Shown here: positions 1-64,000 of the stretch, one piece after another
How positions within the stretch are numbered: position 1 is the stretch's first letter
How the letters are laid out: each line of letters starts with the position of its first letter
From: Chara braunii
Taxonomy: Eukaryota; Plantae; Charophyceae
Assembly (NCBI GenBank): GCA_003427395.1
Contig: BFEA01000001.1
Span: forward strand, 5,455,069 to 5,519,068
Length of the DNA stretch: 64,000 bases
Direction of reading: 5' to 3'
Translations under genes and position numbers: made by a program
Notes under the pieces: model-generated
Seen by the model: the letters and a program-made list of their open reading frames with translations, nothing else
What the model was told of the DNA's origin: nothing
The model's database searches: none

Positions 1-103
1 CGGGGACCGAGCCGCTGAGCCCAAGAAAAGACCGTCCCGCCTGGAACCGGTTTCACCCCACGCCTGGCAGCCCCAACGTCGGTTGGGCTGCAAACTTCTA
101 ATC

Positions 104-300
104 TGGGCCGTTGGCCAACTGGCACCGGGCCAACGGCCCCGATTGCCCCGCAATCGTGAAGTTTAAGATCGTGGTGCAATCCGGGCCGTCGGGCCGGTAG
201 AACCTTGAACGGCCTGGATCGCCACGCGATCTTAAAATCTTAAGATCGCTGGGCAATCCGGGCCGTCAGGCCGGTCTTTCCGCAGACGGCCCGGATGCCA
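104..300. repeat. Cluster of GC-rich inverted and direct repeats, probably a DNA-transposon subterminal region
   Basis: gggccgttggcc...ggccaacggccc (104-139); tttaagatcg...atccgggccgt / acggcctggat...cgatcttaaa (162-236); unit repeated at 240-297. Confidence 0.5.
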
Positions 301-477
301 AAATTCTCACATTAGCGATTTTAATAAGTGTAGGGATCTGATTCCATCAGGATTCGAACTTGGGTCTGTTTGTCAACACAGATCAAAGAAAAGGGAAAGC
401 AAAAGAACAGCACAACACAGCAGAGCAAAACGAAACCAAAAGCAAAAGCAACAAAAGAAATGCATTACTTTCCTTAA

Positions 478-2069
478 ACCACCACTCTACCCGAGTTGGA
501 AAGTTGGGGGACCGGTAGCACAGGTTCATGAGGCTACCGGTAGCGTAGTGTGGAGAACTGGCACAGCGGCGACAATGGAAAATGCGATGAATTGACACCA
601 CGACCTATTTCGTGGTTGAAACAAAATTTTAAAATTTTTAAAATGTTTGCAATACCCCGCCTAATATGCCCTGAAGTGGCCCTCAGGCCACACGCAGGCC
701 GCAACCCCGGTCAGAGGCCACAAAGGCCAGGGGAGAAATTCCCTTGTTGACCCACGGCCTGTGCACCTGACAGTTGACTTTGGTCAACTGCCCAGCGGGC
801 CAAGAGTCAAAGCCGTATGTACCCAGCCCAGGCCGCCGGTCAGACACACACACTTGTTTGTATGCAGGTACCAAGACAGCATCAGAACCAAGTGACAGTC
901 TGCAACTGTACGCAATCCAGGCCCTCGGCTGTGAGTCAATCTGGGCCACCTTGGGTGAGGGAAGCCCGAGGGAGTGGGAAATGTTGGGCTACTCTCTGTG
1001 TGGTCATTGATGATTACTATCTCTTCCACCTTCTAATCTGTCTATTCCCGCTCCACTCTCTTCGTATACTGGAAACGAGACATTGTATCAGAGATCACAT
1101 TCATGATTATTGGGGAAATTGTTCAGAGTTGAGTTACTTTGTATTTCGACATCTGGCAAGTATCTTACAGACTGGGTTCGTTACATATTCTTCCTGGACC
1201 CTCCAATTTTCAGATTTTTTTACATCTTCTGAGCGTGAAAAATTGCTGAAATTGGGGTACTTTTTCCGTTGGCCCACAAGTTGTAGAGTGGCAAAAATGG
1301 AAATGTGATGAATTGGCGGCATTTATTTCATGGGCTACATGATTTTTTTTTTTTTCATTTTTCTGATATTTTTCGGAAGATCACCGCCTAATCTACAGGA
1401 TCTCAACTTTTCCAATTTTTTTCTCATTTTTTCTGAGCGCAAAAAATTGGTGTGTGAAAATTGCAGGAGTGGACCCGTGTGGCATACTGATACCACACTG
1501 GCACCAGTTAGGGCCCGGTTCTGTAGTAGGCACGGGTTAGGCCTAGGTACCGCGTCACGACGGTCCCAGCCAGGTCCAGGTAGGCCTAGGAACCGTCGGT
1601 TCAGATTAGAGTCCGGTAGGCCAGTTTAGACCCCACCAGACCTAACGGCTAGTTGGGTTAGGCCAGGTACCGTTCCATCGGTAGGACCGGCCAGCGGTGC
1701 AGTTTAGGCGCCACTTCATTTCAGATTCCGGAATCGGATCTGAACCATTGGGGCTGATCAACGGTCCAGACCCGAAGGCACCAGTAGTACTGAGGCCGGC
1801 CCAGCACTATATCAGCTGGGTACCAGCCTCAGTGGGGAGGTTAGTCTACAGGTTAGCGCTGCGTTTCGGCGTTAGCATGAGCAGAGTAGCGGAGAGAATT
1901 GGCGCAGCAGCAAGGAGGAATAGCACAGCCGCGATTTAGCGCGGCAGCGGAGTAGCGCCAGCCCTCTGGCCCAGCCCGCGGCCCAGCGCCCAGCCCTGCA
2001 GCACCACAGCTGCATCACCAGGTACCAGGGAGAAAGGCTTCGCCTTTCCTCCCTCTTCTTCCTCCTCCG

Positions 2070-2102
<33 letters not shown>

Positions 2103-2736
2103 CTCCTACCCTCTAAGTCTAAGTCAACTCTTGGGTTATTCCTAGTGGACTACTACGAGTATGAAGGATGGTTACGAGTTCTGATGATATTGGAGATAGC
2201 AACATTGAGACTGCAGGTTGAGGACTACTTTTGGGATCTGATTTCATCTACATCTGGAGATGTATCTTGACATTGTGAGATCAATATCTGAGACACTGTG
2301 AGACTCTGTATTCGCGACATTTCAGATTTTCGCTACTTCTGACATTTCCAGATACTATTTTTGGAAACATTGAGTTGACGTCATCTTCCCTCTCCTCCTC
2401 CCTTCGTCTCTCCTCCCCTCCATTCATCTGTGTATGAGAGTAGGCCCTGGCCTTTTCTTCCATGTCCAAGGCCAGGGCTTTCACACCACCAATGCATGTT
2501 TGTGAGAGATTGATTGCAGTCTGAGTCAGGTTTGAGTCAGTCCATGTGTATCAAAGTCTTCCGCTGTAATTGTACTTACTCTGTATTATCTGGTCGGTTC
2601 TGGGAATCTGCGCCATACTTATGACTATGCAACAACCCGCCTGCGCCTGCTGGTCGGCGCCCCCCCCCCCCCCCCACAAAAGACCCGGTCCGAACTGACG
2701 GGAATGCCACTTTTCGGTGTCGGGTAGAGTGGTGGT
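478..2736. mobile_element. Putative non-autonomous TIR DNA transposon with TTAA target-site duplication (piggyBac/Kolobok-type target)
   Basis: 17-bp perfect inverted termini accaccactctacccga (478-494) and tcgggtagagtggtggt (2720-2736), each flanked by TTAA (474-477, 2737-2740); no transposase visible. Confidence 0.5.
767..899 (-). CDS. Candidate internal exon of an unidentified host gene: (R)LSLGSDAVLVPAYKQVCVSDRRPGLGTYGFDSWPAGQLTKVNCQ
   Basis: ttgcag acceptor, CAG|gtgcac donor, open frame, phase matches exon 2856-2980. Confidence 0.5.
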
Positions 2737-2855
2737 TTAAGCGACAAGGACGTGTGGGGGGGGGGGAAGGGGGAGGAGGGGGAAGGAATTGAATAACCAG
2801 CAGCGCCACATACGGGTTGGCTTATTGAGAAAGAGTGCGCCATGAACATACATAC

Positions 2856-2980
2856 CTTGTAATGTCTGGCATGCAGGCAACGATCACCAAGCTAGTGTAG
2901 AGAAACGGCAGCGAAGCGGCAGGCTTGTTCTTACGAAGCCACATCAAGGATCCCAAGCTGGCAAGGGACAAGCTCAGAAT
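2856..2980 (-). CDS. Candidate internal exon of an unidentified, possibly membrane, protein: ILSLSLASLGSLMWLRKNKPAASLPFLYTSLVIVACMPDIT(R)
   Basis: Polypyrimidine tract plus tttttttggcag acceptor, AAG|gtatgt donor, open hydrophobic frame. Confidence 0.55.
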
Positions 2981-3679
2981 CTGCCAAAAAAAGGGGCAAA
3001 AAACAACAACAACGAATTCAGTCAACGTAAAATGTCATGGCCGTCTGTTTCGGCTAAAAGGATGACCAGCACTATTTATATGCAGACTGCTAAAGGTCAG
3101 TTTTTAAATTATTTTTAGGTCAAATTGTGCTGCCACGAAAGCGCACAACGCACCTACCAGATCAATAATAAACATTCAAACAAGCACCAAGTAATATCAT
3201 CACAAATGATATTGGCCACAAATGACACCGGTGCAGATGATGATTGATGCAAATAGCGAACGCTAGCAGCAAGACAGTAACATCCTCAAGAAACGATGGC
3301 AGCGGAACAATCAAGACATCCTAGGCGCGAGAGACCACGCTGCAAACAAACAATCAAAGGCACATTGCAAACAAACAATCAAAGATACATTGCAAACAAA
3401 CAATCAAAGACAGACTCAATCAGCCGCACAAAATACAACGGAGAGGGGCTATCCGAGAGAGAGAGCGTACCAAATTTGCGTTTGCCTCCACACCCTGCAG
3501 CAGATGATCCCATGTGAATTCTAAGCCTCTGGCCCCAACCCAAAGTGGCGCTAGACGATGCACCAGCGAGTCAGCGAAAGCCCAACCTGGCAGACAACAC
3601 CAAACACCGAAGAACATATTACCAATCAAAAACCGAACGCACGACCACACGCAACGACCAAAGTACCCAAGACTTGTGG

Positions 3680-4642
3680 TGAACTTTCAAAACTGGGTTC
3701 ACCTCATAAACCAATATGCAAGGAATATGAGCGACAGCGATAGACAGAAATCCAAATTGCAAAATCAAGTCCGAATAGTCATGTACCAAGCAGGGAGCAC
3801 AATGCACCAACATACCATCCAAATAAAAGCAATACAATGAACTCGAATGTCAATGCCGACGCTCTCTGGCCACACCAACACAGCATCGAATGTCGCTCCT
3901 ACTGTCTGGCACCCAGCACCCAGCGCCCAGCATACGTCCATGCAACAGGATCACTTCGACGTTAAAGATCAATGCACGTGACGTCAACACCAATGCAGAC
4001 CGCCAGCGCACACCAGGTACGTTTCTCTCCTCCCCTCATCACACCGCTCTGCATGCGCCTCCTACCCGAAGATCACCATCGCCATCACCTTCCACCACAG
4101 CGCCCTCTCACCTCTCTGCGCCCGTGTGCGCCCTGGCCGGCTAGCGCTATCACAGCAGCGCTTGGCAATGCAGCAGCATGGCCACGATGCCTGCCTAGTC
4201 CAGAATCACCTTGCCTGGGCAGGGCACTTTCCTTCATGGAAAGTGCAGCCCTGTCTGGCTGCGTGGGCCTGGCTGGGCAAGTTTCCAGTAGCTTCCAGTC
4301 AGGCACCAGTGTCTGCGCCAGGCCCACCTTTGCTGCTACGGGCCTGGACCCTTTACAGTTGGGCACGTCCAGGCAGCCCTCCAGGCTCCAAGTGTTTGCC
4401 GCATTCTCATTCGCTCGCAGTAGACGTGTGACGGCAATGCTGCATTCTCTATGGCTCGAGGCCACTGCGTGATGTGTCGACCTCCCATCACGTGTGCCCA
4501 GGCGCAACTTCCTGAACCCTGGGCTCAACTGTACGTCGCAGCTGGCCAGACTGCACTTAGGGCAGGCACAAAGCTTGCTCGGGGCCACACCCCAGAACAT
4601 TTGCATGCCCGAGAAGGGCCTAGCGAGGGCCCATTCCTCGCA
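3680..4642 (-). repeat. 3' LTR of a minus-strand Ty3/Gypsy chromovirus (left boundary not resolved)
   Basis: Starts TGCGAGGAATG on minus directly after the PPT; homologous to 11330-12468. Confidence 0.7.
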
Positions 4643-4656
4643 TTTCATCTCCCTTA
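4643..4656 (-). promoter_or_regulatory. Polypurine tract (PPT)
   Basis: taagggagatgaaa on minus immediately before the TG of the LTR. Confidence 0.65.
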
Positions 4657-4681
4657 GCTTCGAAAGTCCGCTGAGATGCTT

Positions 4682-4912
4682 CTACGCAGGTGCTTTCCCC
4701 TTCGACTTTCGTTCACACTCGGCAGCGATTTGAGGTGTTGTTCGGACAAGCTCCTCTTTTGTGAACCAACGTCCTTCCTTGGGATCCGTATGATGCCTGA
4801 ATCTGACCCAGTACTCCCTCATAGGTTTTGGCGGTCTTCCCCTGCCTACAGGCTTGGGTACAAGCAAGTCTATATGTTCCACGATATCGTCGACATCCAC
4901 ATGGCCATCCAC
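4682..4912 (-). other. Chromodomain-like C-terminal domain containing an AT-hook (GRGRPPK)
   Basis: DVDDIVEH...REYWVRF...RWFTKEEL matches the chromodomain pattern; first cage aromatic absent (group II-like). Confidence 0.7.
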
Positions 4913-7900
4913 CAGGGATTCTTATGACGTAAGAGGGCCCATCCAAATCACTACCCACAATATGTAGGACTTCCCAAGAGCCAAAATACTGTGCCATCAG
5001 TTTCCTAGAGATTCTCAATAACTGTCCCAATTCGCTAGCCTTTACCGAGACATGTTCCCCTACATGAAATGTGGACTGTCACCTGTGTTTGTTTTCAGAG
5101 GCAATCATGGCCTCCTGAGATTTTCTGATGTGCTCTACAGCCTGCTGCAACAATTTATCATACTGTACACCAAACTCTATGGTTCCAGGAGTTGCAGCTG
5201 GTCCATTTCCAGGAAGAAGGAAGTCCAGTGCAGATCTAGGCTTCCACCCCAAATGCAGCCCGTTCGAACTGACGCCGGTGGTGTTGTGGCACACACAATC
5301 TTTTAAACCCTGCTTTTTCAAGGAAGAGTAACCCATCCACCAACACAAACTCGTCAGATGTGGCCTTATCTTTGACCTTTAGCCTGTGTATGATGTCCAT
5401 CATGATTGGGTCTTCCTTGTAGGCATCCACCAACGATCGAGTTACTTCATCAGATAGGCCAAACTCAGTAATTAGTGCACCTAGGTAGTCTGCCCCGCAC
5501 GAAAGCGCATCAGCAACCTTGTTGTACCCTCCCTTCACAAAACCTAGCTTGAAGTCGTACTTGTCTATGACCTCAATCCAGCGTTTGAGTGCATCAAAGA
5601 GAACAGGCTGCATCTTAATCCACTTAAGGGTCTCACGGTCAGTTCTCAAGTAGAAGAACCTTCCCAACAGATAGTGCCTCCAATGGACAAGAGCCTTGTA
5701 AAGGGCGTAGAGTTCCCTCTCATAGTTAGACTTCGCCAACTTCTTAGATGGCATATTTTTGCTCATGAATTCGACCGGCCTCAACTTATTCCCTTCCTGC
5801 TGAGCCAGAACTGCGCCAATGCCATATTGGCTTGCGTCAATTGTCACACGAATGGCTTTTTAGGATTTGGAAGCATGAGAATCTCATGATGCATGAGCGC
5901 ATATTTGAAACATTCGAAGGCTACCTCACATTCGTTTTTCCATTCCCATGGCATGTCAAGGCGTGTTAGATCAGCCAAAGGGGAGGCCACAAAACTATAA
6001 TTCGTATCAAAATTGCGATAGTAGCCGATCATCCCGAAGAATGATTTGACCTCAGTCACAGGCTAAGGTCGTGGCCAGTCACGAATGCTAGCCACCTTCG
6101 CATCTTTGGGCCTAACCCCATCCGTAAATACTTTATGACCCAAGATCTTTGTGAGTCCAAACTCACATTTCTCATGATTGATCTTATATTTGTGCTGTTT
6201 AAGGAGGTTTCGCACAAGATCTAAGTGTTGCGCATGCTCCTCCACTATCTTACTAAAGATGAGAACATCGTCGAGGTACACGTAAACTTATCCAAGTAGT
6301 CATGAAAAATCTGATTCATAGCGTGCTGAAAGGTGCCAGGAGCATTGCAACGGCCAAAAGGCATCACCACAAACTCGTACAAACCGTACCTGGTATGAAA
6401 TGTGGTTTTGTGTTGGTCCTCCGGTCTGATGGCAATTTGATGGTTGTCAAACTTGAGATCTATCTTGGTGAAGTACTTACATCCCTCCACTCTATCCAGT
6501 AGGTCATCGATACGGGGTAGAGGCTTTGAATTCTTAACGGTGATGGCATTCAAGCCTCTATAATCAATGCACATCCTTAATGATCCCCTCTTCTTCGGGA
6601 CGAAAAGAACTGGTGCGCCGAAGGGGGATGGGGGATGTTCTAGGCCGAATCCAACCCTTCTCTGTGAGCTCTTTCAATTGCCGACGGAGTTCGTCCAACT
6701 CAGATGGAGCCATCCTATCGATTCTCCGCCTCGGTGTCTTGCTACCTGGGATGATCTCTATGACTTAACGGCCTCCCCTTTCTCAGAAACAAATATTAAG
6801 AACACGCCCCCCTTTTGGTTTTGTTTATAATAATTGTAAAACGCAAATGCACACATGCACCCGTAGGGGTCAACTAACCTGCTAGCTCTATACTCAGCTA
6901 GTCTTACGGTCCTCCAATCAGGCAACACATGCTTTAGCACTTTCCGGCCCCAATCCTAACAATATGTCAAATGGTAAGTCATCACTAACTAGGAACGAAA
7001 TCTGGTGATCAAGTTTCCCACCTCCATAAGATAAGGTGCAGACCACGTCCTTGACGTAGTCCTTAACCATCATGCGCTCTTTGTTGGCTAGATGCTACAA
7101 GTTTACTCAAGCGCTGCACCCGATCCCCTAGGCATAGTCTCTCAACGCAATCGCGACTTACGAAGTTTCGTGTGGAGTCGATGTCTACAAAAGCACCACA
7201 CTTGCGGCCACCTACACCAACTTCCACAACGAAATGCTCCCCTCTAGGACCTCTTGAAAGTGCCACCCAAGACTCACGAGGGTCTCTGCCGACCAATCAG
7301 TTTCTAAGTCTTCTAAGGCTTCGGACACATCTAACGAATACAAAATTGTTTGGTGACTAGCGAGTCAATAGCTTCGGCCAACTCCTGAAGTTGTAAACAT
7401 ACACCAACCACTTCAGCATGGCCAGATGTGTTTCCCTCGGTTGTGCTCGTAGAAGCACCACCCTAGGCAGCAGATCCCCCAGAACCACCTTTGGGAGGAA
7501 TCTTCTGAGAGACCTTTGCGTTCTTGCACCTAAACTGCTGATGGCCATTGCAACTGATGCAAGCTCCTCACAAATAACGGTCCCTCCACACATCTTGATC
7601 CAGGCCAACCCTCACCCACACCGAAGTGTTATTTGAGTTTTGAACCTGCCCCTAACTCTTTTGCTGGCCGCTCTTGCCGCGGCCAGCAACCTTTCCTTTG
7701 GTTATTGCAGTGAGGGCTACCCTCCGCACTATCTTCGCTGCCTAACTCTGTCTCTTCCACAAGATCGGAGAGGTCATCGATCTCGGTTTGATTCCCATCA
7801 AAATCAACCATCATCAGTCGACTACCTTTCTTCTTCCACTCTTGTGGAACCTTCTTCTTCCTCCCGTCTACAAAGCTATTTGTCGAGCCCCTCCCGACTT

Positions 7901-8369
7901 TACCTCTAAGTCTAAGGCCTTGTTGCTAAATGTCTCAAGGGTGTCATATTTGATACTGGCCTCACTAACCATCAAATCCTTGATATATGTGGGAAGACAT
8001 TTGAAGAACATGGTTAGGAGGACTTGGGGATCGTAGCGAACTTCCGAAACTACCACCAGTTTCTCTACGGCACCGGTGAGGTCACACACGATCTTGTACG
8101 TCTCTTAGTATCAAGACGGGCCAAGGCATCAGTGGCTTACTGAGCCTAGCAAGGCACTAAGGGTTGTGCCACCGCGCCTCTACCAAGTCCATAAAGATTT
8201 CTAAAGTTTGGGTCTGGGCCCAGTCGTTCATTCGTCTGGCAAATCCTTTGTTCACTATGTGCCCATTCAGCCATCTCGCTGCGGATCCTTCTAAGTAAGA
8301 AGCGGCAGTGATCACCTCCTCCTCACACAGAGTACACTTGGCCCTTACCCACAATGGAACTGTCCACAA
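4682..8369 (-). pseudogene. Degenerate Ty3/Gypsy chromovirus gag-pol: gag, protease, RT, RNase H, truncated integrase, chromodomain
   Basis: gag AASYLEGSAARW; protease-like GAFVDIDSTRNFVS; [28 protein letters not shown]; RNase H DASQYGIGAVL, ERELYA, VADALS; integrase C-terminus HNTTGVS; many stops and frameshifts. Confidence 0.92.
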
Positions 8370-9029
8370 CCAAGTGTCTAGGCCCCGATTTCAGTCTTGT
8401 CCCTGCGGTTTCCTATTTCTAATCTACCCCTCCCGGGAGCACAGCAAACACANNNNNNNNNNNNNNNNNNNNNNNNNNNNNNNNNNNNNNNNNNNNNNNN
8501 NNNNNNNNNNNNNNNNNNNNNNNNNNNNNNNNNNNNNNNNNNNNNNNNNNNNNNNNNNNNNNNNNNNACCCGTTTTTTTTGCATGATTTGTCTCCTTTTG
8601 ACCGGGCTGGAGTGGGATAGGTGATCCTCCTCGCGAAAATCGGGGTTGATCAACTCTTTAGCATGAAGGGATGTGGCCCCATGTGGAGTTCGGGTGCTTA
8701 GGGGTTCTATGTTGGTAGATTCCTTGTTTCGGCGCATCTTGATACTCCTTCGGTTGGATGATGCCTCAAGGGCAGTAGGTCAATCCTTCTCTCGTGTAGA
8801 GAAGTAATCAATGCCTCTGCCCTTCGCGGAGATATAGGCTGGGCCGCGATTTCGTGCAGATTGGATCGTAGGTGAAGCACGACTATACATTGCACTATGC
8901 AATGAACATAGACCACATCAGGGGTTGGGTTCAGTGTCTCGTTTGATCGATGGGATGACATCTGCTGCGGTTTGCTGTGGAGATACGATTGATTAGCTGA
9001 ATAAGGATGTCCCCTCCCGTGACATGGAC

Positions 9030-9885
9030 ACCATATAGGGACGCTGGACCTGAATTCCAGCTGACACACACCACATCATTGTACAGGGAAGCTGACTCGA
9101 CTCCTAACATATTACGCACATCATGCACACATCTGGCACTCATCATGCACACAGACCCCATCAGGGGTAGGGTTTGGTGCTTGGCCTGAATGCTAGGATT
9201 AGGCTCAAGGTCATACAGTGGTCTGATTGCTAGGATTAGGCTTGATGTCATATAGGGATTGATGAACATATAGGAAGCTGGGTATGATTTCCAGCGCACA
9301 CACATTGCATCAATGTCAGGGATTCGTCTCCTGGTCTGATAGATAGGTTTTTCTATGACACCTCAACATATCATTGTATAGGGAAGCTGGTTGACTTCCA
9401 GCTCAAACACGTTATACACATCACATCAAGGTTAGGGTTTCGTCTGATAGATAAGAATGGGCTCGATGCCTCAATTTGTTTTGTAGATTCTATAGATCAC
9501 ATGGATAGGGTTCCCCCATCATCTGAAACATACTGCAACATACTGCTTAAATGTGCATACATAGGTAGTTGGAGATGTCAACATATCTTTGCATAGGGAC
9601 GCTGGACCCGATTTCCAGCAGATACATTCACCTACACCATACATAGGTAGTTGGAGATATCAACAAATCTTTGCATAGGGACGCTGGACCCGATTTCCAG
9701 CAGATACATTCACATCATTGTACAGGGATGCTGGACCCGATTTCCAGCAGGTGCAGCTCCCCACCAATAGATGGAGCCTTAGTTGGAGATATCAACAAAT
9801 CTTTGCATAGGGACGCTGGACCCGATTCCCAGCAGATACATTCACATCATTGTACAGGGACGCTGGACCCGATTTCCAGCAGGTG
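9030..9885. repeat. Degenerate array of about 9 units containing the palindrome GCTGGA-N7-TCCAGC
   Basis: Copies at ~9043, 9091 (degenerate), 9277, 9386, 9601, 9683, 9730, 9815, 9862, mostly preceded by agggac or agggaa. Confidence 0.8.
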
Positions 9886-11329
9886 CACACGCATACAAGC
9901 ACACAGCAATGTCACACAGAACAAGGAAATCTCTGCCAGTTGTGATGATGGCTAGCATTAACCACCATCACAAAACACTCCCAACAAACAGTGTGCTGGT
10001 TGCTGGTCAGGACGAAAGAACAACAGGAATCACAGACAAGCACCCATTCGTAATAAGTATTAGTTAATACTAAATAGTCTATGCTGCCATAAGGTAGGGC
10101 ATACCCTTTTAACCCCCTCTAGTCACTGTTTATACCCCCCAGATCCCCCATCACCAAAACGGAAGGTAAGGCCAGATTCTGACTGCTCAGGCCAAGCACA
10201 GTCCTGTCCTGACGTCAGTTTTTTATCCCCTTGGGATCCTTGCCTCTTTTCCAACCTGCCTGGTTTTGCCGGGCGACCCCCTCCCTGCCCAGCTGGCCCA
10301 GGCATGCCTGGCAGGGTGACGGCCCAGCGTAATTAATAATAACATTCCGGGCTGCGAAACCGACATCATACCTACCGCTCGTGCACAGGGGCAGACGGAT
10401 GATCTTCAACGTAAAGTGAGCGGGCGGTTTGCTAAGTCCAGAAAACATCGCTTTTCCACAGGAAATCACCAATGTCAATCGAGGCATGGATCATGGTGTC
10501 ATTGCCCCACAGTTCCCAGTGTCAGTGGCATGCACAACGGCCATGCAGTGACCAGGTTCATGCACAATGCAGGCAGAGACATGAGGCCGAGGAAGGCACT
10601 CACCAGGCAATTACACTCACCAGTCCTTAGTCATAGAGAAATGCCCCGTGAACCGTAGGCAGAAAGGAAGAAAAGGACACGAAACGGGGCGCTGTGAAAG
10701 ACTGTTTGGCCCCCCATGCGGCGTAGGCAGCATGGGAAGTTTGACGGACAAGAAATGGGGGGCTGTGACAGACTGTTTTGTCGAAGTTTCACCAAGTTAT
10801 CAGGAGTATATATCTTCATTTTACTAATTTATTTATCCTTGTTTATGAACCTCATTTCACTATAGAGAGTCGTCAAATCGGATGGTCTGTGTACCGAAGA
10901 TGCAGGCACCAAGGTGCACTCTGGCAGTGGGAATTATGGAATCAAGTTCCGATCAATGGTGATCATGGATCGGGGCTTGTCCGTGATGTGAAAGTGGGCA
11001 ACCACTTCCTTCTCCCATCGACAATGGGATTGACTTTTTTTTTTTGAAGGGCGTTCAAACTGACCGGCTACGGGTAAAATCAGAGTTAATTTACTCAACT
11101 GATTCCATCTGGATTCAAACTGAGGTCTGTAGTTTTCAACAGGTCGTTGGAGGCCAGTTGGTGAAACGGGATTGATTTCTACAATTTCACATACGACAGA
11201 GCTTTATCGACCTCAGCCTTCTCTTTCTCAGAAAGCGGAAACTTAGCCATTATTATTATGCTATCCAATAAAAAAAAGCACAGCCTTAACACCCCAACAA
11301 CAATTGCAGATCTCAGCAGAAACGCTATA

Positions 11330-12468
11330 GGCTTTAAACTCACGACACCTAATTCAACCACACTGCACGGAATATCAGCGATGACCAAGTTGCAAATTCA
11401 CGCAGAAGTCCAGATAGTCACGTGACAAGCAGAGAGCTCAAATGCACCGAGATTCCATCCAAATAAGAGCAATACAATGAACTGGTGAGCCAATGTCCAA
11501 GCCCTCAGGCCATACCAACGCAGTATTCAATGTCGCTCCTACTGTCTGGCGCCCAGCGCCCAGCCTACTCTACTCATCCTATCAAAGCCTATCTACATTT
11601 GTGCAACAGGCTCACTTCGACATCGAAGACCAATGCACATGACGTCAACAGCAATGCTGACCTCCCACATACGCCAGGTGCGTACTCTCGACTCCCCTCA
11701 TCACCCCTTGTCCACCATGACCTGTGCCTCCTTCCTGAAGACCACCGTTGCCCATCACCCGCTCGCGCCCCTGCAGCCCAGTTATGGCCGCTTGGCACCC
11801 CGCTGCCCTGCAGCACCCACACCTCTCAGCGCCCGCGCGCGCCCCAGCCAGCATTAGCGCATGCAGACACTTGCGCGTTTTCGCAGCAACGTGTCCCCAT
11901 TGCCTGCCTAGGCCAGCATCCCCACACTGGCTGGCCTCTTCCCTGTATGGGGGTCACTGCTGCTGCTGGCCTGTCTGGGCCTGGCCGTGGAAGTTTCCAG
12001 TAGCTTCTGATCGGGCCCCAGTGTCTGCGCCCAGGCCCATGTCTACGGTTGAGGGCCTGGGCCCTTTTCAGTTGGGCGCACCCAGGATCGTCCAGGCTCC
12101 GACGCTGTGCTTGCATTGGCCCGCTGGGTTGGTGTGCCGCCACAATGCTGCTTTCTCATTGGCCTGCGGCCACTTCATGATGTGTCGGTCTCACACTGCG
12201 TGTGCCCAAGGCGCAACCACCTGCGTCCTGGGCTCAACTGCCTGACGCAGCTGCTTCTTCTGGAAGAGTCCAGGGTGAGGCCCAGGTTGCACTTCAACCA
12301 ACTGGCGTGCAGCAACTGTCTGATACCCACATTGCAAAATGCTGAGAATAGGGCCTCTCGTGGGTATTCAGACCCGCCTTCACTTAGGGCGGGCACGAGG
12401 CTTGCTGGGAGCCACAGTCCAGAACGCATGCATGTTGTCTAGGGCCCCACGAGGACACATTCCTCACA
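11330..12468 (-). repeat. Second, diverged LTR of the same chromovirus family (5' LTR or independent solo LTR)
   Basis: Starts TGTGAGGAATG on minus at 12468; colinear similarity to 3680-4642 with many mismatches and indels; no PBS or TSD found. Confidence 0.65.
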
Positions 12469-12892
12469 ACACTAAGATTAATTAACTCAAGTTCAATTAA
12501 GGCCGATTTCACACTCACCAAGACCGACTGCCTGAAACTTGTTGTTGTGCGAGATATTTCGATGCGTCAGCTGTGTCAGCGCGACATAAATTCCAGCAAG
12601 GTCTAGAAACCCGATCAAGGCCTTCAGAAGCTCCTATCCATCCCATCATTTCAAACAACAACAACAACAACAACAGAACCACCACATCATGCAGAAATGA
12701 GAAGTGCAGGCGATTTTCAGTACACATCCAGATGATCCCCGGTAGTGGATCCACTGAGAACTTCATTCAGAGATAACATACTTCATTATACCTGTGAAGT
12801 CAACCTTGTCTGTGCAACGGTACCTCCATTCCTTTCACACTCACACGTCTGCCGACATAGGCAGACATTTTTTTAGTAGAACAATCCTCTTC

Positions 12893-12894
<2 letters not shown>

Positions 12895-12974
<80 letters not shown>
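12895..12974. repeat. (CT)n microsatellite
   Basis: Direct reading; similar tracts at 13871-13932, 48657-48737, 48841-48882, 48978-49076, 63445-63489, 63728-63776. Confidence 0.95.
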
Positions 12975-12977
<3 letters not shown>

Positions 12978-13869
12978 GGTGAGAATGTCCGGATGTGGAC
13001 TCGTCACCACTACTACTGGCGAGAGAATCTATCATGCCCGCCTTGTGGAATTTTCAGATCCCTGTCCCACCAAGAGCAGGGACCAGGCCGTTGATCCTCC
13101 TAATGTTTGGTCCAGACCAAGCAATCCGGACAAATGGGAGCTCAATTGCTGCTTCAGGCAGGCATCTTTTCTGCTTGCATCTACGAGCTGGCAGTTCTTC
13201 ATGTCCTTTTCTCTCACTACATAGGAAATCTTTCATTGCCCATGTCGTGAACCATCATCGCCATTTCCAGACAGCCACTACTGGTTTTCTGCTTGTGTCC
13301 GACACTTGGCTCGCAATACCCAACAAACCAACAGTCGAAATAGGTACAATACCGGGTATAAAAATTGGGCACAAACACAGAAAATGCTAATTAGTAAGAT
13401 ATAAATAACTCCATGTTTCAACCCCACTCCCCCCCTCACAGGATTTCCTTCGGGGATATAAAAACTGAGCATTACGAGAGACTGAGAGGAAAAGTTGGTT
13501 CGAGCACCGAGCTGCTAATCCAACATTATTGTATGAATCATCCCTCACAGGATTTGAACTCATGACCTAAATCTATCATCATGCAAAGTTACGTGTGTGC
13601 GTATGATCAGACCCCCCCCCCCCCCCCAAAAAAAAAAGCCGGTACGAACAGGGTGAAGAGGGGGGGGGGGGAAGGGTAGCGTGCAATGTGTGTGATACAT
13701 CGATTTTTTTGACTTTCATTCTTTTGTCGGTGACTGGGCTCAGCGTACAGATTACCCGGCTGCATTGCCTGAACCCCCAAGAGCCCTGGGAAATCTGCAA
13801 GTTTTCTGAAAAGGTGCCTTTTGGTCTATGAAAAATAGGCGAATAGGGACACTCCTTCCCTTTTCTTTG

Positions 13870-13935
<66 letters not shown>

Positions 13936-14080
13936 TTTTTCTTCTTTTTCTTACTTTTTTGTTTTCCAAAGTCACAATCAGCGTAACAAATGAATTTTTC
14001 TGAACTTCTATCTTCTTTTTCTTCAGCAGATCAGAATGAATTCCTAAATGACTTCCCTCTTTTTTTTTCTTTTTTTTTGG

Positions 14081-14161
14081 TGGACCATTTCTCGATTAAC
14101 GCATGTCATCCTTTTGCAGGAGCCATGCTAATCATCTCCGTATCCATCCAATTCTATCGGA
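14081..14161 (-). pseudogene. U6: U6 snRNA pseudogene (5'-truncated, A-tailed)
   Basis: Minus strand tccgatagaattggatggatacggagatgattagcatggctcctgcaaaaggatgacatgcgttaatcgagaaatggtcca aligns to plant U6; followed by an A-rich tract; gaattcctaa on both flanks. Confidence 0.85.
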
Positions 14162-15163
14162 ATTCCTAATTTTGATTTCCTAATTGAATTCCTAATTGAT
14201 TGGCCCTTTTTCGAAAGCGCAAAATAGGCCAAAACGGCAAAGGTGAGCGCAAAAAAGCCAAAGGAGAGCCCAAAAACGTTGAAAAAACCCACTCAGCTTA
14301 TTGCGCTTGAAAAAACCCACTCAGCATATTTAGAAGTTTGATATTGATGCATATTCACCTCTGACGGTTCTGACGCATCTGATTCTGACACCTGCAAGAA
14401 TGTGGCCAAGCATATCAACTGCCAAGTCGACACAAAACGACAAGAAAAGAAAAACACGAGAAACACAAACCACCAACCATCAGAATCACCGATCAGTCAG
14501 CAGGTAAAGAAACGAGGAGCCATCAATATCTTTTTTCTTTCTTTGTTTTTTGTAAAGCATCCATCAATATCATTATATAACGTGGCCCAAGAAAAAGAAA
14601 AAAAAGAAAAGGCATGCCACTGCTTCCTCCTGCAAACAGAATAAATAAAGAGGATTGAGGGAGGCCCTACTCTCTTCCCCCTAAGACAATGCACTCTCAT
14701 CCTGAATGCCTACAAGCTATGAATCCGGTCAAATACAGTCATGATGAGAGTGCATCGACGATCGGGTACTTCTCTCTTCTTCATGTCATTCACGACGAGG
14801 TAACAACTAGCGCAAGATTCATTCTCATTTCACACGTGTGGTTAACGGGGACCCCCAGTTTCAGCTCCTGACTAACAGCTCCAAAACTGAAATTAGGGTT
14901 TGGGAGTCAAATTGTATGTTTCTTTTCCCCTCCTTTTTCTCGCCTGTTTTTTGCTTTGGTTCAAGGTTGTTGTGTACCAAATTTGGTCTCTACTCTATGA
15001 CTTGGTGGCAAGTTGGGTGTTGTTATAAAGAGCATCACAAGTTGTCTGAAAATTAGGGCCTCCGTTAACCGCCTCTCTTTCATTTTGCACATTTCCGGAG
15101 TGGTGGAGCGAGGCCCACAGTCATGTTTTTTTTTCTGTGGAGCTGTGTATAGTGGACATGGCA

Positions 15164-15300
15164 ACACACACACACACACACACGCACACACACACACACA
15201 CACACATACACACACATACACACACCCCCATACACACACAGACATACACACACATACACACACACACACACACATACAGACGCGCGCGCGAGCGCGCACA
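15164..15300. repeat. (CA)n microsatellite
   Basis: Direct reading; another at 20700-20753. Confidence 0.95.
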
Positions 15301-16112
15301 CAGATCGTAAGGTCGATGATGATACCGTAAGCACGGACGGTGAATAATGACTATATATTTTAATAATTTCACCGCAAGTTAGCGCGGGTCGAAACCACCG
15401 ACTACGGGAAAAAAGAAGAAGAAGGGGGCTGGTTTGGGCATCTACGCCCCACGTAAAGTCCTGAATCTGTGCCCGTAACAGCGGTCAGATACAGCCACGA
15501 AAGCACTACCGCGGTTGATGCACAAACAAGCAAGAAGTGTCGACAGTAAAAATATATATAAGAGTCCATAATGAAGAGCGACTGAGTGCGAAGGATGAAC
15601 AAAGCAAGAGGAGGGAAGAGATGATATGGCTTCAGATAACCGAGAGGCTCATATGGTCATATGCCTATAGCGATATGGTTCATGTTCCCTATAGTCATGG
15701 CTATGACCCATGGCCGTAGCCATGACCACAGCAATGGCTATAGGGATATGACCATAACCGTGGAGAAAGGAAAGGAGAAGGAAAAGGAAAAGGGAAAAGA
15801 AAAGAAACATGACGCAGAGGAAAAGGGAAGAGAAAAGAAACATACGACGCGCTCTGATGTTAGGAATTCGATCTCAACGGCGTGCTGACAACTTCGAGGT
15901 GCCACTCCACAAAAAAAGGCGGGAAAAAATATCGTGTGTTTCAAAGGCAAAGGGCACACGCTCGAAGGAACACAGATTGCATCGAAGTACGACGGCATGA
16001 AGCCACGCGTTCCTCCCTCCCTGCTCCCCCTTTAACAACCACCCTTCACCTTCTCCCCATGCTGTCACGTTTATTTGCCCCCGAGCACACCGTTACACAA
16101 AAAAAAGCTATC

Positions 16113-16512
16113 AAAAAATGGAGGGAATCAAGTTATCGTCATCGTAGTAACAAAATGGCGGGAATCAGGGTCTCGTCATCGGTGGGGGAAAATGGCGGGA
16201 AGCAAGGTCGCGTTATCGAAGTCGAAAAATGGCGGGAATCAAGGTCTCATCATCGTAGCCAAAAANTGGCGGGAATCAGGGTCTCGTCATCGGTGTAAAA
16301 AAATGGCGGGAATCAAGGTCGCCTCATAGAAGTCAAAAAATGGCGGGAATCAAGGTCCCATCATCGTAGCCAAAAAATGGCGGGAATCAGGGTCTCGTCA
16401 TCGGTGTAAAAAAATGGCGGGAATCAAGGTCGCCTCGTCGAAGTAAAAAAATGGCGGGAATCAAGGTCTCATCATCGTAGCCAAAAAATGGCGGGAATCA
16501 GGGTCTCGTCTT
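16113..16512. repeat. 37-bp minisatellite with a 111-bp three-unit higher-order structure; core AAAATGGCGGGAATC
   Basis: Core recurs every ~37 bp from 16119 to ~16488; three linker variants cycle in order. Confidence 0.92.
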
Positions 16513-16594
16513 CATAGTCAAACTCACCAATCAGAAATACCGCCACACTCGGCAATCAGAACATGGCGGGAAAAATATCCCGGGCAATCCTTCC

Positions 16595-16658
16595 GGAACG
16601 ATACCGAGAAGATTAGCATGGCCGCTGTGCTTTCAAGGATGACACACATGAATCGAGA
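16595..16658 (+). pseudogene. U6: U6 snRNA internal fragment
   Basis: ggaacgataccgagaagattagcatggccgctgtgctttcaaggatgacacacatgaatcgaga matches the U6 ACAGAGA-box/AGC region, with a 3-nt insertion at GCGCAA; runs into (GA)n. Confidence 0.85.
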
Positions 16659-16899
16659 GAGAGAGAAAACAAATCGCAGGGTTCTGGATTTGACATTACA
16701 GCACATTTGTTCGATTGCTGCCACGTGGCTCGGTGTCAACTGAGGATGACACATGAGCACAGGCTAGACTGGCGACACGTGGCAATCAGCTGAGTACGCC
16801 CACACGTGTCCGTCACAGAAGGCCGGTCCAGGGGTTCGCTGAATTTCATGACCCGCGCGCTGCTTTGCACTCGACACGTGGCAATCACCATCGTGCTAG

Positions 16900-18150
16900 C
16901 GAAGAGGACGAAGAGTGAAGAAGAGAGATCGCGCTAGCGAAGACGAGGAAGAGGGAAGAGGAGAAAGAGCTCTGGCAAAGAAGAGGACGAGATCAGGAGA
17001 GAGAGAGAGAGAAGCAACAAAATGGTGGAGAAGAGGAGAGTGGAAGAGACGATAGGAAACAGAAGGCGAGCGAATGAAGGGAGAAGAAAACGAACAACTG
17101 AAGTGAAGAAAGAAGAGGAGGATGTGACGCACGAAGAGGAGAGGAGACGACAGGAGAGGAGAGGAGAGGAGAAGAGAGGAGAGGAGAAGAGATCAGAGGG
17201 AGTGGGAGAAGAATGGGAATGGCTGAGATCTAAGAAAAGGAGGAGAGAAGGACGGGGGGGAAGAAAGGGCAAAGCGAGAGAAGAGGGGGATGAGATGGGA
17301 GAGGAGAGAAGAGAAAGGGGGAGAGGGACAAGTGGAAAGAAGGAAAAGGGGAGAAAAGCGAGATGAAACTGAGGAGAAGAAGGAAAAGCAAAAGAGCAGA
17401 GAAAGGTAGACGAAAGGTTAGAGTGACGACCAGAGTAACCAAGGACAGGAAAACGAAGTGAGGTATGGTACAACGGGAACAGCGATGAAGGGAGAAGAGG
17501 GGGATGTAAGAACACGACAAGAGACCCGAGGACAAGGTATCGAAGCAAGGCGAAAAAAGGCGACACGAGGGGAGAAGAGGGGCGAAGAGAGGAAGAGACG
17601 AGAGAAGGGAAGTGAAGGCAAGAGAAGATGGAAGAAGAGAGAACAAGAAGAGAGAAGAGAAGCGAGGAGAAAAGGGGAGACGAGGGGAAAAAAAACGGGA
17701 GAAGAGGGGAGAAAAGGGGACGAGGGGAGAAAAGGGGAGGAGGGGAGGAGATAAAAAGCGGAGAAGATGGGAGAAGAGGGGAGAAGAGGGCTGAAGTGGG
17801 GAAAGAGGGCTGAGGTGGGGAGAAAAGGGGAGAAGAGGGGAGAAAAAAGAGGAGAACGCGAAGAGCAAAAGGAGGACAATCGAGGATAAGGAAGAGCAGA
17901 ACGAAGGACAATCAAAGAAGGCGAAGAGCAGAAGGACAGTCGAGAAGAGAGGCGAAGCAAGGAGGCCGGAGGGAAGAACAAAGGAACAGAAAGGGAGAAG
18001 AGGGCATGAGAAGAGAGACAGGGAAAGAGAGAGAGAGAGAGAGACACGGAAAAAGAGGGAGAGAGAGAGAGATGGAAAAAGAGAGGGAGAGAGATGGAAA
18101 AAGAGAGGGAGAGAGACAGGGAACGAGAGAGAGAGAGAGTGCGAGCGAGA
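16900..18150. repeat. 1.25-kb purine-rich (G/A) low-complexity tract
   Basis: Plus strand strongly G/A-biased. Confidence 0.9.
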
Positions 18151-18465
18151 GAGTTTATTACTTAGGCTAAGAAGGGAAAACACACTCACCTTGACAAGGG
18201 AGGTTATAATGTACACACATGCAGCTTTTATGGAGGTCATCCACGTGTCATCCTCAGATCTGCGCGATGAACAATGCAGTGGAAATGGAAATTTGAGTAC
18301 CCTCCCCCCTGCGTTCTGATGGCAGACAGCAAATTTTTAACCTTTTTTTTTTTCGATTCCTAGACGTTTCAGCGGACGATTTATTCCTAAACTTTTTAAC
18401 CACAAAGCCCACAACAAAGTATTAAAAAAACAAAAACAGCAATTTGCAACACAAAAAAAAATCAT

Positions 18466-18665
18466 AAATTATCTGACAAGAGAATGGATGCAAGGAAAAG
18501 AATTACAAATCTACCCTGAAATTTCCTTAAAAAAACATGTATTATCAGACGAGAGGCTGTAAGGAAAAGAAGTACAAATCCACACAAATTTCCTGGAAAA
18601 AAACGTAAATTATCTGACAAGAGACTGCAAGGAGAAGAAATACAAATCTACCCTGAAATTTCCTG
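18466..18665. repeat. Three tandem ~70-bp units (aattatctgacaagag...caaggaaaag...tacaaatctaccctgaaatttcc)
   Basis: Direct reading of three imperfect copies. Confidence 0.8.
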
Positions 18666-18848
18666 ACATAAAATCATCCTCATTTGCGCCCGCCCTCCCT
18701 GTGTCATTAATTCACGGATTCTTTTTCCCTTTCAATTTCTGGATTACATCGATCAGGGTCATCAAGCGGTGCTGTAGTAAATCGGGGGGCTCAATTCCGA
18801 CATACTATTTTTGGCTTAATGAGATGCGTAACCCACTTCAGTTATACA

Positions 18849-18915
18849 TTGACTGATTGATTAATTAATTGATTGACTGGCTCATCGATCGATTGATTGA
18901 TCCCTCAATACATTA

Positions 18916-18947
<32 letters not shown>

Positions 18948-19755
18948 GTTTAGCGATTGATTGATCGATAGACTGACATACCAAGTGCTCAGCTCATTGC
19001 TACTTTGATTCCATATATCCCTTGGATTGATTGATCACCTAAATTGATTAGTTGATTGATCACCTACAAAAAATTCCTTTTTCGATGTTTTATATTTGTT
19101 AACTTGATTAGTTGATTGATTACCTAACTTGATTAGTTGATTGATTAATTGACTGCTTACTTGACTGATTATTTTATAGCGTAAGCCGTATACCTGGCTT
19201 GATTGATTACTTGATCGATGCACTCCTTGATCGACTGCTTTGCTCTACTGGTTGAACCCCTGAGACTCGGAGATCGACTGATTGAATTTCTATCAATTGA
19301 GCGGTGGATCGTTCGCTTACTTCATTTCTGCTCCTGGCTCGATCGGTTTGTTTGTTCGATTCGTCGAACCCCTGATCAAATATCATTGATTGATTCATAT
19401 GCTTGGTTAATGATTGATTCATGATTAATAGATGACTGATTGATTGATTGATTGATTGATTCGTAGATTGACTGGTCCTTCACTTCGTCATAATTGCTAG
19501 TGGTGATTCATCGCTTAATTCATTTAGCATTAGTATACTGTATTTGTATGACTTTACATTCCTGACATTCTGTATCAAAAAATCCTCATCCCTGTAGCTA
19601 CCTCCCCTACCTCGTTAACGGACGTCTTGATGGGCTACCATTTGACTTGCGTACTAGTACCGAGCATAATAAAAAAGAGACAATCAAGCAATCAGTCAAC
19701 CAATCAATCAACCAATCAATCAACCAATCAATCAACCAATCAATCAATCAACCAA
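18849..19755. repeat. Degenerate (GATT)n tract followed by the complementary (CAAT)n tract
   Basis: gattgatt runs 18849-19470; caatcaa runs 19681-19755. Confidence 0.85.
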
Positions 19756-19923
19756 TCGCGCAAGCCGCACGATCAAAACCATGCCGCAGATCACCGGGCG
19801 TGCAAGACACGCCTTCACAGCACCACTCAACCCCGACGTTATTCTCCTCTGCTGAAGTGAGCGAGCGCCAGAGCGAGAAAAAAAAAGAGTCCCTCGAAAG
19901 GGGTAATTTACGCGGGGGGGCGG

Positions 19924-19961
<38 letters not shown>

Positions 19962-20000
19962 GACAAAAATGGCAGGTGTCTGGAATAGAACAAATCCCTG

Positions 20001-20200
20001 GGGCGAAGTCCCACTACCGGTAGCGCCGGTTTAGACTTGGCTTCGAGTACGCACCGGTTCCAGGCATCGGATCTGAACATCTACCGGCCGCACTGTGGCC
20101 AAGTTGAAAACTACTCCAAATCTCAAAAGAAAAAAAGAAAAAAAAGAAAAAAAAAACTACTCCAAAGGACGACTAAACCCCCGCAGGTGGGACTTAGCCC
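20001..20200. mobile_element. MITE, PIF/Harbinger-like, 200 bp
   Basis: Termini gggcgaagtcccac / gtgggacttagccc with further ggtttag/ctaaacc pairing; 3-bp CTG on both sides. Confidence 0.65.
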
Positions 20201-20697
20201 CTGGTGTTTACTGCTAACCCCTTTTGCTAATCTTCCCCTGCCCACCCAGGGGANAGAAGGGGGGGGGGGGAGGGGGGAAGAAGGAGGGGGAACAGGCACG
20301 GAACTTTGAAAATACGCAAGGAAAACAGCACCAAGAGGGAGTCGCTACACCAGATAGATTTCCTAGATCCCAGAGATTGGCTAGACCTGTAGAATCGCTG
20401 CCGGGTGCCATTCTTAAATCAAGTCAATGCGTTATTATGTTGGTTTTCATCCGTTTTTTTATCTTTGTTTTATTATCTTTTATTTTTCGTTTTCTCCCCT
20501 TTTTTTTGCTCTCTCTGACATCTGACGTCTCTGTGGAGGGGTTGGATTCTGCTGAACAAAATGCAATCTGCCAACTAATACCCTATTTCTCCAGAAAAAC
20601 GACAGAGAATAGGGAAAAGAGAGAGAGAGAGAGAGAGGTGGGGGGGGAACGAGAGAGGCAGAGGGGAAGAGCCAGAAAAGAATGAGAGAGAGTGCCG

Positions 20698-20758
<61 letters not shown>

Positions 20759-22066
20759 AGACACAGACAGAAAGACACACAAACACAGTACAAGAGTGCG
20801 ATATAGCGAGACAGAGAGACAAACAAGTGAAAGACCTATATATCGAGAGAAAGGGACAGAGAAAGCGAGAGAGAGAGCGAGAGAGCAGGAGAGAGAGCGA
20901 GAGAGCAGGAGAGTGAGAGAGCGAGAGAGCAGGAGAGTGAGAGAGCGAGCGAGAGAGAGAGAGCTCACAAAGGAGTCGCCTTGTAGTAGATGAAATGCGG
21001 CGCGAACGTCAAGGCCGCGCAATTGAAAAAATGAAAGAACGTCATCCTGCGCGACTTTCGCCACACGTGTCAAAGAAGTCGTGGAGAATTAAGGACGTAC
21101 AAACAATAAGCATGCAGGATTCTGAAGATCTCCCCTCCCCCCCCCGTTTAAGAGAAATCCTCTCCCTCCTCCTAATCACGTCCACCACAGATCGCCTCGT
21201 TTGCACCTGCCACTACCCGATTATCTCCCTCCCTGCTCGTCATCCGCCGACGCACAGAAGCAAGGCAATCGAGCGGAGCTTCTTTAGGTCGCCACGTGGC
21301 AGCCTTGTCAGATCCCGACTACCACGCAACACCGAAATTGCCGAGCCATCAATTGAGCACCGTTTGCAGAAGCAAGAAAGGAGAAAGGACCTTTTCTTCC
21401 GCAGAGTCGAGGCCTCGCTGCACCAGTCACCAAATGTGGAAAAGGAGAATGAATCCTTCGCTAAATCATGGATACAATGTCGCCATAATTTTTGTATTTT
21501 GTGCATTTGGTGAGTCGTGTGGCGATGCCCTCGTTGCCGCCATTGGCGAATACTGCGAGAAAAGCGAAACACGACAAAAGTAAAAAAAAAAACAAAAAAA
21601 AAAAAGGGAAAATTGCATCTGTACCCCGCAACTGCAATTTACACAAAACAAGGGCCCACCTCAAGTATGGTTATGCTTAGGGCCGAGGATACAATTTGGT
21701 GGAACAAACCTGGCCCACCTCGGCCCTGGGCATGCATAATTGGCACAAACCATTTTGGGGACCGGGTCTGGGTAAATGCAATTTACACAAAACAAAAAGG
21801 GAAAGAAAACAGTGCTGCTGGCCTTGCCACATCAGTCCCCAGTTCTAGAAAATTCATGATGGGATCTTAATTAGCAATCAAAACAGTAAACGAGCTTGGC
21901 TTGTACGGAGCTTTACGGTTTTCCGAAAATATAAATCCATCTTTTTTTTTTTCTTTTTTTTTTTGGAACAAGGCTCCAATCTATTCGTGGGAAGCAACAC
22001 GTGCTGGGAACGGGGCCCAGCGTCCCATATACAAATTTACATAGAATTGAAAGTTTGAGATACCGG

Positions 22067-22163
22067 GGGCTAGGTCCCACTTACACGAATTAAGCGATAT
22101 CCACCGTAGAGAGCAAAGATCAACGGGCAGAATCTCTTAATCCGTGCAAGTGGGACCTTGCCC
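22067..22163. mobile_element. Related 97-bp MITE/foldback
   Basis: Termini gggctaggtcccacttacacgaattaag / cttaatccgtgcaagtgggaccttgccc; CGG on both sides; same terminal motif as 20001-20200. Confidence 0.65.
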
Positions 22164-23794
22164 CGGGGCCATTACCGGGCTTTGGCTAAGAAAAAAATTG
22201 AAGTACTTAGAAAAATTACTACGACGAAATTCAGAAATAGGCAAAATTGGCCGGTCGGAGCCAGAATCCCTGGCCTCGGGGGCCCGCACGAAATGTGCGT
22301 TAACGAAGCGGTGGTAGCAGCGGTGGCAGTGCCCGGTCGTCGGCGGCGGCTGTGTAGGACGCAACGCTGGGGCACGTAGACGCTGATCTCTTCCACGAGG
22401 CGCCTACTCTGCCAGGCACCATAGCCGTGGGAGAGCTATGGCAACAGTGCCCTGGCGTAGCCTAGCCCTTGAGTGGGTAGGGAGTGCTATGCATTCTTAT
22501 GCCATGGCATCCTGGCAGCTCTGTACCTTACCTCCATACCAACTTGCATACCTCACAGGATCTTGATAACAGAGGAGCCACCCTCCCCTTAAGCCTTCTG
22601 CTGGAAAGGGGGGGCTCCTCTCTCACCACCCAAAGGCCGCGCGCTGTTTGTCATGATAAGTCATCCCGACTGCTCTGATTACTGGGAAAGTACGGGAGTC
22701 GGAGGGGCGCATCTGGACGCAGTGGGAGAGTGTGCGGTTGCGGTGGCAGCTCTCCGGCATGTTTTAGGGCTTCAACAAGTCTCGGTTGACCATTCGTTGT
22801 CGCAAGGCAGTCTGTTGTTCTTCTACTTCATTCCAGAAGTATATGTTCTCGTTTATTGTGTCCGTCGTTTGCCATTTCTGAAGTGGGCGACCTTGGCTGA
22901 ATAGCCAGTATGCAAAGAGGTTTTTCCCTCTTTCTTGCTCTGTTCTATTTTGTTTTCGTTCCTTTGGTTTCGTTTGTTGTCGCGTCCCTCATCATATGAT
23001 GGTTATCAAACCACACGAGATATGGAGTAGCAGATGGAGAAGCGTGGAAGTGAAGCATGTAGAAGGGGAGATACAATTTAGATCCGACGTACCTCTGGAC
23101 TGTTTTACTTAGTGCTAGGGGACCAGTGTGCCTCCAGACGGTCTTCTGCCCTCTAAATGTGCAAATGGTGGGGAATTATCCTTTTCTCTCTCTTTCGCTA
23201 TTCTAATCTGTCTGACTCGTACTGCGACAGTGCCCTGAAATCACCTTGTTTACACAATCTGTGTGATAATATTTGGAAGGTAGTCATCACGATGTAATTT
23301 TGACCGATTAGTCAGTCTGAAGACATCCATATTTGATTATTGTAGGGGTTATTGTGTGCAACGAGAAACTCTGGGCGGGTTAGAAAGTTGAACTGTACGA
23401 CGAATAACGGAACGAAAGATTCAGGGGATCGTCTCTAGTGCACGGAACCAGATGTGACGCCAATCGTTTAAGGTAAATGACTAACGAGGAGTTGCTTGAC
23501 TCCATTGGCGCCATGGCGGTGGTTACATCGGAATTCCCTAAGTATGAATGGTCCTCATGTTTCTGGCTAAGTGCGGGTAGGATGCCCGAGTGGTCTAGTA
23601 ATATATGTACTCAGTATCTGCTCGGTCTTTTGTGAAAGGGAAGCGGTAAGTCTTTGGTATTTGTTCTGCGTATGTAGATCACGTTGAACTGATACTTTCA
23701 AATCTTATGGAGATTCGTTTATAGTTTTTTTTATGTTCGTAAGTACTGGGGAAGGTTCGCAATAGTTTTCGGGTGAAACTTATGGGGTTGGGAA

Positions 23795-24520
23795 GATATG
23801 AGAGACCCGGTGAATAGCAAACTAGAGTTGTATCCATTGGGTGCGTGGTGGAAAACCCGTCTAGGCAACAAACTTAAGGCTCTTCATAGTGTTTTGGTCA
23901 GCGATGATGAGAAGGTAACCCTAAGGCTTATTCGTCCTTCCCAGCGTTTTGTCATTGAGATTGTCTCTTTAGAGTTTACATAGTAGATATTTCGAACGGC
24001 TTCTGTTTTATATCTGTGTTCCCAGTTTGATAGTTTGTAATTGCTAGAAAGTTTGATTGTCGAAAAAGCCCCGAAGCCCTACGGGTGGCAGCGCCATCAG
24101 TGGGAGTGGGAGACTCGCTAGTGGCGGTGGGAACGTTCCCCGGGTGTGAAGGGTAAGACAACTGTCATCCATAACCACGCTTGGAGTGACAGTGTCGCTC
24201 ACGTTTTAAACGCCGAGGATAGGACTTGGGAGTTGTGTTTGACATTGTAATTTCCAGAGGTCTTGACCACTCACAGACTCTTGATGTCCTCAGAGCGTTG
24301 GGGTATGGTTGCAGTGATTTAGGGTGATACTCAGGGATTGGGATGATATGAGAGACCTGGTGAAGAGCAAACTAAAGTTGTATCCACTGGGTGCGTGGTG
24401 GGAAACCCGTCTAGGCAACAAAGGCTCTTCACAGTGTTTTGGACAAGTAAAGGACGGGAGGGTAACTCTAATGTTTTATTTTTCTCCCTAGCTCTTAGTC
24501 GTTGAGAGTGCTCCTCTAGT
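23795..24520. repeat. Dispersed ~170-bp direct duplication (23795-23970 and 24345-24520) in an unclassified non-coding, possibly LTR-derived, segment
   Basis: gatatgagagacc(c/t)ggtgaa...aaacccgtctaggcaacaaa...gtgttttgg in both copies. Confidence 0.8.
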
Positions 24521-25005
24521 CTGAGAGTTTGTAGACTTGCACTTTCTGTAGATAATATTAATACGTATAGTTTTAAATTTAGTATGCACCTGGGCTGAAT
24601 TTTAGAATGAGTTGTATCTAAGAAATTAGTTTGCCTTCGAAAATAATTTTAGGGTTAAATTGTTAAAATTTTCACAAATTGCCTTGTGCATTTTTTAGTT
24701 TTGCAGTTTATACCTCGTAGTTTTTTTGCCAATAGTGTTTCGATCTTAGAAACATGTCGGCGTATTCCAGGGCAGGAAGGATATTACATTGCTAATAGAA
24801 TTGCTTTACAATTTTTATTTTTTGAGATTCCTTGAAGGGAGACTGGACCCGGTTTCCAGGAGCCTAAGCTGAGTATTGGCCTCAGCAGGACTGTACCAGG
24901 TTGATATGTAGGGGTGTGTTCCCGGGCGCCAGTGGTCTCATTGGAATGACATTGTTATGTTTCTCCAAAAAAAGAAAAAAGAAAAAAAAAAGGCAAAATT
25001 CAAAA

Positions 25006-25381
25006 AACGACTCAGAAGCCCCCCATCAATCCTCTTTACCTCACTCCGGCAAGACTTACTGCAGCAGAGTCACCATCTCCGTGCTGCTGTACCCTATTTC
25101 CATCCTACAAGCTAGCCCCCTCACTAGTAGGACGCTTGATATCCCACCATCTACTTCTCCCACTCACCTTTTTTTTTAGAACAAAAATATATGCACAATT
25201 CATAGAACGACTCAGACACCCCCTATCAATCCCCTGTACCCCACTCAGGCAAGACTTACTGCAGCAGAGCCACCATCTCCGCTGCTGCTGTACCCTATTC
25301 CCATCCTACCAGCTAGCCCCCTTACTAGTAGGATGTATGATATCCCACCAACTCCTCCCACTCACCTTGATTTTTTTTTTA
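25006..25381. repeat. Tandem duplication of a ~170-bp unit, each copy ending in a T run
   Basis: aacgactcaga...ggcaagacttactgcagcagag...cccactcacctt at 25006 and 25207. Confidence 0.85.
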
Positions 25382-25635
25382 AGATATCGGAGCCCTTACC
25401 CGGCTTTGGCTGAAAAACCGTATGAGCACACTTGCACTAATTCGAGAAGGATGGGAATAGACCGCAGAGGTAGTACACATGCTCCAAAACCCTCGAGACC
25501 CCTAACAAACCCTTCCAAAGTTTTCCAACACTGCTTTACTCCCTGCCGAGCTCTTTCAGGCCTCACACCCCCACATCCTGACATCTGGAAAAGAGGGGCG
25601 CGGCGCTACCGGGAGTGTTGCGCTCGGCACAGCCT

Positions 25636-27284
25636 TGTGACGAACCGATTTTTGTTCCGCGTGACTTTCTGCGTGATAACAATGAGGGGTCCTAAGCTAG
25701 GAAGGAGGGGCCAATTACGGAAGATCAGGATTGAGGGAGAATTGCATCAGTGTCTTCGCTTTTTCGTCTTTTCTCTTCGTCGCTTCTTTTCGGATGGCGG
25801 GATTCAGGGCCGGGCAAGTCCCGGGATGATCGATTGAGTGTCGCACCAACAGGACGCGAATAATAAGGGTTGACTTCACTTCTTTTCTGTTCTGTTGTCG
25901 GAATTTGGGCGCTGAGATCGCGCGAGAATTGTTGCTTCGTTCTTTTTTAATCTTTTTTTTGCATCTTGTCGAGCCCCAATGGCTCTCGGAATTTCGGACT
26001 TTCCTTTCGGTATTCGTGCTTTTTACTTTTTCTGCATTAGATAGAAATTTAGGAATTTAGGATTTTTTTTTGCCGCGCAGCGCTTGCGCGCTTCTTCTTG
26101 CGGCTGCAACGGAGCTCTGATTAGTCGGCACCCTTAATAGTGTGTGTAGCTGTAATTTTGGGCGGGCGTCATTGTAATTGTATCTTTCTTCTTGAACTTC
26201 GTCTTTTCCGCTCTCGCTTTTCCTTTTGCAGTGTCTAGCTATTTCGCGGACTTCATGCTCGGATCGATGCGTGGAGAGAGGCTACGTCCCCCACACCACG
26301 ATCTGGCCATGCAGAGCGCAGACACTCCCTCTCCTAATCCCCGTTCTAAGTCCTTGCAATTCCGTGTTCTTCGCGCATGCATGCACGTTATAAATTCCAG
26401 CTGCGCGATTAGATAGCTCTCTTAACCAGTTGTTGGAAGCTTGGGGTAGCGCGATCAGTGAGGGTTGGCTCACGAGCAAAGTAAGAGGTGAGTTGAAGTG
26501 GGAGTCGGGCGACCCGACGAGCTGGTGTCGAACGCGCGGGGTTGATGTGGGCCACGGCGGACTGTGGGCGCGGGCGAATCTGACGGGTGCGGGAGGACTA
26601 AGCGGGGTGATGACTTCGTGGGTTGGTGCGTGACGACGGACTGTCCGCATCGGAGAGAGAGAGAGAGGGAGCTGAGGTTGATGGACGTGGATTTGAAGTT
26701 TTATTTGTCTTTTCTCCCTCCTTGCTTTTGTATATAAATTTTGATTTCGGCTCAGGGCGATTCACCCGTCTCCTTTTGTTTTCGGAATCTCGGCTTGGTT
26801 TCTGCCCACACTCGTTTTGCGGTTGATCTCGATTTTGTTTATTGCGTGTTTTGTTGAATAAATGGATGAATGAATGTTATGTCTGTTGCGTGTCTTTTTG
26901 CCTGATCCTTGCCTTTGACTTGTCGTTTTGATACACTCATGAGCATAATATGAATATTTTTTTTGCGTAGTCGTCAATACTGCTTCCATTGCTGTTTATC
27001 CCCTTTTGGGTTACTGTTGTTGTTGCACCTTGCATGCTCAGGAATGAGAGTGTACGGGATCATGGAGTAATTAGGTGATGGGGTAGTGTTTGTCTAGAGA
27101 CAAGCGAGTACCTCGCGGGGATGCTTGTAAGCGCGGTCTGATTTGCTCAGGAACTTTGCCACAGGAGATCTCAGTTCCGACCTGGGACTCCACCCCCACT
27201 TTCCCAAAAATTCTTGGCACACCCCTTTTCGCATTTCCAGGCCCACATCCCACCCCGATCAGGAAGTCGCGCTGGGTGTGAGGT
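25636..27284 (+). repeat. 5' LTR, internally deleted relative to the 3' copy
   Basis: Starts TGTGACG; highly similar to 42626-44863; lacks ~600 bp and the terminal gggcgtcaca; followed by PBS. Confidence 0.9.
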
Positions 27285-27297
27285 TGGTATCGGAGCC
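27285..27297 (+). promoter_or_regulatory. Primer-binding site, initiator tRNA-Met type
   Basis: tggtatcggagcc versus consensus TGGTATCAGAGC. Confidence 0.85.
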
Positions 27298-27429
27298 CGA
27301 CAAGTGGCAGGGTTCTAGGATTCATAGCTGGGCAATCTGGCTAACAGGGGACGACCTCGACCCCGAAACGCGCATCGACGTGATCCCGTCGTCACCAGAA
27401 GCCGGTCTGTGGCTCGACGGACGGTCAAT

Positions 27430-28145
27430 ATGAATGCTAATCAGCAGAACCCCCAACAAAACCCAAATCCCGAGCAGAATCATTATCAACCCGCACCACG
27501 AGCACGGACTCTCATGACGCCCCCTGACCTCTATCTGTTTGATCATGCGCATCATCTTGCTGGAGAATGGTTGGCCACGCTTCGGGCACATCAGTATGAT
27601 GACAACGAGGCTCAGGTAAACATTCCCGCTCGATTAGGGGGGGATGCTCATCATTGGTTTAGTACCTATGTATGAGTGGATCTCCCGACCTTCGAGCGAG
27701 ATTTTTTGAATAGGTTTGATTACATCCATCCGGAACAAACACTCTTCATGATTAAAGATCGAGTCCACAAACCCCTCGAGTCTGTCACGGAATATTGAAA
27801 CCGTTTTTACCGAATGTTTGTGAAAACAGAGCGAGGTGACCAAGTAGGAAGAGATTTGTTCATCGACGGACTTTGCAGCAGAACGATGAGGGCGAAACTG
27901 CGAAAACAGTTGACCCCCATCAATCACACGCTGCAGCAGATTATGGTTGCTGCAGAAGAAATGGAGCGAAAGTTTGCTACGAGTTTCCTAGAAGGGGAAG
28001 ATTACCCTAGGGAAGGAGACTCGTCTGAATTAGCCAGGGCTAAGGCTGAGCTGGCCGCGTTGCAAAACAAGTTTGAAAACATGGGGTTTGTATCCGGACC
28101 AGTTACCTATTTAGAACAGATTACCCCTAAACGGTCAGTCCCAAA
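27430..28145 (+). pseudogene. gag: Degenerate retrotransposon gag (capsid-like region plus coiled coil), interrupted near 28146
   Basis: RLGGDAHHWF, FERDFLNRF, ESVTEY, LFIDGL motifs in one frame with two in-frame stops. Confidence 0.8.
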
Positions 28146-31100
28146 TGTGATTGCCAACGTTGTCGGCGTGAATACCCTTACAAGGGTATTCGCCCTGGTT
28201 TTTGCATGCGACAGGGAATAGGCTTGGCTTAGGATTTAAGTGTTCCGCGCGAGGCGCGGCTACGTCCGTGGTTTACGACGGCAGGGTGGTCGACTAGAAT
28301 AGAGAGTGTGTGGGCGCGCGGACTTTCGAGGCGCGCGTGATCTTTTGTTCGTTGATGACTGAAGAGTCGGCGGCGTGGTCGCCGGCCGGATTTTTGTTCG
28401 GATTATATAAAGACTAAAAGGATTATGCCTCGTTGATTAATGTGCTCACCTGTGACCTGCGCGTACGTACAGAGGATGGCATCGATAACAATGTGACTTC
28501 TGAAGGTGTCTCGGTAGCTTGGCGCATCGTGCAGTGTCTGTTTATTTAGGCGTTCGCCGAAGGTAGGCTTAGACTTGGGCTTAGCGTTATTGGTTACGAC
28601 ATTGGACTTATATGGTGGAAGTATGGGGTTCGAGGCTAGCGGGCGTCGATGCAGGAACAGTGGAGCATTGGAAGGGCTGAGGGGTTGTGGATCCCCTGGG
28701 ACTATCCTGCTTAGTTTTGTCGGGGGAGTCCGATCACGGGCCCGCTTGCAGGGCCGAGGAAAAGCATTGGAAAGTCTCGAGCCCCAGTCCCCTTAATTTT
28801 CTCATTTTTAATATTTTTTTTGGTTGGTTCTAGATTTATTATTATTACGGTTCTTTTATTTTCTGTATGGGCCCGACACGGGTTTCAGGGAGCCGCGGGG
28901 CACTGCCCTTGTCGGCGTCCTTCGGGGCATCCGTTAAAAGTTGGAACGATACGGGAAGGATTAGCCTGTTCCCTGCGCAAAGACAAAGTGTATAAATCAT
29001 CAAGAGGTCCGACAACCATCTGTTTTTCGGATACTTGACGACTGTCGGACCTCAAGAAGTCGACGGGGCCGAATGAAGGGCGCAGTAGGGCTGTCGTAGC
29101 TGAGTAGAGCAAAGGCGCGGAGCGGGGAAACGGGCGCTGCAGGAGTAACGGAGGACGAGGTAGGAATGACGTTGCCTAAAGGTGAGCGGGAGGATGGCCC
29201 AGAGAGGCGGGATCGATGGGGTCGAGCCAGGTAGCAGACGTCGGCATCAGACGGAGCGAGGCGGTGAGAGGGGAAATAAACCCGGACGGAATCTAGGCCG
29301 GGTGCAGGCGCAAAGAAGGAAGGATCGGAGATGGTAGAGAGACGGGCGGGGCGCAGTGGAGGATGAGGGGCTCGCTCGTTTATGAGTGGTAGTGGACATG
29401 AGCGAAGCGGGGCGGCCTGAAGGTCGGGTGCAGGCGCGAACGGAAAGGAGAGCGGGGCCAGAGGGTGGTGGAGCAAAGAGGAAAAGCAGCGAAAGGCGTG
29501 TGCAGCGGATGAACCTGGTCGAGGAACCACGCGAGGTGCAAGTAGCGAAGGGAGTGTTGTGGGAATGGGCGACGGGCAGCTGCGGGGGCGCTGAGGCAGC
29601 AGCTACGGGCGCTAGGTAGGCGGAGTAGAGGGGAGGCGAGGAGCGACGGGCAACGGGAAAGGGCGTGCCCGACGGGGTGACAAAAATCGGGGATGAACCG
29701 GGACGGGATGACGCGGCGGGTGCATGCGGGGTATGGACAAAGGAGCAGAGTGTGGCGGAGCTACTCAGAAGGCGGGGCAGGAAAGGGATTGCTCGCCCGT
29801 TTCGTGATGAAAACGGGCGAGGGAAGATGCTAAGCCAACGTTTTGGAGGGCGGCGACTTCAAATCTAAGGTTAGTTTTAGTAGTAGATTGGTAGATTAGG
29901 AGTTAGGAAGAAAAGAATGGTGCGCGAGCTATGGTAGGATGACGAAGACAGGAAGGGGGAGGAAATGAGTATCTCGCTCGTTCCCGAACGGAATCGAGCG
30001 AGGAGAGGATCGTTTCGGGGGTTTCGAAGCCGGGCGAGCTGATTAGTGAAGTTAGTTTGGTGTAAGATTAGTAGAACTAGAGTTAGTAGAGATAGGGGGT
30101 GCGTTGAGCCATGGCGGTGAGGTAGAAGACGGGTATGGTAGAGGAGAGAAATCATAAGCTCGCCCGATCCTGAACGGATTCGGGCGATGTAAAACTCGAA
30201 ATTGGAGTTCTGGAGGGGGGCGAATGTGATAGTAATGTTAGTTTTAATGTTAGATTAGTAAGGGAGAAACTGTCCGAGAAAAGTGTGGCGCTGAGGAGTG
30301 GTGATGGTGGGAATGGCGGAAAGGAGAAAGTGATAGCGTGCCGGGTTTTTAACAAAATCGGGCGCAAAGAGATGAGAAATGGGGGTTCCAAGGATAGGCG
30401 AACCCGATGGTGCAGTCTGATCGAGGAGTCAATGGGAGGGTTTAGTACTGTGGGAGACGTGAGCTGCACGAAGTAGAAACGACCTTGCAAAGTGACTGCA
30501 CCTGTTCGCATCCTGGCGGAAGATCCATTATGATATGGACCAGTCTATCGAGGGAGGTAGAGTGAGGCCGGCCGAGCCGTGTGCACAGAGAGAGAGAGGT
30601 GGGGAGAGCTAACGCTTACGTCGTGGCCGGCTGAGGACCAGTGATGTCGGGTGAACCGAAAGTCGAGCTATGGCCCCAAGCTTAAGAAGCCAGGGGAGGT
30701 TGGCGGTGTACCCGCCCATGTTCTGGCCGTAGATTCCTTCAGTGTTGCTTATGCGGTCAGTTGGAAGCAGTGCGGGGCTAGTCGTGGTAGTGGAAACTCA
30801 CTTGCTGGCTTATTGGGGAAGGTGACCTTCCCCGACCCACCGAGCGGAGCAGCAGCAGGAGAGCAGCAGGTTTAAAGATTACCAGTCGGTGGTGCATGAC
30901 CAGTCTGCGGCAGGGATAGCGTGAGCCAGTTGCTGGGGACTCACCTGTTGATAGTATGCTGCTCATGCGATCGGGTGAAATGTATGGTTGTTCACGGCTG
31001 GCGAGGGCTGCTAACTTCTGCTGTGGCGCGACGGGTGAATAGACACAGTTGATTTGCGGTTGCCAATGCCATGCCTTGTGGTGCATGCCGTGATCGATAG

Positions 31101-31983
31101 GGCTCATGCGCATTGCTGGTATAGGCAGTGCTGTATTTACTGCAGATTACTGTGTTGTTGATGGTACGACTGTGCGAACTGCCGTACGATCGCTGCATTA
31201 CCGTGCTTGCTGCGTTTCGCTGCACGGCTCACCGAGTACCCCTATATGTCGAAATAGAGCACGCGACGCTGTGCACTGCTGAGAACAACTGTTTAGGGCC
31301 TCGTGGCTGCGGTTTCAACAGGGAGACGAAGGTATGCTGTAAGAGGAATGATCGGAGGCACGAAGGTAGATTACTGCTACGGTTTGGGGAGTTGCCAGAG
31401 AGTCAAACAACTCACAGTTTGACTTGGGTTTGGCCAAGCTATTACCTTTGGCTGCCATTGTGGGGCCCTCAGGCGCATGAAGGTAACGAGGCCCTCTCCT
31501 GCGAGTCTGTGAGCACCCTTCTTGGATTTGAGAGTCTCAAACCCGCCTCTTTCTGCCTTTCTAAGTCTAAGACTTAGTCTAGTCTATGGTTCTGAGAGGA
31601 AGGCGGCAGGCGGGATTGCAACCCGTAATCCGCGCCAAGGCCTCTGTGGGAGGTTATCCCCACCGATTGTTGGAGCTCTGCCGAAACTTAGGAGGAGTTC
31701 TGGAGGCAGGGAATTGTAAGGTAACCATTGCTTTCCCTTATAAACCCAGTATAACCCCTATCTATACACCTCCCTACGTATCAGGTGATTGGGCTGTATG
31801 CAACACTTACTTTGACTTTTTGGATTGACTTTCAGAACACAAACCAGACTAACTAAAGGAATGCATGTATAATGGCAGTTTCAGTTTCTTTGGTTGCCTG
31901 AAAGCAGATTATCACAGGGGATTGCATCAGAGGGAAGGTTGGGAGGAAGACAATTTTGCTTGCAATTGAACGAGTCTTATAGG

Positions 31984-32830
31984 GTCAGGCATCGTTTCTA
32001 AGATGAATGGCCTGACTGCTGTGTTTTGTTCTGTTTTCTGAAAAACCAAGCATTGTTTCTAAGATGAATGACTTGGTTGCTGTGTTTCTTTAATTGTGCC
32101 AGGCATTGTTTCTAAGATGAATGACCTAGGTATTTATTTCTAAGGGGTATTGTTTGCTTGACTTTTGAGGGTCAGACATTGTTTCAAAGACAAATGGTCT
32201 GGTCGCTGTTTACTTGGGTGGCTTCTGAACAATCTCTGGGTCAGGCCCAGGGTACGCTGCCTTTTTGTGTGCTAAAGACAGGGGAGCTGAATATTGTTTC
32301 TAAGACGAATGACTCATCTCTCCTTGGGTGTTTTGCTCTGAGGGAGGATTCAAGCCAAAGGACTAAACATTGTTTCTGAGACGAATGGTCTAAGTCTGAG
32401 GCCTCAGGACTATAGCGAGAACAAAGGAATAAGATTCCCTATAATGATATATATATATATATATATATGTATCTATATGCGAATAAGGCTAGTCAGGCAT
32501 TGTTTCTAAGACGAATGGTCTGGCTTTAGCCTTATCATAAGCAAAGAGAGTATAATCAAGAGTTATAACTGAAGGTAACCTGGGCAGGCTGAGCATTGTT
32601 TCTAAGATGAATGGCCCAGCCCTACGCCCTCCTTTTGAAGACTAAGGTGCAGAAAGATATATATAACTTGGCTATTTAAACAGTTCAGGGCGACTAAGCA
32701 TTGCTTCTAAGACGAATGGTTTAGTCACATGCCCAATGAAGAGAAAAGTAGTTGTGCAACCTGTTCGTGTATAACTAAGGCGGAGGGATGACATTGTTTC
32801 TAAGACGAATGACCAACCCCAATGCCCTAT
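31984..32830 (+). repeat. Array of ten stem-loops with conserved 20-nt apex CATTGTTTCTAAGA(C/T)GAATG
   Basis: Motif starts at 31990, 32051, 32104, 32177, 32292, 32368, 32498, 32594, 32699, 32792, each enclosed by its own inverted repeat. Confidence 0.92.
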
Positions 32831-33127
32831 GTAAGCTGGGTATAAAGGGTTAAATCATTGAAAGACTATGAACTATTGTTTGCTAAATTGACTCGGGGTG
32901 GCGAGAGTACTTACCTTTGTGGTTTGGCTTGCATGTGGTTGAGTGAGGTTACTATTTGGTCTGAGTTTCAGTTGACAGGTAGTTGCTTTAGAGACTCGCC
33001 ACGTGCTAGAGCGATAGGGGTTAGCTCAATTTCTGCATTTTCTGGGCTAAGTTTTTTTACTTAGATCAATTCTCGTATTTTAGGAGATCTTTTGTTATAC
33101 TTGGCTTTGTATAAATCTTGCTAAGCT

Positions 33128-33425
33128 ATTTTCCCTACGGGAAATGCTGCCGAAATTTCTGCAAATCCAAGGAGTTAGTCAAATCTTGACTTGTCTAAGT
33201 TCGACTTGTCTAAAGTTTGTATATGACTTAGTAAAAATCTGGAAAGTCTCATTTTCTAAAGGGAGTGCTGCCCAAATTTTGCTAAATCAGGGAGTTAGAC
33301 AAAAATTGAACTTTTGAGAGTCAAAGACTAGTTTTTGTTTCATATTTGCGCTGATATAAATTATGAAAAGACACTTTTCTTACGGAAAGCGCTGCCGAAA
33401 TTTTCTCAGTTTAAAGGAGATAAAT
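33128..33425 (+). repeat. Three ~120-bp-spaced units containing GCTGCC(G/C)AAATTT
   Basis: Motif at ~33147, 33267, 33391, each preceded by ttttc..gg and followed by ggag. Confidence 0.8.
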
Positions 33426-35175
33426 TATGATTTGACAGGTGGCGATTCTGGTAATCCACTCTGTATAGGGGAGATTATGTCAGGGGCTACCTTTGCTTTG
33501 GGCACTTCTTAAAGGTAGAGTCATACATAATCAATTAGAAGGATTTTTGGTGAGAATGTGTTATTGAGTTGTGTTCTCCATACACTTATGATTTTAACAT
33601 GGGGATTGACATGTCTTGTGTTACAGGTCTTCTAGATCGATTGATTCAGGACTTGGACTAGATTCAGCTTGATCCTACAAGGATCATCTTCTGTTATCAC
33701 TGATAACAGGTCGGTTGCCGATTCGTCGGTTTGCGATTCAACTCCAATCCACTACTGTCACTCAACCTAAAGGCTTTAGCCCTGTGGTTTGAATTGTTTC
33801 ATTGTGTTTTCACCCGGACTTTATTGAATGACCATTTAACTAAAGTACTGAGTTCTTATTTTGGGGAGTTGCACAAGAGTGAGGTTTGTATGACTAAAGC
33901 GAGGGGTATGAGCATAGAGAATGGTTGAAGTTGACCCCGTGTAGTGCGTTGACTTTTGTTGGGTCTTTGACGTGATTGCAGGTATGAATTGTGATTCGGG
34001 CTTTGGATGAGACTGTCTGCGATTACATACATATATGGCTGGAAGGAGTCCCACTGTGACTGTGAGAAGTGATCGTCCTATATAAATAAGCCTTATGTAC
34101 ATTTGTATATGTGTCTTAGGCATGCGCGCAACTTATTGTGATCGTGCGCAAGGGTTAGCCAGATTCTGGCTTGAGAGAAAAAGGGAGATCCCCTTTTATC
34201 CTTTGCTTCTTAGAGATTTTTATGGTCGGACGTTGATCCTGAGCTGTGATTCAAAATCATTGTCCAGGACATCCCACGCCCTAGACTCTGCAGGGAAGGA
34301 ATCTGCCTCCGTGCAGAGCCTATTTGCCCCACTCTGCAGAGAGTGCAGAAGGGGGTGTGTGGTCTTCAACCGCGCTTGGCGGTTGTCCATGGCGAGAGAT
34401 TAACCCTCAAGGCGCTTGTCACCCGACACTTGAGTGTCGAATACGACCCTCGAGATTAACGAGGACCGCACGATTATGGGCACTATATAGTACGCCATCA
34501 TTGCGACTGCTTGCGTACGCTTGCATTGCGAGTCGATATGAGTAGACCCTGCGTCCGCACAGTTTTATACTAAGTCTCGCGCGTGACGCCTACCCGATTT
34601 CCGCCGTGGAAAGTTATGGGATGACCACTGAAGGGGCTAGGAGCGTTGTCGCGTTGTTTGTGTTGTGTCGTTTCGTGTGTATGCGTGTGTGTTCCTTTTG
34701 TGTGTTTGTAGAGTGGTGTGCGCGTAGTGTGTGGGATACGTCCTAGTCGACCGACGACGAATCGCGCTTGGAACTTCAGCCCCCCAAGATGCCGGTTCGC
34801 GTGTGGGTCCGATAGGCGTATTACCGCGCGTACCCTCTATGCTACAGCGAACGAGAAACGCCCTCGGTTGGTCCACCTCTGCGATTGCAACCGAGTAACT
34901 TTCGTATTGTGGACTGGTAGCTCGGCGGGGATACGCCCACCGAAGGGACGTGACAACTCCCGTAAGGTGGAGGTAAGTTATGCCTCGCGTAGGCCCTATC
35001 CTGTCGTAGGGGCTCGCGAGAGGTATAGCTGACGCACTCGGTCGGAGCGGCCTAAGGAAGCTCCATTTGTGTGTTCGTGACGAGGTTGGTCCAACTCCTG
35101 CGTGACGTGGCCGAGAGGGTCCCGCGCTGCTACATGCGGTGTCGGGCCGATGCGTCCGACAACGTACCCGCTCCC

Positions 35176-38100
35176 ATGATGACAGTGTCCCCACCCCCGA
35201 TCGAAACCCCCTCATGACGGAATGAGTTTTTCGCCTTGCTCGAACTAACCAAAACATTGGTTAATTTGATTCAGGAGAGTAAAAAGGAGCAACGGGAACA
35301 CAATGCTCGAATCGAGGCGATGATGAGATCGATGCGACCCATCACAGTGTGTGTCGCGCCGATCCAGCACGGATTAGCTCCAACCTACCTCCAGTAGGGA
35401 TCCCGGGCAATCTGAATGTCTGTTACACATGTCACCAACCAGGGCACGTAGCCCGGCATTGCCCGCATCGACCCCCGCCACAACGAGTCGGAGTTACACC
35501 GGTAGCTGCAACACCGATCGCTAACGGGCCAGGACGGGTAGGAGCTTTGATGGAAGAAGTAGAGGGAAGCGGAACCACGATAGCAACAATGGAGGAAGCC
35601 ACGAAGCTTATTCCATTACATCAGTATGTAACACTTGGATATCCGGGGCTTGGGATGATTGGTACAATTAAAAAAGGAAAAGTGGCGGAGTAGCGACCTT
35701 CTCCAGGAGAGATGGAGTCGGGAGGACCCACTTTCGTCATGGGGGAAATCGACGTTCTAAACATCGTACGAGCCTTAGATCATTGAATCCCCCTTCCGAT
35801 CGGTCATTTGCTTTCGATATCAGAACAGGCCAACGAACGTATGATGCAGCACTGCAAAGCAAATCGAAAAGGGTTTGCTCTTACCCGAGCAGCAAACACA
35901 AAAGCGAAAGGACCAACACCAAACGAAAGTAACGTAGGCACTTTCGATCCCATACGCATAGGACTAATCCAAAAAGACGATCACTTCCTGCGGATTAAAC
36001 CCATCCCATGAAAATCCGCGGAATGCGACATCGAGGTATGGGGAATTCCATATAATGCTATCATCGATTCAGAAGCCGCTGTGTTAGCTATCTCCTTACG
36101 GGTAGTGGAGAGAGCAGGAAGAAAGAACGATCTGATTATACTTACAGAAAAGATCAGCTTGTTTCAGCAGACGAAGAGAAGATCAAAACAGTGGGGCGAA
36201 TGACTAACGTTGCCTTTCGATTAGGGAAGGTACATGCGTTGGGAGACGTCGTGGTTCTATATGTTAATACTTACGACGTGCTTTTTGGTTTTCCCGCCCT
36301 GGTAGCACTTCGCGTCAATCTGAACTTTGAAAGACGATCGATTGTCGTCCGAAATACCAGGGGAAAACCCTATGTTGTACCGACGAGACTGACTCTTCGT
36401 ACTACCGCTAACATAGCCCCGCGAGGTTCTCCCGCGATGACGGGGATTCTCTGCGTAATTACCTGGAACAACGGGCGGACATCCAAAGACGCGGACAACA
36501 GTGATGATGACGATTCAGTAATCCTGAGGATGGCGCAACAATGTATTCACTATCCCGCGCTATAGACAAATGTAAAAGTCTTGAGCCGGATTATCCAAGA
36601 TTTGCAAAGAACACAGGCAATGATTATGGGAGAACCTCTCGTACAGATTTCAAGGATGGTCGATTCTTTGAAACCCCCTCGAATCCTGTACGAAGGGATC
36701 TCCCCTCTTCTCGCCCGATACGATGACAAAAGACACTACTACGATATAACGAATCTCCCAAAATCCCTTTTGTCACCTGCAAAAGAGATTCGATTGTTAC
36801 GCTTAGGGGCAAAGACCAACTGTTTGGAACCCCCTAAGCGCCTCGAAAACGGACTCGGGATCAAGATCGCAACGAAACCTGTGTCGTGGCAAGACATTCG
36901 AGATGGAGTAACACCGGAGGAATACGTGGCCATTTGAGAACAAGATGCACAGATGATGGCCACGGTGTTTTCTTGGCGATCAGATAACTCATTCATCTTC
37001 GCGCCCCCGCCAGAGAGCACCAAGTGGGTGAATACAAAACATATCGTTGTAAGGATAAGGGATGAGTTGTATGAGTTGCACGTACCCCGATACGTACCTG
37101 ATGAGATCCACCACCTAATCGCAGACATTCTGAAAGAGTACAAAGGAGCGATTAGTGTGACGGACACAGATATTGGACTGTCATTAGTCATACAGCACGA
37201 GATCTAGACGGAAAATCATTCCCCGATTCACTGCAAACGTTACAGATATTTCCCTATGGAACGAAAAAAAACTCTCGAACAGATTCGAAAATTCGAAGCA
37301 AGTGGTTGGATCGAACCCGCCACCGGACAATGGTCGTTCCCGGTAGTATTGGTACCGAAAAAGAATGGGTCGATTCGCATATGCATTGATTATCGCAAAC
37401 TGAATGACATCACGATCAAACATGTGTACCCCCTTCCCAGGATTGATGATTTACTGGATGCGATTGGGTGTGCTAATTATTTCAGTAAGTTTGATATTCG
37501 GCACGACTTTCATTACATTCTGGTTAAGGAGGAAGATCGGTCGAAGACGGCCTTCGTACTATTTGAAGGCACGTGGCAGTGGGTCCGGTGTCCGATGGGT
37601 ATCTGCAACACGCCTGCCACGTTTCAACGGGCGATAAACGTGACGTTTCAGAACTTCGTCAACAAGACACGGCTCACGCAGGGAATGATAAACTTCTGCG
37701 TCATCGTATACATGGACGACTACCTGGTTTATTCGGAGACCTATCACAGGCATGCACAGCATATCGAGTGGACGTTGGGAGCTCTAAGAGATGCTGGCTT
37801 CAAGATCGCGCTCGAAAAGAGCGAGTTTTTCCTTTCGGAAATTTCGTTCTTGGGCTACGTAGTGACACGTGGAGGACTGCGGCCTGACTCAAGAAAGGTC
37901 GCGGTGATGAAGGAAGCTCCTGTCCCCACGTCACTGACGCAGGTTCGAGCCTTCTTGGGCTTAGCCTCGTACTATCGTCGTTTTATTAAAGGCTTCGCCG
38001 CGATTGCACGCCCTTTAACGAACCTATTACGAAAGGACCAGCCCCTTAGTTGGGACGCAGAGTGCAAACGGGCCTTCGCGACCCTTAAAGAAGCTTTGGC

Positions 38101-38635
38101 AACAACACCTATTTTGATCCGGCCGGACCCCGCGAAGCAGTTCATTCTCATCACAGACTGGCAGTCGGTGGCTATTTCCGCTATTTTAGCGCAGAAGGGG
38201 AACGACGGCCGCAAACACGTCATTGAATATGCGTCACGAACGGTGTCAGACGAGCGGAGAAATTACTCAGCCCCACAAGGCGAATGTTATGCAGTAGTGT
38301 GGGGAATCCAACACTTCCATCCGTATCTGTACGGACATAAGTTTCTCTTTGTCACCGATCACGGGCCCTTGCTAGCGCTGAAGCGACTCACTAATTACAT
38401 GGGCATGATTGGAAGTTGGGCGGTGCGCCTACAGGAATACGACTTCGACATCATCCATCGAAAGACGGAGAGGCACGGTAACGCTGGCGAACTGACACTT
38501 CTGCATCGACCAGCTAAAGTGCCTAAGGCGGAAGAGATCATCCCATGGAAGGAACCGGAATCGGCGAACGGACCCAAGTATGGACAAGGGGCAGTCCTTC
38601 CACGTGGCAAGAAGCAGGCAGGTGGCCATGGGTGA
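35176..38635 (+). pseudogene. pol: Ty3/Gypsy polyprotein remnant: zinc knuckle, protease, ~270-aa spacer, RT, RNase H
   Basis: CYTCHQPGHVARHC; AIIDSEA; intact 459-aa stretch 37256-38635 with [39 protein letters not shown]. Confidence 0.95.
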
Positions 38636-40355
38636 CGGAGGTAACCCTACCACTCCTCTTTCTCCCCTCTCCTCCTCATCTCTCCTCTCCCTGCCTGATA
38701 AATTTTGTTATTTTTGCGAAGCAATTTCCCGTGTATACCCGATCTCTATGCGCCCTAGCGGGGAAGGGTATGCGGAATGGGTAGACTGTCGACAGTGTGT
38801 CACATGAGCCCATGGCTCATGCATTCAATACCGAAATAACAGTAAACCTTGGCTGTGCCCCTTGTGTCGGGTTGATAAGATCCCGACTGAGGCTCGCTTT
38901 TTAGATGCCACATCAGAAGGGTTAAAGAAGCCCGGGAGGCTTAGAAGGGCCGAAGTATGGACGAATATCGCCTTGATTGCTACTCTAGTGGGTAACCTCC
39001 TCCAGGACTTCACCAAGGAAGATCGGAGGAGGGCCAATGAAAGGGCTCGGGACTACCGCTGGAATGAAGGATGGTTGGAAAAACGGAAAACGGATGGCAG
39101 TGGGATTTAGATGGTAGTGCCGCACCCGTTCATGAGGTATGACTGAGTGAAGACAGCGCATGAGGAAACGGCTGCCCATTTTGCCGTACGGATTACGAAG
39201 GCGGCAATCGACAAAAATGAGTGGTATTGGTCCAATATTCGTAACGATGTGAAGTTCATCGTCGCGAATTGTTAGGTCTGCTCTGCTGACAAGGCACCGA
39301 TTCAACCGCCAAGATCGATAGTACCGACGGTAGTTGAACGGCCTTTTCAAAGGGTTAGCATGGATACTACTGATATTGTGATGCCCCCTGGACCCAATAG
39401 CTGCGAATATTCAATCCTACTAGTATTCGTGGACCATTTTTCGAAATGGATCGAGGGGTATCCCTTTCGTACGCGACAGGCAGCCGAAATTGCACGATAC
39501 TTCAATCGGTTTTTAGGGATGCACCAGGACACGGAGGAAATTCTGACCGATAATGGGGTGGAATTCAGGGGAGAAGTCTTGAGGAATCTGGTCGTACACG
39601 ACGTTGCTATCCGGAATACCGCACCCCACATGTCGCAATCTAATGGGCTGGTAGAAAATGCAAATAGAGTGATAAAGACTGCGCTACGACGCGATATCGC
39701 AGCGCGGGACCCAAGGCCCTGGCCCGATATCGTTGATCACATCCTGGCGGTCCATCGAGGGACGCCCCACGAATCGACGGGCCTGATCCCTTTTCAATTA
39801 CGGACCAACAGTGTGGCCTGTGTTTCGATACCCAGCCTCCCGGACGAATCGTCGTTGAACTGACGGCCTACGAGGGCCACGGTTCGAGACAAGGCCAAGC
39901 GACATATGGAATTGATGGAAAGGTCCCTACCCCGATTAGCCTGAAAGCGCCAGAAAATGACCGAGTTGGCCCACGGCCGGCAGGTCCGTAGTTACAAGGC
40001 CCGGAACGGGAACGCGGGTCCGCGGCCCTAGTATAAATTGGGGGACTTGGTGCAGGTGAGGAAATGTGCTCGCCAGGGAAAAGCGCCACGATTCTTCAGG
40101 CAATTTCGAGTGATCGAGCTTGGCCCAAACGGAGTGAACACCGTGCGCCTCGTGTCAGAGGTATCGGGAAGCCGATCGACGTGGTCGATCATTCGCCACG
40201 TGTCCTATCTACGTTCCCTCCCTTCCTCCCCATCTCTTGCATCTTCTTCCTCTTCTTCCTCTTCCTTCGCTTCAAAAGAAGACGATGACTCTCTATCTCC
40301 TTCATCTTCTCCTACATCTCTCACCCCCTCTCATACCTCCTCGCCATCGCCATGA
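38628..40355 (+). pseudogene. PHD finger-integrase ORF (single frame, several point-mutation stops)
   Basis: PHD C4HC3 at 38706-38867; HHCC AHEETAAHF...C*VC; DDE SMD, TDNG, NGLVEN; GPY/F-like GDLVQVR; Ser-rich tail; no chromodomain. Confidence 0.9.
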
Positions 40356-40834
40356 GTTTTCTCACGGAGCGAGCTCTCGGTGATCACCTGCTGGCGCCAC
40401 GTGGCTACATCTCGGCGATCCGGCAAGTTCATCATTTGCGCTTCACTTTAGATCTTCTACGGCTCGCGCAGTTCTTCTGTACCACGGGGGTATACGCAGC
40501 AGCAGAGTTCCGATTTGCGGGCAATCATCGGGTGGTTATGTTGGCAGAAGCGGTAGCTGTCCATCGACGGTCAGCCCTAGGGATTAGCCACGTGTCCACT
40601 GCCATTTCCTTCAGCGGCGATATCAGCGCGATCAGTCCGCTGTGGCATACCGCCATCCGGACAACGTTACAGACGTGGGGTCAGCAATTGGCAGCAGAGT
40701 GGAATCAATCGCTCACGCGCCACGGGGACAATCTTGTCCTTACTGACGGCATCGAACTCAATGGGATTTAAGCGACCCAGCACGAGCCGACGGTGGTGCT
40801 TCCGGAACTCATCCCCTTCCAACGTCCCCAATGA
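40352..40834 (+). CDS. Accessory ORF A of unknown function (139 aa to TAA at 40771; extends to 40834 if that stop is a mutation)
   Basis: ATG overlaps the integrase stop (ATGA); protein-like composition. Confidence 0.5.
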
Positions 40835-41802
40835 ACCGCTCCCAACTCTCCACCTTCGTTCTCCCATCTCTCTTTCCCATCTTCTGGCAGTTTAGTCTTC
40901 ACCCTCGCTTCTCCGTCTGTTTGGAATCGTTGGCTGTCCCCCTTCTCGATCCAAGGCAGTGGGAGCGGTGGTGTGAACATTTCGTCGATCTTTCAATGTG
41001 CCTGGTCGGAGTGCGGCTCACATGGACAAGGGACGAGGAGCACCTCGCTTGGGTTGAGTACATGGAGCTACTGATCATCAAGGCCTGGCGGACGGAGGTG
41101 GAAGGCAATCTTCGTAGATTCCTGTTTGGATCCGTGAGGCCCGACCATCACCAGCTAATCGTGCAGGAACTCACGGTTCCTCTCGCGCAGTTGGTTGACG
41201 ATCTCCCCCTTGATATCGTCTCGCAGAGCGACGAAAGCCCGGTCTCGCACGTCCTCACACGAACGCTGACGCCGTACCTTCAGTGGTCGGCGTGCTTGGA
41301 GGAGTCGGGAAGCGGCCGCGACCAGCCATCACAACGAGGCTACCTGGACCCGCGGAAAATAATCGATCTCGCCTTCTTCCAGGACCGAACAGTCTCCGAA
41401 AACGAGGAGCTAGCAATAGAAGAAGAAGTGGAAGAAGAAGAAGGCGCAGCAGAAGAAGAGGAGGAAGAGACACCGGAAGAAGGCAGTTATAGTGAACATA
41501 GTGAGGGAGAGCAGAGTGAGGACGAAGAAGAAGAAGAGGAAGACGAGGAAGAGGAAGAGTTGGAGCTGGAGAAATCCGAGTGGAAAATCTCGGCGGAAGA
41601 AGTAAAACGAATGGACGCTCAGACGGAGGACCTCGAGGCAGCGTGCAAAAGAGAAGAGATTGTGGCCGGAAAGCGACAGCTGGAATTCGCACGCGGAGCA
41701 AATCTGCCCATCTCCGACGATCCAGGCAAAGATCCGAAGCCGCCCAAGCCCGAAGATGGGGACCCAGCTGCTGAGACTTCGAGCGCACCGGCCAGGCGGT
41801 GA
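40831..41802 (+). CDS. Accessory ORF B, 323 aa, globular N-terminal part and long acidic C-terminal tract
   Basis: Uninterrupted ORF in an otherwise decayed element; Trp-rich N-half; poly-Glu region. Confidence 0.65.
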   Translation: MNRSQLSTFVLPSLFPIFWQFSLHPRFSVCLESLAVPLLDPRQWERWCEHFVDLSMCLVGVRLTWTRDEEHLAWVEYMELLIIKAWRTEVEGNLRRFLFGSVRPDHHQLIVQELTVPLAQLVDDLPLDIVSQSDESPVSHVLTRTLTPYLQWSACLEESGSGRDQPSQRGYLDPRKIIDLAFFQDRTVSENEELAIEEEVEEEEGAAEEEEEETPEEGSYSEHSEGEQSEDEEEEEEDEEEEELELEKSEWKISAEEVKRMDAQTEDLEAACKREEIVAGKRQLEFARGANLPISDDPGKDPKPPKPEDGDPAAETSSAPARR

Positions 41803-41860
41803 TGAAGTCGATCCCCCTCCCCCTCCACCTCCGACCGTCTACAAGTTCGAGCCCGTACCG

Positions 41861-42388
41861 ATGCGGGCCATCAGGCTTCGTCCGCGGTCCTTATCCCGTC
41901 GTCCCCTTGATTACTTCACCCTCCGCCAGATCACCACCCTCGTCACCTTCCCTCGCAATCCCTTCCCGATCGATACCTTCCGTTTCTTCTACGCCACCCG
42001 TCTTGTCGTCACGGTTCACCCCCATCCTTCGACCCGGTGTGCCCTCCCCGACTTCTGTCTTCACACCCTTCTCTTGAGTGTCGTGTGGCGAGGCCACAAT
42101 ATCGTCGAGGTTTATTGCATGATCACGGGGACTATCCCCGCATGCGAGAACCACGATCGATTCCACGCGGCACTCTTCCGAACCTTCGCCACCCTGTACC
42201 CCGATTATCTTGCATCCCTCCCTCATAGTGGTAATCGATTCCCTCGCTTCCACCGGATCGTCCGATACCAGGAGCTTTCGGAGACAGTCGAGGGATTGGA
42301 ATGCTTTCTACCACCACTTCCGACTAACCCACCCCCTCGCCATGCCCCCATGTATCGTCTTCCTTTTCCCCTTTCCTTAGGACATTGA
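41861..42388 (+). CDS. Accessory ORF C, ~175 aa, unknown function
   Basis: ATG at 41861 within open frame 41660-42388; aromatic-rich, protein-like sequence. Confidence 0.45.
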   Translation: MRAIRLRPRSLSRRPLDYFTLRQITTLVTFPRNPFPIDTFRFFYATRLVVTVHPHPSTRCALPDFCLHTLLLSVVWRGHNIVEVYCMITGTIPACENHDRFHAALFRTFATLYPDYLASLPHSGNRFPRFHRIVRYQELSETVEGLECFLPPLPTNPPPRHAPMYRLPFPLSLGH

Positions 42389-42625
42389 TGCTTGGTTGAT
42401 TGGTGCGTGTCACGGATAATCCCCTCCTGGGATTGAAGAGAGCCCCTCTTGCGGAACTCGTAGGACAGAGTCTTGTATGCCAGGTTGGATGACTTCCACA
42501 CTCCTTTACATTGTAACTAGCAACAAAGAAAGCTTCGCGTGACGATCGATTAGAGAGATCGACACGTGTCATGATTCAAGCAAGCAGGAGCTTGCTTAAG
42601 ATTGGAACCCCCTGGGCGTCACATA

Positions 42626-44863
42626 TGTGATGAACCGATTTCTGTTCCGCACGACTTTCTGCGGGATAACAATGAGGGGTCCTAAGCTGGGAAGGAGGGG
42701 CCAATTACGGGAGATCGGGATTGAGAGAGAATTGCATCAGTGTCCTCGCTTTTTCGTATTTTCTCTTCGTCGCTTATTTTCGGATGGCGGGATTCAGGGT
42801 CGGGCAAGTCCCGGGATGATCGATTGAGTGTCGCGTCGACAGGGCACGAATAATAAGGGTTGACGTCACTTCTTTTTTGTTTTGTTGTCGGAATTTAGGC
42901 GCGGAGATTGCGCGGGAATTTTTGCTTCGTTCTTTTTTAATCTTCTTTTTGCATCTTGTCGAACCCTAATGGCTCTCGGAATTTCGGACTTTCCTTTCGG
43001 TATTCGTGCTTTTTACTTTTTCTGCATTAGATAGGAATTTAGGAATTCATAATGTTTTTTTTGCCGCACAGCGCTTACGCGCTTCTTCTTGCGGCTGCAA
43101 CGGAGCTCTGATTAGTCGGCGCCCTTAATCGTGTGTGTAACTGTAATTTTGGGCGGGCGCCATGGTAACTGTACCTTTCTTCTTGAACTTCATCTTTCTC
43201 GCTCTCGCTTTTCCTCTTGCAGTGTCTACCTATCCCGCAGACTGCATGCTCGAATCGATGCGTGGAGAGAGGCTACGTCCCCCACGCCGCGATCTGGCCA
43301 TGCCGAAAGCAGGCGCTCCCTCTCCTAATCCCCGTTCTAAGTCCTTGCAATTCCGTGTTCTTCGCGCATGCATGCACGCTATAAATTTTGGTTGCATGAT
43401 TAGATAGCTCTCTTAACCAGTTGTTGGAAACTCGGGGTAGCGCCATCAGTGAGGGTCGTCTCACGAGCGAAGTAAGAGGTGAGTTGAAGTCGGAGTCGGG
43501 CGACCCAACGAGCTGGTGTCGAACGCGCGGGGTTGACGAGGGCCACGACAGAGTGTGGGCGCGGGCGAATCTGACGGGTGCGGGAGGACTAAGCGGGGTA
43601 ACGACTTCGTGGGTTGGTGCGTGACGACGAACTGTCCGCATCGGAGAGAGAGAGAGAGGGAACTGAGGTTGATGGACATGGATTTGCAGTTTTCTTTGTC
43701 TTCTCTCCCTCCTTACTTTTGTATATAAATTTTGATCTCGGCTCAGGGCGATTCGCCCGTTTCCTTTTGCGGCGTGGTTTCCGCCCACACTCGTTTTGCG
43801 GTTGATCTCGATTTTGTTTGTTGCGTGTTTTGTGGAATGAATGAATGTCATGTCTGTTGCGTGTCTTTTTGCCTGATCCTTGCCTTTGACTTGTCGTTTT
43901 GATACACTCATGAGCATAGTAGGAATATTTTTTTTGCATAGTCGTCAATACTGCTTCCATTGCTGTTTATCCCCTTTTGAGTTACTGTTGTTACTGCACC
44001 TTGCATGTTCAGGAACGAGAGTGTACCGGATCACGGAGTAATTAGGTGATGGGGTAGTGTTTGTCTAGAGACAAGCGAGTACCTCGCGGGGATGTGTGTA
44101 AGCGCGATCTGATTTGCGCAGCCTACACGCATCCACGCGCGCCGATTCGCGTCCATTGACGAACTTGACACCTTCGATATCGGGTAGGTGGGAACTTTCA
44201 CTGCAATGATATTATACCGAGCTCTTGGGATTCGGAGTACTTTGACCCTTGGGTGACAGAATGTATTAGGCAGAGATACCCGGAATTCCCCTGCCTAACA
44301 GAGAATCGATTGTGCCCTAGAGAACCTCGGTTTCGTCGTTATCACTACCCGTTTCCCTCCCTTCCGTTTCCTCCTCCCGTATCACCAACTCATTGTAGTC
44401 CTGTGGAATTCCATCGCCCCGTACTGGCCCCACACGCCCTGCGGAAATTGTCGGTGACGCGGTAACTGATGAGCCCCTGAAACCAGGGGGCCTAATCCAA
44501 ACGCGCGACGGCAGACGCCACTTGGCTGCCCCCAAAGGCCCGACTCATCAAAATCACAGCCATCTCGGGCAGACCTCTCCCCGAACCACCGCCCCCAAAA
44601 CAGACAGATCGGACGGCCTTGAATGCACCGCTCATGCCATCTGCCTTATGCTGCACGACATAGAATGCCAACAGACCGGAAGTAACTCGCCCTAAGCCTT
44701 ATTGCAACTATGCCCCTGAAGCTTTGCCACATGAGATCTCAGTTCCGACTTGGGACTCCACCCCCACTTTCCCAAAAATCCTTGGCACACCCCTTTTCAC
44801 ACTTCCAGGCGCACATCCCACTCCGATCAGGAAGTCGCGTTGGGCGTGAGGTTGGGCGTCACA
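42626..44863 (+). repeat. 3' LTR (2.24 kb, TGTGA...TCACA)
   Basis: Inverted termini; matches the 5' LTR apart from an extra segment at 44122-44717; no PPT upstream. Confidence 0.9.
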
Positions 44864-46495
44864 GTCTGGTGCGCCGGACCGGATTGTCGTGATTTCACAT
44901 GGTGACAACGCGCTGGGTAGTGGCGTGAGCTACCGGTCAGTGGTGGCGGGGTGGAGTGCATGGCGAGGGAGTAAGGGATGGTGGCTACGATATTGGAGTG
45001 CAGCGCCATCTCCTATGCAGGCAAGATAAAAGATGACTAATTGGTTTGGTGGGCATGGAAGAGGTTTGTCGGGCGACTCCATATTGGCAAGAGGGCTACT
45101 TTCCCCTTTTCCTCAACAACAAACTGCGGCGACTCACCAACGGGTTTGGCGAGGAGGTGTCGCACTGTTTCCCTTCCTCCTAGGGGGATTGAAGATGGTC
45201 GTTGTAGTTTTCAGTGCTAGTAATGTCGTAGAACCTGGTGGTAGCAATAGGAGGGAGGGTGTCTCTCCTCCCCTGAAGACGGAGGGGGAGGGAATATGTA
45301 AGTTGAGGTTGTTGAGGAAGTGGGGACGGAGGTTTTATGGATAGTTTTAGGGTCAGAGTCATGCCCATGAGTGGATCGGTCAACTCACACTAAAAAAGTA
45401 TTAATAATCTACTCAATTGCTCTAATTCATCTTTAGAGTTATCTGATTTTGATGATTGATTGGAAGATGAATCTTAATTTTGTTTTTGCTGTGATCTCTC
45501 AATTTTATCTGCGTTATTCTGATTTTTAAATTTGCATGACGAAATTCTTGTTGTATATCCACAAGATAACAACCTAAATTTTGATCGTTTTGACTGCTTC
45601 TGAAAAAACTCCCGGAAAAAAATTCAAGTAAAGATTCGTAAATCATATTTTGCTCCGATATAAAACCATTATTTCAAAAATTCAACTTCCAAAGTGGATG
45701 ATCCATCTGTATTCCGTTTTTTTAATTTTTAGTTGTCATTATTTGAAACTACTTGATTTTTCTCTTGACTCTGATGCCATAATCAGTAATTCTTAAATCT
45801 ACAATCACAATAGTATACCACCGTTACCTTGTTATGGTTCGTGAGGAGTTTCAGTCTTGTCGTTAGTTGCGGGCCAGGAGTTTTGAGGATGCACCAGTGG
45901 GGGGGACGGTTTCTGGTTGGTGATATGGCATCCTGCTGGCGAGGAGGGCTAGCTAGTGGGATTGGATTAGGGTATAGCCGCATCTGGGATGGTGGCTCAA
46001 CTGTTATTAGTCTTGTCGGAGAGAGGTCAGCGGTTAGTAGGGGAGTCGGTGTTGGGCTTTTTTCGGTGAGGGCATTTACTCGACTTCTGTTTTTTCCTCT
46101 TCTTGTGAACTATGGGTGGAGGAGGTCGGCTCGTCATGAGAGGAGGAGGAGCTGAGGAAAAATGTGTGGGCGCGTCTGCTAAATCCATCCTGGTTTTGCT
46201 GCCATCCGATTTTCCTGCAACAATGGTCGGGCGATCTCCCGCAGTTGTCTGACAGGTGTTTGTGCGGACGTTTTACACTTCTCGTGTGTTAGTGCAACCT
46301 TGCGGCGGGTCGAATTGTGAGGTCCCCAACCTCTTTCAGTTGATTTTTGCAATAAATAAGTTCGTATTTCCCAAAAAATCAAAATAAAATAATGTTTCGT
46401 GCGCATGTTACCGCAGTGACGACGAAGGTCGAAAGTCGAGCAGAACGCGAGCGCAAAATTCCGCGTCGTCGGTCGACTGCCCCACACACTTCATG

Positions 46496-48055
46496 TTTTT
46501 TTTTTTTTTTTTTTTTTTTTTTTNNNNNNNNNNNNNNNNNNNNNNNNNNNNNNNNNNNNNNNNNNNNNNNNNNNNNNNNNNNNNNNNNNNNNNNNNNNNN
46601 NNNNNNNNNNNNNTTATACACCAAATTAAGGTTTGGGGCCGGGGTCCTCACAGTCTGCCCGAAAAACACGAAATATTGAGTACCAAGTATCGGGACCTTT
46701 ACTCAGGTTCACTTCTTAAAAATTGTCTCTGCTGAAAAACAGGTTCAGCGTCCCAATGTAAATGCTACGACTATTGGCCGTGCTATTGCCCCAAGTGGGT
46801 TTAATGTATGGCCACAATTACTCACCCAAGTGGTTTTTTAGAAAGCTCATCTGACTAGTGGTACATCTGGACGTCAGGGTAACCCATCTTGTCCCTGAAA
46901 CTTGGTATTACAGGCTAATTAATTAACATAGAACTTTTTCTTATTTTACAGAGCCAAAGTCCAAGTATCACTTTCTGGTTTTCGTCTAAAGTAGCCAGTT
47001 TGTTATCTGTTCCCCTAGTTTTTAAGAACCAGATCGGCCCCTTCCTTTTCTTGTCTACTAAAATTGTAATTCTCATGTGTTTTTTTATCTGGGCCTGCAT
47101 CTGTCCTTTGCATGAGAGTTTTGTTCTGTATAAAGCATTGCTTCTGGATTCCCAGAGACATTCATAATTTTGCGACAAGTCTTGACCTATGTACCCCCAT
47201 CCTGATTCATAGTTTCGTGTACCAGGGCTAATCCCTGTCTCTATCCATTCATCTGTCCAGGGAAAGGCTTATGAGGAAAAGGCCTTCCAATGTTTCCTCC
47301 ACCACTGTCATATCCTAAGTGAGAAGGGGCAGTGCACCCAGATGTGTGTTGTGGATTCCCATGCCCATTGACACCTTGCACAAGCGTGTGGGATTTCCAT
47401 CTTTCTTGAGATCAACCATTCTGCAGAGGGAACTACTTGAAGAACCTGCATCTAGAGTAGATTTGCGATTCTCTGTTCAGGGAATTGTTTTTTAAGTTGT
47501 TTCCATGTACTCCTCACATTTTATTATGTAATGGTCTGTGGAAATTTGGTTGTCCATCTTTCTGTTGCAGCTAGGGTTGGCTTTCGTTGGGTCTGCTCTC
47601 TTTGAATCCTTAACCCTATCTTAGGTTTGTACATTGACCAAGGCACCAAGACCCCACATGTATTCTCCCCTTTCCATCCCTGCAAGAATGGTTTCACTGC
47701 GTACTTGTTCACCTCCCGACCCAGTGTACAGTGGTCTTTGCCTTATCGAATGTGGACCAAACTCTAAGTTTTGTTACCTCTTCCCGATCCGAGTCCAGTT
47801 GTACTCTTCTTTCTTCCTCAAACTTCAGCAGTTGGTCTTGTGTGGAGTTATTGTTGATTGCCCATTTCTGGACCCTGATCCCTGAGGGAATGCCTGGTCC
47901 TACTACCCTCCATACCCAGTTCTCCTCTCCTTCTCTCTTTACCCAAGTATTGTGTACCTGCAGTGAGGGACGCTTGAGGGTAGTTGCCCAGTCATTTGGA
48001 CAGGCGGCTATGAGTTTCCTTAGATTGGCATGAATGTTGCGTAATCTTGGTAGTT
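46496..48055 (-). mobile_element. 5'-truncated L1/Tx1-like non-LTR retrotransposon (ORF2 C-terminus; possible poly-A tail across a gap)
   Basis: CARCQWAWESTTHIWVHCP CCHC finger at 47329-47382, Trp-rich context with stops; T run at 46496-46523. Confidence 0.7.
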
Positions 48056-48096
48056 CGCAGCCCTAAGGCCGCAGCCCTAAGGCTGCGGTATAGTGT

Positions 48097-48295
48097 GCTT
48101 CCGCGTCTGTGTCAAGGTGTCGCATTTTCGGTGGCGGCCGACCAGGACGCAAAGTGGGTTTTTAGGGGGCAAAAAACTTTGGGGGATTGGTCCTTGGCAA
48201 AATTGCAAACTACCTACAGCTAGCTCTTCTAGAACCGGGACTTTTTGAAAAAGAAAGGACCGGTCCTCGGGTGGAAGTGGACCCCAAAAAGAAGT
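48097..48295 (+). repeat. Dispersed repeat, also present at 62858-63017
   Basis: gcttc(c/t)gcgtctgtgtcaa...gacgcaaagt...aaattgcaaactacctaca...gaagtggacccc shared. Confidence 0.85.
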
Positions 48296-48652
48296 GGGGG
48301 GCGTTGGACCGGTCCCCGGGTAGAAGCGGACCCCAAATAGAAGTGAGGGCATTGAGGGCATGTGCCAGTGCTTGTGCATTTCGTTCGTGGTCGACTGGAG
48401 GGTCTGTAGCATGTAGCATGTAGCACATTGCAAGCGTAGCGCACAGTACTACGGTAGTGCTTGTGCATTTTGTCCGTGGTCTACTGGAGGGGCGTCGAGC
48501 GTTGACATTGCCACGATCTCTTGGCGATGTGTCTCTTGGCGATGTGAAGGGATGCGAAGATGTCAGCGACCTCTCTACTGCTGCACTGAGTGTTGTTCTT
48601 TTGGTCGTACGCCCTGTGCGCACGTGCTCCTTGAACTTTGACGGTGTCCATA

Positions 48653-48739
<87 letters not shown>

Positions 48740-48837
48740 CGCTTGACGATGTCAGCGACCTCTCTGTTGCTGCAGTGAGCGCTGTTCTTGTGGTCGTACG
48801 CCCTGCGAGCACGTGCATCGCTGACGGGAGCGGTGGT

Positions 48838-48884
<47 letters not shown>

Positions 48885-48971
48885 CGCGTGTGTGGACTCC
48901 CACGTCATCGAGCTTTTTCACCGTAGGCGACGAGAAGGCTCTATTACACCTTTCAGCGAGGTAAGTATTTC

Positions 48972-49078
<107 letters not shown>

Positions 49079-49219
49079 GTTCCACCTGTTCGCGCCAGAG
49101 AGAGAGTTGGAGATCGCGCATCTAGCCCCGCACAGAAAACGTCCCCCCATCCCGTCTACACACACTCATTGCGCACATACACGCTCACACATACACACAC
49201 TCATCATGCAAATACACAC

Positions 49220-49300
<81 letters not shown>

Positions 49301-50168
49301 CTACAGCGATAGGTAGTGCATGTGGAGAAACCCGCACTCTTCATACTCAAAACTCCCAAGCGGGGAAGAGAAAACTCTTAACGGAATTCAAAACGGCGGC
49401 CCGTTAGATGCACGAACTCGAACGCCCGTTGCACACGCATGCACATGGTTTGATTGACAGTAAGATCGGCAGCAAAAAGCGCAAAAAAAAAAAAGAAAAA
49501 AAAAGAAAAAAAAAAGATCAACCGTAACATTTTTATCACGATTGTTTGATGATAGATATATCTGGGTGGAAAAGGCTAATAAAGAAGGAAGCATGGTATT
49601 ATGAAAAAAAATCAAACGAGTGAGTGATCGAGAAAGTGCTTACTACATGACCCAACGAGTCAGTGTGATTGATTGATTGATTCATTCATTCATTAATTGA
49701 TTGGAGTTGACGACACTCGATCGATCAATCGATCGATCGATTGACTAATTGATTAATTGATTGGATTGATTGGATTGATTGGATTGATTGGACTGATTGG
49801 ATTGATTGGATTGATTGGACTCGATTGGGTTGATTACTACTTTGACTATAGCAGAGGGACTTGGCTGCTCAGATTTATCGTTCAACAAAAGAGGAAGATA
49901 CCTACCTTCTCCTTACCATACGGTGAAGTGAGACAGACGACTTAAGGAGGCGACTATGGCCGAGGAGAGAGATGTGTGTGTGTGCGTGTGTGTGCGTTGA
50001 GTGTGTTCTATTTCCTGCTGCGCTTTGCTCACAAATGCGGGAAGGAATACCAAGGGGAACACGATTCCTGTGTGTGTGTGTGTGTTTGTGTGTGTGTCTG
50101 TTGAGTGTGTTCAATTTCCTGTTGCGCCTTGCTCACAAACACTGCAAGGTGTGACAAGGGGAACACGA

Positions 50169-50238
<70 letters not shown>

Positions 50239-50613
50239 NNNNNNNNNNNNNNNNNNNNNNNNNNNNNNNNNNNNNNNNNNNNNNNNNNNNNNNNNNNNNN
50301 NNNNNNNNNNNNNNNNNNNNNNNNNNNNNNNNNNNNNNNNNNNNNNNNNNNNNNNNNNNNNNNNNNNNNNNNNNNNNNNNNNNNNNNNNNNNNNNNNNNN
50401 NNNNNNNNNNNNNNNNNNNNNNNNNNNNNNNNNNNNNNNNNNNNNNNNNNNNNNNNNNNNNNNNNNNNNNNNNNNNNNNNNNNNNNNNNNNNNNNNNNNN
50501 NNNNNNNNNNNNNNNNNNNNNNNNNNNNNNNNNNNNNNNNNNNNNNNNNNNNNNNNNNNNNNNNNNNNNNNNNNNNNNNNNNNNNNNNNACACACAGAGA
50601 GAGAGAGACAGAC

Positions 50614-50679
<66 letters not shown>

Positions 50680-50888
50680 GTCCTTCAGTAAGGCGGTGCT
50701 TTCTTTCGAGCGAAACGGTGCGTGTTGTAGGCGCGCTGAATCCCCCACGACCCCTTTTTTTGTGTGTTTTAACAAATCAATTATCAAACAATCAGCTCTG
50801 ATTGATTGATTGATTGATTGGGAGAAGAAAAACAAAGAAAAAGAGAAAAAGGTGCGGGAAAAGACTTCGGTTTTTTGGGGGGGGGTTC

Positions 50889-51580
50889 TGAGAAATAGAA
50901 CTTGAAATGTCAAATTCGAATATTGTGGTGCATCTGACAGTAAAGCTTTTGCGTCTGTCAGATGGCCTGCTAAAGGCATCATGAGATACATCGCGAGGAA
51001 TGTATCCCAATACCTGCTACTTGTTCATCCTCGTGAATGTGTTTGTGGACACATTTTATTACCACGGTACATCACTATGAAGACTTACTTGAAGGAGATC
51101 GTACCAACCCATGAATTCGCTTGCAGAGTTATTCTTCATAGTTTTATGTGTTATTTCAATTGATTTAAAATCAGAAAACGATCCTTTCATGCAAATAAAA
51201 GATCACTTTGTATTTTCCACAAAATCATAAAACTGTGTCACACGTCGTAGAATACTTCGCTAGTGGGTCCAGGCCCCTGCGCAAGCATGCCACGCATAAA
51301 TCGAGAAATGGTCCAACGTTTTTTTTTTTTTTTTGTTATGAGAAATAGAACTTGAAATGTGAAATTTGAATATTATGGTGCATCTGACAGGAACGTTTTT
51401 GCGTCTGTCGGATGGCCTGTTAAAGGCATCATGAGATACATCGCGAGGAATGTATCCCAATACCCTCTACTTGTTCATCCTCGTGAATGTGTTCGTGGAC
51501 ACATTTTATTGCCACGGTACATCCCAATCAGGACTTACTAGAAGGGGATAGTACCACCCCATGAATTCGTTTGCACAGTT
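50889..51580. repeat. ~240-bp direct repeat (50889-51131 and 51339-51580) interleaved with U6 fragments
   Basis: tgagaaatagaacttgaaatgt...cccatgaattcg in both copies. Confidence 0.9.
51272..51334 (+). pseudogene. U6: U6 snRNA 3' half with T-run
   Basis: ggcccctgcgcaagcatgccacgcataaatcgagaaatggtccaacg followed by a long T run. Confidence 0.85.
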
Positions 51581-51612
51581 TGACACGCATAACTTTACAG
51601 ATGGTCCAAATT
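51581..51612 (+). pseudogene. U6: Degenerate U6 3' end followed by poly-A
   Basis: tgacacgcataa...atggtccaaatt, then ~40 A. Confidence 0.6.
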
Positions 51613-51648
<36 letters not shown>

Positions 51649-51663
51649 AAAAAAAATCAGAAA

Positions 51664-51718
51664 GTCCTTTCGGACATTGGAACGATACAGAGAAGATTAG
51701 CATGGCTGCTGCGCAAGG
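51664..51718 (+). pseudogene. U6: U6 snRNA 5' half with a short internal deletion, ending at GCGCAAGG
   Basis: gtcctttcggacattggaacgatacagagaagattagcatggctgctgcgcaagg. Confidence 0.88.
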
Positions 51719-51769
51719 CCTTTCTCAGACGACCCCCTACCGTTTTTTTACATTGTCGACAACAAATCT

Positions 51770-51974
51770 TCTTTCCTTCAACAGAAAATGTATACAGAAC
51801 GACATTTTCCATAGTGGCAGATGCATCCACGTTCGGCCGTAAATGCAGTCAGACACATTTAATATACTATTTCTTTCCTTCAACAGAAAATGTATACAGA
51901 ACGACATTTTCCATAGTGGCAGATGCATCCACGTTCGGCCGTAAATGCAGGCAGACACATTTAATATACTATTT
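51770..51974. repeat. Near-perfect ~103-bp tandem duplication
   Basis: tctttccttcaacagaaaatg...cagacacatttaatatactattt twice. Confidence 0.9.
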
Positions 51975-52363
51975 ATGATTTTTGCTGACTATTTCTGACT
52001 GAATGCCAAAATCTCTGCATCCATTTCTACAACCCACGCACGCGCACGATCACACACACATGTCACCGTGCACCGACACACAAATTCAAAGAGAGAGAAC
52101 CAGAGAGAGAGAGAGGGAGGGAGCTTATGGTCCAAGCTATGGTCCAAGCTATGGAACTGTGGAACACTTAATTTTGCATTCCGCGCCTGGCCTCCTGAAC
52201 TTCCACCAAAAGGAGAAGCAAAATTGAATGAATCTCCCGCCACAACATGGAATCATACAACACAACTTGCGCTACAACAGCCCACGCAGTGGTGGCTGTG
52301 CGCACACACGATCACACACACATACCACCGTGCACACACACACAAATGCACAGAGAGAGAGCC

Positions 52364-52402
<39 letters not shown>

Positions 52403-52595
52403 CAGTTACCTGTACCCCGTTTCGCAATCCGGATCCCGTCTGCAAGCATCGTCTTTCGAGTAGGGCCGCTCAGATGCCTGGCATAACAAGTGCCGAGAGA
52501 GGGAATAACGATGGCGAGGGAGATGTCAGAGCCGTCAACGGAAGTCCCTTTGATCCATCGAGAAATGGGGGAGTTTTGCATCTTCTGTCTGTTCA

Positions 52596-52665
<70 letters not shown>

Positions 52666-53915
52666 GGGGGCACATTCGGCATGCTTGTGTGTNNNNNNNN
52701 NNNNNNNNNNNNNNNNNNNNNNNNNNNNNNNNNNNNNNNNNNNNNNNNNNNNNNNNNNNNNNNNNNNNNNNNNNNNNNNNNNNNNNNNNNNNNNNNNNNN
52801 NNNNNNNNNNNNNNNNNNNNNNNNNNNNNNNNNNNNNNNNNNNNNNNNNNNNNNNNNNNNNNNNNNNNNNNNNNNNNNNNNNNNNNNNNNNNNNNNNNNN
52901 NNNNNNNNNNNNNNNNNNNNNNNNNNNNNNNNNNNNNNNNNNNNNNNNNNNNNNNNNNNNNNNNNNNNNNNNNNNNNNNNNNNNNNNNNNNNNNNNNNNN
53001 NNNNNNNNNNNNNNNNNNNNNNNNNNNNNNNNNNNNNNNNNNNNNNNNNNNNNNNNNNNNNNNNNNNNNNNNNNNNNNNNNNNNNNNNNNNNNNNNNNNN
53101 NNNNNNNNNNNNNNNNNNNNNNNNNNNNNNNNNNNNNNNNNNNNNNNNNNNNNNNNNNNNNNNNNNNNNNNNNNNNNNNNNNNNNNNNNNNNNNNNNNNN
53201 NNNNNNNNNNNNNNNNNNNNNNNNNNNNNNNNNNNNNNNNNNNNNNNNNNNNNNNNNNNNNNNNNNNNNNNNNNNNNNNNNNNNNNNNNNNNNNNNNNNN
53301 NNNNNNNNNNNNNNNNNNNNNNNNNNNNNNNNNNNNNNNNNNNNNNNNNNNNNNNNNNNNNNNNNNNNNNNNNNNNNNNNNNNNNNNNNNNNNNNNNNNN
53401 NNNNNNNNNNNNNNNNNNNNNNNNNNNNNNNNNNNNNNNNNNNNNNNNNNNNNNNNNNNNNNNNNNNNNNNNNNNNNNNNNNNNNNNNNNNNNNNNNNNN
53501 NNNNNNNNNNNNNNNNNNNNNNNNNNNNNNNNNNNNNNNNNNNNNNNNNNNNNNNNNNNNNNNNNNNNNNNNNNNNNNNNNNNNNNNNNNNNNNNNNNNN
53601 NNNNNNNNNNNNNNNNNNNNNNNNNNNNNNNNNNNNNNNNNNNNNNNNNNNNNNNNNNNNNNNNNNNNNNNNNNNNNNNNCCCCCCCCCCCCCCACCACC
53701 CGCATTCCTTCAACAAAACCTCTGTTGGACCCACCCTCATGAAATCGCGCTTCTCGCTTCACCTTAATTCTTCATCCATTCCGCCACTGTGTGTGTGTGT
53801 GCGTGCGCGGGTGTCTGTGTGTGTGCGTGTGAGAGAGAGAGAGAAAAAGAGAGAGTAAGAGAGAGAAAGGGCCTCGCTGCACCACTCTCGACATGAGAGA
53901 GAGAGAAAGAGAGAG

Positions 53916-53984
<69 letters not shown>

Positions 53985-53989
53985 CCGTA

Positions 53990-54612
53990 AGCAAAGGCCT
54001 AACTACAAATGACCCTAAGTGAAGGCCTAAGTACAAATACCATTTCAAACAATGGTCAAATAATCAATCATAAGTTAGAAACAAAAAGCTCTAAGTGAAA
54101 GCCACCAGACATATATTGACACAACATATAAGATGACAACATTTTGACAATTTCAATACTTCTTCTATACAAGAGTCATTTGAAACTGTGGTATGAAGCA
54201 TTACTTTGATATGAAACATGACACATGATTTAAAATGGCCCTAAGTGAAGGCCAAACGAATGATAACTTTAAGTCGTAAGTACAAATGACCCTAAGTGAA
54301 GGCCTAAGTACAAATACTTATTTTGTACAAACCCGTTTGAAACTGTGATATGAAACATTGTTGTGATATGAAAAATGACTCATGGTTTAAAATGGCCCTA
54401 AGTGAAGACCATATGAATGATGACTTTAAGGCTTGAGTACAAATGGCCCTAAGTGAAGGCCTAAGTACAAATATCATTTTAAACAATGGCCCTAAGCGAA
54501 AGCTTAGGTACAAATATCATTTCAAACAATTGATACGACCCTAAGTGAAGGCCAGATGAATAATGACTTTAAGACTTAACTACAAATCGCCCTAAGCGAA
54601 GGCCTAGATAAA
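53990..54612. repeat. Degenerate array of ACAAATGACCCTAAGTGAAGGCCTAAGT-like units upstream of the Helitron ORF; further copies at 63597-63690
   Basis: About nine (c)ctaag(t/c)gaa cores. Confidence 0.8.
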
Positions 54613-54981
54613 AATATCAATTCAACAACGAAAAAAATAAAATAAAACAAAAACTATCAATTAAAATTAAAAAAAAATACATCATCTAAATTATTATTTA
54701 ATTTCACATCAATAACTGAAAAACCAAAATTTGAAGCAAAAAAAAACATTTTTCATAAAAAACAAATTCGCTTAAAAAACCTTGCAAGAATGCAAGGCAA
54801 TCAAACAACAAAAAATAATAAGATATTAAATAATAACAATAATTCGTCAATAATAAAACATACAAGATTAAAGACAATCGCAAGAACACAATATTTTTAA
54901 AATTATAAAAATTATGAAGCATTTGAAAATATTGATTATGGAAAAATCAAAAGAGACATATTAGATATATTACAAAAAGAA

Positions 54982-57900
54982 ATGAGTTTCGAAGGTTTAC
55001 AAGAATCTGTTTGTTGTGTATCTGATGAACTTCAACTTAAGAATAAAATATATAAACACACAACTAAAGACCAACAAATAATAGATAAAATAATTGAATT
55101 TTTAAAAAACCCAGATGAAATTTTTCATAAAGATATAAACGAATATTATGATTGTACTGAATTTAGTAAACAATTTATTGACTTATTACTTTCACAAAGA
55201 GGATTTCAAATAAACGACAAAGAAAACGAAATTGAATTTTATATTTGTGACAATTGCGAAAAATCATTAGTCGATAGTAAAAAAGGTCAAGGTAGTTTGC
55301 CAAAATTTGTCATCGATAATCATTTTTTTATAGCGAAATTACCTAAATATATACCACAACCTACATGGCTAGAATTAGTTATGACAAACATAATTACTAT
55401 TATAGCACAAATAAATGTCTTACGAGGTGGTTTACACTGAGCTATTCGATCTCACTTACTTTCATTTGATGCAATTCCAGGACCACCAGCAACACTTCTA
55501 CCCAGAGAAATTAATACTGATAATTTTTATAGAATCATTTTAACAGGTTCATTCACTGAACCACAACTTACACAAATTAAAAAAAAAACATTCAATTCAT
55601 CATTATGTTGTTCGTCAACTATTACAATTTTATAAATTAAACAATAAATATTATAAACATATACCAATAGACGAGAATAAAATCAATGCTTTAGAAAAAA
55701 ACAACGGAGAATTTATATCGACAACAGTTTACAATCTCATAGAAGATAAAACAAATTTAATAGATAAAATGGACAACGAAGAACATTCTATTGCAAAACA
55801 ATAGATTTGAACAGAGGAAAAAATTTACATAGAAAAAACACAATTGTTTATAAAAACAATGGCCTCAACAATAAATATGACAGCAAAATAAATTATTAAC
55901 AACAAAGAGAAAACAAATATTGATTCTCAAACTTATGTTGTTCAATTATCGACTAAATTCAGTAACACATTCGATATCGATATTGAAGTTAAAATGTTCC
56001 CTCACCTTTTTTCGTACAGCCGTGGATACATAGGAGCATCTGATAGACGTATTCTAGTTTCAAAATATGAATGCATAAAACATTATTGTCTCTTAAGTCA
56101 TCGAAAATTAGCAAATGATTCATACTTCACTTTAGTAATGTTCGATAAAGAAGCTATTCAACGTGGTTGTACCATGTCTCACATCACATGCACAACCAAC
56201 CCACAAATACAACAACCTATAACAAATATATCTCGAAAAGATTTAGAAATAACTTTATAAAACAAATAACGAAGATTATGCGGTCATATCCCCCTCCCAA
56301 TCAATGACGCTGCACAAAAATTATTACTTCATGTTGAATATGCTTCATCTTATATTTGGGGCAACAATGCAGAACGACGAATGCATCGTCAATAAACTTT
56401 TCCAATATGGGGTAGATTTGGTCAACCTACAATATTCCTAACATTGACTCCTAACACAGAAACAACATTCGTAATATCCTCATATACAGGACTTACGAAA
56501 ATAAATAATTTTGTAAATAATTTATAAAATCAACAATATATACCTATGTCAAAAAAAAAAAAAAAAAAGGATATAAAGATAAAGTAGCTTCGGCACGATT
56601 GTTTGATAGATTGATAACAATATTTTTTCAACACATCGTATGATATGATAATACGACACAGCCACCAACCATAAAACCTGGGCTTTTTGAATATATCGAT
56701 GCTTACTACGGAATGGTTGAAACTCAAGGACGTGGTACATTACATTTACATTGTCTTCTTTGGGTACAAAATGCACCAACAACAGCTATAGAATATGAAA
56801 AATATATAAAAGACGAAAATGCATTAACTAAAATACTTACCTATACAGACAATATAGTTAAAACAAATTTACCAATTGATGTAAATACTGTACCTTGTCC
56901 TCAATGTAATAATGTAGCAAGTTTTCAAACAATCGATATGTCACTATTTACATTTAAAACACCTTTTCGAAAAAATCAAAAAGATTATACTCCAACAGAA
57001 CCAACAATAGCAAAGTGTAAATATTGTAATCAAGAAATAAGTGCACAATACATAGCACGTTTAGCATTGCTCCAAACATCGAAACATAAAACTACTACGA
57101 TATATCAAGAAAAAATTTTGGCAAAAGCTTCTTATATCCACCCTATAATGATCCAATTTATAAAAAAAATTTATCATTATCTATTGAATATGCCAAACAG
57201 TTTACAACAACTAAGCACTGATAAAAATGACCTAAAACATAATAAAATAACATTAATTCTTCTAACTCAAACTCATCATTGGAAACACACTCCTTCATGT
57301 TTCAAAAAGTCGCGCACCACTGAAAACTCAAAACGTTGTCGATATTTATATCATCTTACACGTACAGAAAAAACAATAATGAAAAACGATGGAACACAAA
57401 TATGTTGACCATTCCGAAATGAATATATCAATGGTTTTAACGATATTATACTATTTACATTTAAAACAAATCATAATATACAAATTTTAATAAGGGGACA
57501 AGAAAATGTTGAAAGAGTTTTTTGCATAAGTAATTGTACAGCAAAAGATCAACATCAAGTCGACAGCACTACGACTCTCTCTCTTGCTGCATTCGATGCT
57601 CGGATACAACGAGAAAACGAACAAGAAAAAAACGAACAACTTACAAACGAAAGAAAAACAAGAAGAAAAATTTCATCACAAGTTTACACATTAACAAACA
57701 AACAAGAAATTGTTGCACCGCTTTGTGCATTATATATTTTACGACACAGTTGTGCTTATAAAAGTCATTCATTTAAAAAACTACCTATTAAACGAATGTT
57801 AAATCAATTATTCAAAGAAACAGAAATAATTTGTACGATTGAAAAGCAATAAAACACGTACATTTTACATCGTCCACTAGATTATTATATCTATAGACCA

Positions 57901-60900
57901 CAAAAATTATCAAATCTTTCTTTATATGAATTCTCAATGCTACATTTTCGTGTCATTCGAACGGCGAACACATCAAAAGAACGTTTGTTTTTAAAAGAAT
58001 TCCCAGAATATGAAAAAAAATGTATAGGACAACATAACTATCCATATATTCTAGTAATAACACATAATACTAAAATATCAGATGTTCAAAAATGTGAATC
58101 TGAAGATGCAAAAAATAAACATGCTCAAACAACTTTACTTTTTTTTAAGCCATTAAGAATAATAGAAGATTTAATCAAATTCAATCAAACATGGTTTTCA
58201 TAATTTGAAAATTTCAAAATACAAATGTCCTCTTTTGTATTACAAATATACAATAACATGCAAGATTTTCATATTGCCAGAACAAAAGCTTCAGAAGCAC
58301 GAATAGACCGTTTATGACAAAAAACAAAAACTGAAAACGATGAACATACTGATAGCGACAACAATTCAAGCGATAGCGATTGTGAATTACTAATAGATAA
58401 CACAACAAAAGATGAAGAATATGATTTATATTATAATATCAATAACAAAATTTTTTTTAACGATTCTGAAACAATATACACAACCAATGATTTAAACAAT
58501 CCGTTGATATGTCCAGCAACAAAAACAATTATATCAGATGATGAATTAAATGAAGCATTAAAAGAAGCAAATATTATGCATCAAACTACTATATTAACAA
58601 CAAATAAATATAAAAATATAGTCAATTTTACTGAAAATCAAATAAATAATTTAAAAACACAAAAATAATTACATATTTATAAAAAATTGGCTTAAACCGA
58701 ATTATCGAACAAATATTAACGAAAATAGTTTTTTACATATTGAATATAAAAAGATATAAAAGAAACAAAAATAACACTTCTTCAAAATGCTCTTGAACCA
58801 AAACAAATGAAATATCTAAAAAATCATGAAAAATATACAGAAACAAATAAAAACATAAAAAATTATTCATCGATCTCAGACATATCACAAAAATTTAAAC
58901 TTACAAAACACAACATGTAGCATTTGAATTAGTCGCAAAATCATTATTACTAACTTGGCATTTACAAGCGACCGATTCAGAAACAAAAGAAAAAATCTCA
59001 TTATAAAAAATGAAATCTAAATTTTAAAAACAACAACTACTAATGTATCTCACTGGAGAAGGCGGAACTGAAAAAACACATGTCGTAAATGTCAAAGAAA
59101 CATTTTGTAAACATTTGAAAAAATAAAAAACAATTGCAAAAACAACTTTCACAGGAAAAGCAGCAGTATCAATTAAAGGACAAACTTTACAAAGTTCGAT
59201 CGGCGTGCACAATCTTGAAAAATCAAATGCAAACAACCAAACAACCGTACCAGGATTCAACACAGACCTATCATTATTACTTATAGATGAAGTCAGTATG
59301 CTAGGCAAAGAAATATTTGCACAAATAGATCACACTCTTAGAAAAGTGCGACAAATTGATTTGTCATTTTGTAGTTTGAATATGCTTTGTTTATGACATC
59401 ATTCACAAATGTCACCTGTCAAAGAAATTTCATTATATAAAAAATCATCTTTTGAATTAGCAGCCAAACCATGTGATGTTGTAGTTTATGACTTGTGGTT
59501 ATTATTTAACACAGTAGTAATATTAAACGAAAACATTCGATTTAAAACAAATTCTGAATGGGAAAAATGATGCAATAATGTTAGAAAAGGATTGTGGACA
59601 AACGAATTTATGAATATTATTAATACACCACTTCTTTTGACTGCTTCAAACAAAGAATGGGTTACAGAAAACGGTTAAACGGACAAGAAAGCATACATAA
59701 CGTTTTACAAATCAAATATATAACTAATAATAAAATAATAACAACAACTCCAACATATGTCACTTCAGACATTGATACACGTACTGCACTCATTCGTACA
59801 TACACACAACATGTAAGTCAAAACCTTCAAAAAAAACATTACCCAATTCGAATCTTAGCAAATTTTGGAAAAACTCTCCAATATAAAACCAACGACGATA
59901 TAAACTATATAATGTCACTTCCAGATAACAAACTAAATCGATATCCACCATATATTGATTTAATACCTGGTCGTTAATAATATTCACACAAAATATCGAT
60001 TCAAAAAGAGGCATAGCAAATAAAACTTTTGCATATTTACACTCAGTACAATTCAATGAGTCAGCTAAATTTACTCATGTCAATGATATTGGATCAAATA
60101 CAACAGTTATAGTACCAAATCGACAACCTGATATAGCATTTGTTCAACTTCCTCCAGAACAACTATTCAAAAAACTACCTATATAAAATACAAATTTGCC
60201 TAATAATATTTATCCAGTTTTAATATCAAAATCTAAACAACAATCGCAAATTTTTATACCTGGATATTTGAATAATCAACCTAGAACATGTACCTTACGT
60301 TCATCACAATTCTCATTCGTATGTGCAATTGCCACAATATCTTATAAAGTACAAGGAAAAACACTAACATCCCTAGTAATTGCTGATTGGTTCTCAAAAT
60401 CAACTAACAAAAATAAAAAACATAATGTACCACAACAAGGATATATTTTAGTTTTTAGAGTCGTTAACAGAAAAGCATTAACAATATTAAAACCATTCAT
60501 TAATAATTTATCATTGATTTTTAAACCTGACATATCAATCATTGAAGAAGATAAAAGACTACATTGCAAACAAATTATTAGAAAGACAAGATATAATTCA
60601 AATGTTTGATGAAACATTACAAAAGCATCAAACATATACTTCATATTTAACAACTAACAATGACTACAACATTATATATTCATTACAAGCCACAAGTAAT
60701 ATAGAAAACAACTCTAGAAAACAAAATAACACAAACATAGATAATCAACAAAATCCATGTCATTACACAAAATTTAAAAATATTTTCAACGATGAAAAAA
60801 CATTAATTTGCAAAAACGACTTATTTCACACAACTGCATGGTTAGATAGCGATAATATAAACGAATACATGAATTTAATAATGCAAAACTATAAATTAGT

Positions 60901-61449
60901 GCTTACAACAGAGGATTTTTTCTACACATGTTGCATACAACCAAGTGATTTTACAAAAATACAACAGTACCTTGCAATTAGAATGAACAATAAGTCTTTA
61001 TCCACCTTCCATCATTTTTTTTTCCTATGTCATATCAATGGAAATCATTGGACATTTGGATACATTAATTTACATCAACCATTCATAGCCTATTATGATA
61101 GTAAAAAAATAAAAACAAACAATATTTTGAAAAAATATAAAGATGGTTTCTTACTCAAATAAATATAACCAATGCAGAATCACTTTATATTGACGAACCT
61201 GTTCAATATAATGAATTTGATTGTGGACTGTTTATATTACTAATGATACGACATTTGTTAATTCCAAATCTACAACAGCATGTTAATAATTTCACTGAAA
61301 AAGATATGATATATTATAGATCTTTTTTACATAACGAACTACAAACAAACCAACTACAAGAAATATATCCCTATCCACACAAACAATATACGCCACAAAA
61401 ATTTATTTACAAATTATTTATTAAAATAACAAATACAATAGAAAAATAA
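54982..61449 (+). pseudogene. Degenerate Helitron-like Rep-helicase polyprotein with C-terminal Ulp1/C48 cysteine protease
   Basis: CDNC..LPKF N-terminal domain; IFLTLTP; YYGMVETQGRGTLHLHCLLW (HUH); HTPSCFK..CRY; Pif1 motifs TGEGGTEKT, LIDEVSML, SYKVQGKTL, QGYILVFRV; protease WLDSDNI, NHW, YYDS, QYNEFDCG. Confidence 0.9.
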
Positions 61450-63436
61450 ACCAATGTACTTCAAATAACATAAAATATTTTAATAATATTTAATTGATAA
61501 AACTTATCAATTAAAAAAAACAACCAACATAACAAACAAAACTACAAATATATGAACTGTCTTTGAAAAACTATCGCGTTTGTCCATTCGACTACGTACA
61601 AATTCTTGCTACAAAATTTTACTTTGGTAAGCTTTCTAACCACTAATAAAAAACAAACCTCTATGCTTTCAACTTTCAACAAATACTTTCAACAAACACG
61701 TATGCATATTGTACTCTATTTGTAAAAAAAAAAACGAAAAAAAAACTAACATATTTTTTATTGTCTTCTGTCTATTTTATTTGTACAGCATCATGGAGTA
61801 CGGAAAAAAACATACAGAAAGCCAAGACAACCAACAAAACAATACTAATACAGCGAAAGTATTTATCAGTATTTCTATCAAAAATATATTTTATAATTAA
61901 AAAAAAATTAAAAAAATTAAAGTCACTAAACCCATACACACAGAGGTTTTTAAACCAACCTCTGTACGTAAGGGTGTTAAAGGTCTTATTCAAAGTCCAA
62001 ACTTAAAACTTTTTAAATAAGTTGTCGATTATGTGAAATACACATCCAAACATCGATTATCCAACAAAAAATAGAAAAACAACAAAATCCAAAAACAAAA
62101 TTACCAATAAAAAAACATATTTATAATTTTATATACATATAATAAATACAAATAACATGTTTAAAATTTCATACTCATATTTATTGCATGTATTCTTTAT
62201 TTTACAGGTCTGATATTGAAATAATGAATTGGAAACGAGACCAAATCGACAAAGACATACAACAAGTTCGAGATATTTAAGAAATAACTCTCACTACAGT
62301 TGAAAGTTGCAGAGACTGAATGACTGACATACGAGCGACAAAATCAAAGACCAAGCTATCTATTGAACAAGAAGACATTGTCGTATACACAGAAAAACGA
62401 ATAACAATACAATAAGATAATATTTTAAATGTCTATTTAGCAGACAAAGATTATTTGACACATCAACACTCGACAACGCAATAGATGTATTAGCAAAAAA
62501 CATTGACAATGCTATAAAAATGATATTCAAATAGCTTAGAAAAGCAACAATCTGGAACGTTAAAGAAAACCATCAACCACCACCGATTAAAACTTCTTTA
62601 TATTTAAAAAGAATAACATGTCACAATTACAATGACCTTTTTAACAAAGAAATGCCAACATTTAATACAAAATACAACAATCTAACAATGTCATTAGTAA
62701 TAGCAAATAACACATCACATTCCGTATATCAACCACCTGCACAAGAAACTCCACAACCACCATCAATGCCACCAACACCAGCACAAACAATAACAAGAAG
62801 AACAACAACAAAAACAAGGAAAAAATAACTTCATCACAATAGATATATTTCAAGTGGGCTTCTGCGTCTGTGTCAATGTGTCGAATTTTTACTGGCGGAC
62901 GACCAAGACGCAAAGTAGGTTTTTAGCGAACAAAAAAATTTAGGGGACTAATCTTTGGTAAATTGCAAACTACCTACAAGTCCTCCTTAGGTAGAAGTGG
63001 ACCCCCAAAACAAGTGCGTTAGAGCGGTCCTCGGCTGCAAGCGAACAAATAAAAGTTTCATCGCTTTTGCGTGTGTGCAAAAGTGTATGTGTTCTTTTTT
63101 ACTATATATGTGTGTATGTGTATGCAGGTGTACATATGTAGCTATCTATGTGTCACTGCCGTCAGTACCAAAGAACGAAACATAACGAACCCAGAGTGGT
63201 TAAAATTAAAAATAAACTTTTATTACTAACTACGTCGCTTGGGTCACCTTCAGCGTGGTCCCATTAGCAAATACATAGAAGTGTGACGGATCCAGTGTGA
63301 CATTGTGTAGCATCATTGTTTTGTGCTTCACCCCTACATTAAAGGGGTACCAACAGGTCTTATCCCATAATTTGCAAGAGTAACTTTGACAATTTCTTCT
63401 CCTCAAAAGGACTTTCTCTTTGCTAACCCTCCCCCC

Positions 63437-63491
<55 letters not shown>

Positions 63492-63724
63492 CACACATCC
63501 GCTTAGTCTCATTGCTCTTTCATCTATATAAATGGCATATGAAACTAAAAAAAAACTCAAAGTGAAAGTCATCAAACATTCTTCAAAAGTTAAAAACTCT
63601 AAGTGAAAGTCATACGAAATGACATTTTTTGTAAAACCAACTTCCAAATTCTTAGCAAACACATAACTACAAATGACCCTAAGCGAAGCCGCAACAATCT
63701 GACCCATATTCCAATTTTGACAAT

Positions 63725-63778
<54 letters not shown>

Positions 63779-63927
63779 GTGTGTGTCAGCCAAAGAAAAA
63801 TAATATGTGGCAAATGCTGAAAATTCTACTGCTCCTACAGTTTGTTGTCATTCTCCCAACAAAAAATTATTTATTTTTTCAAAAAATTCATTGTAAAATC
63901 AAACAAAACTCTCTCTCTCTCTCTCTA

Positions 63928-64000
<73 letters not shown>

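Follow-up and report, generated by a model that had tools for sequence, protein, structure and literature searches.

Within 64,000 nucleotides of Chara braunii DNA (the window), a short motif recurs ten times, each time at the tip of its own predicted hairpin, and this raises the question of whether the array is an RNA structure kept by selection, to which element it belongs, and what it may do there. The motif, CATTGTTTCTAAGAYGAATG, has ten matches in the window, all on the plus strand between 31990 and 32811 (starts at 31990, 32051, 32104, 32177, 32292, 32368, 32498, 32594, 32699, and 32792); five copies are exact, four carry one mismatch and one carries two, while shuffled sequence yields a mean of 0.02 matches and none of 100 shuffles reaches ten. 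Along the plus strand the hairpins lie at 31983–32017 (hairpin 1, loop TAAGAT at 31999), 32044–32078 (hairpin 2, loop at 32060), 32097–32131 (hairpin 3, loop at 32113), 32170–32204 (hairpin 4, loop at 32186), 32285–32319 (hairpin 5, loop at 32301), 32361–32395 (hairpin 6, loop at 32377), 32491–32525 (hairpin 7), 32587–32621 (hairpin 8), 32692–32726 (hairpin 9), and 32785–32819 (hairpin 10). Each measures approximately 35–50 nt, with modelled stems of 12–15 bp interrupted by bulges, and together they spread over 850 nt with spacers of 33–110 nt, so the ten copies and the spacing reported in a preliminary description of this DNA are both confirmed. Searched with a covariance model of 11 hairpins, the window yields no additional copy scoring more than 14 bits.

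The arms of each hairpin match their own partners better than those of their neighbours. Taking 7-bp flanks and one unpaired purine 3' of the motif, 59 of the 70 positions are paired, 52 of them in Watson–Crick fashion, whereas 20,000 random flank sets give a mean of 28.3 pairs and a maximum of 44. When the 3' arms are permuted among the copies, a control that preserves the shared ancestry of the units, the number falls to 47.4 pairs (100,000 permutations, p = 2e-5). The inverted repeat private to each copy, the single purine, and the retention of pairing beyond shared ancestry had all been proposed earlier and hold under these controls, and the stems are more complementary than shuffled flanks, a comparison on which the earlier reading had been made to depend. 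In alignment A2, 21 cells are changed on both sides against 9.4 ± 2.5 after shuffling (0 of 500 shuffles, a control that ignores relatedness), and all seven outer stem pairs show such two-sided changes. The stems had also been called freely covarying; the pairing is indeed kept, but the arms are not unrelated sequences, as their mean pairwise identity among copies is 44%, and the units are thus of common origin.

A second copy of the array region is provided by a metagenome contig, L003. Motif scans returned two single matches in viral contigs and 19 in metagenome contigs, L003 being one of the latter; the other 20 of the 21 are isolated, with no second copy nearby, and were treated as chance matches rather than homologues. 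A conserved 23-mer is absent from the viral and prokaryotic collections scanned. L003 is 78% identical to the window over 31447–31909 and 75% over 32486–32750, and it carries ten hairpins at largely matching positions, with outer stems and spacers still recognizable. In eight of them another apex, with the loop TAAGTT, takes the place of the window apex. One, within the frame of hairpin 7, keeps the outer stem and the TAAGAT loop on a different upper stem; one, the counterpart of hairpin 8, has the window apex on a covaried outer stem; and the counterpart of hairpin 9 lacks the apex. The covariance model, applied to 9 of 22 sources, matched the hybrid L003 hairpin at E = 0.07. Complete hairpins of L003 also stand at the place matching a short plus-strand stem without an apex at 32236–32250, which is probably a degenerate unit, and near that of a small TAAGA-containing plus-strand hairpin at 32426–32438, possibly another. 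The lower stems of L003 have 71 of 80 positions paired, whereas the full set of 40,320 permutations gives 54.4 (p = 2e-4, in a register chosen after viewing the folds).

Comparison of the two arrays redefines the conserved unit. The sequence TAAG(A/T)(C/T) closed by three Watson–Crick pairs is found in 9 of 11 instances on the array strand of L003 and in 0 of 5 on the other, and in 8 of 54 on the plus strand of the window, all eight within the array, against 0 of 50 on the minus strand; taking both arrays together, five different 3-bp closing stems lie beneath it. The array thereby displays a repeated loop motif on sequence-variable stems in several copies. The 20-nt apex had been taken as the near-invariant element, and this does not survive the comparison, as L003 shares only the UAAG(A/U)Y hexaloop. 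From these two arrays, which are readable as continuous sequence, we infer a common unit in which a hexaloop caps a 3-bp stem, with a U-containing 5' bulge beneath it and a position-specific lower stem at the base; the bulge varies with apex type, 1 nt against 4–5 nt. Closure of a 12-nt apex by CATT/AATG, as first proposed, is a possible fold but one of several: RNAalifold on the window apex alone prefers a longer helix with a triloop, which is at least as good as the hexaloop, and the two folds score alike on alignment A2, while the comparison with L003 favours the hexaloop.

At least two apex types, and probably three or more, coexist in one genome. At hairpin 10 many other copies have a TAAGTT-type apex (loose ends at 32773 and 32822), and the apex of hairpin 9 is missing from some contigs and reads as well as from L003. 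Loose ends at hairpin 9 (22 contigs and 51 reads, at 32696–32697) and in one contig at hairpin 3 suggest, from separate fragments, a third apex type whose loop reads CAUGGC; A2, G4 and the final pyrimidine would then remain as the invariant part of the loop, two or three letters in all. Many contig joints fall between hairpin positions, so the number of units varies among copies. The simplest cause of apex replacement along the array with the lower stems kept would be template switching during reverse transcription.

Variation in reads and contigs of other copies, for which 40 of 210 variants were considered, indicates how the structure has been maintained. Five of the 40 revert at least five of the six departures of the window copy from the 20-mer; both apex changes of hairpin 4 and the loop change of hairpin 6 are private to the window copy. 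Nine of the 40 lie on modelled pairs, where six restore pairing, two keep it, and one, at 32786 with approximately 40% of X1 depth, breaks it unless the partner also changes. Among the same 40, at least six of the 12 non-pairs of the window copy are repaired in other copies, including the two broken pairs of hairpin 3, and so are at least five of the seven A–C oppositions. Since the flaws of the window copy are repaired elsewhere, selection acted in the active family. Six changes over 200 motif positions (3%) approximate the decay expected since insertion, because the LTRs of the older host element described below differ by 9% (91% identity over 1,516 columns). Covariation and repair in other copies together support the earlier proposal of a multivalent structured RNA element under selection, and we regard the array as very probably a selected RNA structure.

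The element that carries the array is not the one that surrounds it. Around the array lies a decayed Ty3/gypsy retrotransposon on the plus strand, with a 5' LTR at 25636–27287 (pieces 91% and 93% identical to the 3' LTR), TGGTATC at 27285, which we take to be a primer-binding-site-like sequence, the N-terminal part of gag at 27430–28160, which contains stops, the C-terminal part of gag with zinc knuckle, a protease-like region, RT–RNase H and integrase at 35166–39863 (from Pfam and translation; broken by stops and frameshifts), extra ORFs A, B and C at 40289–42388, which belong to the host element and not to that of the array, and a 3' LTR at 42626–44863, interrupted at 44122–44721 by about 600 nt of inserted sequence. 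ORFs A/B/C have no Pfam match; ORF B (40747–41802) has 384 relatives, and among the 120 listed, 119 are named, all Chara braunii gene models, the remaining one being that of the window itself. The last GGCGTCACA of the 3' LTR (44855–44863) is missing from the 5' LTR (27280–27295), and the same nine letters stand directly before the 3' LTR (42615–42626), with no evident purine tract; the host element itself may be rearranged. Just upstream of it lie two 195-nt direct repeats (86%) at 24983–25377, with inverted partial matches near 45930–46040.

Between the two parts of gag lies a non-coding insertion of 7,001 nt (28161–35161, plus strand) that contains the array. Its ends, TGTCGG...CCGACA, give it TG...CA termini with a short inverted repeat, as expected for a solo LTR, and it is flanked by a duplication of ACGT at 28157–28160 and 35162–35165, whose 4 bp fall within the 4–6 bp of solo LTRs. 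As in a solo LTR, no terminal direct repeat was found within 28161–35161. None of its 20 ORFs of at least 80 aa has a Pfam match at cut-off. Relatives of the N-terminal host gag number 58, none of which matches inside the insertion, and 42 of them, as predicted gene models, pass without a break into the reading frame taken up again near 35164. The array is therefore outside the host element, as its insertion splits a gag that is continuous in relatives, and the tie to host Gag or to ORFs A/B/C suggested in the preliminary description is not supported. We also considered a 7-kb gag intron at 28.2–35.1 kb, which is rejected by the continuity of the relatives, the TG...CA ends and the duplication. 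Most likely the insertion is a giant solo LTR from a family other than that of the host, in what we infer to be plus orientation. Solo LTRs of non-chromovirus Ty3/gypsy elements are likewise described with TG...CA ends and a 4-bp duplication, and the ACGT site agrees with the NCGN preference that Phygy is reported to show (PMC6317226). Phygy elements are described there as short, unlike the insertion, and non-chromovirus LTRs are quoted as reaching about 5 kb, in a survey that capped LTRs at 6 kb, a range exceeded by the 7.0 kb found here (PMC6317226); assignment to a lineage requires the coding part, of which the window contains none.

Several other features were observed inside the insertion. 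Summed contig depth is 9,000–275,000 over 31.4–35.1 kb, against 700–15,000 in the pol and extra ORFs of the host, which points to an abundant family, although summed depth is not copy number. Over 28736–31405 (plus strand) the depth is only 36–288, against 9,000–275,000 downstream, and BLAST gives no match between this part and the upstream part of L003; it is presumably a variable U3 or a secondary insert. The block conserved with L003 at 31447–31770 (plus strand) contains a TATA-like TATAAA at 31739 and has a predicted fold, including a GGATTGC-AACCC-GTAATCC hairpin in both the window and L003, and is possibly a separate RNA element. A smaller second array at 33120–33430 consists of three units about 120 nt apart, each with GCTGCC(C/G)AAATTT after a small hairpin. 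A U6-like piece at 28917–29021 (plus strand; E = 1.1e-6, below the gathering score) has an altered ACAGAGA box and is one of four U6 snRNA-like pieces in the 64 kb, the others being at 14074–14179 (minus), 51646–51748 (plus) and 16595–16630 (plus); two of the four pass the Rfam gathering score, one is a fragment, and they are likely U6 retrocopies or U6-headed repeats. Directly upstream of the fragment at 16595, units of 37 nt that share a fixed AAAATGGCGGGAATCA part are repeated in tandem over 16074–16559. ARAGORN finds no tRNA.

On which strand the hairpins would be displayed is indicated by folding and by RNA reads. In 18 of the 20 hairpins of the window and L003, the fold is more stable on the plus strand. 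The preliminary description had noted several stem mismatches as G–U pairs on the plus strand; in the window copy these show no strand preference, with 7 G–U against 6 A–C in the outer stems; in L003 the ratio is 22 to 3 (p = 0.02 against composition) while off-register controls are also skewed (21:6, 13:3, 18:7), and G–U excess was accordingly downgraded as proof of strand. In the oligo-dT runs X6 and X8, first mates lie on the minus strand at 31406–31939 (13.7 against 0.45 and 22 against 0), which, provided the libraries follow the usual convention, points to plus-strand RNA, and the conserved block at 31447–31770 holds most of the strand-biased reads. The bias of X8 continues over spacers near 32650–32720 (6.5 against 1.3; 11.9 against 0) and at 32825–32894 (9.0 against 0), and is lost beyond 33008 (0.9 against 0.9), where DNA depth is higher. 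On the array itself X8 has 26 reads, 24 of them less than 95% alike and almost all from other copies, with most motif bins empty, and X7 (889 reads) maps to both strands and is richer in opposite-direction reads over the array, for example 45 against 2 at 31985–32019. No read-end pile-up marking a start or poly(A) site is seen in these sparse RNA reads. The X6 and X8 reads, sparse and with assumed strandedness, suggest that a plus-strand RNA ends just past the array, which would place the array in R. At 32908–32918, TACTTACCT is kept in reads of other copies; on the minus strand it reads as a consensus 5' splice site, whereas the plus strand resembles the 5' end of U1 snRNA.

The array is apparently undescribed. 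Rfam at the gathering score gives no match to the array and none of TAR or RxRE type, and at E up to 10 over 27200–35300 no TAR/RxRE, IRE or ribozyme match. No description was found in the literature searched, which did not extend to the repeat annotation and supplements of the Chara genome paper, where the family may be named; as first noted, no named family is found in either resource. Retrozymes are non-coding plant LTR retroelements with structured RNA, and the insertion is likewise a non-coding element, probably of LTR type, with structured RNA; this identity, or that of another self-cleaving ribozyme, was rejected, as Rfam finds no hammerhead or other ribozyme and paired LTRs are lacking. 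An iron-responsive element has a CAGUGN loop on a 5-bp stem with a bulged C, and was rejected for an array whose loop is UAAG(A/U)Y on a 3-bp stem without Rfam match. Likenesses to a tRNA T-loop/B-box mimic, the Q-beta operator and the IRE were set aside, as they are not preserved in the apices of L003.

Closer parallels are found among retroviral and plant elements. HTLV RxRE and HIV TAR are protein-binding stem-loops inside retroviral LTRs (PMC3504254; PMC12789967), and the array is similarly a structured cis element in a probable LTR, where it may likewise be in or close to R; RxRE-1 is described as adjoining the poly(A) site and assembling multimers of a virus-encoded protein (PMC3504254), and TAR as lying in R and recruiting Tat (PMC12789967). 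In contrast, RxRE is a single 254-nt structure (PMC3504254) and HIV-1 TAR one hairpin (PMC12789967), whereas the array comprises ten or more separate hairpins of 35–50 nt over 850 nt and has no sequence or Rfam match to either. Coronavirus SL5 resembles it in repeating UUYYGU hexaloops on sequence-variable stems, for which a role as packaging signal has been proposed but is described as unproven (PMC10927501). SL5 differs in having two or three loops of another sequence on a four-way junction in an RNA virus (PMC10927501), while the array is linear, is in a retrotransposon, and has exchangeable upper stems. The ENE of Arabidopsis Evade, a plant LTR retrotransposon, is a structured element repeated close to the 3' end of the RNA, as the array may be, and is described as requiring U-rich internal loops flanked by G–C pairs (PMC12501189); an ENE or dENE was rejected, as the array has a one-sided bulge of 1–5 nt and a conserved apical loop.

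What does such an array do? Ten repeats of one fixed loop on stems free to vary are the trace that sequence-specific multivalent binding of a protein would leave, and our analysis favours, at a probability of roughly 0.45, a multivalent docking site for an element-encoded protein that serves RNA export or packaging. The hairpins would display the UAAG(A/U)Y loop many times on the plus-strand RNA of the element, and a protein of the family itself, such as an autonomous partner's Gag nucleocapsid or one of its accessory proteins, is predicted to read the loops so that the RNA is exported and packaged. That partner, with its reader protein, would lie outside the window, which holds no coding part of the family. 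Template switching by reverse transcriptase between look-alike hairpins could then spread one apex type along the array and change the number of units. An element-encoded export protein has a precedent in the LTR retrotransposon Cer1, namely CERV (PMC10309623). A signal in R would also be present on solo-LTR transcripts, which would make R a poor place for selective packaging. It is a more speculative, and on balance improbable, extension of docking that the loops form a swappable RNA address code, in which each subfamily rewrites all its tips by template switching in step with its own RNA-binding protein.

Next in standing to a docking site for export or packaging, though unlikely, is a TAR-like role, in which hairpins on the nascent RNA recruit an element or host factor for elongation, for reading through the poly(A) site of the 5' LTR, or for escape from silencing. 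The array begins about 240 nt after the TATAAA common to the window and L003, and its modelled shape, with a U-containing 5' bulge, a short upper stem and a hexaloop, resembles HIV TAR; on the other side, the insertion has several TATA-like sites, and one such as that at 34079 would place the array in U3, the bulge is unlike between apex types (1 nt against 4–5 nt), and no Tat-like protein was identified. Rather less probable is a host RNA-binding protein that binds the UAAG loops to stabilise, localise or transport the RNA in large algal cells. The UAAG core is common to apex types on unrelated stems, as expected for one constant reader, and UAG-binding proteins of the hnRNP A/B or Musashi type are known; yet the probable CAUGGC apex has no UAAG, and a short single-stranded motif needs no wholesale fixing of one 20-mer along the array.

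Doubtful to a further degree is an aid to strand transfer, in which hairpins in R give loop–loop contacts that bring new cDNA to the RNA 3' end, their loops being alike through conversion. A loop-kissing model has been proposed for Tto1's first-strand transfer (PMC3061985), and the many contig joints between hairpin positions would fit mis-registered transfer, but any loop pairs with its own cDNA, so that persistence of UAAG despite replaced upper stems is unexplained, and identical loops would favour the wrong register. We give a similarly low chance to an origin at the DNA level or by neutral processes, either a cluster of transcription-factor sites in the LTR or decayed tandem duplications whose inverted repeats are kept by template-switch repair. 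Repeat arrays are described as frequent in LTRs and non-coding parts of large gypsy elements (PMC6317226), the arms betray the common origin of the units, and the G–U evidence is weak; against this, a double-stranded site needs no covariation between own partners, repair would not keep one loop unchanged on five stems, and wobble pairs are left in place, unlike the A–C oppositions, most of which are repaired in other copies. Processing into small RNAs, also raised at first, is unlikely for hairpins of this length, as plant miRNA precursors are longer and their stem must hold a 21-nt duplex.

How plant and algal LTR retrotransposons choose their RNA for export and packaging is, to our knowledge, poorly known. 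If the loop is a mere host-protein site or by-product, the array is of specialist interest only, and if the address code were true, a subfamily would export or package its own transcripts, leaving aside those from thousands of defective relatives. Replacement of the tip along a whole array, with each lower stem and spacer keeping its identity, is an unusual form of concerted evolution. The array offers a small, testable candidate signal, together with a natural mutational series of apex types on positionally matched stems.
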